A stretch of 64,000 bases of DNA, from NCBI GenBank assembly GCA_040437565.1, contig JBDOQK010000006.1:248001-312000 (forward strand). Direction: 5' to 3'. Shown in pieces: positions 1-64,000 of the stretch. The position numbers and the translations under genes are program-made. This DNA is from Albugo candida (taxonomy: Eukaryota). Numbering within the stretch: the first letter of the stretch is position 1; each line of letters starts with the position of its first letter. The notes beneath the pieces were generated by a model. It was not told the DNA's origin. It worked only from the letters and a program-made list of their open reading frames with translations, and ran no database searches.

Positions 1-338
1 TTCGATTTCTTTTTCTTTTTCTTCGATAAAGGAGGTCGAATACTCTGTTCAGCGCCCGTTTTGTCGATGTCGCGGCGCACTTGATTGTTTGTAGGATGAA
101 GCACTGAATGATCAGCACGATTTACTGTGTCAGTGTTGACTGCTGCTTCATCAGTGGAGCTGCAAGGACCATAATCAATAAGCTCCTCGATCTCGAAGAC
201 GCAGCCATCCTCAAATCCTTCGAGCTTGATATCTGACAGATCCAATTTCTTCCATTGTTGCAACTCCGGCTTGCAATTCTTTCTCTTCCTACGTTTCTTG
301 GCCGGGATACTGCAGGAATCCGTGGTGGAAGTTGTCAT
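1..338 (-). CDS. DDX24: 5' part of a DEAD-box RNA helicase of the DDX24/Mak5 family (runs off window start)
   Basis: Not in the ORF track. Manual translation from ATG 338 gives MTTSTTDSCSIPAKKRRKRK...QQWKKLDLSDIKLEGFEDGCVFEIEELIDY...KKKKKK, open to base 1. The WK...EELxDY segment resembles the DDX24/Mak5 N-terminal motif. The helicase core is outside the window. Confidence 0.6.
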   Translation of the reverse strand, partial: MTTSTTDSCSIPAKKRRKRKNCKPELQQWKKLDLSDIKLEGFEDGCVFEIEELIDYGPCSSTDEAAVNTDTVNRADHSVLHPTNNQVRRDIDKTGAEQSIRPPLSKKKKKKS

Positions 339-553
339 GACAACTCGAGCGGATCACCAGTGGAATTCCGCCAATGATAGAGCTTAAATCAGCTCCAGAA
401 CCAATCCGATTGCACGAAACAAATATGTGGAGAATCTACCGCCCCATTCGAAGCACTGGTCGACGTAATGGATGCCGATGCGCTCCTGTGACAAGCTTTC
501 AAGCACCAGAGCAGTCAGCTATAGCTAGAAATGAAGTCGTGCATCTCTACAGT

Positions 554-3351
554 ATGTCTTCAGTCTCGCATCGATGCTGCGCTGCAGCAAGAAAGCCATC
601 CGACCCAACCACAAACCAAAGCCGGCTTCATTCAAAACCATTCCTTCAGCATTTTTCAACATTTACTTCGCGATTTTATGAATTGCAAGACGCAAAACAC
701 GAAATTCCAAATTTTTTACAACGAAAATTGCTTCAATTTCGTGATTCCGCTTCTCATTTTATCATTCGAACGTGTCCATTTTGCCACGAAACTCATGGAA
801 AAGCAGACAACTTATTCAAATTGTATGTGGACAAATTAAAAGGTGTTTTTAAGTGTCATCGCTGCGGTCAGGCCGGTAGCTGGCTGGACTTTAAAAGGCG
901 ATGTCAGTCACCAAATCAAGCTCAATCTGCTTCTTTCTCCATTCATCAGAGCCAAGAAATTGTATCGGGGTCGGCTACTACTTCGCAGAATGCGTTTGGT
1001 GTGTCTACAAACTTGAGCGTTCGTGCCCTGGAGGGTACCAAAGCCATTGCGATCCAAGACAATCTCTGGAAAGACGAATCGTTTGGTGACGTATTACGAT
1101 ATTTGACTGAACAACGGCTCATTCTTCCAGAAACTCTCATCAAGTATGGCGTTGGAGCGATAGAGCAGACATTTCGCTCAGAGAGCAGCACTGAAGCACA
1201 AGGATACCAATGCATCACATTTCCATGGATGGCTCGAACATCCGATCTGAAAGAAATGGGTGTAGAGATGANNNNNNNNNNNNNNNNNNNNNNNNNNNNN
1301 NNNNNNNNNNNNNNNNNNNNNNNNNNNNNNNNNNNNNNNNNNNNNNNNNNNNNNNNNNNNNNNNNNNNNNNTTATTCAAATTGTATGTGGACAAATTAAA
1401 AGGTGTTTTTAAGTGTCATCGCTGCGGTCAGGCCGGTAGCTGGCTGGACTTTAAAAGGCGATGTCAGTCACCAAATCAAGCTCAATCTGCTTCTTTCTCC
1501 ATTCATCAGAGCCAAGAAATTGTATCGGGGTCGGCTACTACTTCGCAGAATGCGTTTGGTGTGTCTACAAACTTGAGCGTTCGTGCCCTGGAGGGTACCA
1601 AAGCCATTGCGATCCAAGACAATCTCTGGAAAGACGAATCGTTTGGTGACGTATTACGATATTTGACTGAACAACGGCTCATTCTTCCAGAAACTCTCAT
1701 CAAGTATGGCGTTGGAGCGATAGAGCAGACATTTCGCTCAGAGAGCAGCACTGAAGCACAAGGATACCAATGCATCACATTTCCATGGATGGCTCGAACA
1801 TCCGATCTGAAAGAAATGGGTGTAGAGATGACCGAAGAATCATCTGATAATAATGACCACAATGCGTATCATATTGTTCGATTGAAAGCACGAGCCTTGA
1901 AAGACAAATCCAAGCAACGTTTGATTCCGAAAGGAGGTAGTTGGGGTTTATTTGGATGGAATACTGTTCCTATAGACGCAGATGAAATTGTACTCACTGA
2001 AGGCGAGTTTGACGCGATGACCGTGTATCAAGCTACGGGTAAACCAGCTGTATCGCTTCCAAACGGGTGTCAATCTCTTCCACCTTCCATTCTTCCACTC
2101 TTGGAAAGATTCAAGAAGATTTACTTGTGGATGGACAATGACGCACAAGGCCAAGCGAATGTTTCAAAATTCACCAATAAACTCGGTCAATCGCGATGTC
2201 ATATTGTCCGAATGACACCAGCTTCCGGTTCTGAAAATTGCAATATAAAAGATGCAAATGAAGCCTATCGGAAAAAAATCGATCTGGCAAAATTGCTCAC
2301 AGAAGCAGAACGAATCCCTCACGCACAAATTGCAACTTTCGAACATTTACGTCAGCAAGTTTTTGAAGAGATACTCAATCCCATCCGCTTGCGTGGGGTA
2401 CAATCACGCTCTCTTCCTTCACTGAATCGGCTTCTCAAAGGCCATCGACTAGGAGAGGTCACCATACTCACCGGCCCCACAGGATGTGGTAAAACAACGC
2501 TATTAAGCCAGCTATCGCTGGACCTTTGTGGCCAAGGCGTAAGTACGCTGTGGGGCTCCTTTGAGATTCAAAATACGCGTCTCATTCATAAGATGATGAC
2601 ACAGCTTGCTGGTAAGAGCCTCCAAGGTGATCCTGCAACATTCGAGTACGCGGCGGATTCATTTGAAGAACTTCCAATGTATTTTTTGCGGTTTTTCGGA
2701 ACAACTGATGTGGACGAGCTGATGGATGCGGTTGAATACGCAGTGTACGCGTACGATGTGCAACACATTCTGCTGGATAATGTTCAATTCATGATGGCCG
2801 GACAAGGACGCGGCTTTGATAAATTTGAGCGTCAGGATGCGGCACTCGATAAATTCCGACGATTTGCTACTCAGAAGAACGTTCATTTAACTCTGGTGAT
2901 TCATCCTAGAAAAGAAGAAGAAGGCCAAGATCTCAGTCTGTCGTCAGTATTTGGAACGGCAAAGGCGACACAGGAGGCAGATAACGTGCTCATACTCCAA
3001 CGAATTCGAGGAAAATCGAGATTAGATGTCCGTAAGAATCGATTCGATGGCGCATTGGGCTCTATTCCCCTTCAGTATGACTCTGAATCAGGCTGCTTGA
3101 AAGAATGGAACGACTCACCCATGGATGAGGAGCTCGGGGCAATTGAATTAGAAGCGCAGCAATCGCTTCGGCAAAATAAGATAAACCGACAATCGGCTTG
3201 CAAAGATGATCACAGTATGGACCATTTACTTGTGACTGCACCGATGGACCAAGAAATGATGGAGGCCAAAGTAGCCACCCAGCCAGCCTACCGTCGACCC
3301 AACGGTCAAGCCGAGCCATTTGCTCGATTCACACCGATCATAGCTGGATAG
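554..3351 (+). CDS. TWNK: Mitochondrial Twinkle primase-helicase (T7 gp4-like), about 745 aa after collapsing the gap duplication
   Basis: Zn-binding CPFC...CHRC; TOPRIM motifs TEGEFD, WMDND and KDANE; SF4 helicase Walker A GPTGCGKT; ILLDN; VIHPRKE; KNRF. Start assumed at MSSVSHRCC (554), which has an Arg/Ser-rich transit-like N-terminus. Confidence 0.93.
812..1831. repeat. Gap-flanking direct duplication 812-1271 = 1372-1831 (assembly overlap)
   Basis: 460 bp repeated either side of a 100-N gap. Confidence 0.95.
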
Positions 3352-3464
3352 GCAGTGTCGTGATGCTGGATGTAATGTGAAATTGCGAGTGATATCACCA
3401 GACTCGCAGTATCGTTCACGACGCTAATCGCTGATACATTTAACGAGAAAAATAGACTAAATTG

Positions 3465-3626
3465 CTGTACTTTTATTGGTAGGAATGTAAGAGAGNNNNN
3501 NNNNNNNNNNNNNNNNNNNNNNNNNNNNNNNNNNNNNNNNNNNNNNNNNNNNNNNNNNNNNNNNNNNNNNNNNNNNNNNNNNNNNNNNNNNNNNNCTGTA
3601 CTTTTATTGGTAGGAATGTAAGAGAG
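3465..3626. repeat. Gap-flanking duplication 3465-3495 = 3596-3626
   Basis: 31 bp repeated either side of a 100-N gap. Confidence 0.9.
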
Positions 3627-3646
3627 ATTCTATAGAATTTCGCGTC

Positions 3647-5906
3647 ATGAATTGGGTCAGCAGTACACTCCAACTTGCAGAGGATTTACTCGAGTCAGTG
3701 GACCAACAGGCTGCAATCACATTACTCAAAGGTGCGTTTATATTCTGTCGCTGGAATTATCTGATTCTCTGGTCAGACGCAGAAGCCGATAAAGTCGATG
3801 CAAATGCACAGCAATTGACGGCCGTTGAAAGCGATATCGCTGGGTCGCGGATCGAGCGAGCGAGTAGCGGTACAGAGGACGACGAATGGAGAGAATTTGA
3901 CAAGGATGAAGCTTCTGTGCTAATGGAGGAGACAAACGATAAGAAAACAGCGTCAGAATCGCTTAGTCGGAAAAACACAACTGATTTGACTGCCGACAAG
4001 CGAAGACTTTTGGGTGATTCCCAATGCGACTTTGAGCAGACTCGTCTTCGTAAAGATATATCGAATTTGAAGCAGGAATGCAGCAGAAGAGATAAATTAC
4101 TGCGAAGTACACAGCAAAACGCAAAAAGCCTCGAGAAAGAATTGGAAGAGTTGGAGAAAGAATGTGCCAAGAAATTAAAGCAATTGCAATTAGAGGTATT
4201 GTTCACACATGCGCACATTTATAATAAGGGATTCACATTGTGACAACGATCAGCTTTCGAAAACGAGAACCAAACACAAATCGGAAAAAGAANNNNNNNN
4301 NNNNNNNNNNNNNNNNNNNNNNNNNNNNNNNNNNNNNNNNNNNNNNNNNNNNNNNNNNNNNNNNNNNNNNNNNNNNNNNNNNNNNNNNNNNNCAAGCGAA
4401 GACTTTTGGGTGATTCCCAATGCGACTTTGAGCAGACTCGTCTTCGTAAAGATATATCAAATTTGAAGCAGGAATGCAGCAGAAGAGATAAATTACTGCG
4501 AAGTACACAGCAAAACGCAAAAAGCCTCGAGAAAGAATTGGAAGAGTTGGAGAAAGAATGTGCCAAGAAATTAAAGCAATTGCAATTAGAGGTATTGTTC
4601 ACACATGCGCACATTTATAATAAGGGATTCACATTGTGACAACGATCAGCTTTCGAAAACGAGAACCAAACACAAATCGGAAAAAGAACAGCTCAAAGAG
4701 CTTTTGGCGACAAAAGACGCTGTTGCTCGGTCGTTGCGTGCAGAATTGGATCAAGCGCTTTGTACGGTCGACAAACATCACAGTGAGCTGCTACAACTGC
4801 GTCAACAGCTTCAAGAAGCACATAAAGCGAATGAAAGCGTCACAACAAAAGCCTTGAGCACATCAGACGAATCAGAACAGCTGATTGCGAGTTTGAAAAA
4901 TGAGGTCCAGGAAACGCTTTCTTCCATGAACACGCTCAAGCGGGAATTTGCCGAGTCAAAAGTTGCAATGTATGCGTCTCAGCTTCAGTTGGAAAATACC
5001 AATGAAGAATTAGCTGCAGAGGTTGCTCGTTTGCAGCGGGAACGATTGGGAGACAAAATTTGTTTGACAAAATCGCAAAGCTTTTCTATCGGCCATAGCG
5101 ACGGAAATGATATCGGGACAGAAAACTTTGGCGACGTCGTAGCGATAAAAAAAGCTCTGCATGACGAATTGCGTCGGAACGAGATGCATCAACAGGAAAT
5201 TGCAAGTCTGAATACGATGATCGCAAAGTGCAAGTCCGAGACCGAAAAGATGAAGGCGAATGCTTCTCATCAACAGGACGTGTTCCAGCAAGAAATACGA
5301 CAGCTTCAGGATAAAATCCGACATTTAGTGAATTCGCAGCAGGAAAAGAATCAACTTGTCAATCATACAATTGATCCAGCCTCAGACTCGCGGATTCAAA
5401 CGCTGACAAATCGCATCCTCGATAAACAAGAGACTATTGATAGTCTACGGAGCAAATTAATCACACTACAAGCGCGTTTGACCGATGCACAATATCGCGA
5501 GCAATTGGCCGAAGAGAAACTTGATCGAAATAAGCAAAATGAGTCAGCAGAAGACATTGAAACAGGTGGTCATCGACAATCTCGATTTGCACCAAAGCGA
5601 TCGTCCTGGTATGTCGACAAGTACGCTCCCGGTCAAAATCACTTGGCTCAAGCACTGCTCATATCGTCTCCCGCTATGCGACGATACAAACCGCTCGTTT
5701 CCGTTCTGAACGCTATGGATCAATGTTTTTTATTCTTCGGACGTCGATTTCTGCGCCACCCATTTACTCGCATTGGAATGATGGCTTACTTTATCCTGTT
5801 GCATGTGTGGGTATTTGTAATATTGAGCTTCCACACAAATCATTTAAACGAAGAACTACAAGCAGAAAGTCGTCTGAAAGCAGTTGCTGGAACCGATGCT
5901 ACTTGA
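3647..5906 (+). CDS. GOLGA5: Golgin-84 (GOLGA5)-like tail-anchored coiled-coil protein, spliced
   Basis: N-terminus MNWVSSTLQLAEDLLESVDQQAA, long coiled coil, and C-terminal FLRHPFTRIGMMAYFILLHVWVFVIL transmembrane segment with the conserved Y..LH. Short GT-AG introns, e.g. 3732-3776. Confidence 0.8.
3997..4688. repeat. Gap-flanking duplication 3997-4292 = 4393-4688, one mismatch seen
   Basis: 296 bp repeated; G4063 versus A4459. Confidence 0.95.
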
Positions 5907-5956
5907 CGGATGTCTCACGTTATCGCTCAGTTCGTCCAAAAGGATGACACAAGCGC

Positions 5957-8178
5957 TCAAAAGGCCATAAAGTTGACGGCACCTTGTTTTTTTAGTCGTG
6001 CCAATACAGGATTTGCTTCTTGATCGTTTATTTGTAACTTTTGCTTCTCTTGTAGTTGTTGATGTCGATCCCGTATGGAAGGTGGTCGTGTTTTCTTCCG
6101 TATCGAGTCAAGTTGAATGCAACCGGGTTGTTGGTCGACTTTTGGTGAAAGACTTTCACGCATCGAGCTGCTTGAATTCTCTGAAATACATCGCTTCTCA
6201 TCGAAATCACGCTGCAGATTCTCCCTTGAAGAGTGAAATGACTTAGAAAATGGCTTGATGCGTGTGGGGCTGTTGCTACTGCCAGTGTCCTGACCGGGGG
6301 CATACATTTGAATCCCGGGCTGTCTTTCATCGTCCGTATCCTCACTAGAAGAGCTGAAGAGATAGCTTCGTCTGCTGTCTGGTACCATCGTTGATTTGTT
6401 ACTATTACTCGCCCTGCCTTCTTCCTGCTGAGACTCCTCACCAAAAGACAAAGGCTCTAGCCCATGCTTTCGGTTTCGAGATCGAGCTTCGTCAATGGGT
6501 TCGAGTCGAGCTTCTTCAGCAGCATACGAGTCATCAAGCAAAGTTTGTTTCGGCACATGTGCAAACATCGTTTTTCGTCGATGCGTACTTTGACTTGATG
6601 GCAAAACGCCCGGCCGCATCCATTTCTCTGATTTAGGACGATCTTTTGCCACTACTTTACCCGATATTTTTCTTTCCTGATCACGAGGGTGACTTGATTG
6701 ATACGCTCGTTTTCGTATGGATTCTCGAGCTTGTAGTAATTTCTCTCGCTTTTCTTCGTCAGGTAGCAATTTTGCCATTTCCAGTATTATTTCAAAGCAA
6801 TTCTCTGCACCCAAGAGTCCATGCAAATACGCAGCCATTTCGCTCGCTTGTATTTTACCACGCCCAAACTCGCGAGTGGTATGATGGAACTCCTCGATCC
6901 GACCCTTTTGATTCGCGCGAACGAGTTGGACGATTTCCGCCTGGATTTTCTCCCTGCATTCCAAGTTTTCCTCATAAAGTACGTTTTCATATCTTCCTAA
7001 AGGTTGAATGCGGGAATCTGGACTGGAGACTATGGGCCACGCACATGTCTGAGTATCCGCTTGGGGTACGTCGTTCTCATCAGATGCAATCGCCACTCGA
7101 GCATCTTGTTGATCCATTGTCAACACTCTGTCGGGAGATTTCAATTCGTCTTTCACCGTCGACAAAAGCTTTTCTTGATTCGCGAGGTCGTCGACTTGGT
7201 CGAAAAAAATATCAAAATTGAGAGATTGCTTCAGTATTTCGGCAATTTGGGGATCCGCGCATACAATCGAAAGCGCTGTCAGCTGAATAACGCATTCGTG
7301 AACATGAATTTTTTCTCGAAATCACGGCAAGTTCAATACCTGGTCAAAGTAGAGTCCCATCTGCTGTTCCTTCAGTTCCTGCAGAAATCTCTTTCGAAGA
7401 CCTCGAAAGAATATAACATCTCGTCGTCGTTCTCTTGGGAAAACAAGGTGTTTCATAGAGGATTGTAGCATGGATTGCAGTGTTCTACACGAGAAGTCAG
7501 ATACAAACGTATCGAATGGTACCTTCCCTTACCGATGCAACGTCTGAAGCTCCGATTGTGATTTCCACACTGTCCACTCATGTTGTATCCACACCGATTT
7601 TTCCCTTGATAGAAACTTATTATCTTCCGCCTTATGTGACCAAAGAAAATCGCACGAAAGCTCAAACTCCTATTGTTACGTAATTTGCGTATGAGGTAGC
7701 AAGCACATATGGACAGGTTATACGTACAATTTGATCCGATTGCTCGTCTCTCAAGCTGCTGGTTACTCGTATTTTCATTTGTATGAGCTTTTTGTGAATT
7801 GGAAGTTTGATGCGATAGTCATCCGTTATGGCGCTGTAAATCGCATAAAACCAGGCGTCCAGGGTCGTGGTGTCTGTACTTTTCAATATGAATTTCTATG
7901 CAGTCTCTGATGTCAATACTCTCATAGTAATAGGAGATTCGTACCCTTGCGGAGGTCGTGTCGGGTCGCTTTGCCTCGTGAATAACCAAACCGTCGGTGA
8001 CTTGCTCCAGTTGTGCTTGCTTCAGACTCACACGACCCAGCAATTGTTTCATTCGTTGATCTTCGGAAGAAGCATATAGCAATTGCTTATCAGCGTGTCG
8101 AAGCTCAAGAAATACTCGATTCTGTAGATCTCCGCGTTGCAAAATAACGATTCCTCGCATCTGCTTTACAACTTTCAT
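5957..8178 (-). CDS. Five-exon 669-aa protein: PH-like domain, PX-like domain, ZNF598/Hel2-like helical domain, low-complexity tail
   Basis: Exons 8178-7945, 7895-7728, 7669-7533, 7484-7340 and 7282-5957 splice in frame over GT-AG introns of 49, 58, 48 and 57 nt. PH-like: LLGRVSL...KFILKSTDTTTLDAWFYAI. PX-like: WTVWKSQSELQTLHRTLQ..LVFPR..RKRFLQELKEQQMGLYFDQL. Confidence 0.75.
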
Positions 8179-9048
8179 CTCTGATTTCTGATTGTAATTC
8201 TGTCAGAACAATCAGACGTTTGTACAGCGCATTGGATTGGGCAGACTGATAGCCAGTTGGCATCCCTTTTACTGAATTTGTTTGACATCACTTTTATTGC
8301 AAACGTGATTGCTGCTCGTATTTTTATAGATTTTCGATTTGGTGTGACTGCGTCTGAATGATAAGACTTTTGCACGATTTTGCTTAATCGCGAGGTGATT
8401 CTGCATTATCGACTGATTGTAATGAGAAGCAAACATCGAGTAGCGCATCAGAGTCCTCCAATTCGATGCTTTTGGCAGTATCATAACATTAAGTTCTTAT
8501 ATAGTTTCTTAGTGTACAGCGGCATTGATCTCAACTTTTTCTATTTGTTAGAGCAGTCATGTGATTGATTGACTCATTTTATAGGATTAAGCGTGTACGT
8601 GTTGCCCACAAACGCTCAACAACGGATAGAAAATGATCGAGTCATTCGACACGCATTGTGATACATTTGAATGTATGCGCTCTACAGGATGCCGATACAA
8701 GTGACATTCGTATGCACGAACGGCGATGTGAGAAGATGTCGTGTCACCTCATTCATACCGCAGTTTACAGTCTAAAAGTCTCACTCTATCAATAAAAAAT
8801 CTTTTTTGCAAAAGCATGACAATTTAAACAGTACATTGCCGCGAATCCGCTCAATTACTGCAGCTACATTGTGGAGCACCAAGCGCTAAAAACTAAATAT
8901 AAACCCAACGTCATTTTTGCAGCTTTCAATTGAGTTGCAAAAAATATTAATATCTCGTCCGTTACGTCTGCATCTTTCTCTAGTATCCAGAAAAGGATCA
9001 CGATGGGCTCTATGTGGCTTATTCTATCTCAAACCTGACCGGTAACGC

Positions 9049-10511
9049 ATGGTATCCGTGAGCGAAGAAGAGGTCTCTGGTGCATGGAAGCAGGTTCATT
9101 CGATCGGGAATGCACTTGTAGCCCCGATGACACCAATACCGCCACTTTTGCAGTCAAAACAGTCAATCCGAGCGAAATTGCATATGATACAAGCTTACCT
9201 GAACGCTTTAGAGTATAATTACACCGGAACGCTTTATTTCGACACAAACAAGAACAGAAGCTTTAAAAGCATTGTGGGTACGGCGAAAGTGATGATTAAT
9301 GACGCACTTCCAATTCAGTGCCTGGAGGCAGTATTTCTCGCATCGTATCTCACAGCTCCATTGTTAAAAGTCGATCGATTTCCCGTCAGCTTCACTTCGG
9401 TCACTGGAGAAAAGTCGAAACACCGTCACATTGTCCTTGCTGTTAGGTATTATGAGAATCAAAATGCAAACTGGGGAGCGCTTGGCCTCAGTCGATCGGA
9501 TCAACTTATGTATAAAGAAGCCAATTTCAGCACATTGAGCGACTTGTTGAACGACTATAAGAATTCGTTTGAGAACGTATACCATCAACTCATCAAAATG
9601 TCGATCGGGCTTCCATTGAGTCATGATATCCATTCGGCTGAAAAGGTTCAATGGCGCGTACGTCTTTTTAGCCTTACGACGAGCATCAGATCTCACTATC
9701 GTTTGTAGATGCTAAATGTGCACTTGGATAAAACAAATTGGAAGCAGGTCGCTCGCCAAATTGATTTGTTTGCACGTGATGCAGTCAATCTGGTTGGGTA
9801 CAAAAAAGCTCAAGGATCCTTTCCCGAGTCTTTTGCCTGCAAATATTCTCTTCATGTTCCCGATCAGGTACAAATGATTAGCAGGAAGTCGTCTCCTACT
9901 AGCAAGGAATGCATGCATGGTGTCGACATACAAGAATGGAAGCAATCTGGGCTTTCACAGTCCAACCTTGATCCGAAGGATTCCGTAGAGGACACGCCAA
10001 TCGTCATTACTCCGACACAGCTAAAATTCAAGTGTAATGCAAAAGTATGTGCTCAAAGGTATCCATGATGCGTGACTGACTCACTTTGACAAAAGGAATC
10101 AGAAGAACTATCAACTTGTGAAGTATTCCTTGTGAACAAGACAAGCCATCCATACTTTATCCAAGTGAACACAAACTGCTCTCACTTGTGCATTGTCAAT
10201 AACCAAGAAACGAATCCAGAAAATACTTGCGCGACTCGCATACGAATCTCACCGGTACATTTTCTTATCGAATTCTTCCTCGCTTCAGCGCCTAATGATA
10301 ATCTGCACAGAACGGAATGACTGTCATTGCCATTCGATTACAGGCAAATATAAACGACGCTTTAGAATCGATACAAAGATCTTTTGGTGAGCGTTCAATC
10401 AGTTTTCAATGTATGAGAAATAATTCACAACATGCTGAAACTACCGCTGAGTCTATCGTACTTCCAAACGCCGATGTGGTCACACAATATCTTCATTACA
10501 CAATCGCCTAA
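9049..10511 (+). CDS. VASH: Vasohibin (tubulin detyrosinase) with C-terminal Ig-like extension, 4 exons, about 434 aa
   Basis: LEYNYTGTLYF, ALPIQCLEAVFL (catalytic Cys), RFPVSF, HRHIVL (His), WGALGLSR..LMYK. Exons 9049-9657, 9709-10044, 10096-10254 and 10311-10511 are in frame. Confidence 0.9.
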
Positions 10512-10535
10512 TTCGTCTCGAATTCGTCTAAATCA

Positions 10536-11124
10536 TCACTCTTCTGAAACATGTTCGACTACTTTTTCAATCAAAACAGCGAACAACGCAAACCCAATTG
10601 CACTTTTGATTGTGTGGCGTAACATTACTATGGCAAAACGCTTCAGAGTAGTCAAAGATTGCAGCAATTACTCACCTGTTCCAGGAGCCTTCCGCTGGTT
10701 AAAAGCACCTAAAATCATTCCTGTTGTTCCACCGGCGACCAAGGTGGTGTATATATCGTCTGAAGCTCGCTCCCGCGCAACAAGACACTCCGTACTGGCG
10801 TAAAGAGCTCCAACCATTGCGAATTCCTCCAAGTTGAATTGTATCAGAAATTAGTAGTAGTTGGCGATAATGTACCTTTGCAAAGTAAACGCTTCGGAGG
10901 TACCCTGATCGGATTGATTGCCTAAATCCATTGAGTAGTTGTTGACGCATTGTCTTTCCGACCAATTCTCCATGAGCACCTTCAAAAGTTCCCAGAAATG
11001 TGCCCAGACCTACTCCCATACCCGCACCAGCAACAGAGGTCAGCATGGCTTTCTTCCAGCAAGATTCACGCGCGTCGTGCAGGAATGCATCGATCTGTTG
11101 TCGCCATTGAGACGCATTTGTCAT
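10536..11124 (-). CDS. TIM22: Tim17/Tim22/Tim23-family mitochondrial inner-membrane translocase (Tim22-like), 3 exons
   Basis: [22 protein letters not shown]...[28 protein letters not shown]...[12 protein letters not shown]. Contains the ESC and EC cysteines typical of Tim22. Confidence 0.8.
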
Positions 11125-11136
11125 AATGCAACTTTG

Positions 11137-11514
11137 CTATCGTCATGTTATCATATCATCATAACGGCTATTAACCAAACTTCTCGATAAGTAACTGCAT
11201 GCAATTGGCAATGACGCCGCCAGTCGAAAGCACGCGTCTGTATGTTCGAAATTTACCTGTGTATGTCGACAATGCNNNNNNNNNNNNNNNNNNNNNNNNN
11301 NNNNNNNNNNNNNNNNNNNNNNNNNNNNNNNNNNNNNNNNNNNNNNNNNNNNNNNNNNNNNNNNNNNNNNNNNNNCTATCGTCATGTTATCATATCATCA
11401 TAACGGCTATTAACCAAACTTCTCGATAAGTAACTGCATGCAATTGGCAATGACGCCGCCAGTCGAAAGCACGCGTCTGTATGTTCGAAATTTACCTGTG
11501 TATGTCGACAATGC
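11137..11514. repeat. Gap-flanking duplication 11137-11275 = 11376-11514
   Basis: 139 bp repeated either side of a 100-N gap. Confidence 0.95.
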
Positions 11515-13765
11515 ACGTTTACGAGCTCATTTTGAGTCACAAGGCGAAGTCACTGACGCAGCTGTAGTCTTCACAAAAACCGACAAAAAATCACGTCGAT
11601 TCGGATTCGTTGGTTATAAAACGAGTGAGCAAGCTCGTCGCGCATGTGCGTATTTTCATCAAACTTATTTCGACAGCTGCAAAATAAACGTATCATTCGC
11701 TCTGCGGGTAAGTATTCAATTCCACTACAAACGTATCTCATATTTCCCGTGACAGAAAGCAGAAGAATCTTCTTATGGCATTCGACCTTGGAGTAAATAT
11801 TCGAAAGGTAGCTCGCAATTTGAAGCACAGCATAACACAAATGAAAAGAAACGAAAGTTGGCGTCGAAAAATACGACAGGAGCCAATCAAACCGATAAAT
11901 TTGAAGAATTCGCAGAAACTATGAAAGCGCGATCCAAGGCACGATTTTGGGCAAATGACGATGTGCAGAATGTTGAAACATCGATTCAGAAGAAAGAAGA
12001 AGACGGACTTGAAGTGGCAGAAACGTCCAATAGCGATTCTTCGGATGATACGATACGTCACTTATCAGACATGGAGTATCTTCGGTTTAAAGCTGCTAAA
12101 CGAGCAAAAAAACAGTCTTTGAAGATAGAAGAGAAGAAAAGCGATAAGAGCGATCACCCATCAGAGCCGAGCGCGGAAAAAGTACTCCATGGAATCCCAA
12201 GCGAGAATGATGCTGCATTTGTGTCAAATCGACTGTTTGTTCGCAATTTACCATATTCGGCTATGGAAGAAGATCTCAGAGCCATATTTGAGGCATCCAA
12301 AAAGGTCACAGAGGTTCATATTCCCTTAGATGAGACCAAGCGCCGTAAAGGTTTTGGTTTTGTTTTGTTCGAAACCGCGTCGGACGCACAAAAAGCACTC
12401 GTAAGTGTCGATGGAACAGCATTCCAAGGCCGAGTTTTACACGTGACATTTGCCGAAGCAAAACCAGAACAGGCAGCTGACCCGACGGATAATTCTCTGT
12501 CGTATCGAGAAAAGAAAACCCTCGAAAAACAAGCCAATGCCAACCAACCGATTGGTTGGAATGCCTCGCATATTCGAAGTGATGCTGCTGTTGGTACATT
12601 AGCTAGTCGCATGGGGATCGCCCGAAGCGATGTGCTGAGTCAAGAACATGGAAACATGGCGGTTCGGCTCGCACTCTGTGAAACTATGCTTGTCAAGGAA
12701 AACAAAGACTTTTTTGTCAATCACGGTGTCGACTTGTCAGCGATTCAGGGAGCTCTAATTAGCACCGACAAATCGGAAGCGAAAACGGAAATTTTGAGAA
12801 GCACAACTGTAATCTTGATCAAGAATTTACCGCATACGACTGAAGAAAATGAATTATGCCAAAAATTTGGTAAGTTTGGACAGATTTTGAAATTTCTATT
12901 GGCTCCTTCCAAAACCGTTGCGTTGATTGAGTTTGTCGAAGCTTCTGAAGCTCGAAAAGCATTTCGTTCTTTGGCGTATCGAAAGTACCAGCATGTTCCT
13001 TTGTATCTGGAATGGGCTCCATTGCACGTCTTCACGACAAAGTCGATAGAGTCGCAGAGAACGAATCCGGGCATCGTTGAAGCTGATCTCATGGACGAGC
13101 AAATCGGTGAAGCACCTTGCGTGGAGCTTCGGAATACGCTCTGTTTGAAGAATTTGAGTTTTACAACACGTGAGTCAACTTTGGAAACCTATTTCGGCAG
13201 ATTTGGGAAATTACGTAAGGTGACCATTGCCAAAACACGAGACAAACGAGGCGGCATTTTATCCATGGGATTCGGTTTTGTGGAATTTGCTGACGAAAAC
13301 GATGCACAGAATGCGCTCTCTGTTTCGGAACAGTCGTCTCCAGTTATTGATGGACATTCTTTGAGTGTCACGCTTTCACAGAAAAAGGTGGAGCGGAACA
13401 AAACGGATCAATATGGAAAAAGCTCATCGAAAATCATTATCAGAAATGTGGCGTTCGAGGCCACTATTCGCGACATCCGACACTTATGTGGAGCTTTCGG
13501 ACAACTGAAACGGGTTCGTATGCCCAAAAAATTTGATGGTCGACATCGTGGATTTGCGTTTGTTGAATATATGACGGAGCAAGAAGCGAAAGATGCGTTC
13601 AATTCACTGTGCAAATCGCATTTATATGGCCGCCATTTAGTATTGGAATGGGCAGAAGAAGAGGAAAACTCGGTCGAAAGTTTGCGAATTAAAGCTAAAC
13701 GAGATCTAATGTCACTATCAACCCCGCAAAAATGCGTACAAGAAGAAGACGATTTCTCAGAGTAG
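11438..13765 (+). CDS. RBM19: Multiple-RRM pre-rRNA processing protein RBM19/Mrd1, spliced (5' end also copied at 11199)
   Basis: Five RRMs (RLYVRNLP..SRRFGFVGY; RLFVRNLPY; ILIKNLP..PLYLEWAP; SMGFGFVEF; HRGFAFVEY..HLYGRHLVLEWAE) and the AVRLALCET linker. Confidence 0.92.
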
Positions 13766-13871
13766 CGCTATTGACATGAATTGCAATTGAATTGCGATTA
13801 CTTCAATTGAATTTTGTAATGTGAACAGTATGTACAAGCTCTATTATTTGATATAGTTGACTCTGTCTCTA

Positions 13872-15158
13872 TTATGTGAAACTCATCAAATGACATAATA
13901 ATTCTTCATCCTCTTTCTTGACAAATCGACCTTTGACTCGTAACCTTGAATTCGCAAATTTTTTCCGCACGTCATAATCAACTTTTTTGGCCCAAACTCG
14001 CCGTTTTCGTTTCTCCATAAACCGTTCGATGCGTTTCTTACGCGCTTCGGGGGAATAGCTTCCAATACATCGATCTGAATGAACCGACTTATCCGGGGAC
14101 TTGAAATTTATACTTTTACCATGTTTGGTTCTGCTGCTTGAAATCTGCATTTGCTTAAATTCTTCCAGATGTGCATGATCAAACTCTCCATTCTCGCATT
14201 CATCTTCAGATGAACTAATTGATCCAAGCCGATGGCCTCGTGGTTGCTTTTGACGCAGACTCCACAGATTGGTGTGTTCAATGCTTGTAGGGCTGTAACG
14301 ATGCTCCTGCGATACGTGACCTACAACCAGTGACCGCGCTTTTCGGATCAAAATCGGTTTGGACACTGATCGCTGACAGTACGCCGCAGCACACAAGTTA
14401 TCCAGTGAGATCTCATTAATCGTTGGCGTGGGTCTTTGAAAATATCTTCTACATGCTTCGATGTCCATTNNNNNNNNNNNNNNNNNNNNNNNNNNNNNNN
14501 NNNNNNNNNNNNNNNNNNNNNNNNNNNNNNNNNNNNNNNNNNNNNNNNNNNNNNNNNNNNNNNNNNNNNGCATTTGCTTAAATTCTTCCAGATGTGCATG
14601 ATCAAACTCTCCATTCTCGCATTCATCTTCAGATGAACTAATTGATCCAAGCCGATGGCCTCGTGGTTGCTTTTGACGCAGACTCCACAGATTGGTGTGT
14701 TCAATGCTTGTAGGGCTGTAACGATGCTCCTGCGATACGTGACCTACAACCAGTGACCGCGCTTTTCGGATCAAAATCGGTTTGGACACTGATCGCTGAC
14801 AGTACGCCGCAGCACACAAGTTATCCAGTGAGATCTCATTAATCGTTGGCGTGGGTCTTTGAAAATATCTTCTACATGCTTCGATGTCCATTCCCTGAGG
14901 AATCATTTCCACATCGTCCTCTGATCGAGAATCATCAGATAGCTCTTGCGTTGTATCGCTATATGCTTCGCTGTACTGTCTTCTGTGATAACCGTTGTAT
15001 CCATCAAGCGGATAAAAAGCTGCCAGTGATTTTGCCACATATAATTCCGTTTCATGGAAAGTATTCTGACGATATTTCCTCGCGTCATGCAGTAGAGAAC
15101 GGTTGGCCAACGCTCGATCAGATAATCGCATAAGTGTTTCTGCGACTTCGTTATCCAT
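13872..15158 (-). CDS. CCT-domain protein (CONSTANS/TOC1-type motif), about 287 aa after collapsing the duplication
   Basis: C-terminal IGSYSPEARKKRIERFMEKRKRRVWAKKVDYDVRKKFANSRLRVKGRFVK; no B-box or receiver domain visible. Confidence 0.85.
   Translation of the reverse strand: MDNEVAETLMRLSDRALANRSLLHDARKYRQNTFHETELYVAKSLAAFYPLDGYNGYHRRQYSEAYSDTTQELSDDSRSEDDVEMIPQGMDIEACRRYFQRPTPTINEISLDNLCAAAYCQRSVSKPILIRKARSLVVGHVSQEHRYSPTSIEHTNLWSLRQKQPRGHRLGSISSSEDECENGEFDHAHLEEFKQMXXXXXXXXXXXXXXXXXXXXXXXXXXXXXXXXXXMDIEACRRYFQRPTPTINEISLDNLCAAAYCQRSVSKPILIRKARSLVVGHVSQEHRYSPTSIEHTNLWSLRQKQPRGHRLGSISSSEDECENGEFDHAHLEEFKQMQISSSRTKHGKSINFKSPDKSVHSDRCIGSYSPEARKKRIERFMEKRKRRVWAKKVDYDVRKKFANSRLRVKGRFVKKEDEELLCHLMSFT
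14147..14892. repeat. Gap-flanking duplication 14147-14469 = 14570-14892
   Basis: 323 bp repeated; creates a false internal repeat in the 428-aa ORF. Confidence 0.95.
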
Positions 15159-15536
15159 AACAATGTTTTGCTTCTGTTGTGCTTACTTTTGAATTGTGAT
15201 TGTTTACGTGCATGAGGCGAACAGCGTATAAATATTTCATTCCGTACAAATTCGTATAAATTGCGAATAGAGTGTTCATATTGCGTCAAAGTCCTTTCTG
15301 GTACACTGTCGTGGTGAAGCCACGCATAGTTTAAAATTTATGAGCGAGAAAGCCAAACAAGTCGGTGGGACATACTTGTGTGGGTTTTACCGTTTGTACT
15401 TTCCTGACGTTTTCTCTTTTTTTTCTACCTTTTCTAATTATTTGACTATTTTGACAGACCGCAGCATCTAGGGGACGGGCTTGATTATCAAATTTAGAGC
15501 TCCTATTCGAACCTCCTAGAAAGTATAAGATATTAC

Positions 15537-16626
15537 ACAGTTTGGGTCCTGAATTCCGACGGACCAGTGGATCATCTTTTAGTCACAAAGGTTTTAATGT
15601 CTCAAAAAGCTCGTGCGACACTAAACTCGTCTTATGCGACATCACCCATTTCAAAATTACATTTTCGTCTAATTCTTCATGGTATACGTCAACTACTTTT
15701 CATCCTTGAGTGTCGTAACCGACATGGCAGCATTACGCTTGGAAATTATAAAAGCTGCTCCTAAGCAAAGCAGCGCCCACAGTCCCCAAAATAAAACAAT
15801 CCGAAACCCAATTCGATACGTACATGCTCGATCACATCCTACATGAGCCTTGTTAAGTGTGGCACCCAAAGTTGATTCGGTGACCTCCACCGATTGCTGT
15901 TTTAGAATCAGATTCATTATCAGACCCGGCACATAATTTGAAGCTGCGTAACCAAGAAGATTGTAGCTTGTGTACGCAACTGATGACGCCAGAGGTCGAA
16001 GCCGATTCGGTGCGGACGAAATGACGATACCNNNNNNNNNNNNNNNNNNNNNNNNNNNNNNNNNNNNNNNNNNNNNNNNNNNNNNNNNNNNNNNNNNNNN
16101 NNNNNNNNNNNNNNNNNNNNNNNNNNNNNNNACAGTTTGGGTCCTGAATTCCGACGGACCAGTGGATCATCTTTTAGTCACAAAGGTTTTAATGTCTCAA
16201 AAAGCTCGTGCGACACTAAACTCGTCTTATGCGACATCACCCATTTCAAAATTACATTTTCGTCTAATTCTTCATGGTATACGTCAACTACTTTTCATCC
16301 TTGAGTGTCGTAACCGACATGGCAGCATTACGCTTGGAAATTATAAAAGCTGCTCCTAAGCAAAGCAGCGCCCACAGTCCCCAAAATAAAACAATCCGAA
16401 ACCCAATTCGATACGTACATGCTCGATCACATCCTACATGAGCCTTGTTAAGTGTGGCACCCAAAGTTGATTCGGTGACCTCCACCGATTGCTGTTTTAG
16501 AATCAGATTCATTATCAGACCCGGCACATAATTTGAAGCTGCGTAACCAAGGAGATTGTAGCTTGTGTACGCAACTGATGACGCCAGAGGTCGAAGCCGA
16601 TTCGGTGCGGACGAAATGACGATACC
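15537..16626. repeat. Gap-flanking duplication 15537-16031 = 16132-16626, one mismatch seen
   Basis: 495 bp repeated; A15957 versus G16552. Confidence 0.95.
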
Positions 16627-18054
16627 AGAGCAAGCAGGTAAAATGCTAGCGCCGAAAAATAGCATTGTCCATAGAAAGAATGCAATGTACAATGTGTTGT
16701 GTATAAACGACACAGGAAGCGAAGCCGCACATGCCAAAGCTCCAAACACGACGCAAACCTGCAAGGCAATCGCTTCTTGTGTGGCCCCAGCGTATCCGCC
16801 ACATTGGTCGATACACCAACCCCCGAAAAAGACTCCAAGAATAGGACCTGTCCCACTCACCACGAGGTACGATAAGTGGATCGAGTACATCGAGTCACTT
16901 GTATTGGTCGACAAATATAAAGTGGTCCAAAATTGCACACCAGTTACGACGAAGAACAGCGCGGATAATGCGAGCACAATGCAAACATATACGCGAAGTT
17001 GTAAGAGTTCCATGCAATCTTTCCAAATATGATTGTCAAGGTCCTCTTCACAGGCTTTGTCGCATTCATCCGAGGAAGAGTTCTCCTCGCCTTGTTCTTC
17101 CTCAGAAAGCATGGAGTCTAGCACAAGTATTGGTTTCCGTCGTGGATTTTTCAACTTGACATTATCTTCAGGAACGAAAAATAAAAGCACGCTGAATGGG
17201 ATGAGAACAAGTGCTTGAAACAGGAACGGCCACCTCCAGCACAATATTCCACTGCATACCTGGTTTGCGCGAAGCTGTGAATTTTTGAGAACAATTTCGT
17301 CGCTAGTTCCAACATCGGGCGATGTCCACACTGTGACAGAACCCGCCAAATATCCAAGTGTGATGCCAATTGGTACTGCTGCTTGTAAATAACTCATCCA
17401 CCGAGCGCGTTTCGAGCGAGGCGCGTAATCATGTACCCATAGTGGAGAATATACGCAGTGAAATGCTTGGGAGCATCCAATGCACGCTCGGGAAATAATC
17501 AGCATAAATGTTGCATAAGACGCATCTTCTTTCGAGGGAGTTAATGCGAACAAACCAACTGCCAATATGTTCAAAACGAGCGTCCACGCGAGCACATTCC
17601 GAGGTGAGAATTTTTCAAACAGTGTGCTGCAGAAGGGAGATGCGAGTGATATTGCGATGTATACAATCGCACCCAGTAAGCCTTGCTCTTGCGGCGTCAA
17701 CACAAACGTAATCGTGAATGATTCGAGGAGCGCAGGTACTGCGCCAGCCTCGAGGTACATAAACACTTGAACGAGTAAGAGATAGCGAAATAAGTCTTCT
17801 GCCGTTGGCGATGAAATAGGCTCCGATATTGCCATAGAAGCTGCAATTCTTATTTTGTGAAAAGGAGAGGATAGAAAAGGAGTATCTGCAGGGACATCAC
17901 ACACAGTTGGAGGCGCTGTAGTGTTGTCAATAGTCTCGGTTTCATCCATTTGTTCTAGCTTTTGTATGGCGCCGTACGAATTGGAAGGTGCGTCACCCGT
18001 CTCTTTCATAATTAATGAATTCTTGCCTTTACGCACTAGATTCATGTACCGCAT
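16288..18054 (-). CDS. Major facilitator superfamily transporter, Spinster-like
   Basis: About 12 hydrophobic segments in two bundles. MYLEAGAVP, QGLLGAIVY, SRACIG, YSPLWVHDYAP, WRWPFL, GGWCIDQCGGY. Single exon; start could be a downstream Met. Confidence 0.88.
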   Translation of the reverse strand: MRYMNLVRKGKNSLIMKETGDAPSNSYGAIQKLEQMDETETIDNTTAPPTVCDVPADTPFLSSPFHKIRIAASMAISEPISSPTAEDLFRYLLLVQVFMYLEAGAVPALLESFTITFVLTPQEQGLLGAIVYIAISLASPFCSTLFEKFSPRNVLAWTLVLNILAVGLFALTPSKEDASYATFMLIISRACIGCSQAFHCVYSPLWVHDYAPRSKRARWMSYLQAAVPIGITLGYLAGSVTVWTSPDVGTSDEIVLKNSQLRANQVCSGILCWRWPFLFQALVLIPFSVLLFFVPEDNVKLKNPRRKPILVLDSMLSEEEQGEENSSSDECDKACEEDLDNHIWKDCMELLQLRVYVCIVLALSALFFVVTGVQFWTTLYLSTNTSDSMYSIHLSYLVVSGTGPILGVFFGGWCIDQCGGYAGATQEAIALQVCVVFGALACAASLPVSFIHNTLYIAFFLWTMLFFGASILPACSGIVISSAPNRLRPLASSVAYTSYNLLGYAASNYVPGLIMNLILKQQSVEVTESTLGATLNKAHVGCDRACTYRIGFRIVLFWGLWALLCLGAAFIISKRNAAMSVTTLKDEK

Positions 18055-18082
18055 ACTCTATTCTTGGAACATTAGGAAAGTC

Positions 18083-18718
18083 ATGATTCTTTCCAACGCG
18101 ACTAAGAAATGGTTTACGAGCGAAATGGTGTCTTTACTCGGGTTTTCAGAAGTTGGCGACATTGTCGAGCATATTGTTAGTAGTATACATACGAAAGATG
18201 AACTCGATTTGTATCTCTCGGACCTCTGCGGCGTTCCAATCGCCCGAATAGATCATATAAGCAAGCGGTTATTCTCGATAAGTGATTTGTCTCAACATGC
18301 TCATTCGAAGGAACCGCTTGTACCACCGCCATTAGTTGCGAATAATCGTCTCAAAGGATCGATAAAGACATCGAAAAAACGCGTTTCCAACAGAATTCAC
18401 AGTCACAAAATCAATTGTTTGCGGTGCGGTAAAATCGAATCAAATGGCGGTCAAAGATGCGTCTATTGTGATGCAGAACTCGTGTACGAAAAACTTGACG
18501 CTGATACGATAAAAAGTATTGTGAGCAAATTGCCGGAAGCGCCACACAAATTTGAGTCGCAAGGATATAAACAAATTTCGCCGCCCGCGCAAGAAAGTCT
18601 GTGTGCTGAAATTGCTTCTGCACTGGAAAAAAAACTCAAGAAAGAAAGAATGCAATTTAGTACCCGATCCGATATGAATAGTCTCATCGTAACATCCGAT
18701 GCACTATCGGATATCTGA
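18083..18718 (+). CDS. Reduced TRIP4/ASC-1/Rqt4-like protein with C4 zinc ribbon, 211 aa
   Basis: Helical N-terminus KKWFTSEMVSLLGF..DIVEHIV..DELDLYLSDLCG, plus INCLRCGKIESNGGQRCVYCD resembling the second half of the zf-C2HC5 finger. Confidence 0.55.
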   Translation: MILSNATKKWFTSEMVSLLGFSEVGDIVEHIVSSIHTKDELDLYLSDLCGVPIARIDHISKRLFSISDLSQHAHSKEPLVPPPLVANNRLKGSIKTSKKRVSNRIHSHKINCLRCGKIESNGGQRCVYCDAELVYEKLDADTIKSIVSKLPEAPHKFESQGYKQISPPAQESLCAEIASALEKKLKKERMQFSTRSDMNSLIVTSDALSDI

Positions 18719-21700
18719 TAACGCGTTGGCCAAGAGTTCCCATCAGACCTCGACCATTTGGTTTTATGGCAATGATATCATACCAGGGCTCGGCTAATAA
18801 GGTCTTGCGGCTATTGTTGACAACTATGGATGGATTTATTTGCCAAAGTATTGAGATCGAGTGTTTGTTTTTATAGACGTCGATGTTCCAATGAGCATTT
18901 GTATGCTGGCGGTGTTAGTACTAATAGCTCTTCCTGAGCGATTGAAGGAGTAATATCTGTTCCAACTATTGCATCTTTATATTATTATCAGTGTTTGCCT
19001 ACTCCCTGTCAGATATACCGAGATGAACTCACCTGATATATCGGATTACAGCCAAAGAATAGTATTATCGGCATTTATCTAATTCATTCGCTCATATCCA
19101 TATGCTGCGTCCATCTCCGTGCTCATGATTCTGAGCGCTCCGTACCTGGACTTTACGACAACTCATACTTCTCGGTCGTAAACACGGTGCTACCTTGAAT
19201 ATGATAGTCTTGTCGTCAGACTGAAACTTACGACAACTTCGACGTCATTCAAGATCACTCAAATGTTATTCTGCCTGCGTTACCTCTTGATACGTGATCC
19301 TAACACTTTGGGTGACCCATCGTCGGTAACAGTGCTGAGTTATTGTGCAAGATGCTTTTTGAGATGCGGTCTCAGTTATTTCTCAATTTTTGGAAGAAGC
19401 CTTGAAGGCATTAAGAAAGCCAAAGATGCTCTGTGTGCTAACAAATTATCGATACTGCTCTTATCATAGCACTATTGAAGATTCAGAATTAGCATTGTCC
19501 CAAGCGCCTTGATATCTGTCAATTCTGCTCATAAAAAACACAAGTTATTGGACGATGGCATTATACTTGCAATTCTTGACGTTCTTCTCCACTTTTGCAA
19601 AACACGTCGATTGTGCTATGCCTCGTGCGGGAACAACAGTCTTTGGACTCGGCTGATTGTCACACGTACAATCACGCTGTTTAAAAGTTTAACAGCAGGG
19701 TACAGATGTGCTTCTATGCATTCTGGGGATCTTGAGCATTGCTTGAAAAAAAACAGAATCAGCTTAACGTGAACAAGTCAAAATCATGACTGAGACTTCG
19801 TGGCCAAATACTACTATCTCAAAGACATGTGTACCTCCCCTGGTAAAGGTATTCTTATCAATGGGCCGCAAAGTACTTTATGTCCCTATTAGATCGTATC
19901 CGAAAATATTCTGCTACAAAAATGCACCATTGATACCTATAGTCGAGCTGCCGATGCGGGATCCAGCTGGTTTCATGAGACAAAGCACGTGATCCTCTCA
20001 CTGTCGCATCAACATTTTTATAATTGTGATGGAATTACAGATATTTTTTTGCGGAGAAAGCTGTACAAACTGAAAACGGGATGACCTGGGAAAAAGAACT
20101 TCTCTGTTAACAAGAATGTTCGCTATAGCATCGATTCGAAGTGACGGCATTCGACGCTCAGATACGTTGGAATCGTCGCTGGTTATAAGTATGTCTTAGA
20201 GGCACAGATGATCTATTTCAGCGGATAAAAGCTCACAACGCATAGCACGCGTCGCATTCGGTATTGATGAAGTTTAGCTGCTCCTATACACTCACTGGTG
20301 TCCAAGGGCAGCCTTTCAGATAGTGCACTGACGTCCGCTGCCCGGACGCTCCAGTTGGCTAAGGAGCTAATTTGCATGCATTTTCTTGCGAACCAGCACA
20401 TGCACATAGCTATGCGAGTTGAATAATGCGAAGTAGGACATCTTTATTGTCCTTATGCAAGCCAAATACCGCAAAGTGTTGGTGTGATTGATAGTGTCAA
20501 AGAATAGTGACGAAGGTACATTTTTGATTCGAAATACATTTTGCAGAATGACGTGTTGCATTCAAGTCACGTCGTGTGCGTACATTCACACTTATTTCGT
20601 CGGGTTTCTTTGCAACTCGGTGGCACTTTATGCTTGTTGATTATTCGTGATCGTCTTCCGGCTCGAACATATGGATACAAAAGCGTAGCAGTCCACGCCT
20701 GATAGTAGGCTTCTTATTTAGAAAATATCACTTGTATACCAGCCCTCTGGACGCCATTCTCACGCCTCTATGGGTCCCACCTCTTACTTTAGCCGGACGA
20801 TTCGAATGCTTCGTACAGTGTTGATAGCACATACCTGATGAAAATCAGTCTCGCGCTTTCGTGGCCGCGTGCCTGTATAATTAGCTCCGATAGCGTACAG
20901 AGACTTTGCGAAGTAGTGCGAAACCACTTAACATTGCATCAGCACCCTTTGTTGGCCACCAAAACGCTTGAAGAGATGGTTTATTGTACACAATTAAATA
21001 CTTTTGGAAATTTTGGAATCCATCGACCCAATCGAGATAATGAATTGCAGTGTCATTGTACAGTCAATATATGTCGTAGTGTTCCGAGGATATGGCGCTC
21101 TTTATAGTCGAGGCTTTTGCAGCCCAGCAAAGACACAATGATGCGACAAATACCCCTTCTGTGAGGACGACACCGGAAAGACAAATCGACATTTGACAAG
21201 CTATCTTGAATCTCGTTCTAATGTTTATATTTGCTGTTGACAGTTTTGTCTGGGCTGCACATTGTGACAGTGCACACCAATCTTTTTACCTTGGCACAGG
21301 CCGTAGTCCGAATATGAATATGGGGGCTGTCTTTTTGGTAACAAACAACTTACATTGTCAAACGCTGTTAAGTTATGCAGAAAGAGAGGCATCTCCGTGT
21401 ATTTATCCTGAAGGTGATTTCGACACAAACACACGTACAGGGACGTCTGAAGCACATCATTTCGGCATTCCTGCTCTGCGCGTTCAATAGCTCAAACTTA
21501 GCTATGACAGCTCAGCCGGCTTCCGCAACATTATATCTGATACGATAAATGAGACTCAATTTCGTTTAGAGTGTTTTGGTTCATCAAAGTAGGTTGATTT
21601 TGCTTGACGTTTTTCATAATATGGGTTCTGTGAGATGTGCGGAATCATTTCACTCTTAAAATTTCGTTCGTGATTTCTCATTTCGTCAATATCGTCGACC

Positions 21701-22059
21701 CCTACTCATCCGGGAGTCACCCACACGTTACTGCAACTCGTACTGGCATGAGTGAACTTATGGTGAAGTCGCTCAGCTGACATCCTGCCAGAATGAGCCG
21801 CTGACATATCAACTTTTTTCCTTCTAGTAAAGTGGCGTCCAATCCACTTGAACCGCGGTTGATAGATTTATATTACTAGAATTAGACTAATTGATCTCCC
21901 TTCGTGGCAAAGTTTCGACAGTGATAAACTCCACTTATGCATTGGACCGCAGTCAAGTAGCCAATCGAACTTAACATTTGGACTGCGCGTAATGTTCGGT
22001 TCGACACATCAAACGACGCGAATCTCTTCTGTCCGATCTTTTAGATCGCGTCTTTTACA

Positions 22060-24854
22060 ATGGAATATATCTGGAGCCAAATGCATAATCTCCTTGCTAC
22101 TTCGAAAGAAAGCGAGAAAGAGCTGCTTGAAAGACGTGAGTATGAACATCACTCGGAACTGATGGCCAAAAGTCAGCGCAATATCATCTTGGAAGACTTG
22201 GAAAATTCGGTTTTATCTCTTGAACGCTTCGTTTCGAGACTAAAATCGCCACACAAACCTTCGGGACATGACTCTACACCCGCTATGATGGAAAGCGTCG
22301 ACGAGAAACAGAGCTTTCTGAATGATAACTGTAAACTTGTGTCGGCGCTGTGCACAAATATTGATCGTTGTGTATCCCACGGGCTCCGGCCAATACATTC
22401 AAAAGATGATCCGAGTACTGTTCAATTCTTTGGGCTTCTGAAATGGACATACACCCGAGTGGAAGCTCTTCGTCAACGTCAACTCGCTTATGAGATGCAA
22501 GCCGCATCCACATCGATGAAATATAAGTCGAACGCTTCGAATGTGTGTGAGGTCGTGACGCAAAGTATGGAAAACAAACAACCAAGACACATTCGAGGCT
22601 TCTTTGCAGCTATTCGCACGGCATCTAGTCTTTCCAATGTGCAATCGGATGAGGGTAAAACACGTGCGTTCATACGTCAAGCTCTCAATATGCATTTGCT
22701 GAAGGATTGCATGGAACTTGTGCTTGCTGATAACAATTTGGATCTCCTTGAATCGTATTACACCACTTCAGCACTGTTTCGACAGAGAGTAAGTTGGTTT
22801 ACCGCACCGATTTCCTTCAAATAAATTTTCACTGATAGAATGAGATCAAGATGTTCCGAAGCCTCCTCTCGAGTTTGGAGAAGCATTTTTTCACATTCAT
22901 GGTGGATGATCCACGACTTGATCTACCGCCAGATATTCTACCCTTTTCTAAGCCGTTGCCTCGCCCCCAAAGCAAGAAAATCCAAAGAAAAGGGCCGGCG
23001 CTGATTGAACCGGAAGATATGATCTCTGGGAATATTCGTCTCTGCGAGGAAGATACTGTGACCGCGCTTTTGACGGAAAAATTAATGTCATATCACGAGC
23101 TTTATGCGTCATTTGGAACGCAAAAAGGAGGAAATGTGCTGGCCAAAGTTTTGCAAAATGCGCAACAATCACAAAAAATCAGTGATGCGAGTACAGCTGT
23201 CCTTCGATTTTTTGAGCTTGGATATCCAGAATACCAAGTTTTTGGTACAGAGCTTGTAGATGTTGTGTGCAATCCATTCTTGAGTAGTATGGCACGCTTT
23301 GATACATCCATGGGCATTCCTGACGTTTTAGAAACGTGTTTCAGCTATCTGTATGAGCAGGTCGATACACCGGGTCTATTCCAGATTCACCTTGCTGCAG
23401 ATCATGTAATGGAGCTGAGAGATACTATCGAGGAAATCGGCGCTTATCACAACAAAATGATTGTCGATGTCCATGAAGCAACAGCCATTCTCTACCAGTA
23501 TCTGTGGGAAATTCCCGAGGCACTTTTTACCGAAGAGCGGAACGAGAACTTCTTAGCTTGCGTTCGTACAAATGATCCAGCTAGCGATCCACTCAAATAT
23601 GAAGAGCAAGTCCAGCTGCTCCAAGTTCTCGTCAACGATCTCCCATGGTATGTCAAGCCCTTGCTTGAAAGACTTTGCAATTTGATCGCACTGGCGCTAA
23701 AGCCTCAGCACGCACAGAAGAATGGGCTAACACCGTACGCGGTAGCCCATGCATTTGCGCCTATTTTATTTCGCGGACGCCAGCAAGATTCCTTTTGGGA
23801 GTATGAAGATGCCAACTCTCGGAGATACGCAATCGGCCACCAGATTCCTGTCAGCGTTCGTGCGCGTCTTCTCGATTTGGATGATCTAGATGATCACAGA
23901 TCAATTGATCAAATAGCCATGCAGACTCGCATGATTCGGCAAATCAAGCAGAATGCTGAAGATGGTGCAACAGTGCTCAGAATATTGTTCCAAGAAGAAA
24001 CTTCAATCTTGCAGGAATTCCGAGGAGAGTTACGAGTGAAGAGAAAATTGTTGCAGAAAAAAGTATCTACCATAGAACGTGTTAGATTCCAGCTGGAAGA
24101 AGAAATTGACGTTGGCAAGGAGGAGCATGCGAAACTCGTGAGAGAACTTTGGGAGCGTTTGTTGCGTAGGAATGGAGAAGAAGAGGAGTTTCATTGTATC
24201 GAAACACTTTTAGCATCGTCTCGATGGCAGCAGAGTGGCTTTCATACAAACAATCCGCTTGGAGGATTTCGTGGCGGTGGGTTACTGGGCTTGAAATGTC
24301 TCAATTACTTCATCGAGACGTACTCCGACAAAGCAAGAGAGATGATGGAGCGAAATGCCGCGCCTGGAGGAAACCGCTATCCTTTCCCTGTCGCCAGTAT
24401 CAATGTGTTGCGTATGATGATGAAGCTTTTGATGCTTGATGAGGCTCCAGATGTTTGCGGGAAGCTCGTGATGCATCATATTGATGATCCAAATGAACTT
24501 TCCCGTGTACAAATCAAGCCTTCCCCACCAATAATAAAACTTCGTGTAGCGGAAAGAGTTAGTCGAACCCCGATTTGGCGTGTTTTGGATGATCCTAATG
24601 CGCTACCAAAACTTTACTCCATGGCATTCATGTTATTGGATCTTCAGTGGGTCTCTTCTGGTGCAACTCAAATGGGTTTTCAGCCTGTTTTGGACGCCAC
24701 AAGACGCCAGATGGGATGGCTTCTAGAGCAAGGTCCTCAAAGCGTCGAAGAAATGTGGACGACATGGATTGGAATTCGTGGAGCACAAGCTTCAGAGAAC
24801 ACAGTAGTCAATCCTTCCAACCGGAATGGCAACACTGGTGAATGCATCGTCTAA
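22060..24854 (+). CDS. RUN + RhoGAP-like + ELMO/CED-12 domain protein, 2 exons (intron 22789-22838)
   Basis: RUN: LCTNIDRCVSHGL..FFGLL..EGKTRAFIRQALN..YYTTSALF. RhoGAP: VFGTEL..GIPDVLETCFSYL..PGLFQI..DVHEATAILYQYLWEIPEAL..NGLTPYAVAHAFAPIL. ELMO: WQQSGFHTNNPLGGFRGGGLLGL..YPFPVASINV. Confidence 0.88.
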
Positions 24855-24865
24855 AGGTCACTAAT

Positions 24866-26089
24866 TTAAAAATCGATTCTCTTCTCACACTTCTTATTCT
24901 GAGTCATCTCATTCATGTGATAAGCATTGTTCCACCAAAGATCTTGAGACAGCGTGGGGTCGAACATGTAAATGGAATCCCCAGCTTTCGTGATCCATCT
25001 CACGCGCCTTCTACCTGCAAATTTGCCACCATTGCGAGTCTTCCAGAAAAATGTGAGTGAATAAAGATTACATTTGGTCGGGATATGCATTTTGGCGTAT
25101 GCGTTGGCGCCTTCGAAATTACCGGGAGCGATCGGGTAGTCGGACCATTCGAATTTGGTCAGTGACACGTTGATATCGTATTCGCCGATTAGATGATTGC
25201 ATGTGTTGAGAAAAACAATTGGTCGATGCGATTGCGATGTTCCTTTTTTCCAGCTTTTATAGTGGATATCAGCCTTGTAGTGATGCATCATTGAGAACCA
25301 AGGATAAACGCTAGCTTTCTCTCCTCTTTCCCAGCATTGCGTCCCGGCATAATCGACTGAATAAATACTTTCATAGGGATACGAGCTTTTAGGATCTAGG
25401 TCGATATTTCTACATATAATCCATCACTCTGTGCATTCGGTATCGAAGTGTGACGCACCTATACTGTAAAGTTTTGATATCAGCCGTGCACTTCAATGTT
25501 GCACGCGTATACGTTCGCAGTAGTAAAGTTACGAGTTTATTTTCGGAAATGCGCTTGAGGTAATTATACGACGATTTGCTCCGGAAGACTATAAATAGTG
25601 TGCAGTGAAGTTGATCTGCATCCTGTTCTCTATCGAATTGAAAGAAAACTTTTACAAGCCCATTCTTGTTTCTCAGCTCGAATTCTGGCTGTCTGAATAT
25701 CGGTAAGCAACGGTGCAGCCACTGCAGCTCCGCATTTGAACATTCTTTCGTTACGCACATCTTCAAACAGTGCACGACTTCTTCAAGTATTCATAGACTT
25801 CTCTTAGCAAATGTTTGCATCGTTCCTGAAAAAAGCGAAAACATTCTATAGTGAATGACAACCCGAATCGCTTGACAAGTCATTGATCCGAATCGGTACT
25901 TATAGATGCAGCATGAGCAGGAGCACCCAACTTTTTAGACAAATTCGCAATCAAGTCAGTATACCATATGAGTCAGCACACTAATTTACAAAAGCAAAAG
26001 GTAAATAATTTGGAATTAGTTAGCGACTGCTCACAAATACCTTGCTTGTAGGACCCAAAAAAACCGAAAATCCAAATTCGCGTTATCAT
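24866..26089 (-). pseudogene. Orphan spliced gene, apparently disrupted in its 5' part
   Basis: ORFs 25410-25775 and 24866-25291 join in frame through a 49-nt GT-AG intron (25410-25458), giving about 290 open codons. There is an in-frame TGA at 25791-25793, and an upstream ATG (26089) with a canonical-looking intron (25981-26040) that does not splice in frame. Confidence 0.35.
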
Positions 26090-26664
26090 TTCGCAGGGCA
26101 TTGCTAGGGGCTCATTTAATATTTCCGTTCGATAATTCCTAATCCGCTTTAGAATCGCGGAATATGTGCTGTGTTTTTATGTGGTTTTGTTAGACGCTTT
26201 GATAGGCATGATCAAAAGCGAACGCTGTACGAATGATTCAGGAATTGACTTTAGGTCGCATCGTTATGATGATTGAGCAATGCAGTTATGATAAGGATCA
26301 TGAAAAAGACAGAAGTTAAACGCAGACAATTTATGTATGAGTACGCTGACCACTTAGAAGTTAGTTTATCATTGAGTTTCATGCCTGCTCCCAATTCGTT
26401 TGAATAAAGATCATTGCGTACGCAGCATTGTTATTAGTGCTCCCGTTTTAATAATCGATGCAGAGCACAACTTACAAGCATTCTTGGCACAGGATCAGTG
26501 AAATTGATGTGTTGAAGCTACTTCTGCTGCACACAACAGTAATTGCGAGGATTGCGCCACACAGTCTAGTGTCCTCAGGATGAGCTACAAAAAAAAGTCG
26601 TACGATCGGCGAAAAAAAAACGAAACAAATTTCAATTTTTTTAACTGTTCCAAACACCTTCTGT

Positions 26665-27498
26665 TTACTTTTTCTTTCGATCAGACACAATGATGGTGCG
26701 CTCATCAACATCAAACATATCCGGCAATACCTGCATGAGTTCGACTTGACATTCTCCTTGCAGTTGTATCTGTTGGACTCCAGAATCGCTCTTGATGATA
26801 GAAGCACTACAAGCAAATCGTTTTCCTAACTTTTTTGCGGCTTCCTTTATTGTCATTGGGTCTTCCAAATACTCTTCCAGTCCGCAAATTATAGTAACGT
26901 GCTTTCTGCCCTTACGAGAGCTTGTTGAAATGGTTATTGTTGATTTGGTTTGCTCACTTTTGCGGATAATTTTCTTTCTCGATTTCACTATTTTTGATGT
27001 TCCACTGATTTCCAGACTAATGTCTTTCACACCATCCGCAATTTGACGTTCTGCTTCCATCAAATCCTTCACAGTGCGACCATATTTCTGAAGATATAGC
27101 GTCGGGACCTCTGCAGCCAACCAAGCTTTACATTCGTCAAAACAAGGCCCATATTCACAGTACTCTGCAGGAAGCGAGTCTACTGGGCAATAAACAACTC
27201 GTCGAAGCTGATGAAGATCCTCTGTTTCTTCTACATTTTCCAGCGTATTGTCATCTTCTTCAATGGGGCTCATTGGTTCTTCGTCATTCGAATCATTGGA
27301 TTCATCATTGGAATCGCCAGGCTCTGGACCATATTTCCGTACCAATGCGTTAAATAGTTGATTTTCTTTCCCTTTATACTTTGATAAAACTACATCCACT
27401 TCTCTAATCTTCTCCGCATTGTATTTTTCGTAAAACGCAGTCAATCGTTCACGATTCCAAGAACTGATCTTGTCGTCCATTACGATATGTCGAGTCAT
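26665..27498 (-). CDS. DENR: Density-regulated protein DENR/Tma22 (SUI1 domain) with extra N-terminal module
   Basis: VVYCPVDSLPAEYCEYGPCFDECKAWL N-terminal DENR motif. C-terminal SUI1 domain RKGRKHVTIICGL..AAKKLGKRFACSAS..IQLQGE. Confidence 0.88.
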   Translation of the reverse strand: MTRHIVMDDKISSWNRERLTAFYEKYNAEKIREVDVVLSKYKGKENQLFNALVRKYGPEPGDSNDESNDSNDEEPMSPIEEDDNTLENVEETEDLHQLRRVVYCPVDSLPAEYCEYGPCFDECKAWLAAEVPTLYLQKYGRTVKDLMEAERQIADGVKDISLEISGTSKIVKSRKKIIRKSEQTKSTITISTSSRKGRKHVTIICGLEEYLEDPMTIKEAAKKLGKRFACSASIIKSDSGVQQIQLQGECQVELMQVLPDMFDVDERTIIVSDRKKK

Positions 27499-27651
27499 TT
27501 CAGTTAAGTTTCATGTGTATGTGTTAAGAGACAGCCGCATTTTTCGTGCATTAGAAAGCGCAATTCACGTAGACTGATCAAACAAAATATGCAAGTGTAG
27601 CTTTTTGATGTTTAAAAAGAAATCTAAACCGCTTAATTAAGCTTAGGCCTC

Positions 27652-28323
27652 TTAGACTGTCCATTTGTGTATTAACGCCGTCTCAACCTTGTGGAGTACG
27701 CTAGAAAGATACATTTTCAACTCCTTCAGCTCAGACAGGGTACAAGTTTCCAACTTGGTATGATCATCATCAACAATCTGAAGCTGATTGCGTAGCTCGA
27801 TTCTCATCAAACGAAAGTTGGTAATGTGCTTCGTCTGGCGCAAAAGCATCGGCTCCAGCAGCTTTTCCTCTGATTGCGCCGATGTTTGTACGCCCTTCTC
27901 CCACGTCATTTCACGTACTTTGCACTCGACAACGTCATTCGGTTGTCTGTAGAGCTTTACGAGATATCGAAGTCTTTCTGGAAAGGATTTGATCCTGTTC
28001 GATGAAACGTCGGCGAACGCGACTTTACGCAATGATGGCTCATTAACGAGAGTATACTTTTTCAAGTTCGTTCCCATCATGGATCGCATGCAATCTAAGC
28101 GATCGTGTTGCAACGCCAGGCTTGATGAAGGCGAACCATTCGCCACCTCCTGACATGTCTGTTTCGCGGTTTGTGTGCACTCGAGCAGACTAAGTATCAG
28201 CTGGTTTATCTTCGCACTATCACTGAGATGATTATGATAAGTAAGATTACATTCGTTTTTATATGCCTCATTTGCATCTGAATATGCATTTTCATCCACA
28301 AGAAACCATTCTTCAGCCATCAT
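27652..28323 (-). CDS. Hypothetical protein, 223 aa, helical or coiled-coil C-terminus
   Basis: Uninterrupted ATG-started ORF with protein-like composition; no family recognised. Confidence 0.6.
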   Translation of the reverse strand: MMAEEWFLVDENAYSDANEAYKNECNLTYHNHLSDSAKINQLILSLLECTQTAKQTCQEVANGSPSSSLALQHDRLDCMRSMMGTNLKKYTLVNEPSLRKVAFADVSSNRIKSFPERLRYLVKLYRQPNDVVECKVREMTWEKGVQTSAQSEEKLLEPMLLRQTKHITNFRLMRIELRNQLQIVDDDHTKLETCTLSELKELKMYLSSVLHKVETALIHKWTV

Positions 28324-29236
28324 TATTGACCACGATTCCAGAATGAGTTCTTCTTCCTGTGTCTACTATACCGTTGCATACGTCTATGGTATAGGCAATA
28401 TTACTAGCGCATGTACAGCGCACGCAAAACAGACTGTTTTGAATTACAATCTGCAATGTCGAGCATCGAGCATCTGCTCCACGTTTATGTACAGTAAAAC
28501 ACATGTCTAGACGAACGGATTCTTGGTTAAACGTACTGAATAGTTATGTAGGCAACGAATGGAACCGGTACCATCTATCCGCGGATGGTGCATCAGCTAT
28601 TTGCAGCATCTACTCGGCCAAGTTATCAAAACCGAAGAGGCTGATTTTTTAATTTCTTCTAATTTTCCGAATAAATTACATGATATGTCTCAATTCATAT
28701 TACCTCGACCCGATAGTCAACTAGACTGTTCGTATTACATTACGTTCCCGTGAAGTGTGCAGTTGTAAGCTGATTTGCATCAGATTCCGGTCTTCGGTTG
28801 TAGAGCTTTATTGGTCTGGAAAAAGTGCGGATGATGTCGAATGACCCAACCGTTTCGATATGCTGTCTTTTATTCATTGGAAAGAGATGGCTGTAGACCA
28901 CCTTTTGTAGCCGCAATTTCAGCGATGATCGCGTGCAGACATTTGAGCTCATTCGACCATTTGAGTGTATTTTCTACTCAAATTTTCAGCTTGATTTTGA
29001 TTTAAGCTCAGTTTTGGCTAAGATTCCTTTCTTGTCTCAAAGACATAGTTATACACATACTTGCTTTACTCGAATCTCGTACTTAACCGGCTTTCTTGCT
29101 TCGCTTTTGTCCTTACACACTCTAATCGACAAAGAATTGTTGCTTGTATTTTTATCAAAGTTCTATAAAGATGAAAATTTTACCTACGTCCGACATCAGC
29201 ACGGCTATAATACCAGGAAAGCTGTGTTGGTATAGC

Positions 29237-30144
29237 AGATTAGGGACGTATATTTGTAGGCAGCCAAAAAAAATCCATCAGGTTTAGCATAGCGAACGTC
29301 ATCTACTCGATGCGTAATCAATGCAGCGGACGTTTGAAAGCGAATGTGAGGTTTTATAAGGAAATAGAGTTTATCTGCTTTCATACTAAAAGTGGTAACA
29401 AGTGGATTACAAGGCTACCAGGCAAAAAAATTACTTCTGTGAATTACGACGTATACAAATAAGTTCAGCTTAATAGTTTCTGCAGGTTGTTGAGATGAGA
29501 TCGTAAAAAACGCTACTTCTCGGATCGAATTAGAACCAACATCTCTAAATAGCGATTACGAAGACGAGCGCGATTTATAGCCTGTGTGAAGGCCACCTGA
29601 TCAATTCATGCTATCGGAAACGTTGCGGGCAAGTGACTCTNNNNNNNNNNNNNNNNNNNNNNNNNNNNNNNNNNNNNNNNNNNNNNNNNNNNNNNNNNNN
29701 NNNNNNNNNNNNNNNNNNNNNNNNNNNNNNNNNNNNNNNNAGATTAGGGACGTATATTTGTAGGCAGCCAAAAAAAATCCATCAGGTTTAGCATAGCGAA
29801 CGTCATCTACTCGATGCGTAATCAATGCAGCGGACGTTTGAAAGCGAATGTGAGGTTTTATAAGGAAATAGAGTTTATCTGCTTTCATACTAAAAGTGGT
29901 AACAAGTGGATTACAAGGCTACCAGGCAAAAAAATTACTTCTGTGAATTACGACGTATACAAATAAGTTCAGCTTAATAGTTTCTGCAGGTTGTTGAGAT
30001 GAGATCGTAAAAAACGCTACTTCTCGGATCGAATTAGAACCAACATCTCTAAATAGCGATTACGAAGACGAGCGCGATTTATAGCCTGTGTGAAGGCCAC
30101 CTGATCAATTCATGCTATCGGAAACGTTGCGGGCAAGTGACTCT
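29237..30144. repeat. Gap-flanking duplication 29237-29640 = 29741-30144
   Basis: 404 bp repeated either side of a 100-N gap. Confidence 0.95.
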
Positions 30145-31362
30145 ATCAAAGTGCGGAAAGAGTCAATACTTTTCGATTCACAAAATCCTCTCAAGATTGT
30201 TTCGGAATCTAAAAGCACAGTTCTCACGACTAAAGCAATTGCATCATTCAAACCAGCTGATGATTTAGTTGTGGTCAAGACCGCGTTTGAGGGGCAAATA
30301 AAGCCAATAGAAACGGTGGCTGACACGCAAGCATCAGTAATGGAACAGACGACACAATCTCCTACAATTTGCAGTACAGTTCGTGATCAGATCACGAATG
30401 CGAGCTCCTGCGGCTTTGCAACACATTGCGGTCAACGATACACTCAAGAAGTATTTTGCAGACACATGTATTTTGCTTACACAATTAACGTAGGACTTTA
30501 TTCTAGGACACTTACTTTGTCGGACAAGTTTGCTACCAACGAAGTACTTTGAATGGCGTCTTTCGAACAGATTTTCCGGGCTGTTTTGGGGTATTTGATG
30601 GACATGGAGGAACACGTGCTTCCAATTTCTGCGCAAATTTCGCTTTCCGGAAATTTGGGCGGAAAGTGAAGGAAAGTGGCGCATCTGTCGAAGAAGTATT
30701 ATACGACGCGATATATGCTTTAGACGATGACTTTTGTGCAATAACACGACGATCACAAGCACAACGACAAGGAAGAGTCAAAGAGGAAGGCAGTACATGT
30801 CTACTGGCTGTTATACGCGACAACATCGTTCATATTGCCAATGTTGGGGACTCCCGCGCGATCATTTGCACACATAAAGGCAAATACATCTCACTTTCGC
30901 GAGGTAAGGTATTCCCAGTGTCGTATTTAATTGCTTATCGCGGTTATAGATCACAAGCCTCAGAATGGCGAAGAACGCGTTAAAATTGAAGCTCGTGGAG
31001 GGACTGTCACGGGATATCCTTCTTGTTTCTATTCCATCTGGCCTATCAATAAGCTTATCGACGTACCAAGAGTAAATGGTCTCCTGTCAATGTCACGTTC
31101 TATTGGCGATGTTGGTCTCAAGCCGTGGATTACATGTGAACCGGACATCACTACACATGTACTTAGTGCCAAAACGGACAAATTTTTGATTCTTGCAACG
31201 GATGGCTTATGGGATGTACTTTCAAGTCGAAAAGTTGCCAATATCGCGTATTGTTATGACGATCCGCAAGACGTTGCTGACGCACTCATTCTAGAAGCGC
31301 TGAGGAGAAAAACACACGACAACGTCACCGTTCTCGTTGTTGATCTGGCTTCCTTCTTCTGA
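30112..31362 (+). CDS. PP2C/PPM protein phosphatase, 3 exons
   Basis: GQRYTQE|DTY, FGVFDGHGG, EGSTC, ANVGDSRA, DHKP, LSMSRSIGD, ILATDGLWDV, HDNVTV. Confidence 0.93.
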
Positions 31363-31455
31363 GCTAGCAGTGAAGCTACAAACCAAGTGTATTTCCATTA
31401 TAAATGTACATAAATAATACCAGCATGGATTTTGGCTTTTTGGCATCCATTTTTT

Positions 31456-34243
31456 TTAGCCATTTGCCAAACGCTCGGCACAGTCTTGGAGCACGTGATG
31501 TACTTTGTCTGGAAAGTGATCGTCCAGCATGGTTCGAGCGATTCGAATACTTTGAAACTTTTGGCGCTCCGACCAGCCAAAGCTGTAATCTGTACGCTCC
31601 GTGCAGCAGATTCCATTGCTTCCTGGCCGACAACAGACCCAGAAACCGCCCAGTTCTCTTGCTGTGATGCTTCTTTTGAGATGAATGAGACGACCAGGTA
31701 GAGTCAGATCATGAATGGGTTCCGCGTCCTGAATTCGGCGAAGCATTGTGCGGTAATTGGCAAGTTCTTGGGCGGTTTGACAAGCCTTCCGATTTGGTTC
31801 TTCCGACGCAAATAACAAATCTTGGGGCTTTTTCCATCGTAATGCTTGCTTGAGAATGTCAGATTTGCTCACTTTACTCCGTTCAATCAAATCGATCACT
31901 TTGTCGCGTAATTCTTCGGCCGAGCAGATGGACGCGCGTGCTACAATGTCGTTTCCAAGGACGACTGAAGTCACAAACTCCCCACATTTACTGGCAAGAT
32001 TTGGCGATACGACACAGCCAGGTGGGCTGAATGCAAAGCAATGAATATTCGGATACTTTGGGCGTAGCATGTTTGCTAATAAGACAGCGATTCCGGCACC
32101 AAGAGAATGTCCTGTCAGAACGAGACGATAGTGCTTGTACGATCCCATCTCGCACACATTGAGCTGATCATAGGCGATGAATGCATCTGACTCGGGGTTG
32201 TAAAGCATCTCCAGGACACCAAGTAATTCCAGGTTCAGGTAGAGGGCTTGAGCGGCATGGAGAAATCCTTGATGAGCAAATTCTCCAATACCATCGCATC
32301 CCCACCGCTTAGAGGTATCATCCATGGACATTCCATACGCAATTGCGTCTNNNNNNNNNNNNNNNNNNNNNNNNNNNNNNNNNNNNNNNNNNNNNNNNNN
32401 NNNNNNNNNNNNNNNNNNNNNNNNNNNNNNNNNNNNNNNNNNNNNNNNNNAGAACGAGACGATAGTGCTTGTACGATCCCATCTCGCACACATTGAGCTG
32501 ATCATAGGCGATGAATGCATCTGACTCGGGGTTGTAAAGCATCTCCAGGACACCAAGTAATTCCAGGTTCAGGTAGAGGGCTTGAGCGGCATGGAGAAAT
32601 CCTTGATGAGCAAATTCTCCAATACCATCGCATCCCCACCGCTTAGAGGTATCATCCATGGACATTCCATACGCAATTGCGTCTGTAAGACAATCCTCTA
32701 ATGACAATGTACCTCTTATGGTCAATATAACTTCCTCTTTGACATGGTCCAATATGATTGCGAATGCGGGATGATAGACAGAATTGTAGAAGGAAGCGTA
32801 CACAATATCACCTGAAGACACTCCTGTGACTAGCTGCAACGTGGCTTGGTGTAGATGCACCCAATTATCACCATGAATATATTGCCGAGGCCGCTTCCAG
32901 CATGAAAACGCTAATCGGAAAATACCTCTCCATGGATGAGACCAAACATAAAGCATCCAGCCGTATATTCCAATCGCGTACTTGGAGTGATACGCAAGAT
33001 TTCTCACTGTATCTCGAAGAAAAGGATCGTCTTCATTTAGCTCCGCTTGAAGCGCAGAAGCAGTAGTAATTCGTTCAGCTTGATTAGATTCGAGGTCTGG
33101 AGGCATTGGGGTATTCGGAGCAGCTAGATTAGAACCGATAGCTTGTGCATCATCTACCCAGTGTGTGCTAGTGTTTCCTGTACTAAATTCTTCCAAACGC
33201 TTTTGTGCAGCTTCTATCTTTCCTTCTCCCTTCACTTGAGCTCGATGAAGCAACCCAGGAAAGTCGTGCTCTAGCTGCATAGACTCCTCGTGAGCTTGAA
33301 CAGCTGCAAGTAAAATGTATCCTGCGACAATATCCGATATGACCAAGTCTGGGCTTCCGTAAAACAATCGCGCAAAAACAGTTGCCACAGCCGACATGGA
33401 GTCGTGCTGGGTGCCAGCACCTCCAAACAAATTGCAAGTGAGACAACGGAAGCACTGACAGCACGCGTGACATCGTCGCTCCCAATGCTCGCGTTGAGGA
33501 ATGTAAACATCCGAATTCGGTAATTCATCGGCATCTATGAGGAAAGAAGTGGCACACACACAGACAAAATATGAGATTTCGCTGCTTTAATGATATCAGA
33601 ATTTCGAAATTGATTGCCAAATGAATTGGAAACCATTCAAAAGGACGTTTTGTTCACAATCACTTGCACGAGGAAAAGCATCTGAATCCAATACATCCGA
33701 AGGCCGCACTCCGGTTAGCATACAGCACCCAAATGAAAAAGAGCAAAAGACTTGGAGTATCATTGCGATCGATATAAACTGTAAAACAGAATTGAAGATG
33801 TGCGTCTAAAGAGATAAAAGCATTCGTACCAAAACGCATTCTGCGTGAGAATACCCGCATTTTGAGGTGCGTTGGAAATAGAGATGAAGTCCCAAAAGGC
33901 CGAGGGAAAACATGAGTACTGACCAAATTATATGCACTTGCAGTACTTTTGGCATTAGAATACGTTTCTCTGAGTCAATAATTGTCCCTTTGGAGGCGAT
34001 ATGAGCGATAATCGTACATACACATATCATAAATGCATGAGAAAGCAGACTCAAAACACCAAACCAAAAGAAATTGTCGGCGAACGGAAAGCGCATATGT
34101 TTAGGACACGAATGCAGAAAGAATGTATAGATGAAACTGATACACAGCCATGGAAGTTGATACAATAGCTGTAGCAGCGAAGGATAATAGAAATCATCGC
34201 TTCCAACTCGACTGCGGCGACCACAGATGACGAGCGCAGGCAT
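31456..34243 (-). CDS. DAGL: Diacylglycerol lipase (DAGL-like, class-3 lipase with N-terminal TM helices), spliced
   Basis: MPALVICGRRSRVGSDD N-terminus, hydrophobic helices, DLVISDIVAGYILL, IRGTLSLEDCLTD, AHQGF, LTGHSLGAG, FAFSPPG, NDIVAR, MLDDHFP. Confidence 0.9.
32117..32684. repeat. Gap-flanking duplication 32117-32350 = 32451-32684
   Basis: 234 bp repeated either side of a 100-N gap. Confidence 0.95.
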
Positions 34244-34309
34244 TTTACCACACCAATTACAATAAGGATGAGCCTTATAACATGTAGAAACACTATTTCG
34301 GGAATCGAA

Positions 34310-37300
34310 ATGCTGCGATCAAAAAAGTCGCGTCAGAATTTAAATGAGACTTCCACCGCAGATGACACAAATTCACGAAAGCCGAGCAATCGAAAGCCTG
34401 AAAAAGATCAAGATGCATCTTCAGTCAATAGACTCTCTGATGAACTCAGTCAAAGCGGACATTCGCATTCTCTATCGCCTTCTTCTCGACATTTTGAGCG
34501 TCCACGCTTTGATTCTCGAGCTTCTTGGGCCGATTCGACTCGATTTGACCGCATGGATTCGAATGCTTCATTTGTTTCGTCTAAAGCATCGTTGAAGGCT
34601 TCTTCCTCCAACCGAATGCGCTCAGATTCCCGGGTCTCTACTTCTTCTCGGCTTTCAAGGATCTATCTGAACGATAAGAAAAAGCTTCGAAAATCGTCTC
34701 TTGCAGGATCGTACGTGGGAAGCAAGCGACCGAAAGATGGACCACTTTCAACCATTACGGAGAGCTGGAATCTTGGAGAGGATGGGGTGGAAGGACCATT
34801 TACGGGCTTTGGGGCTGAAGGTTGAAAAGATTACAAAAACTTGTAGCACTTTACTTATCTTATTGCATGACAGATCAGCCCATCCGTGATCAATTGCAAC
34901 TCGGAATGGATGTCGTGAATGACCATACGGTGAGGTTTGAGAGCTTCTTGATGAAGTAAGCTCATTGTGGAATGTAGTCTAGATTGAAAGAAATTGAAGA
35001 CGCAATCACCGCAGCAATGTCGGAAGTTTGGGGCTATTGGGTACATATACATTCTTAAAATCGATTTTTGTCTAAGATTGTCTTTAGGCAGATCCGATCC
35101 AGCTACAATTACATCCAGCAGAGCGTGTGGATGTACAGGAGCTTATTAATACCGACAATGAGCTCTTCAATAAAGTGCTCACAGTGTTTGCAGTATTATG
35201 TGACGAGATTTCTGAGCTTAAAGTGACGGTAGAANNNNNNNNNNNNNNNNNNNNNNNNNNNNNNNNNNNNNNNNNNNNNNNNNNNNNNNNNNNNNNNNNN
35301 NNNNNNNNNNNNNNNNNNNNNNNNNNNNNNNNNNTAGGCAGATCCGATCCAGCTACAATTACATCCAGCAGAGCGTGTGGATGTACAGGAGCTTATTAAT
35401 ACCGACAATGAGCTCTTCAATAAAGTGCTCACAGTGTTTGCAGTATTATGTGACGAGATTTCTGAGCTTAAAGTGACGGTAGAAGATACTTTCTACCCCG
35501 CGCTGTCTATGTTTGGGCAGCCTCATCACGGCCAAGGCGAATCAGAGGAAGACAAACAAGAAGGAGTTCACAAAGCCGGAGAATCTGAAGTTTTTATTGG
35601 ACGAATGCTACCATTTTTTCAAGATCTTTCCAACTTTGTGGATCGATGTAACGCGATCACGCTCAATATTCTGCACCAGCTGGCAAGTTTGTACCAAAAC
35701 TATCAAAAACTATGGAAGTCTACGTTCAAGATGGTGCATCTTCATCCTGTTTTTGATGCATTGGCAAGTCTGCTGGAAGTGATGATTACAATCGATTTAC
35801 TTGTGGCTGACAATACGCACATTGCGGTTGCTTGGGACAAGTATAAGCGAATGATGCAATATGTCCGCTCTGATCCAGCTCGATACGATGTCACAGTCGA
35901 CGCTGTCAAGCAATTTGAGCGTCTACTTGTGAGCTTGGATCAGACGATTATGAGCGGCCAGGTATTCCAGACCTGTATTGAGCAGGATTTTGAGGCTTTT
36001 GGTACCGAATTTGAAGATCAAGATCGCGAAGAGAGTGATTCCGGAAAACCAAGCGAAAGCGAGGATTGTTCTTCGCGTATAGAGCTACGAAGCAATCAGG
36101 TTTTCCTGGATGAATTTTTATATTGCATTAGTGCACGTTTGAGCAGGAGCGAAGTCGGTATCAATACATCCACGGAAACATTCGAACGTCAGCAAATTAT
36201 TGGAACAGCAGGTCTCTATGTCCTTCATCGTCGCCTTCTGCCAACGAGTGTCGCTCCAGATCCTCAGTTGTACAAACGCTTTTGGGAGCTGCAGCGTAAA
36301 GCTCCCTGTGTTACACTCTGTGGTAAACTCTTATGGCACTTGCCGGAATTTCTACTTAAATATGCTCCGATGACGTCAAAAAAGCTGCAACCGACCGATA
36401 TACTTGAATTTCGGAAGGAATATCTCTTATTGCTGGATGAAGCTTTTGCCGATGATATCGCAGCCGCAAAGATGGAACTCACAGCTTGGTTGGCTCGTGT
36501 GGAGTCGTATTTCCAGCCAACAACTCGCGGATGTGGTGATCCACTCCGAATTTTGAGCATTCGTGGCAATCTCATGCTCAAGGGACTGATGCTGGCGAAA
36601 AGAGTGCAGACGATGATGCACACGCTTGTCAATATGCACTTATCACAAAGAATTCCAATGCCAAAACGTGTCGTACGGCCTCTATATCTTTCTATTGAAG
36701 TTCTCAAAGCGATCGAATTCATGTTAGCACGAAAGAATCCAGTGTTAGCCGAGTCGTTTGCGCTCATTCTCCAACAGGTGGCATATGCTTTGTTTGGATG
36801 TTTCCGACCCCTGAAAGCAAAATTGGAAGCCAGCAAGAAGTTTGATGACACAAAACTCGATATACTGGCGGCTGTGACAGTACTAGAAGAGATTTTGACT
36901 ACCGGGGAATCGTTCTCGTACACGAGAATCACAATCTTGGATCTAGCCGCTCAAATCGCACTCATCTCTTCCGAAATGAGCTTTGACGATGAAGGAACGG
37001 ATCCATCAGATGGAGCGGTACCCGGTGATTCTGCGCGTGGCAGTCTTCGTGATGGGGAAGAGCCTGTCAAACTAATTTGGAAATTACGCTTACTGAGTGA
37101 TTATCAGCGTAAAATTCGAAACGCATGCGATTGCTCGTTCTTTCACTGGAACCACGAGCTGCTACATTCCTTTTTGGGCGATCTCTATGGCCAACCCGAA
37201 CATGCTAATCGCATTCAGTACATAATCAGCGGTTTCCTGGATGCCGTCAGAGTCCTAAAGAGCGTCCAACACGAAGCTGATAATGAGATATTCACAACAA

Positions 37301-38986
37301 TGTACGCGAAATTCATCGACAGTGTTTTGGAGGAGGAGATCGTACAGAATTTATGCAAGGATGTTGAGAACGATCTTCGACTTCATATCCATTCGGTGCA
37401 TTTGGATCATCTTGAGACACCGAATCCAAAAGAAACTCCCGATTTCAAAGTACTTCTTCACTATCTCAACCTCCGGCCTATTCGCATGTATGGACACTTT
37501 GTTGATCTACGATGTCGTGTGACGCATTACTTGGAGAAAACTTTTTATAATCTAACGACCGTGGCACTCCATGACTGGAAAACGTATGGAGAAATGCGCA
37601 ATTTGGCGAACGATAAGTACGCACTCAATTTGGCCGACAACCACCTTCCGATGGGCTCACTGAACCAAGGATTGGACATATTACAGATTATGCGAAATAT
37701 CAAGATTTTCGTGGCACGATACAATTACAATCTGAACCAGCAATTCTTTCTCGAACGACGAAGCGATAAAGGCTCACGTCATCTCAATTCGATTAATATT
37801 CATTCAATAGCAAGTTCCATTCGAACGCACGGAATGGGAATTATGAACACTACTGTCAACTTTACATATCAATTTCTGACAAAAAAGTTTGATATTTTCT
37901 CACAATTTCTGTATGACGAATACATCAAGTCATACCTTCAACGAGAAAAGAGGTGGTATCGTAAGAACCGAGACGATGCTTTGGTAGATAATAAGTATCC
38001 ATACGCTCGAGCTTTTCAATTCAATAGAGACATCCGAAAGCTTGGGGTTTCAGATTCAGGAAAGAGTTTCTTGGATCAGTTTCGAGTGCTTATCACGGAA
38101 ATTGGCAATGCGTTAGGATACGTTCGTATGGTTCGTTCGGCAGGAATGAATTATTGCAGCAATGCCATCAAATTTGTACCGGATTTGAATCAGGCACATT
38201 TCAGTTTCGAGGAGCATACGCAACAACGAATCGTAGAAACAGACTCGACACGAATCCCTGCGGCTGTCTTTGATGAATCGGATGTGAAGCCATTATCCGA
38301 CGAAACAATGGTTGCTGCACAACAATTGGACAGTGTTATTGCAACGTTGGCGAAAAATTTCTCTGAAAATAATAATTATTTTCAAATTTTGGTCCAAGTG
38401 TTCCAAAATGTTATCAATAGTATCGAACAGAAGCATCTCGTGAATTTCTATCATATTATTCCGGCTCTGACAATCAATTTTGTGGAGACAATTGTCCAGG
38501 CAAAAGATCTGATGTACAAGAATACCCGACGCCGAGAATCCTACTTTTCTGACGACGGATTCGCGATTGGTGTGGCTTATATATTGGCCATGTTGGATCA
38601 AGGCGATGTACGTATTTTGATGTTTATTTGGTTGTAATCGGGTGATATGATATTTGTGTAGGTATTTGATACTTTGCATTGGTTTGAAGAAGTCAGAAGA
38701 AAATACAACGAGGAAGAGCGGCTGTATAACGTACGCTACTTTTGTCGACGAAAGAATACCGATGCTGACCGCAGCATGTGCTGATTAGGAGAAACAAGTG
38801 CTTCGGGATGGCCGTAAGAAAGAAGTAGCAGCACGAAAAGAGAAAGAGACAACGGCAGAGTTGATCGAAGATGAAGAAGAAGATCATGCTTTACAAATGA
38901 CTGCAAAGCGAATCGAGTTGCATCGTCGAGAATTTGATTTACTTGATTGGTCACTGAACGGAGCTCGAATATTTTTCAAGGAGTAA
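34310..38986 (+). CDS. WASHC4: WASH complex subunit 4 (SWIP/KIAA1033), 6 exons, with Ser/Arg-rich N-terminal extension
   Basis: Introns 34821-34873, 34930-34977, 35041-35087, 38608-38661 and 38731-38788 keep frame. SRLKEIEDAI..WADPIQL..INTDNELFNKV, FYNLTTVALHDWKTYGEMR, SIRTHGMGIMNTTVNFTYQFL, FSDDGFAIG, ARIFF. Alternative start 34268. Confidence 0.93.
35085..35484. repeat. Gap-flanking duplication 35085-35234 = 35335-35484
   Basis: 150 bp repeated either side of a 100-N gap. Confidence 0.95.
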
Positions 38987-39083
38987 GCTACTTCCGCTCA
39001 CCGCAAAAAGAAGCTGTTGGAGTCAAGTGGTGGACAAGGGCAAAGAAGATGCGATGTCAAATGTATTGGTGCGCTGCGTGATG

Positions 39084-40667
39084 CTATGAGACCACCTTGA
39101 GACGTTTTAACTGTGCTACTTTATCCGGATTAGCGTATGTGTCACCATTTCGTATGTGCCAAACAATACCTCCGAGGTTTAATCCCCACGTTTGGCGCGG
39201 ATACGGCTCGCTATGAGGCACGTTGAATCTTGTACCCATATCCTGACAAGAGCCTGCATGCGTTGCAGCAAAAGCTTCTAGTGCTGGAAGGATGTACCGT
39301 TGCCAACGTGCTTCTGTGTATGTCCAGGTGAAACCAGCATTTTCGAGCTCTTCAGTCAAGTCTTCTGGTAACGCGATTCTTCCGGAGCGACACCGTGAAA
39401 TCCAATGTCCGAGTTTAAAACCTCGTGCAGCATCTGGCCATGGACTAGCGTTATCCGAGTCATTCTCATCAGGAACGCAAAACCTAATTGGAATCGATAC
39501 TTGATGCGGAAAGCGTTCCCAAAATACTCGGAGACACGGAACAATAATTTTGCGGACAGTGTGTTCCAGCCTTTGTTCGCGATTCCAGACAAAGTGGAAT
39601 TCGGCAAGATCTTCAGCGTGTAGCTGAGCCCATTTTCGGTATAGCGCTTTGCTTCGTATATGAGCTACAAGTGTTCCCAGATTCATTCCCCAAGCTTCCT
39701 TTGGCCATGGAGCTTGTGAAGGTACAACAAATTTATAAGGCACATCACCGTGTCTGTACACTTTGGCAAATACCTGCAGGGACGGAAGAATTTTCGTTTC
39801 CCATTGCGTCTTGTAAACATCAAAAATAAAGCCCATTTCTATCAGTTTATCGTGATCTTGCTCGAGCTGCGCGCTGTACAAGCCTTTCCGAAGTGCTCGG
39901 ACTCTACTTCCTAATGTGAAGCCCCACAAGCGCTTCGGCCAGATTTCACAATTTGAAGGTACACAGAATTCGGTAGGGACCATTAAGTGACCATGAATGT
40001 TCTTGTATATTCGAAGGGCGGGAAGAATATCACGTTCCCATATCGCATCCGTCACTTTCCAGATAAAACCAATGGCATCAAGTTGACCGATTTGCTCATC
40101 AGTGAGTGGTATCAAGCCTTTCCGCAAGCGATTGATTAAATACCCCAGCCTGAAATTCCAGAGTTGCTTTGCCCAATTTTGATCGTTGGAAGGCACTTTG
40201 AACTGCTGAGGTATTAAAAGATGACCGTGTAGCGCGTGAAATGTCTTCACACCGGGCAAAGTTATGTTTTCAAACTCGTATTGTGTCCAGGTATGCAGCG
40301 GAAAGCCAATTTTGTTTAGTTCTTTCACAAAAAAAGGCTTCAGGTACTTGGAATTGGCGTTTCCCTGGGTCACCGCACTGCGTATCGCCACCACAATTTT
40401 TCCCAGAGAACGTTTTTCTCCTCTGTTCGATGTGATAGCGCTGATGTGTGTCTCTATCATAAAGTCTTGTGGAACTATAAAGTGATTATATTTCTCGTGG
40501 AATGTTTTCAATGCGTTGGCGATGCTCCTAAGCTCCTGATGCTCAGAATTCGTAGTGGAGATAGAGCATGAGTAGCCAGCACTCGCAGATTGGAAGTGTT
40601 GGTTGTTTATGCGATACTGGAAGTCACGAAATTGGCGTGCGCAAGTACCATAAATTCTACGCAGCAT
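39084..40667 (-). CDS. Helicase-associated (HA)-repeat protein, six repeats, possible mitochondrial presequence
   Basis: Six repeats of roughly 75-80 aa of form W..ILPAL..F...HGH..VP..F.VP....WP...WG..LG.....R.......L...GF.W; N-terminus MLRRIYGTCARQFR. Confidence 0.8.
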   Translation of the reverse strand: MLRRIYGTCARQFRDFQYRINNQHFQSASAGYSCSISTTNSEHQELRSIANALKTFHEKYNHFIVPQDFMIETHISAITSNRGEKRSLGKIVVAIRSAVTQGNANSKYLKPFFVKELNKIGFPLHTWTQYEFENITLPGVKTFHALHGHLLIPQQFKVPSNDQNWAKQLWNFRLGYLINRLRKGLIPLTDEQIGQLDAIGFIWKVTDAIWERDILPALRIYKNIHGHLMVPTEFCVPSNCEIWPKRLWGFTLGSRVRALRKGLYSAQLEQDHDKLIEMGFIFDVYKTQWETKILPSLQVFAKVYRHGDVPYKFVVPSQAPWPKEAWGMNLGTLVAHIRSKALYRKWAQLHAEDLAEFHFVWNREQRLEHTVRKIIVPCLRVFWERFPHQVSIPIRFCVPDENDSDNASPWPDAARGFKLGHWISRCRSGRIALPEDLTEELENAGFTWTYTEARWQRYILPALEAFAATHAGSCQDMGTRFNVPHSEPYPRQTWGLNLGGIVWHIRNGDTYANPDKVAQLKRLKVVS

Positions 40668-43600
40668 TGGAGCACGCTGTTTCGTGCTCTTATTGGAGCA
40701 AATAGATGTCTTAGCATCAAGACAATTGCATTGTCACTTTTGTTAGCCCTATGCTTAGCCATTTTCATAGTGCTCGATGACTACCATGCTAGCTCATTAG
40801 ATTCGTATTCGACGCCCAGTGAGTCGTATGCATACATGATATCCAGTAAGTCATGACATATTATCGACGGCCATAGAATCATTTGGAGCGTCTGACATCG
40901 AAGCTGGTGGCGAAGATGATACGAAGTTGATTGACTGATATGTTTATGATAAATGTCGCCTTGTGAAAGCCTTTTACGTGATAATTCGAGGCAATTTGAC
41001 ATTTCGACTGTAGCAAGACCTTTTTTTTCAACAATGCATGTGACCGTAATAAGAAGCAGCTGCGTTGATAAGATTGAGATCCTTTAGTAGCATCTATCTA
41101 TTCTTTTTGTCGATCTGACACGCTCAAAGATTAGAGCAACTAATCTACTATATGGCGATATAAGATCTTAACGCCTCAATGATTTACAGATTTTAACAGC
41201 CACGATAATAAACTCCTACATGATCTTCTTGATACGCGACTATACTTCGATCACTGCTAATACTATAGTAAACAAGAACTCGATTGACAAATCGGCACGC
41301 TCACCGCAACTTATCTGAGTTTGATTTACAGCACATCTATATCTTATTCAAAAATTGCTCGATTCTCACACACAAGAAGCTATATATGGACGTACATCGT
41401 TGGTGACATTGTCATTACCGCTCAAATCCGAAAGGAACATTGCCAATTAAGTCAGCAAGTGGCATTAATATTCGTTTGCAGCAAACCATGCTCCTAATTT
41501 GGCAGCAAATACCCAAGAGGAGGTCATTCAAATGCAAGCAAAGTGTGTGAAGTCCCTTGCAAGAACGTGTTTTAATGCGACGGAATAGACTAAAGGGAAT
41601 GAATAGAAGAAAACCGACTAATTTGAAACGATACAGGAAATCGATGAGCCTCACGCAAGTCGTTTGAGCTTTTGCGCGATCAAAATACATGGATCCCCTC
41701 TCGCAAGGAAACGTTCTCAATGGTTACATTAAGAGCGAGCCGAAGCTATAAGTTTCATGCACTCGATATGAAATCTTCCGTCTGCTAGTATGCAATTTCT
41801 GGGACGAAAGACGCTTTGTCATGAATGGCTACAGAGAGCTCCTCGCGTGAAACTTAGACAAGTTCACTAGTGCATGAGGAATTCTGGTTCATTGCAAATT
41901 CGAACGTATAATGTGGCACTAACGAAACAGATAGATTAGCAAGTCATGTAAATCTATTGCCGGGTCGATCATGGTCTGCCTCGCTCTAATTCCGGCAAGA
42001 CTCAACCGATATAATCATAAATAACGCTCGATTTTGACGACACAGCAGTAAAAAATCCTCCTTCAGCACGATTGAATTAAAGAGACATTCCTCGACATGA
42101 CAGTGCTAACAAACACTCAAATATCTAGCCAGATTATCAAAGCTTTGGACGGAATGGATGTGCCGAGTTGGCCATCAATACTAGCCGATCGTAATCTATC
42201 AGAACTCTTGGTTGATGATGGCAGAAGATTGGATTTTTTCGCTACGTGGCAAATCTCAAGGTTCCTAATTTGGAGACATGGGGAGCTATTCGCATCCCTC
42301 AAACAGCGTCGGTTTTTAATCGACGCCGCGAAGGTAAAGGAGTAAAGCAGGATTCACTTTTAAAAGAAGCAAGTTTGCGTTCTCTACGCGAGACCCTCCC
42401 ATGTTGCGATAATTAGCAGTTTCTTAGCAGATCTGCTTCGTACTGACAGTAGAAGCAGGGCATCGGAGGCCAGACCAACCATCTTATCGTACATGCGGTA
42501 AGCTTTTGGACCATTCTCCACCCTGACTCGTAATATTGTGTACTTTGTAATGCAGCCACCCGAATTAACTCTCTAGAATTCGAGTATGCGCGTGGTGCAC
42601 GATACAAATTCAGAAATCCCAACAGGAGATTAAAATTCTTGTACTGTATCTTCTATTACAAAGCATCCCTCACATGACTTTTATTTCGAATTGGGAGCAT
42701 TAAACTTCATCTCAAGGTAAGCATTATCAGAGTACAATTTTTCTACGTTGCTACGATTCGGCTGGAACATATTTTTGTAAGCAACTTTGAATGCGTAAAG
42801 TACTAATTCAGTGCACATATGAATTTGAGCAAATATTGTGGCTTCTTTAGATTGATTCCTGCCCAACTAACCTTGGATTGCCATCCTGTTGAAGAATATA
42901 GCAAGATAAAAATTAATATAAGGCCTCATAAAGAAGAGAATAGTGGACTTGATTGCTGACATCCCTCGTATCTACTGGAAACCGCACAAAAGGTCGCACA
43001 CAAAGACTCATTGTTTGAAAATTATATTGGGAACTCCTTGCAGCTATCTTATGTCTCTCTGACACCTTTCACTTCCTACGACTTTTCACGAGATGGTGAT
43101 CTTCCACCAGTGGAGATCTTCAGCTTATCGTCGCTGTATTCAGTACATCCGGTTTCCAACAGTATCCGACACATCCTATCAACTTGCTCCGTGATGCGGC
43201 ATTAATGCGCGCAATACTTTTAGCTTCTTCGTCCTCGTCAGCGTGAGTGGAACAAACCATGTCTATATCATGTTACTAAGCTTGACATCCACTTATCTCG
43301 TTCCACAATCAACGATATAAAATCGGACTCATAAAACGAACAATACCTCGCTTCTGTCCACCACGAATTTATAATCAATCAGCTTCGAGAACTAGTTCTT
43401 GATTCCATGGTTGGCAAGTCGATTTGAAGAGTAGTACGATTCCGACCAGTTCTGATGTGATTTAGTCTCGAATTCCCAGCCCTTTATATTGCTTTGATGT
43501 CTATATTGAACACTGCATTCACATTCTTGCCCTTAACTGCTTCGATCATCTAGAAATAATGATTTGAAAACGATTAAAAGGCTGGTTTGGAAGTAGTCAC

Positions 43601-45379
43601 TAAATTGAACAGTAGACATTTGCAACGCAAATGTGGGAAGTAGTGACATTGTTAAAGTTGCGTCTCGACCGGGGCAAGATGAAGCTCACTCAGGTGCACG
43701 AATTCCATTTGATGAGTCAAACACCACGAAAACTATGTGTAAGAAGTCGAAAACAAAGACAGAGAGGACGAGTCTATCCCGGCGGACGGAGCTTTGAACA
43801 ATCAGCCAGTTGAAAGTGGTAGTCCCACACAATTGCGTCCGGTAGCCTGCGTGGACTGGACTTCAGTATTGTGCTGCATTTGAGGATCGATTTTGTTTGT
43901 TTTGCTCACGAGACTTTGCATTTTTTGTCACTGGAGCGATAAATGGTGTGAAAAGTCCTCAAGTCATCCCCACCTTTCGTCAACAGCAGACGTATACACA
44001 GTCACTAGTTTCCGTGTATTGATCTTTTCCATTTTATTTTTCATAGATACAACAGCCGTAAGCGTAAGGTGATGATATACCCACTCCATCGATAAGGCAT
44101 AGCCGTTGCGACTTCTCTTTGCTGAAGTTTATATTTAAAACGATTACACTTGGGGGACATGAGTACCTTTCGAGGACATAATCCTCAAGAGCGGGCCTTG
44201 AAGCACATCATCCATTGTTGGAATAGAGAACCTGCTACAAACTTCACCGTACTTGTGACGATTGGAATGCTGAATGGGTATATTTTGAACCGGATCCGAC
44301 GTGTGTTTGATGAAAAGAGACTCAACGCTACCACTAAACGGAATACATTTACTGCGTACGACAAGATGCATTTGGGTCAAGGGGTGTTCTACATTCACAT
44401 CTGCTTTCATGAGCGTTTCGACAGGATTTGGGAAACTCTAATTTGACCCTCTCCTCAACACAGCGCATAGTCTCCTCCATGTGTAACTAATACGTACCAC
44501 CACCACACTTGCACTTACACCATTGCAGACACAAGACTAGTATCCTAATTATCCTGTAACCTCGTTAGCTTAAAACTGAAGTCGATGATTCGATTGGTAG
44601 CTGTTCCGATTTTGATTCTTCCACTTCGAATAAAGCTGGTGATACAAAATCAGGAAGTGTTCTTCCAGATTGATTAGAAGCATTATCCGGATAATTGATG
44701 CGGAATCACTTACACTAGCTGCAGTAGCTTATCAAATACGGCCTTATAGCAGCTTGAAAACGAATCCTGGTGTATCAGAGATACAAAATCTGAAGCTTTG
44801 CCGCTGAAGCGCTTCCCAGCAACTGACGTGCTGGTTTTTGTGGGCTATGGCTCAATCGAAGCTGGGCCGGAAACAGGCAATATCACTATACGCTTGCAAC
44901 AAATTAAGCTGAAGTCACCTTATCGTTCGAGCTACATCAAGCAGCGCGTGATATTCGCATTCGTATGCTCGGCTTATGCATCTTGTTGCAATGTCGTTTG
45001 CCGTCTCCGATAAGCACGTACGAGTCTAGTGACTTTCTCGATGGGTAAAATGAAAAGAAGTCTTCTCTGCTCCGTTCGTCACAGCAATATATATCGAAAT
45101 TCTATGCATCGGAGGGGCTTGATTGTTGATGAGTACGTCATTGTCCATGCTAGCGAGCCCGATATTCACGGGAATAACATGTTGGCATACAGAAAACCTT
45201 GAGATAACATTTCGTAGCCGGATGCCATCCGATCTCATTTGAATAATATCAGATTTTTCGACGGCAACCTCAGTCAACAGGTGAAACTCATAATGCTGCG
45301 GTTGTCATTTCTTATGAAAGTATTCAATCAATCTACATGCAAATCCGCTCGTTTCCGCATCAACAATGCATTTGCTGCA

Positions 45380-46339
45380 ATTGATCAGTCACAAATGTTG
45401 ACATTGGTTACACGATAGCTGCTCTTCCTTCCATTTGCTCCCTACATTCAATATCGGTCAGCTTTGTGGCGGAAGATGATATTCCATTGGCTTGTGAAGC
45501 GTGCCACCAAATAATGCGTCATCGCGTTTTGGCATTAGTACTGTGAGATATAGCCTGTAGCTGCACATATATTATCTGCGTCTCGCGTATACTTCCACCA
45601 AGCTGAACCTCTCAGATGTGCGATTTCTAACTGCTCTTATCACCACTCGAAATACGAAAACCTTGAGCAATTTCGAACTGTGTGGTCATCCTGGGCGTCT
45701 AAGCTCCGAGAATCTTCAAACATGTCCAACTCTCACAGTCATAATCATGTATTAACACGATGAAAGTTGTGTGTGGTGTCATAGATCTTCTAGTCGGAAT
45801 CAAAGTCGTNNNNNNNNNNNNNNNNNNNNNNNNNNNNNNNNNNNNNNNNNNNNNNNNNNNNNNNNNNNNNNNNNNNNNNNNNNNNNNNNNNNNNNNNNNN
45901 NNNNNNNNNATTGATCAGTCACAAATGTTGACATTGGTTACACGATAGCTGCTCTTCCTTCCATTTGCTCCCTACATTCAATATCGGTCAGCTTTGTGGC
46001 GGAAGATGATATTCCATTGGCTTGTGAAGCGTGCCACCAAATAATGCGTCATCGCGTTTTGGCATTAGTACTGTGAGATATAGCCTGTAGCTGCACATAT
46101 ATTATCTGCGTCTCGCGTATACTTCCACCAAGCTGAACCTCTCAGATGTGCGATTTCTAACTGCTCTTATCACCACTCGAAATACGAAAACCTTGAGCAA
46201 TTTCGAACTGTGTGGTCATCCTGGGCGTCTAAGCTCCGAGAATCTTCAAACATGTCCAACTCTCACAGTCATAATCATGTATTAACACGATGAAAGTTGT
46301 GTGTGGTGTCATAGATCTTCTAGTCGGAATCAAAGTCGT
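45380..46339. repeat. Gap-flanking duplication 45380-45809 = 45910-46339
   Basis: 430 bp repeated either side of a 100-N gap. Confidence 0.95.
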
Positions 46340-47951
46340 CGTCGCTATCATATTTCTTGTTTTGGGGTTTGGGGAGTGAACGTAGCGAACTTGGAGCGGG
46401 CAATGCTTGTTCTGCGTTCAAGGATGAGGGCGCATGTGATATTACAGCATTTGGTGACGGTCCTTCAGGGTCCATTCTTCGAAAGGAAAATAGTGTTAGG
46501 TGCCACCAATGAGCACATCAGGTTATAGCGACGTACCCTAAAATATCGAGCATCACTCCATCCATCTGCATTTTTTGGCGAATTGCTCCTTCCGGCAAGC
46601 CCATTTTTTGCATTGTAAAATATCTAAGGAATTTGAAGCGGTTAGAGGCGTCCAGTACACATTCCTGATATTACGAACTTTGAGAATAGAGGATCGTCTT
46701 TCAGTCTGAGTGTTGCTGAAGTGGTAGTATCACTCTGAACGTCTGTGCTACTGGTAGTAGGTGCCATAACTAAGCTTTGATCGTCACCAAAGTCATCTGA
46801 AGTCGTCGACGAACGATATGACCCCAGCGAAAGGTTAGAGTCACTTCCTGAGCTTGAGGTATTCTCATGCAGCTATTAAATATATAACATGATGCCAAAT
46901 CGAAAAAGACGATACAAGCGAGGAGTGAAACCTGTGAGACGGAAGGCAAGGAAGGTGGTGGTAAAGGGAAGGCTGATGACGAAATCGAATTAGTGGGAGA
47001 TTTCGAAGTGATCTGTGGTATGCGCGAGTCAGGTACTACGAAACCATCTTCATCATCGGAGTCCGAGAAAATTGTTGATGGTGCGTGTACAGAATGTGCT
47101 GCTGATCGTGGCATCCCTGGTGACGGACCTTCAGGATCCATGCTATCAGCAAAAACGTAGGACGAGGAACATTTTCCATTTCCCTTGAAATATCAAGTAC
47201 CTGAGAATCGAACTATCCACGCCATCCAATGTCATCTTCTGAGCTACTGCGCCTTCAGGCATCCCAAGTCTCCGCATTGTGAAGTATCTACGCCGAAAGA
47301 ATATTTCAAAATGTAAGCTTCCATCCAGTGCACTAGCATGTTCGAGTACTTGGCATAAACTGGATCGTTCTTGATTTTGACAAAATTCTCATCCTGATCC
47401 AGCGGTTGATCAATTGCAGGACTTTCTTGACTGGCAACAACAATTGCACCGATTGGATCCTCTGCTTCTTGTGCGATACTCGGTAATACTGATGGTAGCG
47501 TAGGCAATGTAGTTAACGGAACAGAAACAGGAATGCTCAAAGGTGCTTCTTCAAATCCGGAAGGAACTAATGAAGTTGATGACACTTGCAGACCAGCGTC
47601 GGCGGGTGGTAGATGCTCATCGTCAATCGCAATAGAAGTTACCCTTTCGATCGATTCTGGTATACTCAAGTCGGGTATGCTGTTCAACTTCGCTTCTAAG
47701 AGCGCCAAAAGTATTTCCACACGAGTGAGACTAGTGGTGACTTTATTCAGACGTTCCTCACATTCGTATGCAAAATGATTTAGGAATCGAGTTGTATTAG
47801 CAGCAAAATTGTTCACCAATAATAGAGTTTTAGGAATGTGGATGGATGGAAGCTGAGAAAGATCGACCGGTAAATCCTCTTGATTGTCGCGATCCTTAGA
47901 AGTCTGATGAGGCACAATTGTGCTCTCGTCAATGGCACTATCGATGCTCAT
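46320..47951 (-). CDS. WASHC3: WASH complex subunit 3 (CCDC53) with duplicated C-terminal module, multi-exon
   Basis: PVDLSQLPSI..KTLLLVNNF..TTRFLNHF..CEERL..RVEILLALLEAKLNSIPDL, then two copies of the DPxY/FxK|YFTM..G.PEGA..QKM..DG..IL.|MDPEGPSP module, ending KKYDSDDDFDSD-stop. Confidence 0.88.
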
Positions 47952-49654
47952 GATTACGCGTTTGTATATTGATAACCTCTACCAAAGCAACTAGGAATAA
48001 ACCGCATATTATCAATTGTACAAGACTTCTAGCCACGTAGCGAGATTATCGGATGTGCATGATAAAATCAAATCTAGCAAGAGTAGCAACTAAGCTGGTG
48101 CTGGTAACGTGAGGGACCGAGAACTTTGCCCTTTGACTCGCCGACAACGTGCATGGAGACGAATATGGAGAAAATTGCCTAACTATCTTCTCACCTCTTA
48201 CTAGGTAGAGATAAGAATTTCACGACGAGAGGCAAGGTTTAATCGGAGAATAGAGGAATGGTCCCGACGGCTTCACGGCATAGAAGCGATGAGTTGTGAA
48301 CGTGGCGTTGATAAAGAGAATAATTTCTTACTATGTAACTTTGGGTCTTCGAACACAACACTTTATCCAGAAAACGCTTGTCCCCAATAGCATGTAGGTT
48401 CTCTCAATCAATTTTTGCCAAAATGATGAAATTCTCGGTACAGAATGCCGAAATCATGGAATTTTTGATATAAACTGGCAAACGTTGAATGTGTTGACTT
48501 ATGGTTTTTTACATTTTACTATTCAGTATCAATCTCACGTTCACCATCAAGTGCCCAGATGCTTCGAACACTAGCAACACTGCTCAGCTTCATATGGTTG
48601 AAAGCGCATCCTCAACGAAGGAACCTGTACTNNNNNNNNNNNNNNNNNNNNNNNNNNNNNNNNNNNNNNNNNNNNNNNNNNNNNNNNNNNNNNNNNNNNN
48701 NNNNNNNNNNNNNNNNNNNNNNNNNNNNNNNAAGTATTTCCACACGAGTGAGACTAGTGGTGACTTTATTCAGACGTTCCTCACATTCGTATGCAAAATG
48801 ATTTAGGAATCGAGTTGTATTAGCAGCAAAATTGTTCACCAATAATAGAGTTTTAGGAATGTGGATGGATGGAAGCTGAGAAAGATCGACCGGTAAATCC
48901 TCTTGATTGTCGCGATCCTTAGAAGTCTGATGAGGCACAATTGTGCTCTCGTCAATGGCACTATCGATGCTCATGATTACGCGTTTGTATATTGATAACC
49001 TCTACCAAAGCAACTAGGAATAAACCGCATATTATCAATTGTACAAGACTTCTAGCCACGTAGCGAGATTATCGGATGTGCATGATAAAATCAAATCTAG
49101 CAAGAGTAGCAACTAAGCTGGTGCTGGTAACGTGAGGGACCGAGAACTTTGCCCTTTGACTCGCCGACAACGTGCATGGAGACGAATATGGAGAAAATTG
49201 CCTAACTATCTTCTCACCTCTTACTAGGTAGAGATAAGAATTTCACGACGAGAGGCAAGGTTTAATCGGAGAATAGAGGAATGGTCCCGACGGCTTCACG
49301 GCATAGAAGCGATGAGTTGTGAACGTGGCGTTGATAAAGAGAATAATTTCTTACTATGTAACTTTGGGTCTTCGAACACAACACTTTATCCAGAAAACGC
49401 TTGTCCCCAATAGCATGTAGGTTCTCTCAATCAATTTTTGCCAAAATGATGAAATTCTCGGTACAGAATGCCGAAATCATGGAATTTTTGATATAAACTG
49501 GCAAACGTTGAATGTGTTGACTTATGGTTTTTTACATTTTACTATTCAGTATCAATCTCACGTTCACCATCAAGTGCCCAGATGCTTCGAACACTAGCAA
49601 CACTGCTCAGCTTCATATGGTTGAAAGCGCATCCTCAACGAAGGAACCTGTACT
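47709..49654. repeat. Gap-flanking duplication 47709-48631 = 48732-49654
   Basis: 923 bp repeated; creates a false second WASHC3 5' end at 48974. Confidence 0.95.
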
Positions 49655-52600
49655 TGCGAGCTCTCGCGAGGAAAAAAATGCGCAGATGCTTTTGTTGATC
49701 ATATGCTAATGATTGGGATCAGCACTGATTGGATAAAAGGGATGATACATGCATGATGATAGAAGGAGAATTCACGGACGCCGGCAAAAGCGTGAAGCGG
49801 CCGTATCGAGTCGATAAATCATCTCCTCAACCTGTCCTACATGGATTTTATCGGGCGAAAGAAATCCACGCTTCCAGGTCAAATGCCTATGTGCGCCGAT
49901 AACATGTTCCCGGGACGCTGCTAGAAATCTTCTGTACGTAAGCTCCTGAATTTCTTAAAACCGCTCTGGACAATCTAGGAGAAAGCACCAGCGGCTCTTT
50001 CCATCCTGCAACTCATTGTAAAATTAATACAATTTATGAATTCCGATTGAAACTTTGGTGCGATTATTCCTGTCTTCCACTACGAACTGCTTTGCGATCA
50101 CATCGGGAAAGTGAGTGTGAAAGAGTACGTGCACGTCCAACTGTTGGAGTCACTTTTTGCGCTAAGTTCGCACTTGTTGCCAATTTCCACTATTTCTTTT
50201 GCTTCAGCACGAGTGTCCATGGTCGTTGCTAGATTATCAGTATCTGACACGACCTTTGCTATACTTTTTCTATCGTACTCCAAATGCATGCCTTCCTTCA
50301 GGTAATAACATATGTCTGACAGCATAGCTAATCAGATAGTTGTATCCTAATAGTGTTTTATGCATTTGCTTAGATGATGCCGCATATATACCCGATATAC
50401 AACTGAAAGAAATTGTATGGAAACTGTAATGTAAAGTATGCTCGTACTCATTAATAATTTGGAGGCTTTTGTATCTCTTCGAGCACGGGCGCTGTTAGAA
50501 AATCTTTTGTCGCAATTACAGGCAAGACTATTCTCGATAAGATCTGGCAAGAACCCAGGAGACAGAAGAAAATCTCGAGCAGATTCGATCCGGATCGAAA
50601 TAAAGCAAGGTCCGACTTTATGAAACGGTGGAGTAATAATTCCTGCCGCCTGTCAAGAACAAGATTAATCCTAATTCGCAACTTATATGGCTACATGTGT
50701 ATATTTCCGTGACATGAATCAGGATTTCTCACGTCTTGACGTGGGAAGCGACGCCCTTCGAAGCAAATTTCAGTCAACGATCACGCCTTGGTAATTTCTC
50801 CAATGAAGGTACCGAGCTGGCTTCTGAGTGCAGAGCCTTATTGTGCGCGGTCGAAGGTGAAATATAGGCAAGAAGCGTACCCAGACAACATAAAAAACAC
50901 AAAGGTCTAGAACAAAAATTCCGGTGACTTATTCACTATTCTTTATAGTTTCGGCGCAATTCATAAACACAATGCTACAACTAACAGTTGTAAACCATTG
51001 CTTACACAAACCTCTTCGAATCAGTCAACCAACCATCCATGGTCACGAGCAGCCAACAGTATTGTTAGCCAGGATCATATTAAACTAAAATGGCTCATTT
51101 GGCTGAATCTGATAGGGCTCCTACCGACCACATCTTTGTGCACCAACTATGAAATACGCCCAAGAAAGACCAATGTTTTGAAGCGCCATGAGGCTGCCAA
51201 AGAATTTTGTCTCAAATAATTCTGGGCTGCGTCAGAGACTTATAATCCTGAGGGTTCCTGAGGGTTCCATCAGCCTGTTATGCCTCCTATGATCTTTTGT
51301 AAAGGTCTGACTTATGTATCCACGAACTTACCTCATGATGCTCGAAAAAAGAAAAAATCTTCAGTTCTTCGTGGCACAAATGCATGCAGTCGCTTTTATT
51401 TCCCTGTGAGATAAGAATCACCTAGTCTCATAGCAATCTTGAATAGATTGACGCTGTCGGAGGCTCTATAACCTAATGCTTGAAAGTGTGGTAGCGCACA
51501 CTACGTGTTGTCATCATACTATCGTGCGTATCACACGAGGGCTTTCATTTTGGTTCAACACAAGCATGACTCAGGGAATGGGTATCAGCTAAATATCAAG
51601 TTGATTCCTGGTATAGTGGATAGCGTAGGTACCCCAGTGAATTCTCAACGGAAGATATCAAAGAATCACGGTTCTAGAACATTAAGCTTCAAAGCAGGGA
51701 AAATGTTTTGGAAGCCAAGATACACATTGATAGGGCGATTGTACTCTCAACCTCTGTGTCAAATGACGACTTAATAATAGTAGGCATGCTGTAGAACAGA
51801 GAGTACGTAAAGAAATGCAAGCTGAGTAAGGTTTACTTAACCACGAAAGAAGAATGACACATTCAGTCGCTCATTCTATAGCTACCCAATCACCTGACGA
51901 AATATCTCTCTTTTGTGCGGAGAGAAACCACGGGAGAGGTGTGATTAACTCAAGTACAGTGAGAGAATCGTTGATATATGCAGAAGTTTTTGGGGCTCCC
52001 GACTAGGATTCACATTGTGATAAGATACGAGGCAAGATTGATGGCAACAAATGCAAGCGGATGCATGCAAAGGAGTTCATAGGGATGAATGTAATTCACA
52101 TGATCCCGATCTAGCCAAACTTTGTAGAATCCAGCAGGGGTGATGGTGTCCATTGGAGACGACAAACTACATCGATTAGAGGAGATGATGACGAATTGGA
52201 CATGCAGACACGATCCGATTGACCTTGGAGCTACTTGGTGCGAAAAAAAAGAAAGGTCGTTGACGCACACATCTAGGCTGTATAATTTTTTTCCAGAATA
52301 GCCTAAAATTGGTGACGCATTATTCCACTTGAGTGCATACTTGCGTCAAAAGTCTCGTAATCGCGCGCCAGCTAGTGTGATATCCATTGAGTAAGGTGTA
52401 ATCGGATAACAGGCCTTTTGCAACAAGACCAAGATGCCTCACTTTCTGCGTGAAGAAACAGATGTATTGTTTTCGCTTTCCCAATGCGCACAAAATAGTA
52501 ATCCAACCGATCGAACCAGAAGTGTCATCGTTCTGCTTGCCTCTGTACGAAAGAAACAAACTTTCACTCCCTCAGGCTAACACATTATTCTGGCTCATAA

Positions 52601-52924
52601 CCAGAACGACGCGTTACTTCAGCGAGTTGAGGCAGCGAGCTGTGTCAGGTATTGGAAGACTAAGAGTTTCCTCTGCATTTTTTCCATGCCGTGCTTCTCT
52701 GGCTTACGATCGTTACCATTTCTATTGCTAGCTCTATGTTATTCTCATCGGCTCGCGATGGATCTGATCATCAGTCTGGCTCATATATACTCAGTAACAT
52801 CTTTATACGTCACCGATGCTACAATTCGACTCTCGTTCTCCTTAATTTAACGTCAGGAATAATGTTATACGTATCATCGCTGCGTTTTGGCTGTGAGTTG
52901 TGCTAGTATACGGCTAAATCTGGC

Positions 52925-54776
52925 CGTCAGCAGTTCGTATGCGTCTTGCAGTCGCATTAATTCATTTCCAGATTCACGCTGCCTGGATTCTGCGTGTACT
53001 TTCAACGATTATTTCTTCGTCCGATTTATGGGATGCTTTAGTCGCCACCATACGCCAGGTAGCAAGCTACCATCGTATAAACTACCAAGGGCGTATACTC
53101 TGCGATGATATACCTACCGCCTTCTGATTGGTATACAGCCACCTACATGAAAGCAGTGTTAGCTTGGATGCATGAGTGCATACAATAATGCTACCACAAC
53201 TCAAAACATCGAATCTGATCTTCATTGTTCTTCAGAGGATGATATGGTATCTAAGATATCATCTCTTGATCAGTTCTTGACGCGAAATACGAGCAATTCT
53301 GATCAGGACGATGTATCATTGCCGGAATTCAGTGATGAGGAATTGCCCTCTCGTTATCGCACAGCTTCAGAGATGTTCTTCTCGACATTGAGTGGAATGA
53401 GACATCATTCCACAACAAATTTGAATGACAGAGAAAGTGTTTCGAGTGATGGAAAGACCAGTTTGGAGGTTTTTATTCAGCAAGACAATTTCATGTCGAG
53501 CTTGGTGAAAGCATCAAGCAACACAGCAGATGACCGAGTAGATACCAAATCAGAGCCAAGGTTTATTGAGCTTGATGAAGAGGAAAGCGTAGAAACAAAA
53601 CTAAAAACGAATACGTGGAGCGATGTACAGATTGTGGATGAAAGTGATGACAACCAGCGGCCAATAGTTCATGAGACTCACACCATAGTAAACGACGACT
53701 CGAAACTTTCTACTTTATCAGATGATTTGAACATTCAGGAAATGAAAGCGCTACTGGATGACCACGGGATGACGTTAGCAACGAGCTCAAATGACTCTTT
53801 NNNNNNNNNNNNNNNNNNNNNNNNNNNNNNNNNNNNNNNNNNNNNNNNNNNNNNNNNNNNNNNNNNNNNNNNNNNNNNNNNNNNNNNNNNNNNNNNNNNN
53901 CGTCAGCAGTTCGTATGCGTCTTGCAGTCGCATTAATTCATTTCCAGATTCACGCTGCCTGGATTCTGCGTGTACTTTCAACGATTATTTCTTCGTCCGA
54001 TTTATGGGATGCTTTAGTCGCCACCATACGCCAGGTAGCAAGCTACCATCGTATAAACTACCAAGGGCGTATACTCTGCGATGATATACCTACCGCCTTC
54101 TGATTGGTATACAGCCACCTACATGAAAGCAGTGTTAGCTTGGATGCATGAGTGCATACAATAATGCTACCACAACTCAAAACATCGAATCTGATCTTCA
54201 TTGTTCTTCAGAGGATGATATGGTATCTAAGATATCATCTCTTGATCAGTTCTTGACGCGAAATACGAGCAATTCTGATCAGGACGATGTATCATTGCCG
54301 GAATTCAGTGATGAGGAATTGCCCTCTCGTTATCGCACAGCTTCAGAGATGTTCTTCTCGACATTGAGTGGAATGAGACATCATTCCACAACAAATTTGA
54401 ATGACAGAGAAAGTGTTTCGAGTGATGGAAAGACCAGTTTGGAGGTTTTTATTCAGCAAGACAATTTCATGTCGAGCTTGGTGAAAGCATCAAGCAACAC
54501 AGCAGATGACCGAGTAGATACCAAATCAGAGCCAAGGTTTATTGAGCTTGATGAAGAGGAAAGCGTAGAAACAAAACTAAAAACGAATACGTGGAGCGAT
54601 GTACAGATTGTGGATGAAAGTGATGACAACCAGCGGCCAATAGTTCATGAGACTCACACCATAGTAAACGACGACTCGAAACTTTCTACTTTATCAGATG
54701 ATTTGAACATTCAGGAAATGAAAGCGCTACTGGATGACCACGGGATGACGTTAGCAACGAGCTCAAATGACTCTTT
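52925..54776. repeat. Gap-flanking duplication 52925-53800 = 53901-54776
   Basis: 876 bp repeated; creates a false second CEP70-like 5' end at 53172. Confidence 0.95.
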
Positions 54777-57633
54777 GTGGAAATCGTTCGACGGGGACGC
54801 AAAACAACATACTAACGATGAGGAAGTAAGAAGTGTGGAATCAATTCCATCACCGCACTCGTCATATTCGATGCCGTCAGTTTTTAACAAGAATATCGAT
54901 AAGACTTCAGCGAAAGGCTCATATACTAGCGTCGAAAAGAAAAGGAACAATAATTTCACAGAAGATCATAACGGAAGACATGAAGAGAGGATTAGAGAGC
55001 ATATTTTTGCTTCAGATCAAAGCAATCAATCGCTACAAAAGAACGACGGAATGCATACAAGATCCCCCTCGGACAATATTCGTCTCAAAACAAACGTCGA
55101 AGAATCCTGGGAAGAAGTGAATGCTTTTTTGCGAGGAAAAGGACTCGAAAAGATCGAATTAACAGCCATTTCAACATCAGATGAACCTGTTTTGATTCCT
55201 AATAAAGTATCGTTGATCAATCTTATTCATGAAATCACTTTGCAATTAGAGAAAAAAGACCAGGTGAACAACACAAAGAGTTTCTTTCCCAGACAGCCCC
55301 TGATCACCTCAATTATCATTCTGTAGAAAATTCAGCAGCTGTGTCTTGATTTCCATCACGCATCTCGATCACAGAGATTAATTCAAGAAGGCGTACAAAC
55401 CCGGGAAAGGATGATTGAAAGTACCAACAGTAATCTCGAGACTTCTCGAATACAAGTCAGACGATTAAAGGTATGATGATTGCGGTGTCGATCAAATGTA
55501 TTGTAAGTCTTGGGGATCTTTTTCGTCAGGATCAACTCAAACAAGCAAAACAGATAGCAGAAGGGGATGCTAAAAAGTGGAAGCAATCTTGTCAACACCT
55601 GCGACAACAACTGAAAACGAGTGAACGGCGTGTAAAAACAAAAGAGCTACAAAATCAGCAGATGCAGGAAAAATTACAAGAACAAGTCGATAAACAACAG
55701 CAACGTAAATTGCGGGATCGAGAGCTTTTTCGAAAGTTGAAGGCCAGATACCCTAAGCGTGGAGCTTCTAAAGACAATGAAGTATTGGATTGCATCAGCG
55801 TACTATCGGAGGAACGAGAAGATATGCGGAAAGAACTCGAGGACCTCAAGATTCAATTGAGACATTGCAATGCAGAAATTCGCGATAAAGAGAATCGTCT
55901 TTCACGTATGTCACAAACCAATGGGCGGTCCAAAACAACGAACGGGACATGTGATTATTTCAGAGTTTGGACGAGTGATGATGAAAGCTGCGATAATCAA
56001 AGTGATGGAACTTTTGGGTGGCGTGACGATACTAAATCTCAAGCTCAGAATTTTTGTTGTGCAGAAACCAGACTGCACACATCTGACGAGCTATTACAGA
56101 GACTTGAAGCAGACAGAAGATATCAAGAAGGTGTGATTGGAGAATTACGACAGCGAGAGTCATCAATGGCAGAGAAGATCAATAAACTACAAGAAAAGCT
56201 CAAGGAAGCAAAGGAAACGGTTGATGAATTGATGCAAGAAAATTCGACTCTGACTGTAGAGGCAGGATCTCGACCAACGATTCAGGAATATCGCTCATGT
56301 GAGCGTCGCCTTCATCAACTTGAGCGCAAGCTTTCCGAAACCAAAATGGCACTAAATGAAGCAAAAAATGTCCATCAATTCCGCAAGTTGATGGATACCA
56401 AGGACTTGATAGCTCGTGATCGCCTTGGGCATAGGCTGGGCTTGAAAAAGCTCAATTCCTTACCTAGAGAAACATTGCTGGATATTGTGAAAGATGTTTG
56501 TAGATTGATGAATGTGGCAGATGTTACAATGATCTCCACAGACTTGGAAAAACTTTGTAAAGTCGTCGCAGCAGTCCCAAGAATGGAAGCTTTCATACGC
56601 GACGTTTGTGGCTTTGTTTATGATTCAAGTCGGCCATTCGCAAGGAAGCAAGACGACGAAGAAAAGATTGAAACTATGGAAGTAGTAATCCCCACGCTTG
56701 AAAGGTGGACTCGCGACCTGAAGCGGCTCACTGACCTTGAGGTTCCTTTCTATCGTCTTTATTCGATCATTCATGACCAAGCTAATTTGTTAGTATTTTT
56801 ACTCGGCCGTGATGGATAAATTGAGCTGTGGACCATCTTCACGGCAGCAAAGTCGGGACGCACAAGCCACATCAACGAAGAATATCTTGACGACAGCAGA
56901 AGCCCTGCAGATTATTTCAGATTTGATGCAACAAGAAAGCGATGCATTCTGTCGGGACGAGACATACAAAATCGCAAAAACAGAGATTGAGGTGAGATCA
57001 GTGCCGGGGAAATGAATGAGGATTTTGACTGATATTTCGTAGCAAAAACCAACCGTTCTTATTCATCAAATCATCCGCCATTTCTCTCACTTGTTTCAGG
57101 TGAAAAGTCTTGAAGGCGTGATGCCCAAAATGAACGAGATATATCTTTTTGTGAGTGAATTGCAAAACTTTCTTGTAGTGGCGAGAAACGAGCTATGCTT
57201 GCGTGCGTATATTGAGTTGACTTCAGGCAAGCACAAAGGGCTAAGCATTCTAATTGCATAGCAAAATCTAAGACTGTAACGGCATGCCTCAATGAAATAC
57301 GCGATCGATGGCGCTCGCGTGAACAGGAAGAAACATCCCTTGATCTTGGCGATTCCAAAAATGATGATTCGACCACATACGTGGTGGAGAAGCCGATGAA
57401 TGAAAATGATGTACATCTGGTTGGAGTCCAACAAGTTCGCGAAATGTCAATCCTAATCCATCAACTAAAGCGAGAATTAGGAGCATCGAGCGCTCAAGAC
57501 ATATTACCAAGAACAAGACGGTACGAGCCTTTTCCAAATATCAACTTTTCTTCATCCCTTTCATTCTTTTCCGTTAAACAGTTTGATGGAACTCTTGAGT
57601 CTTTCCTTGCAAGCACCGCATCACGATAGCTGA
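54148..57633 (+). CDS. CEP70: CEP70-like centrosomal coiled-coil protein, multi-exon, long acidic N-terminal extension
   Basis: EESWEEVNAFLRGKGL N-terminal motif, long coiled coils, LLDIVKDVCRLMNV.., and in an exon missed by the ORF track IRHFSHLFQVKSLEGVMPKMNEIY, resembling the CEP70 C-terminal HFxxLFxVxSLxGVxPxMNE motif. Confidence 0.7.
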
Positions 57634-58752
57634 AGTCTAGATTCTGATCGAATAATTTGCATTGGTGTCATTATTTAATCATCCAGAATCAATGCATGTT
57701 GCCCTGCCTGACATGTAAACTCTAAAGCCAAAGCTGCTTACCGCTATTTTGACTCGCGTGAAGTTCTCTCCAACCTGAGTTGAGGTGATGTGAGACACCT
57801 CCTCTTCGTTCCATCTTCTTGCCGATCCATAGCTACAATCTCTGGGCGATGAAGACCCATGCTGATCTACACATCGCCTACGCTTGATACCGTCGGTATT
57901 GATTCTGATGACCCCAAGTACTATCTTACGGTCACTTGCTGATAAACTCTAGATCTTGTCAACACTTTCCGCGAAAGTGAAAGACTTTGGATGTTAAACA
58001 TGATAATTGGATTTCGTCTTATCATCAGAGTGGACCAGATACAATTTTGAGAGCTATCATGTGAGTGGATTTGGTCAAAGTCTATTTCAGTGACAGTGAT
58101 TTGCGCCATGAGAGAATCCAGAAAAGCAAGCATACAGTCTCTAAATTCCATTTACTGATTTGAATGTCTATGACTTGAGATACTAAGAACTACACGGCAG
58201 CGCCAAGACAGCACCATTTCCGACTAATGTCATCACCTCGTCGATAGGATGGAAGCATTGAAAGCCATTAGAAATATTGAGGAAGCAGCGGAAAGTCGCA
58301 GGTAGGACGACTTGATTTCAGCACTTGCGTCGGTCCTGTTCCATACATAAATTCGTTATGTAGCCAATACCATCACTAAATGCTGCATGAATCACACAAT
58401 CCACATCGAGAGATCCCTCTTGCCCATGAACAAGATACTTTGATATTCGTCTCGACCAGCTACCTCAGAGGTTCTTATTGTGTGGAGAGCGAAAACCTCG
58501 TAGCTTCCACAGAGGCTATGATAGCTATTTCAAATGTTCAAGGATGTCCAAATGGCATACGAGCACTGACGAAGAAATATAACTTGATCTGAAAGATAAA
58601 TCAAGCGAGATAGTACCACAACATGAGGAGACGTATAGTAACGAAGGCAGCATCTATAAACTCGGAGACGGTACTTGCATTATCAGCCAATGTTAGTCAA
58701 TTTAGTTCCAGTAATGAGAATCTTAATGCGAGCATTCAACGATGATTTATAG

Positions 58753-59444
58753 TTTATATGCGGAATGCAGCTGCATCGATGTGTTCCAAATTATAAAGAT
58801 CAGCGATTCTCTTCAGCATTTCCTTTCGATTGGTGCTGTTTGCATTATCATAAATGAGATCATACAAGGAGCTGAGATTGAACACAACAACTTCGTTCAG
58901 AAAGCGGAGCGGACACAGCCTAATCATCCTTTCCAGCATTGTCACAGCTCCGTGCACGTCACAACTGTATAATGCGCATATTGCGTAGTTATTGACTGCA
59001 GCGCATATCAGTTCTCCTTGCTCAAGCATCAAGTCTTCATCAGGAAGGNNNNNNNNNNNNNNNNNNNNNNNNNNNNNNNNNNNNNNNNNNNNNNNNNNNN
59101 NNNNNNNNNNNNNNNNNNNNNNNNNNNNNNNNNNNNNNNNNNNNNNNNTTTATATGCGGAATGCAGCTGCATCGATGTGTTCCAAATTATAAAGATCAGC
59201 GATTCTCTTCAGCATTTCCTTTCGATTGGTGCTGTTTGCATTATCATAAATGAGATCATACAAGGAGCTGAGATTGAACACAACAACTTCGTTCAGAAAG
59301 CGGAGCGGACACAGCCTAATCATCCTTTCCAGCATTGTCACAGCTCCGTGCACGTCACAACTGTATAATGCGCATATTGCGTAGTTATTGACTGCAGCGC
59401 ATATCAGTTCTCCTTGCTCAAGCATCAAGTCTTCATCAGGAAGG
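58753..59444. repeat. Gap-flanking duplication 58753-59048 = 59149-59444
   Basis: 296 bp repeated either side of a 100-N gap. Confidence 0.95.
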
Positions 59445-61518
59445 ATCGTATTGCTCCATTTGTCATTTTGTGCCTTCCCTTCTGCCAATCCTAGATGCAG
59501 TATAGACCTGAAAGTGTGGATTGCCTCCTGTATATTATCACGGGAGAGTAGTAAAAGTCCCTTGTTCATCAGCACTTGAGGATGACCAGGTTGTTTTTCG
59601 TCGGAGCTAAGCTTTTCCGAAAGAACACTTACATGCTTGAATAGTATCTCTGCACTTTCAATGTCACCTAGTTGCATGTAGATTCTTCCAATTCTAGAAA
59701 GCACAATAATTTGCTCGGGAACCGTTTTGATCTTTTCGACCTACACAGAACAGCGAAAAGAATTTATCAAGGATGTGGCTGAAGAGACATACCCGAAGTG
59801 TTGAGCACAGTCGAAGAGCTAAAGAATATCTCTGTTCGTGCAGCGCATGATGAATCAATGTAAATTGTGTCACCTGAAGCCAGAGTTCGGCTTCATCTTC
59901 ATCGACATCAAAAACTTGCTTCGTCTTTTTTTCTAAGATGGCGTTCGAAATTTCCATAATCAACGTACAAAGTTTTTTCTCATACCCCTCTGCGTCCTCT
60001 CTATATTTGCAAAGTGTCGCTTCCAATGACCGAAGTCGCATGATAAGATACGTATTGCTACATTTTCTTCCCGTTTGTGTCTGAAGTTGTAATGTGTGTG
60101 AACGACGCTGCAATTCACGCAAGTCACCAAACTGATGCAAGACAGTTTCGGCTTCATCGTAGAAACCTTCTTTGATCAAGGCCGCCAAATACCATGATTT
60201 TGCTTCAAGAGTCTGCTCGCTTTCTAATTCATCTTGAAGAATGCGTTTAGCTTTCTTCATGAGACTCTTACATCTTCTTTGCCTGCATAAAAGCTCGAGA
60301 CTTCTTGGTTCATTTGGAAGATCATCGATATTAAAATCGTGTGGAGATGAAGTTTGGCTCTGACCAAAGTAAGAAAGATCATCGTCGCGTAGTGTGTTCC
60401 AAAAGTTCTCTAAGAGTTCATCGACGCTTTTTACTTCAATCAAAACTCGAGATGAAGAAATTCTCATGGTTGCGGGTGATGCTGGTGAAGCGTTAGCATT
60501 TGGTTTCTTTGATAACATTTTGTTGGTTGGTGACGTCATAGAGTTTCGCCTGACGTTATCTCGTTTTTCTGAAGGATGCGTTCCGTGACCTGGAGCTGTT
60601 GCTGATTGAAACGACTGCGATGTCATATTATCACCATACTTCAAAAAAGGCATACTTGCCGGAGAGAATCCAGAGCTTATATTCGAGTATATTTTCGCCG
60701 AAATCGATTGTAAATTACCTTCATCTGGATGTGCTGTNNNNNNNNNNNNNNNNNNNNNNNNNNNNNNNNNNNNNNNNNNNNNNNNNNNNNNNNNNNNNNN
60801 NNNNNNNNNNNNNNNNNNNNNNNNNNNNNNNNNNNNNTGCTGATTGAAACGACTGCGATGTCATATTATCACCATACTTCAAAAAAGGCATACTTGCCGG
60901 AGAGAATCCAGAGCTTATATTCGAGTATATTTTCGCCGAAATCGATTGTAAATTACCTTCATCTGGATGTGCTGTCGACGCATTATTCGTATCGTTTAGA
61001 GTCTCGCTGTTTCGTACGACCGGAAACATCGGGGATATATTGTTCTGTAAGGAATCGATCTGAGTGGATGCAAGTACACTTTCGGAATTCTGCGTAATTG
61101 TTGAGCCTTCACATTCCGTGATTTCAACTTTCAAATCCGAAACGTCAGGAAAATTTAGTTCACGCTCAGCATAATTCTGTATTAGTTCCTGGAAAGGATC
61201 TTCAGAAGCGTTTGTAATGGGACTTGTGAATAATAACGATGATGAGTTGAAGCTATCCTCTACAACCTCTGATATGTTTGATAACGAGTTTATTTCTTCA
61301 CCTTGACGAAGTGGTATTGCTGAAAAGGGATCGTTATCTGTCTTATCTGAAGGTGAGAATAAGACTGCTGCTGCTGTAGTCTCGTTTTCCGCAAAAATTT
61401 CCATTCGATCCAACTCTGATGACTTGAATTTTTCCTCAGTTAGTTCGCTATCTGGATCGCAAGTAATTGATTCGAATTCATGAATAACAGGGGCCGCCAA
61501 AGTCGCAAATGGATCCAT
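59150..61518 (-). CDS. TRAPPC12: TRAPP complex subunit 12 (TTC15/TRAMM) TPR protein, spliced
   Basis: Acidic disordered N-terminus from MDPFATL. C-terminal TPRs LSRIGRIYMQLGD, AVNNYAICALY..AVTMLE, NEVVVFNLSSLYDL. Confidence 0.82.
60600..60975. repeat. Gap-flanking duplication 60600-60737 = 60838-60975
   Basis: 138 bp repeated either side of a 100-N gap. Confidence 0.95.
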
Positions 61519-62611
61519 GGAATCATACACTACAGGGATATAAGTCACACGTAGATACGTCTACTTGAGGCAAAAATACATGCAGCGCTACAGATCTCGC
61601 GATTGTAATCCTTATCTAAAGAGCTAGGAAGAATATATTCTCGGCATCAGCCCGTTAAAGACATCACATTGTTACATACGCTGATAGAAGAAATGCCGGG
61701 ATTGAACTTTCCGAGGGATTCTCCGACTGATCAATTGTCAAAAGATCATTTGATTCTTCTTCGCTAGTCTGTTGGGCAAATTGCATCGTTTCCGCGTTTG
61801 ATCTGTCTGGTGTCATTCGAGCAATGCGTTAGCTTCAGCTTTGCGGTAATTCCTTGGGTTAGCCAATCACACACTGAGAATCGATACATTCTCCTTAGAC
61901 AAGCCGCAATTAGTAATTGATTGTAGAATATATTTAGCTTTCACTGTCGGATCGAGGATCAAGCAACTCTTGTACTCGTCTCCTAAGTGGTGATATGCTC
62001 GAAGTACAATCTTCTAACATTGAGAAGATTTGAAAGCTCGAGATGAGATTGCACGAATGCTTTATACTCTCTCACAATGCACCGAGTAAGTCTCATAGGT
62101 CCATCTTGACCTGCTAGTATGGCTGGCCCTTCAATAAAGGAAGTGAATACTTCATATAACAATTCGTAACAATTTTGCGGGATATTGGATGTGAACGATT
62201 CCCACCGTAAACGAGGTCACTACAACTAATTTTCTAAAATCATTCGTATCCTTTTGCCGAATACGTCGAGTGTCATCGTATTTTTAGCTCCTATAAAGCT
62301 TTACACGAAAGGCATAACGTTGACATTGGATCTTAAAGTGTTACACAAGTTGGAACTATTCAGGGATGAGGTAGATATGATAAGTATCATGCGTTTCCAC
62401 CAAAAGTGCTTCAGTTAGCTCAGTACTACTCTATCTTCTGATGTGATTTGAAAATCCAACATCTTATGTCGTCTATCCATGCGTAAAGCATCGGCAAAGT
62501 CATGCAACTTTTGATGTGTCATATGATAAGATGTCAATTAAACTTCAATCATAAAGAACATGTTTTTAACCCGACTTTATGTGTGAATCAAAGGTTACTA
62601 TATTCGCATAA

Positions 62612-64000
62612 ATGATGGAACAACATGGATCCTCTTCGACTTACGACGTTGCTGCTGAGCCTTTATTACGGAGACAGGATAAGAAACAAGACAATGACTT
62701 TTATCGGGAATCGAGCCTAGAATTTACGATTTCACGACCACCAACACGTGAGAAATACTTGAAGAAACTAGGCTACACGCCTCTCATCTTTCGGGTATGC
62801 TTCTGCGCATAATGAACAGTATCCCAAGGTTGATAATAGAAGTTGTAGAAAGTTGGGAGCTTACTGGCAGCATTATCTCCAATGAGACAGAAAAAAAATG
62901 TCAATTTTGAGCGAACAACTGAGGGGGATACGTTTCCACATCATCAGTCTTTCCTACCGGCGAAAGGATCGATTCGAGGGTCTGTATTCAACCTTGCAAG
63001 TGCAACTTTAGGTGCTGGGGCATTATCATTGCCCTACGCTGTCGCGGTTTCTGGAATTGGTTTTGCCATCGGACAGCTCTTGCTTGGTGCTGCACTCACC
63101 ATCTATACAATCCGACTCCTGACCCATGCCGCCAAACTCACAAAGTAAGATCTATACTTGTCATAATAATTATCACTCATGCCTTATGCTTTCTTAGATT
63201 GAATTCTTATGAAGATCTTGCCCTCTTTTGCTTTGGAAAAAAGGTAATTTATACTCTTCAGTCGGCATCTTCAACTATGCTCTCATTGGGATTGCAGGCA
63301 GCGATATTTGTGGAACTCAATATTCTGGTATTCTGTTTTGGTATTTCCATCGCCTATCTAGTGACCCTGGGTGATATTCTCACCCCAATGGGAGAGCTTT
63401 ACTTTGGAAATGATAGTATCCTATCAAAACGTTGGGCACTAATGTCCTTTTCATGTGGTGTGATCATGCTACCGCTTTCTTTGTTGCGTGACATCAGCAG
63501 TTTGCAATTCTCATCAATTCTGGGAGTCTTTTCGATCATTTTTCTGGTTATCGCGGTTTGTATACGCTCAGTCATGTACTCTATCTCAAACGGAGTTGCA
63601 AAATCTATATACTGGGGCTTCAACTACTCAAATGGTCTGCAATTTATGCTGAGCGTTCCGATCGTCATGTTTGCATTCACAAATCAGGTTGCATTGTATT
63701 TGAAGTGAGGATGTCTGTCGAAGAGACTTATACTTTCTTTACAGGTCAACGTGTTCTCAATTTATACGGAGCTTCAGAGACCGTGTATACGTCGAATGAA
63801 CAAAGTTGTGGACCGGGCCACATTGATTTCATTCATATTGTATGCAACCATAGGAGTGGTTGCTTACGTAGCTTTTGGATCTTCTCTTCTAGACAAAGAT
63901 TCAAAGGGAAATGTTCTTCTGAGTTTTCCCCTGAAAGATACACTGATTGCAATAACTCGAGCAGCTTTGACTTTCACAGTGTCCGTGGCATTTCCACTGA
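62612..64000 (+). CDS. Amino acid/auxin permease (AAAP/SLC38-like) transporter, multi-exon, runs off window end
   Basis: GSVFNLASATLGAGALSLPYA, SYEDLA, LPLSLLRDISSLQFSS, FAFTNQ|VNVFSIYTEL; short GT-AG introns. Confidence 0.92.

Follow-up and report, generated by a model that had tools for sequence, protein, structure and literature searches.

Here, we describe a gene of the oomycete Albugo candida that joins three small-GTPase-related domains in one protein and that, by homology, is the oomycete-wide orthologue of one TLDc-less branch of a protist family combining a RUN domain, a RhoGAP fold, an ELMOD-type ELMO domain and, usually, a TLDc domain. The gene has two exons and 914 codons and lies on the plus strand, at positions 22060–24854 of the window, i.e. 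the 64,000-nucleotide stretch of contig JBDOQK010000006.1 that was analysed. Its predicted role, a reading whose chances of being right we put at about even, is that of a GTPase-activating protein (GAP) for the Arf/Arl family, in which the ELMO domain would be catalytic, the conserved RhoGAP-like module would bind without catalysing, and the RUN domain, similar to those of PLEKHM proteins, would serve for recruitment. The features of the gene, with domain residues as well as Gln182 and Arg478 counted in exon 2 codons, are as follows.

22060–22788, plus strand: exon 1, 243 codons, encoding the N-terminal region and the greater part of the RUN domain
22348–22907 (end approximate), plus strand: RUN domain, interrupted by the intron
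22789–22838, plus strand: intron, 50 nt, GTAAGT...GATAG, phase 0
22839–24854, plus strand: exon 2, an open frame of 671 codons plus a TAA stop (24852–24854)
23319–23777, plus strand: RhoGAP-fold domain without arginine finger, exon 2 residues 161–313
23382–23384, plus strand: CAG codon of Gln182 at the arginine-finger position, within GLFQIH
23904–24098, plus strand: long helical hairpin linking the RhoGAP-fold and ELMO domains, exon 2 residues 356–420
24084–24692, plus strand: ELMO domain of the ELMOD type, exon 2 residues 416–618
24225–24302, plus strand: ELMOD GAP motif, residues 463–488, including Arg478 (CGT, 24270–24272)

The anatomy of the gene, including its two exons, domains and folds, is close to certain. 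Exon 1 begins with the first ATG past an in-frame stop and aligns end to end with residues 1–262 of the orthologue P0003 (45% identity, E 5e-69), with exon 2 resuming at residue 263. At the junction (22788/22839), the exon 1 side reads ...CGACAGAGA and the exon 2 side AATGAGATC, and the spliced ...ALFRQR/NEIKMF is gapless against the uninterrupted ...ALFRQRDEVKMF of the orthologues. Most named oomycete proteins of approximately 960–1050 aa share 47–59% identity with exon 2 across 96–100% of the exon. The two exons belong together because the RUN domain straddles the intron: the Pfam RUN profile (PF02759) matches residues 97–242 of exon 1 at 50.1 bits (cut-off 22), covering profile positions 2–106 of 131, and the rest of the profile falls in exon 2, so that the profile is matched over the whole domain. 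In the orthologue P0004, the RUN match (residues 118–289, profile 2–130) likewise extends 23 residues beyond the equivalent of the junction at residue 266. A scan for bacterial promoters and terminators returned chance-level counts (6 vs. 6.1 expected; 3 vs. 3.6) and is irrelevant for a eukaryote.

These data also bear on the possibility that neighbouring genes were merged into one reading, or that the glutamine at the finger position was made by a sequencing error, an artefact that we regard as extremely improbable. An in-frame ATG does lie within exon 2 at 22851, and two unnamed database entries (P0001 and P0002) are 667-aa proteins that begin exactly there. However, the contigs behind these entries measure 4117 and 2675 nt and we infer the entries to be open-frame predictions unable to cross the intron, both exons are needed for the RUN domain, and RUN, RhoGAP and ELMO reside on a single protein in 43 of the 46 relatives; the glutamine, moreover, is invariant across the orthologues. 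The sequence-only reading had seen three GTPase-related domains in one two-exon frame and had named a split of the exons into two genes as one outcome that would speak against it: the Pfam matches and the RUN profile divided by the intron bear out the former, while the same profile and the single-protein relatives argue against the latter.

By profile, the nearest solved relatives of the RUN domain are those of PLEKHM2 (8jca, E 8.2e-10) and PLEKHM1 (8jc5, E 2.7e-8), which a title in a reference list names as Arl8b binders. The similarity is modest (E 0.0097 in a single-sequence search vs. approximately 8e-10 with the profile) and does not in itself identify the ligand. In some NCBI records, the orthologues from oomycetes bear the name 'Pleckstrin homology domain-containing family M member 2', which is misleading since the similarity is confined to the RUN domain.

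The second domain has the RhoGAP fold and lacks the G-x-[FY]-R arginine finger of catalytic RhoGAPs. Exon 2 matches the Pfam RhoGAP profile (PF00620) at 62 bits (cut-off 24.5, E 7.3e-17), and in the AF2 model this region (block-mean pLDDT mostly 82–98) was matched by Foldseek to solved RhoGAP domains with target TM-scores of mostly 0.71–0.88. The model used was built from a 60-row alignment including distant relatives (pLDDT 80.9, pTM 0.74); a first model, built from the alignment of 23 orthologues, was discarded (pLDDT 55, with residues 112–226 below 50). Gln182 and Arg478 were placed within their folds by sequence alignment. The sequence-only reading had put GLFQI, with CAG at 23382, at the finger position, and the HMMER alignment agrees, pairing Gln182 with the arginine of GLYRKSG in myosin-IXb (5c5s) and of GIYRVSG in ARHGAP12 (6gvc). 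The conservation of the arginine-to-glutamine change in oomycetes, which the same reading had proposed as a check, is complete, as the position is glutamine in all 47 orthologue rows that cover it, with arginine in none, and is invariant in the alignment of 23 orthologues; Gln182 is therefore not a sequencing error. The finger loop and the next helix are 38% invariant among the 23 orthologues, as compared to 24% for the RhoGAP domain as a whole and 2–8% for the linkers and, to judge by this pattern, the RhoGAP-like domain is not decaying.

Such conservation might also be expected if the domain were still a GAP, with the invariant glutamine or another residue taking the place of the finger, perhaps on a GTPase that itself lacks the catalytic glutamine. 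Glutamine is strict within the orthogroup, whereas in other family branches the arginine-less members have A, T, S, V, Y or E here, which suggests selection for the glutamine itself, and conservation is also strong in the loop and helix around it. Nevertheless, we consider a surviving RhoGAP activity quite improbable: no RhoGAP fold is known to us to use a glutamine finger, with none among the entries listed, Tyr and Trp occupy the Lys and Arg positions of the next helix in this gene, and binding would account for the conservation around Gln182 equally well.

The two GAP-type domains are connected by the hairpin, in the AF2 model formed by helices 356–385 and 392–420 (block-mean pLDDT 72–97, mostly above 88), with low sequence conservation (8% invariant). 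Behind it, the ELMO domain is matched almost in full by the Pfam ELMO_CED12 profile (PF04727; 110 bits vs. a cut-off of 23.3, E 1.8e-31, profile 4–176 of 176, exon 2), and the structures of ELMO2 (6ie1) and ELMO1 (6tgb) were matched by Foldseek with the AF2 model. The GAP motif reads W-QQS-GFH-TNN-P-L-GG-FRGGG-LLG-L-KC-L and was compared to the ELMOD consensus WX3G(F/W)QX3PXTD(F/L)RGXGX3LX2L, as given, citing East 2012, in the available text of PMC8483735. As the sequence-only reading had described, the arginine is kept within an altered GFH..P.GGFRG: 10 of the 13 fixed positions of this consensus are retained, including the arginine, and the three departures are Q to H, T to G and D to G. These departures are invariant or nearly so among the orthologues, and two of them directly precede the F-R of the motif. 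Arg478 is present in 47 of the 47 orthogroup rows covering the site, and conservation along the protein peaks in the motif region, where 55% of positions are invariant among the 23 orthologues. According to the same portion of PMC8483735, replacement of the arginine by lysine abolishes function in mammalian and plant ELMODs. The departures in the motif could, judging from their position, abolish or retarget GAP activity.

As the Pfam family is common to the ELMOD and the ELMO/CED-12 proteins, and as ELMO1 and ELMO2 are among the structural matches, the domain might instead work in the manner of ELMO/CED-12, regulating a DOCK-type exchange factor as its partner rather than acting as a GAP. We find this improbable, since the ELMO_ARM (PF11841) and C-terminal PH (PF16457) domains that define ELMO proteins are absent from both exons at E<=1, while Pfam does detect them in P0153 and P0188, true ELMO-type proteins among the database matches. 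Further, the arginine motif of the ELMOD type is present, and ELMO proteins are described as opisthokont-specific in the accessible parts of PMC8483735 and PMC12077222.

The architecture recurs well beyond Albugo. In a phmmer search of the full library, multi-stretch matches showed homology to RUN, RhoGAP and ELMO in that order, and the gene places inside the tree of this family. The taxonomic range was taken from the best 150 of 790 phmmer matches, with 41 matches scanned against Pfam and six more added (three orthologues and three cluster-mates); RhoGAP together with ELMO was found in 24 of the 41 long matches scanned, and RUN as well in 16 of these 24. Relatives among the best 150 matches come from Platysulcus, Blastocystis, a labyrinthulomycete, Nannochloropsis and a dinoflagellate, usually with TLDc as a fourth domain, and all named taxa in the 30 matches looked up are stramenopiles or a dinoflagellate. 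Oomycetes additionally possess paralogues in which the RhoGAP arginine is kept and the ELMO arginine is lost. The TLDc domain (PF07534) has no match in exon 2, where the stop follows 53 codons past the end of the ELMO match, and none is listed for any orthologue among the 46 relatives. Proteins of the wider family are often automatically named 'Oxidation resistance protein 1', and TLDc is reported in the available text of PMC8608904 to define V-ATPase-interacting proteins.

Other searches returned mainly the orthogroup itself. The ESM Atlas yielded the protein's own oomycete cluster of 71 members (RhoGAP in 100%, ELMO in 100%, RUN in 99%), and otherwise generic RhoGAP clusters (<0.8). A word-index search with the family alignment recovered 52 proteins, i.e. 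the oomycete orthogroup, with P0219 as its only new member, and five generic RhoGAP proteins, and a second such search recovered the first query sequence alone. No description of a RUN-RhoGAP-ELMO class was found in the searchable literature, and the main text of PMC2705460, on oomycete domain fusions, does not mention ELMO, RhoGAP or RUN. The sequence-only reading knew no such architecture from animals, fungi or plants, and no named protein of these groups has it among the matches examined. The architecture is special neither to this gene nor to oomycetes and is shared by other stramenopiles and a dinoflagellate; among the matches looked up, it did not prove common across eukaryotes, another outcome that the sequence-only reading had named against itself.

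Across the family, the two arginines are distributed in a largely reciprocal manner. Of 38 family rows, 18 have the RhoGAP arginine only, 16 the ELMO arginine only, two have both and two (P0070 and P0145) have neither; a catalytic arginine is thus found in exactly one GAP-type domain in 34 rows. The tree requires two changes for the RhoGAP arginine and three for the ELMO arginine, and an independent-pairs sign test of the reciprocal pattern is powerless (p = 1) because it has two independent pairs only. Pfam ELMO scores are 48–143 bits in the rows with the ELMO arginine, as compared to 23–46 bits or no detection in those with the RhoGAP arginine, and the Platysulcus and Blastocystis relatives, in which the RhoGAP arginine is also missing, have a near-canonical ELMOD motif, GFQ..P..DFRGGG. 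Even members with the finger arginine do not retain the Lys and Arg positions in the helix that follows, which makes their RhoGAP competence putative as well. By this pattern, the family looks like an ancestral double GAP, each branch of which would have kept one arginine.

For the Albugo gene, we favour a mechanism in which the ELMO domain would be the working catalytic centre, acting on a GTPase of the Arf/Arl family by means of Arg478 as in ELMODs. The RhoGAP-like domain would no longer stimulate hydrolysis and would have become a conserved surface that binds a GTPase of the Rho family, or some other ligand, in the manner of OCRL1, and the RUN domain would bring the protein to endolysosomal membranes by way of an Arl or Rab in its GTP-bound form. 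The earlier proposal, in which the protein would be a hub that couples the status of Rab/Arl and Rho/Rac to the inactivation of Arf, is a reasonable reading of such an arrangement.

An unlikely, but not negligible, alternative is that the protein acts purely as a scaffold or effector, which would bind GTPases through its RUN, RhoGAP-like and ELMO surfaces with neither GAP-type domain being catalytic. The glutamine at the finger position is compatible with this, as are the departures from the ELMOD consensus right beside the arginine, with H for Q and GG for TD, and the two family rows without either arginine indicate that non-catalytic forms exist. Against the alternative stand the unbroken retention of the ELMO arginine in the orthologues, the exceptional conservation of the motif region around it and the almost canonical ELMOD motif of the Platysulcus and Blastocystis relatives that lack the RhoGAP arginine.

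ELMO-domain proteins have usually been divided into two classes, small ELMOD GAPs and the opisthokont ELMO proteins, to which DIX-ELMO proteins were added as a third in 2025 (PMC12077222, in the part available). Going by domain content, the gene represents a further class of ELMO-domain proteins, widespread in stramenopiles and also present in a dinoflagellate. As a more speculative extension, and one that we ourselves hold to be doubtful, the ancestor may have been a protist double GAP, with RhoGAP and ELMOD-type Arf/Arl activities on one chain, tethered through RUN and TLDc to endolysosomal membranes bearing V-ATPase. It would subsequently have split reciprocally, so that one GAP per paralogue remained catalytic and the other became a sensor for the opposite GTPase family, with the glutamine, in the branch of this gene, forming part of a purpose-built, non-hydrolysing clamp on a GTP-bound Rho-family protein. 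As oomycetes carry both kinds of paralogue, this would, if true, amount to a hard-wired circuit of Rho-to-Arf and Arf-to-Rho cross-talk. With two unrelated GAP folds per chain, and one or the other arginine kept in nearly all rows (34/38), the family offers a natural setting in which to study the conversion of a GAP domain into a binding module, and the way in which signalling by the Rho and Arf families may be connected on membranes. Established principles are left unchanged by the finding. The gene further offers a testable way into Arf/Arl regulation in oomycetes, which include important pathogens of plants and animals.

Several known systems resemble parts of this protein. With PLEKHM2 (SKIP) and PLEKHM1, the likeness extends to the RUN domain only, and PLEKHM2 has PH domains in addition, while no PH family was matched in either exon of this gene at E<=1 in Pfam. 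OCRL1 and INPP5B provide an analogy for a RhoGAP fold without catalytic competence inside a trafficking protein: the RhoGAP-like domain of OCRL1 lacks catalysis and yet binds Rac1 and Cdc42 as well as peptide motifs (PMC4278560, available portion), whereas inactivity and binding are presumed in our case, and the 5-phosphatase and ASH domains of these proteins are missing here. TBC1D24, a TBC RabGAP with TLDc, can be compared with the wider family alone, as an analogous fusion of a GAP-type domain to TLDc; its GAP fold is different, its homology is limited to TLDc, and the gene in the window has no such domain. The ELMODs (ELMOD1–3 in mammals, MCR/ELMOD_A in Arabidopsis), non-canonical Arf/Arl GAPs, share the PF04727 domain and, at 10 of 13 consensus positions including the catalytic arginine, the GAP motif, which has H, G and G at the other three in this gene, but are small proteins with the ELMO domain alone, whereas here the ELMO domain makes up the C-terminal third of 914 aa, behind RUN and the RhoGAP fold. 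The RUN-RhoGAP-ELMO-TLDc proteins carry RUN, RhoGAP and ELMO in that order as well, with recognisable homology along the whole length of the gene; they usually end in a C-terminal TLDc, which this gene and its orthologues lack, and many of them have kept the RhoGAP arginine and lost that of the ELMO domain, the reverse of the state in this gene.

The window gene (22060-24854, forward strand) joins three GTPase-related domains in a two-exon frame, as the sequence-only reading had proposed, and the Pfam matches for RUN, RhoGAP and ELMO_CED12 all lie above their cut-offs (22, 24.5 and 23.3 bits, respectively). Its parts are the following.

22060-22788, +, exon 1: ATG after an in-frame stop, 243 codons, ending directly 5' of GTAAGT; RUN match of 50.1 bits
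between 22788 and 22839, +, intron: 50 bases, opening with GTAAGT and closing with CTGATAG
22839-24854, +, exon 2: 671 codons, TAA stop at 24852-24854
exon 2 residues 161-313, +, RhoGAP: 62 bits
23382-23384, +, codon CAG of Gln182, within GLFQIH
exon 2 residues 416-618, +, ELMO_CED12: 110 bits
24270-24272, +, codon CGT of Arg478, within the ELMO motif WQQSGFHTNNPLGGFRGGGLLGLKCL

The full length of exon 1 aligns with residues 1-262 of P0003, a protein from Globisporangium splendens (45% identity, E 5e-69), exon 2 resumes at the orthologue residue directly after that stretch, and the window junction ALFRQR/NEIKMF corresponds without gaps to ALFRQRDEVKMF in the orthologues. The RUN profile match in exon 1 breaks off within the final residues of the exon, having reached profile position 106 of 131, and the match in the orthologue P0004 spans profile positions 2-130, extending 23 residues beyond the equivalent of the junction; the intron thus falls inside RUN, and neither exon has the whole domain. 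Judged by these alignments, 22060-24854 is a single gene and not two, which counts against the rival explanation that the architecture is an artefact of gene model or sequencing. Two 667-aa database entries, P0001 (99% identity) and P0002 (83%), take the internal Met in exon 2 as their start; their source contigs measure 4117 and 2675 nt, and we take both to be open-frame calls unable to span an intron.

Exon 2 drew 46 proteins from a word-index search, every named one from an oomycete (Phytophthora, Nothophytophthora, Plasmopara, Pythium, Globisporangium, Saprolegnia, Aphanomyces and Achlya), and 43 of the 46 carry precomputed RUN, RhoGAP and ELMO domains. Identity to the window exon is 47-59% for most named species and follows placement, at ~52-59% for Peronosporales or Pythiales sequences and ~47-49% for Saprolegniales; this would fit a source that branches early among the peronosporomycetes, for instance a relative of the white rusts. 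One orthologue record (P0219, Thraustotheca clavata, 1646 aa) also lists PF09787 and may be a fused gene model.

The CAG at 23382 was correctly read as lying in the arginine-finger loop of the RhoGAP domain, since HMMER alignment to solved structures sets Gln182 opposite the finger Arg of myosin-IXb RhoGAP (GLYRKSG) and ARHGAP12 (GIYRVSG); in the helix that follows, Lys and Arg of VLKQWLRELPEPL are replaced by Tyr and Trp in the window (ILYQYLWEIPEAL). HMMs made from the family alignment served to read the finger and ELMO positions across species, and the finger position is Gln in all 47 orthogroup rows that cover it (one row is without the region), which rules out a sequencing error and with it the other half of the artefact explanation. 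On this conservation and the alignment to solved fingers, the Gln is real, old and selected. Across 23 orthologues, residue invariance marks the RhoGAP-like domain as conserved rather than decaying: 38% of residues 172-232, the finger loop and next helix, are invariant, against 24% for the whole domain, 8% for the helical hairpin and 2% for the linker behind RhoGAP. A rival reading of the same conserved loop is RhoGAP activity that uses the Gln or is otherwise Arg-independent; we prefer a binding surface that would act without hydrolysis. An AlphaFold2 model built on a 60-row alignment reached pLDDT 80.9 and pTM 0.74, with block-mean pLDDT mostly 82-98 over the RhoGAP part and the greater share of the ELMO part; it replaced a poor model made from 23 close orthologues. 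Foldseek against the PDB matched RhoGAP domains of known structure, most at target TM-scores of 0.71-0.88, p50RhoGAP-RhoA complexes among them.

The altered ELMO motif with its retained Arg478 likewise held up. Relative to the ELMOD GAP-region consensus WX3G(F/W)QX3PXTD(F/L)RGXGX3LX2L, as quoted from East et al. 2012 in PMC8483735, 10 of 13 fixed positions are kept, Arg included, and Q, T and D have become H, G and G, invariantly or nearly so across orthologues. The Arg is kept in 47 of 47 covering orthogroup rows (one row is without the region), and PMC8483735 also states that Arg-to-Lys abolishes mammalian ELMOD activity and Arabidopsis MCR/ELMOD_A function. A purely non-catalytic scaffold is a rival explanation here, favoured by the three changed positions and opposed by the retained Arg. 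Foldseek also matched ELMO2 and ELMO1, and another rival gives the protein an ELMO/CED-12-like role alongside a DOCK exchange factor; ELMO/CED-12 proteins, however, are marked by ELMO_ARM and PH domains, which Pfam picked up in true ELMO-type matches from the same family search and did not find in either exon. Its domain content and mostly kept motif place the ELMO domain of this gene nearest the ELMOD type.

The sequence-only reading knew of no such architecture in animals, fungi or plants, and none turned up under an animal, fungal or plant name in the family survey, drawn from the best 150 of 790 matches (E<=0.001) in a phmmer pass over 1.84 billion cluster representatives. Among the 41 long proteins of these 150 scanned with Pfam, 24 held both RhoGAP and ELMO; 16 of the 24 also had RUN and 15 a C-terminal TLDc, and all four domains occurred in 10 scanned proteins and in two additional cluster members. 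Name look-ups of 30 representatives gave Platysulcus tardus, Blastocystis sp., Mucochytrium quahogii, Nannochloropsis oceanica and the dinoflagellate Durusdinium trenchii, besides oomycete paralogues in Aphanomyces, Achlya, Saprolegnia and Peronospora; the tree contains at least three oomycete paralogue groups. The three domains are thus joined as proposed, but by this survey their arrangement is one TLDc-less branch of a family spread across stramenopiles and seen also in one dinoflagellate. A sister paralogue, P0061 (Saprolegnia diclina), ends in an SH3 domain in place of TLDc. Other unusual ELMO architectures in public data (P0165, P0179, P0130 and P0069) are BEACH+WD40+ELMO, ELMO_ARM+ELMO+protein kinase, SH2+ELMO, and ELMO+TLDc without a RhoGAP match.

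Across the family, either one arginine or the other is usually present. The survey comprised 38 rows holding both domains, with 5 of the 47 orthogroup rows included and with redundant cluster-mates and rows without one position omitted, and two alignment methods agreed on both columns.

Arginine states in the 38 rows
RhoGAP Arg only: 18
ELMO Arg only: 16
Both Arg: 2
Neither Arg: 2

Q, A, T, S, V, Y or E replace the RhoGAP Arg and Q, T, E, S, N, A or G the ELMO Arg; Pfam scores ELMO at 48-143 bits in rows with the ELMO Arg, while in rows without it the domain scores 23-46 bits or goes undetected. Two lineages that keep both (P0074 and P0114/P0218) could resemble an ancestral double GAP, and an ochrophyte lineage (P0070 and P0145/P0243, Nannochloropsis oceanica) has lost both, with E and G in their places. 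In a quick maximum-likelihood tree (880 columns, SH-aLRT support only, one row on a very long branch and nine with unusual amino-acid composition) the states cluster by clade, and explaining them takes at least 2 changes at the RhoGAP position and 3 at the ELMO position; with only 2 independent pairs, we make no statistical claim of co-evolution. The window orthogroup joins a Saprolegniales clade with finger Ala and the ELMO Arg kept (support 92), and the deeper Platysulcus and Blastocystis proteins have no RhoGAP Arg and an almost canonical ELMOD motif.

The surroundings are gene-dense eukaryotic sequence, ordinary in kind (G+C ~0.38-0.45), and the proteins that Pfam recognises in the frames nearby are common eukaryotic ones, none with an evident connection to the window gene.

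1195-3348, +, Toprim_2, AAA_25 and DnaB_C matches; looks like a Twinkle-type organellar primase-helicase
5960-7321, -, ZNF598 PAH domain
11753-13762, +, four-RRM protein
13875-15182, -, CCT-motif protein
16291-18057, -, MFS transporter
24869-25423, -, putative 185-aa open frame, tail to tail with the window gene from 12 nt beyond its stop; no Pfam match at E<=1e-5
26668-27510, -, DENR/SUI1
31459-32568, -, class 3 lipase
35338-38634, +, SWIP-like 1099-aa frame with WASH complex subunit 4 N-terminal and subunit 7 middle and C-terminal domains (E down to 1e-140)
39087-40733, -, helicase-associated (HA) domain protein

The SWIP-like gene, an endosomal actin regulator, lies ~10 kb from the window gene, and no functional link is implied.

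In the leading explanation the ELMO domain would be the catalytic part, a GAP for the Arf/Arl family acting through Arg478, the RhoGAP-like domain a binding module, and RUN the recruiter of the protein to GTP-bound Arl or Rab; we give it at best an even chance, mainly because three ELMOD motif positions are changed. By profile, the nearest solved relatives of RUN are those of PLEKHM2 (E 8.2e-10) and PLEKHM1 (E 2.7e-8), whose binding of Arl8b is stated in a reference title. TLDc is absent from the window gene itself; its paralogues carry it, and PMC8608904 reports that this class interacts with V-ATPase, which suggests that the family acts at acidic endomembranes.

Public records and an ESM Atlas cluster of 71 oomycete members with the same three domains mean that the sequences themselves are not new; automatic names include 'Rho-GAP domain-containing protein', 'ELMO domain-containing protein', 'Pleckstrin homology domain-containing family M member 2' and 'Oxidation resistance protein 1'. 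RUN, RhoGAP, ELMO and TLDc are each known, and their combination and the one-arginine-or-other pattern appear undescribed in the searchable literature, though East et al. 2012 or Seidl et al. 2011 might list the architecture. PMC12077222 still gives ELMO domains in 2025 as two classes, with DIX-ELMO added as a third; in view of the further ELMO architectures above, the two-class picture looks too narrow. For the RhoGAP-like domain a known counterpart is OCRL1, whose domain is inactive and yet binds Rac1, Cdc42 and peptide motifs, according to PMC4278560; the domain in the window gene would, by analogy, likewise be inactive and bind.
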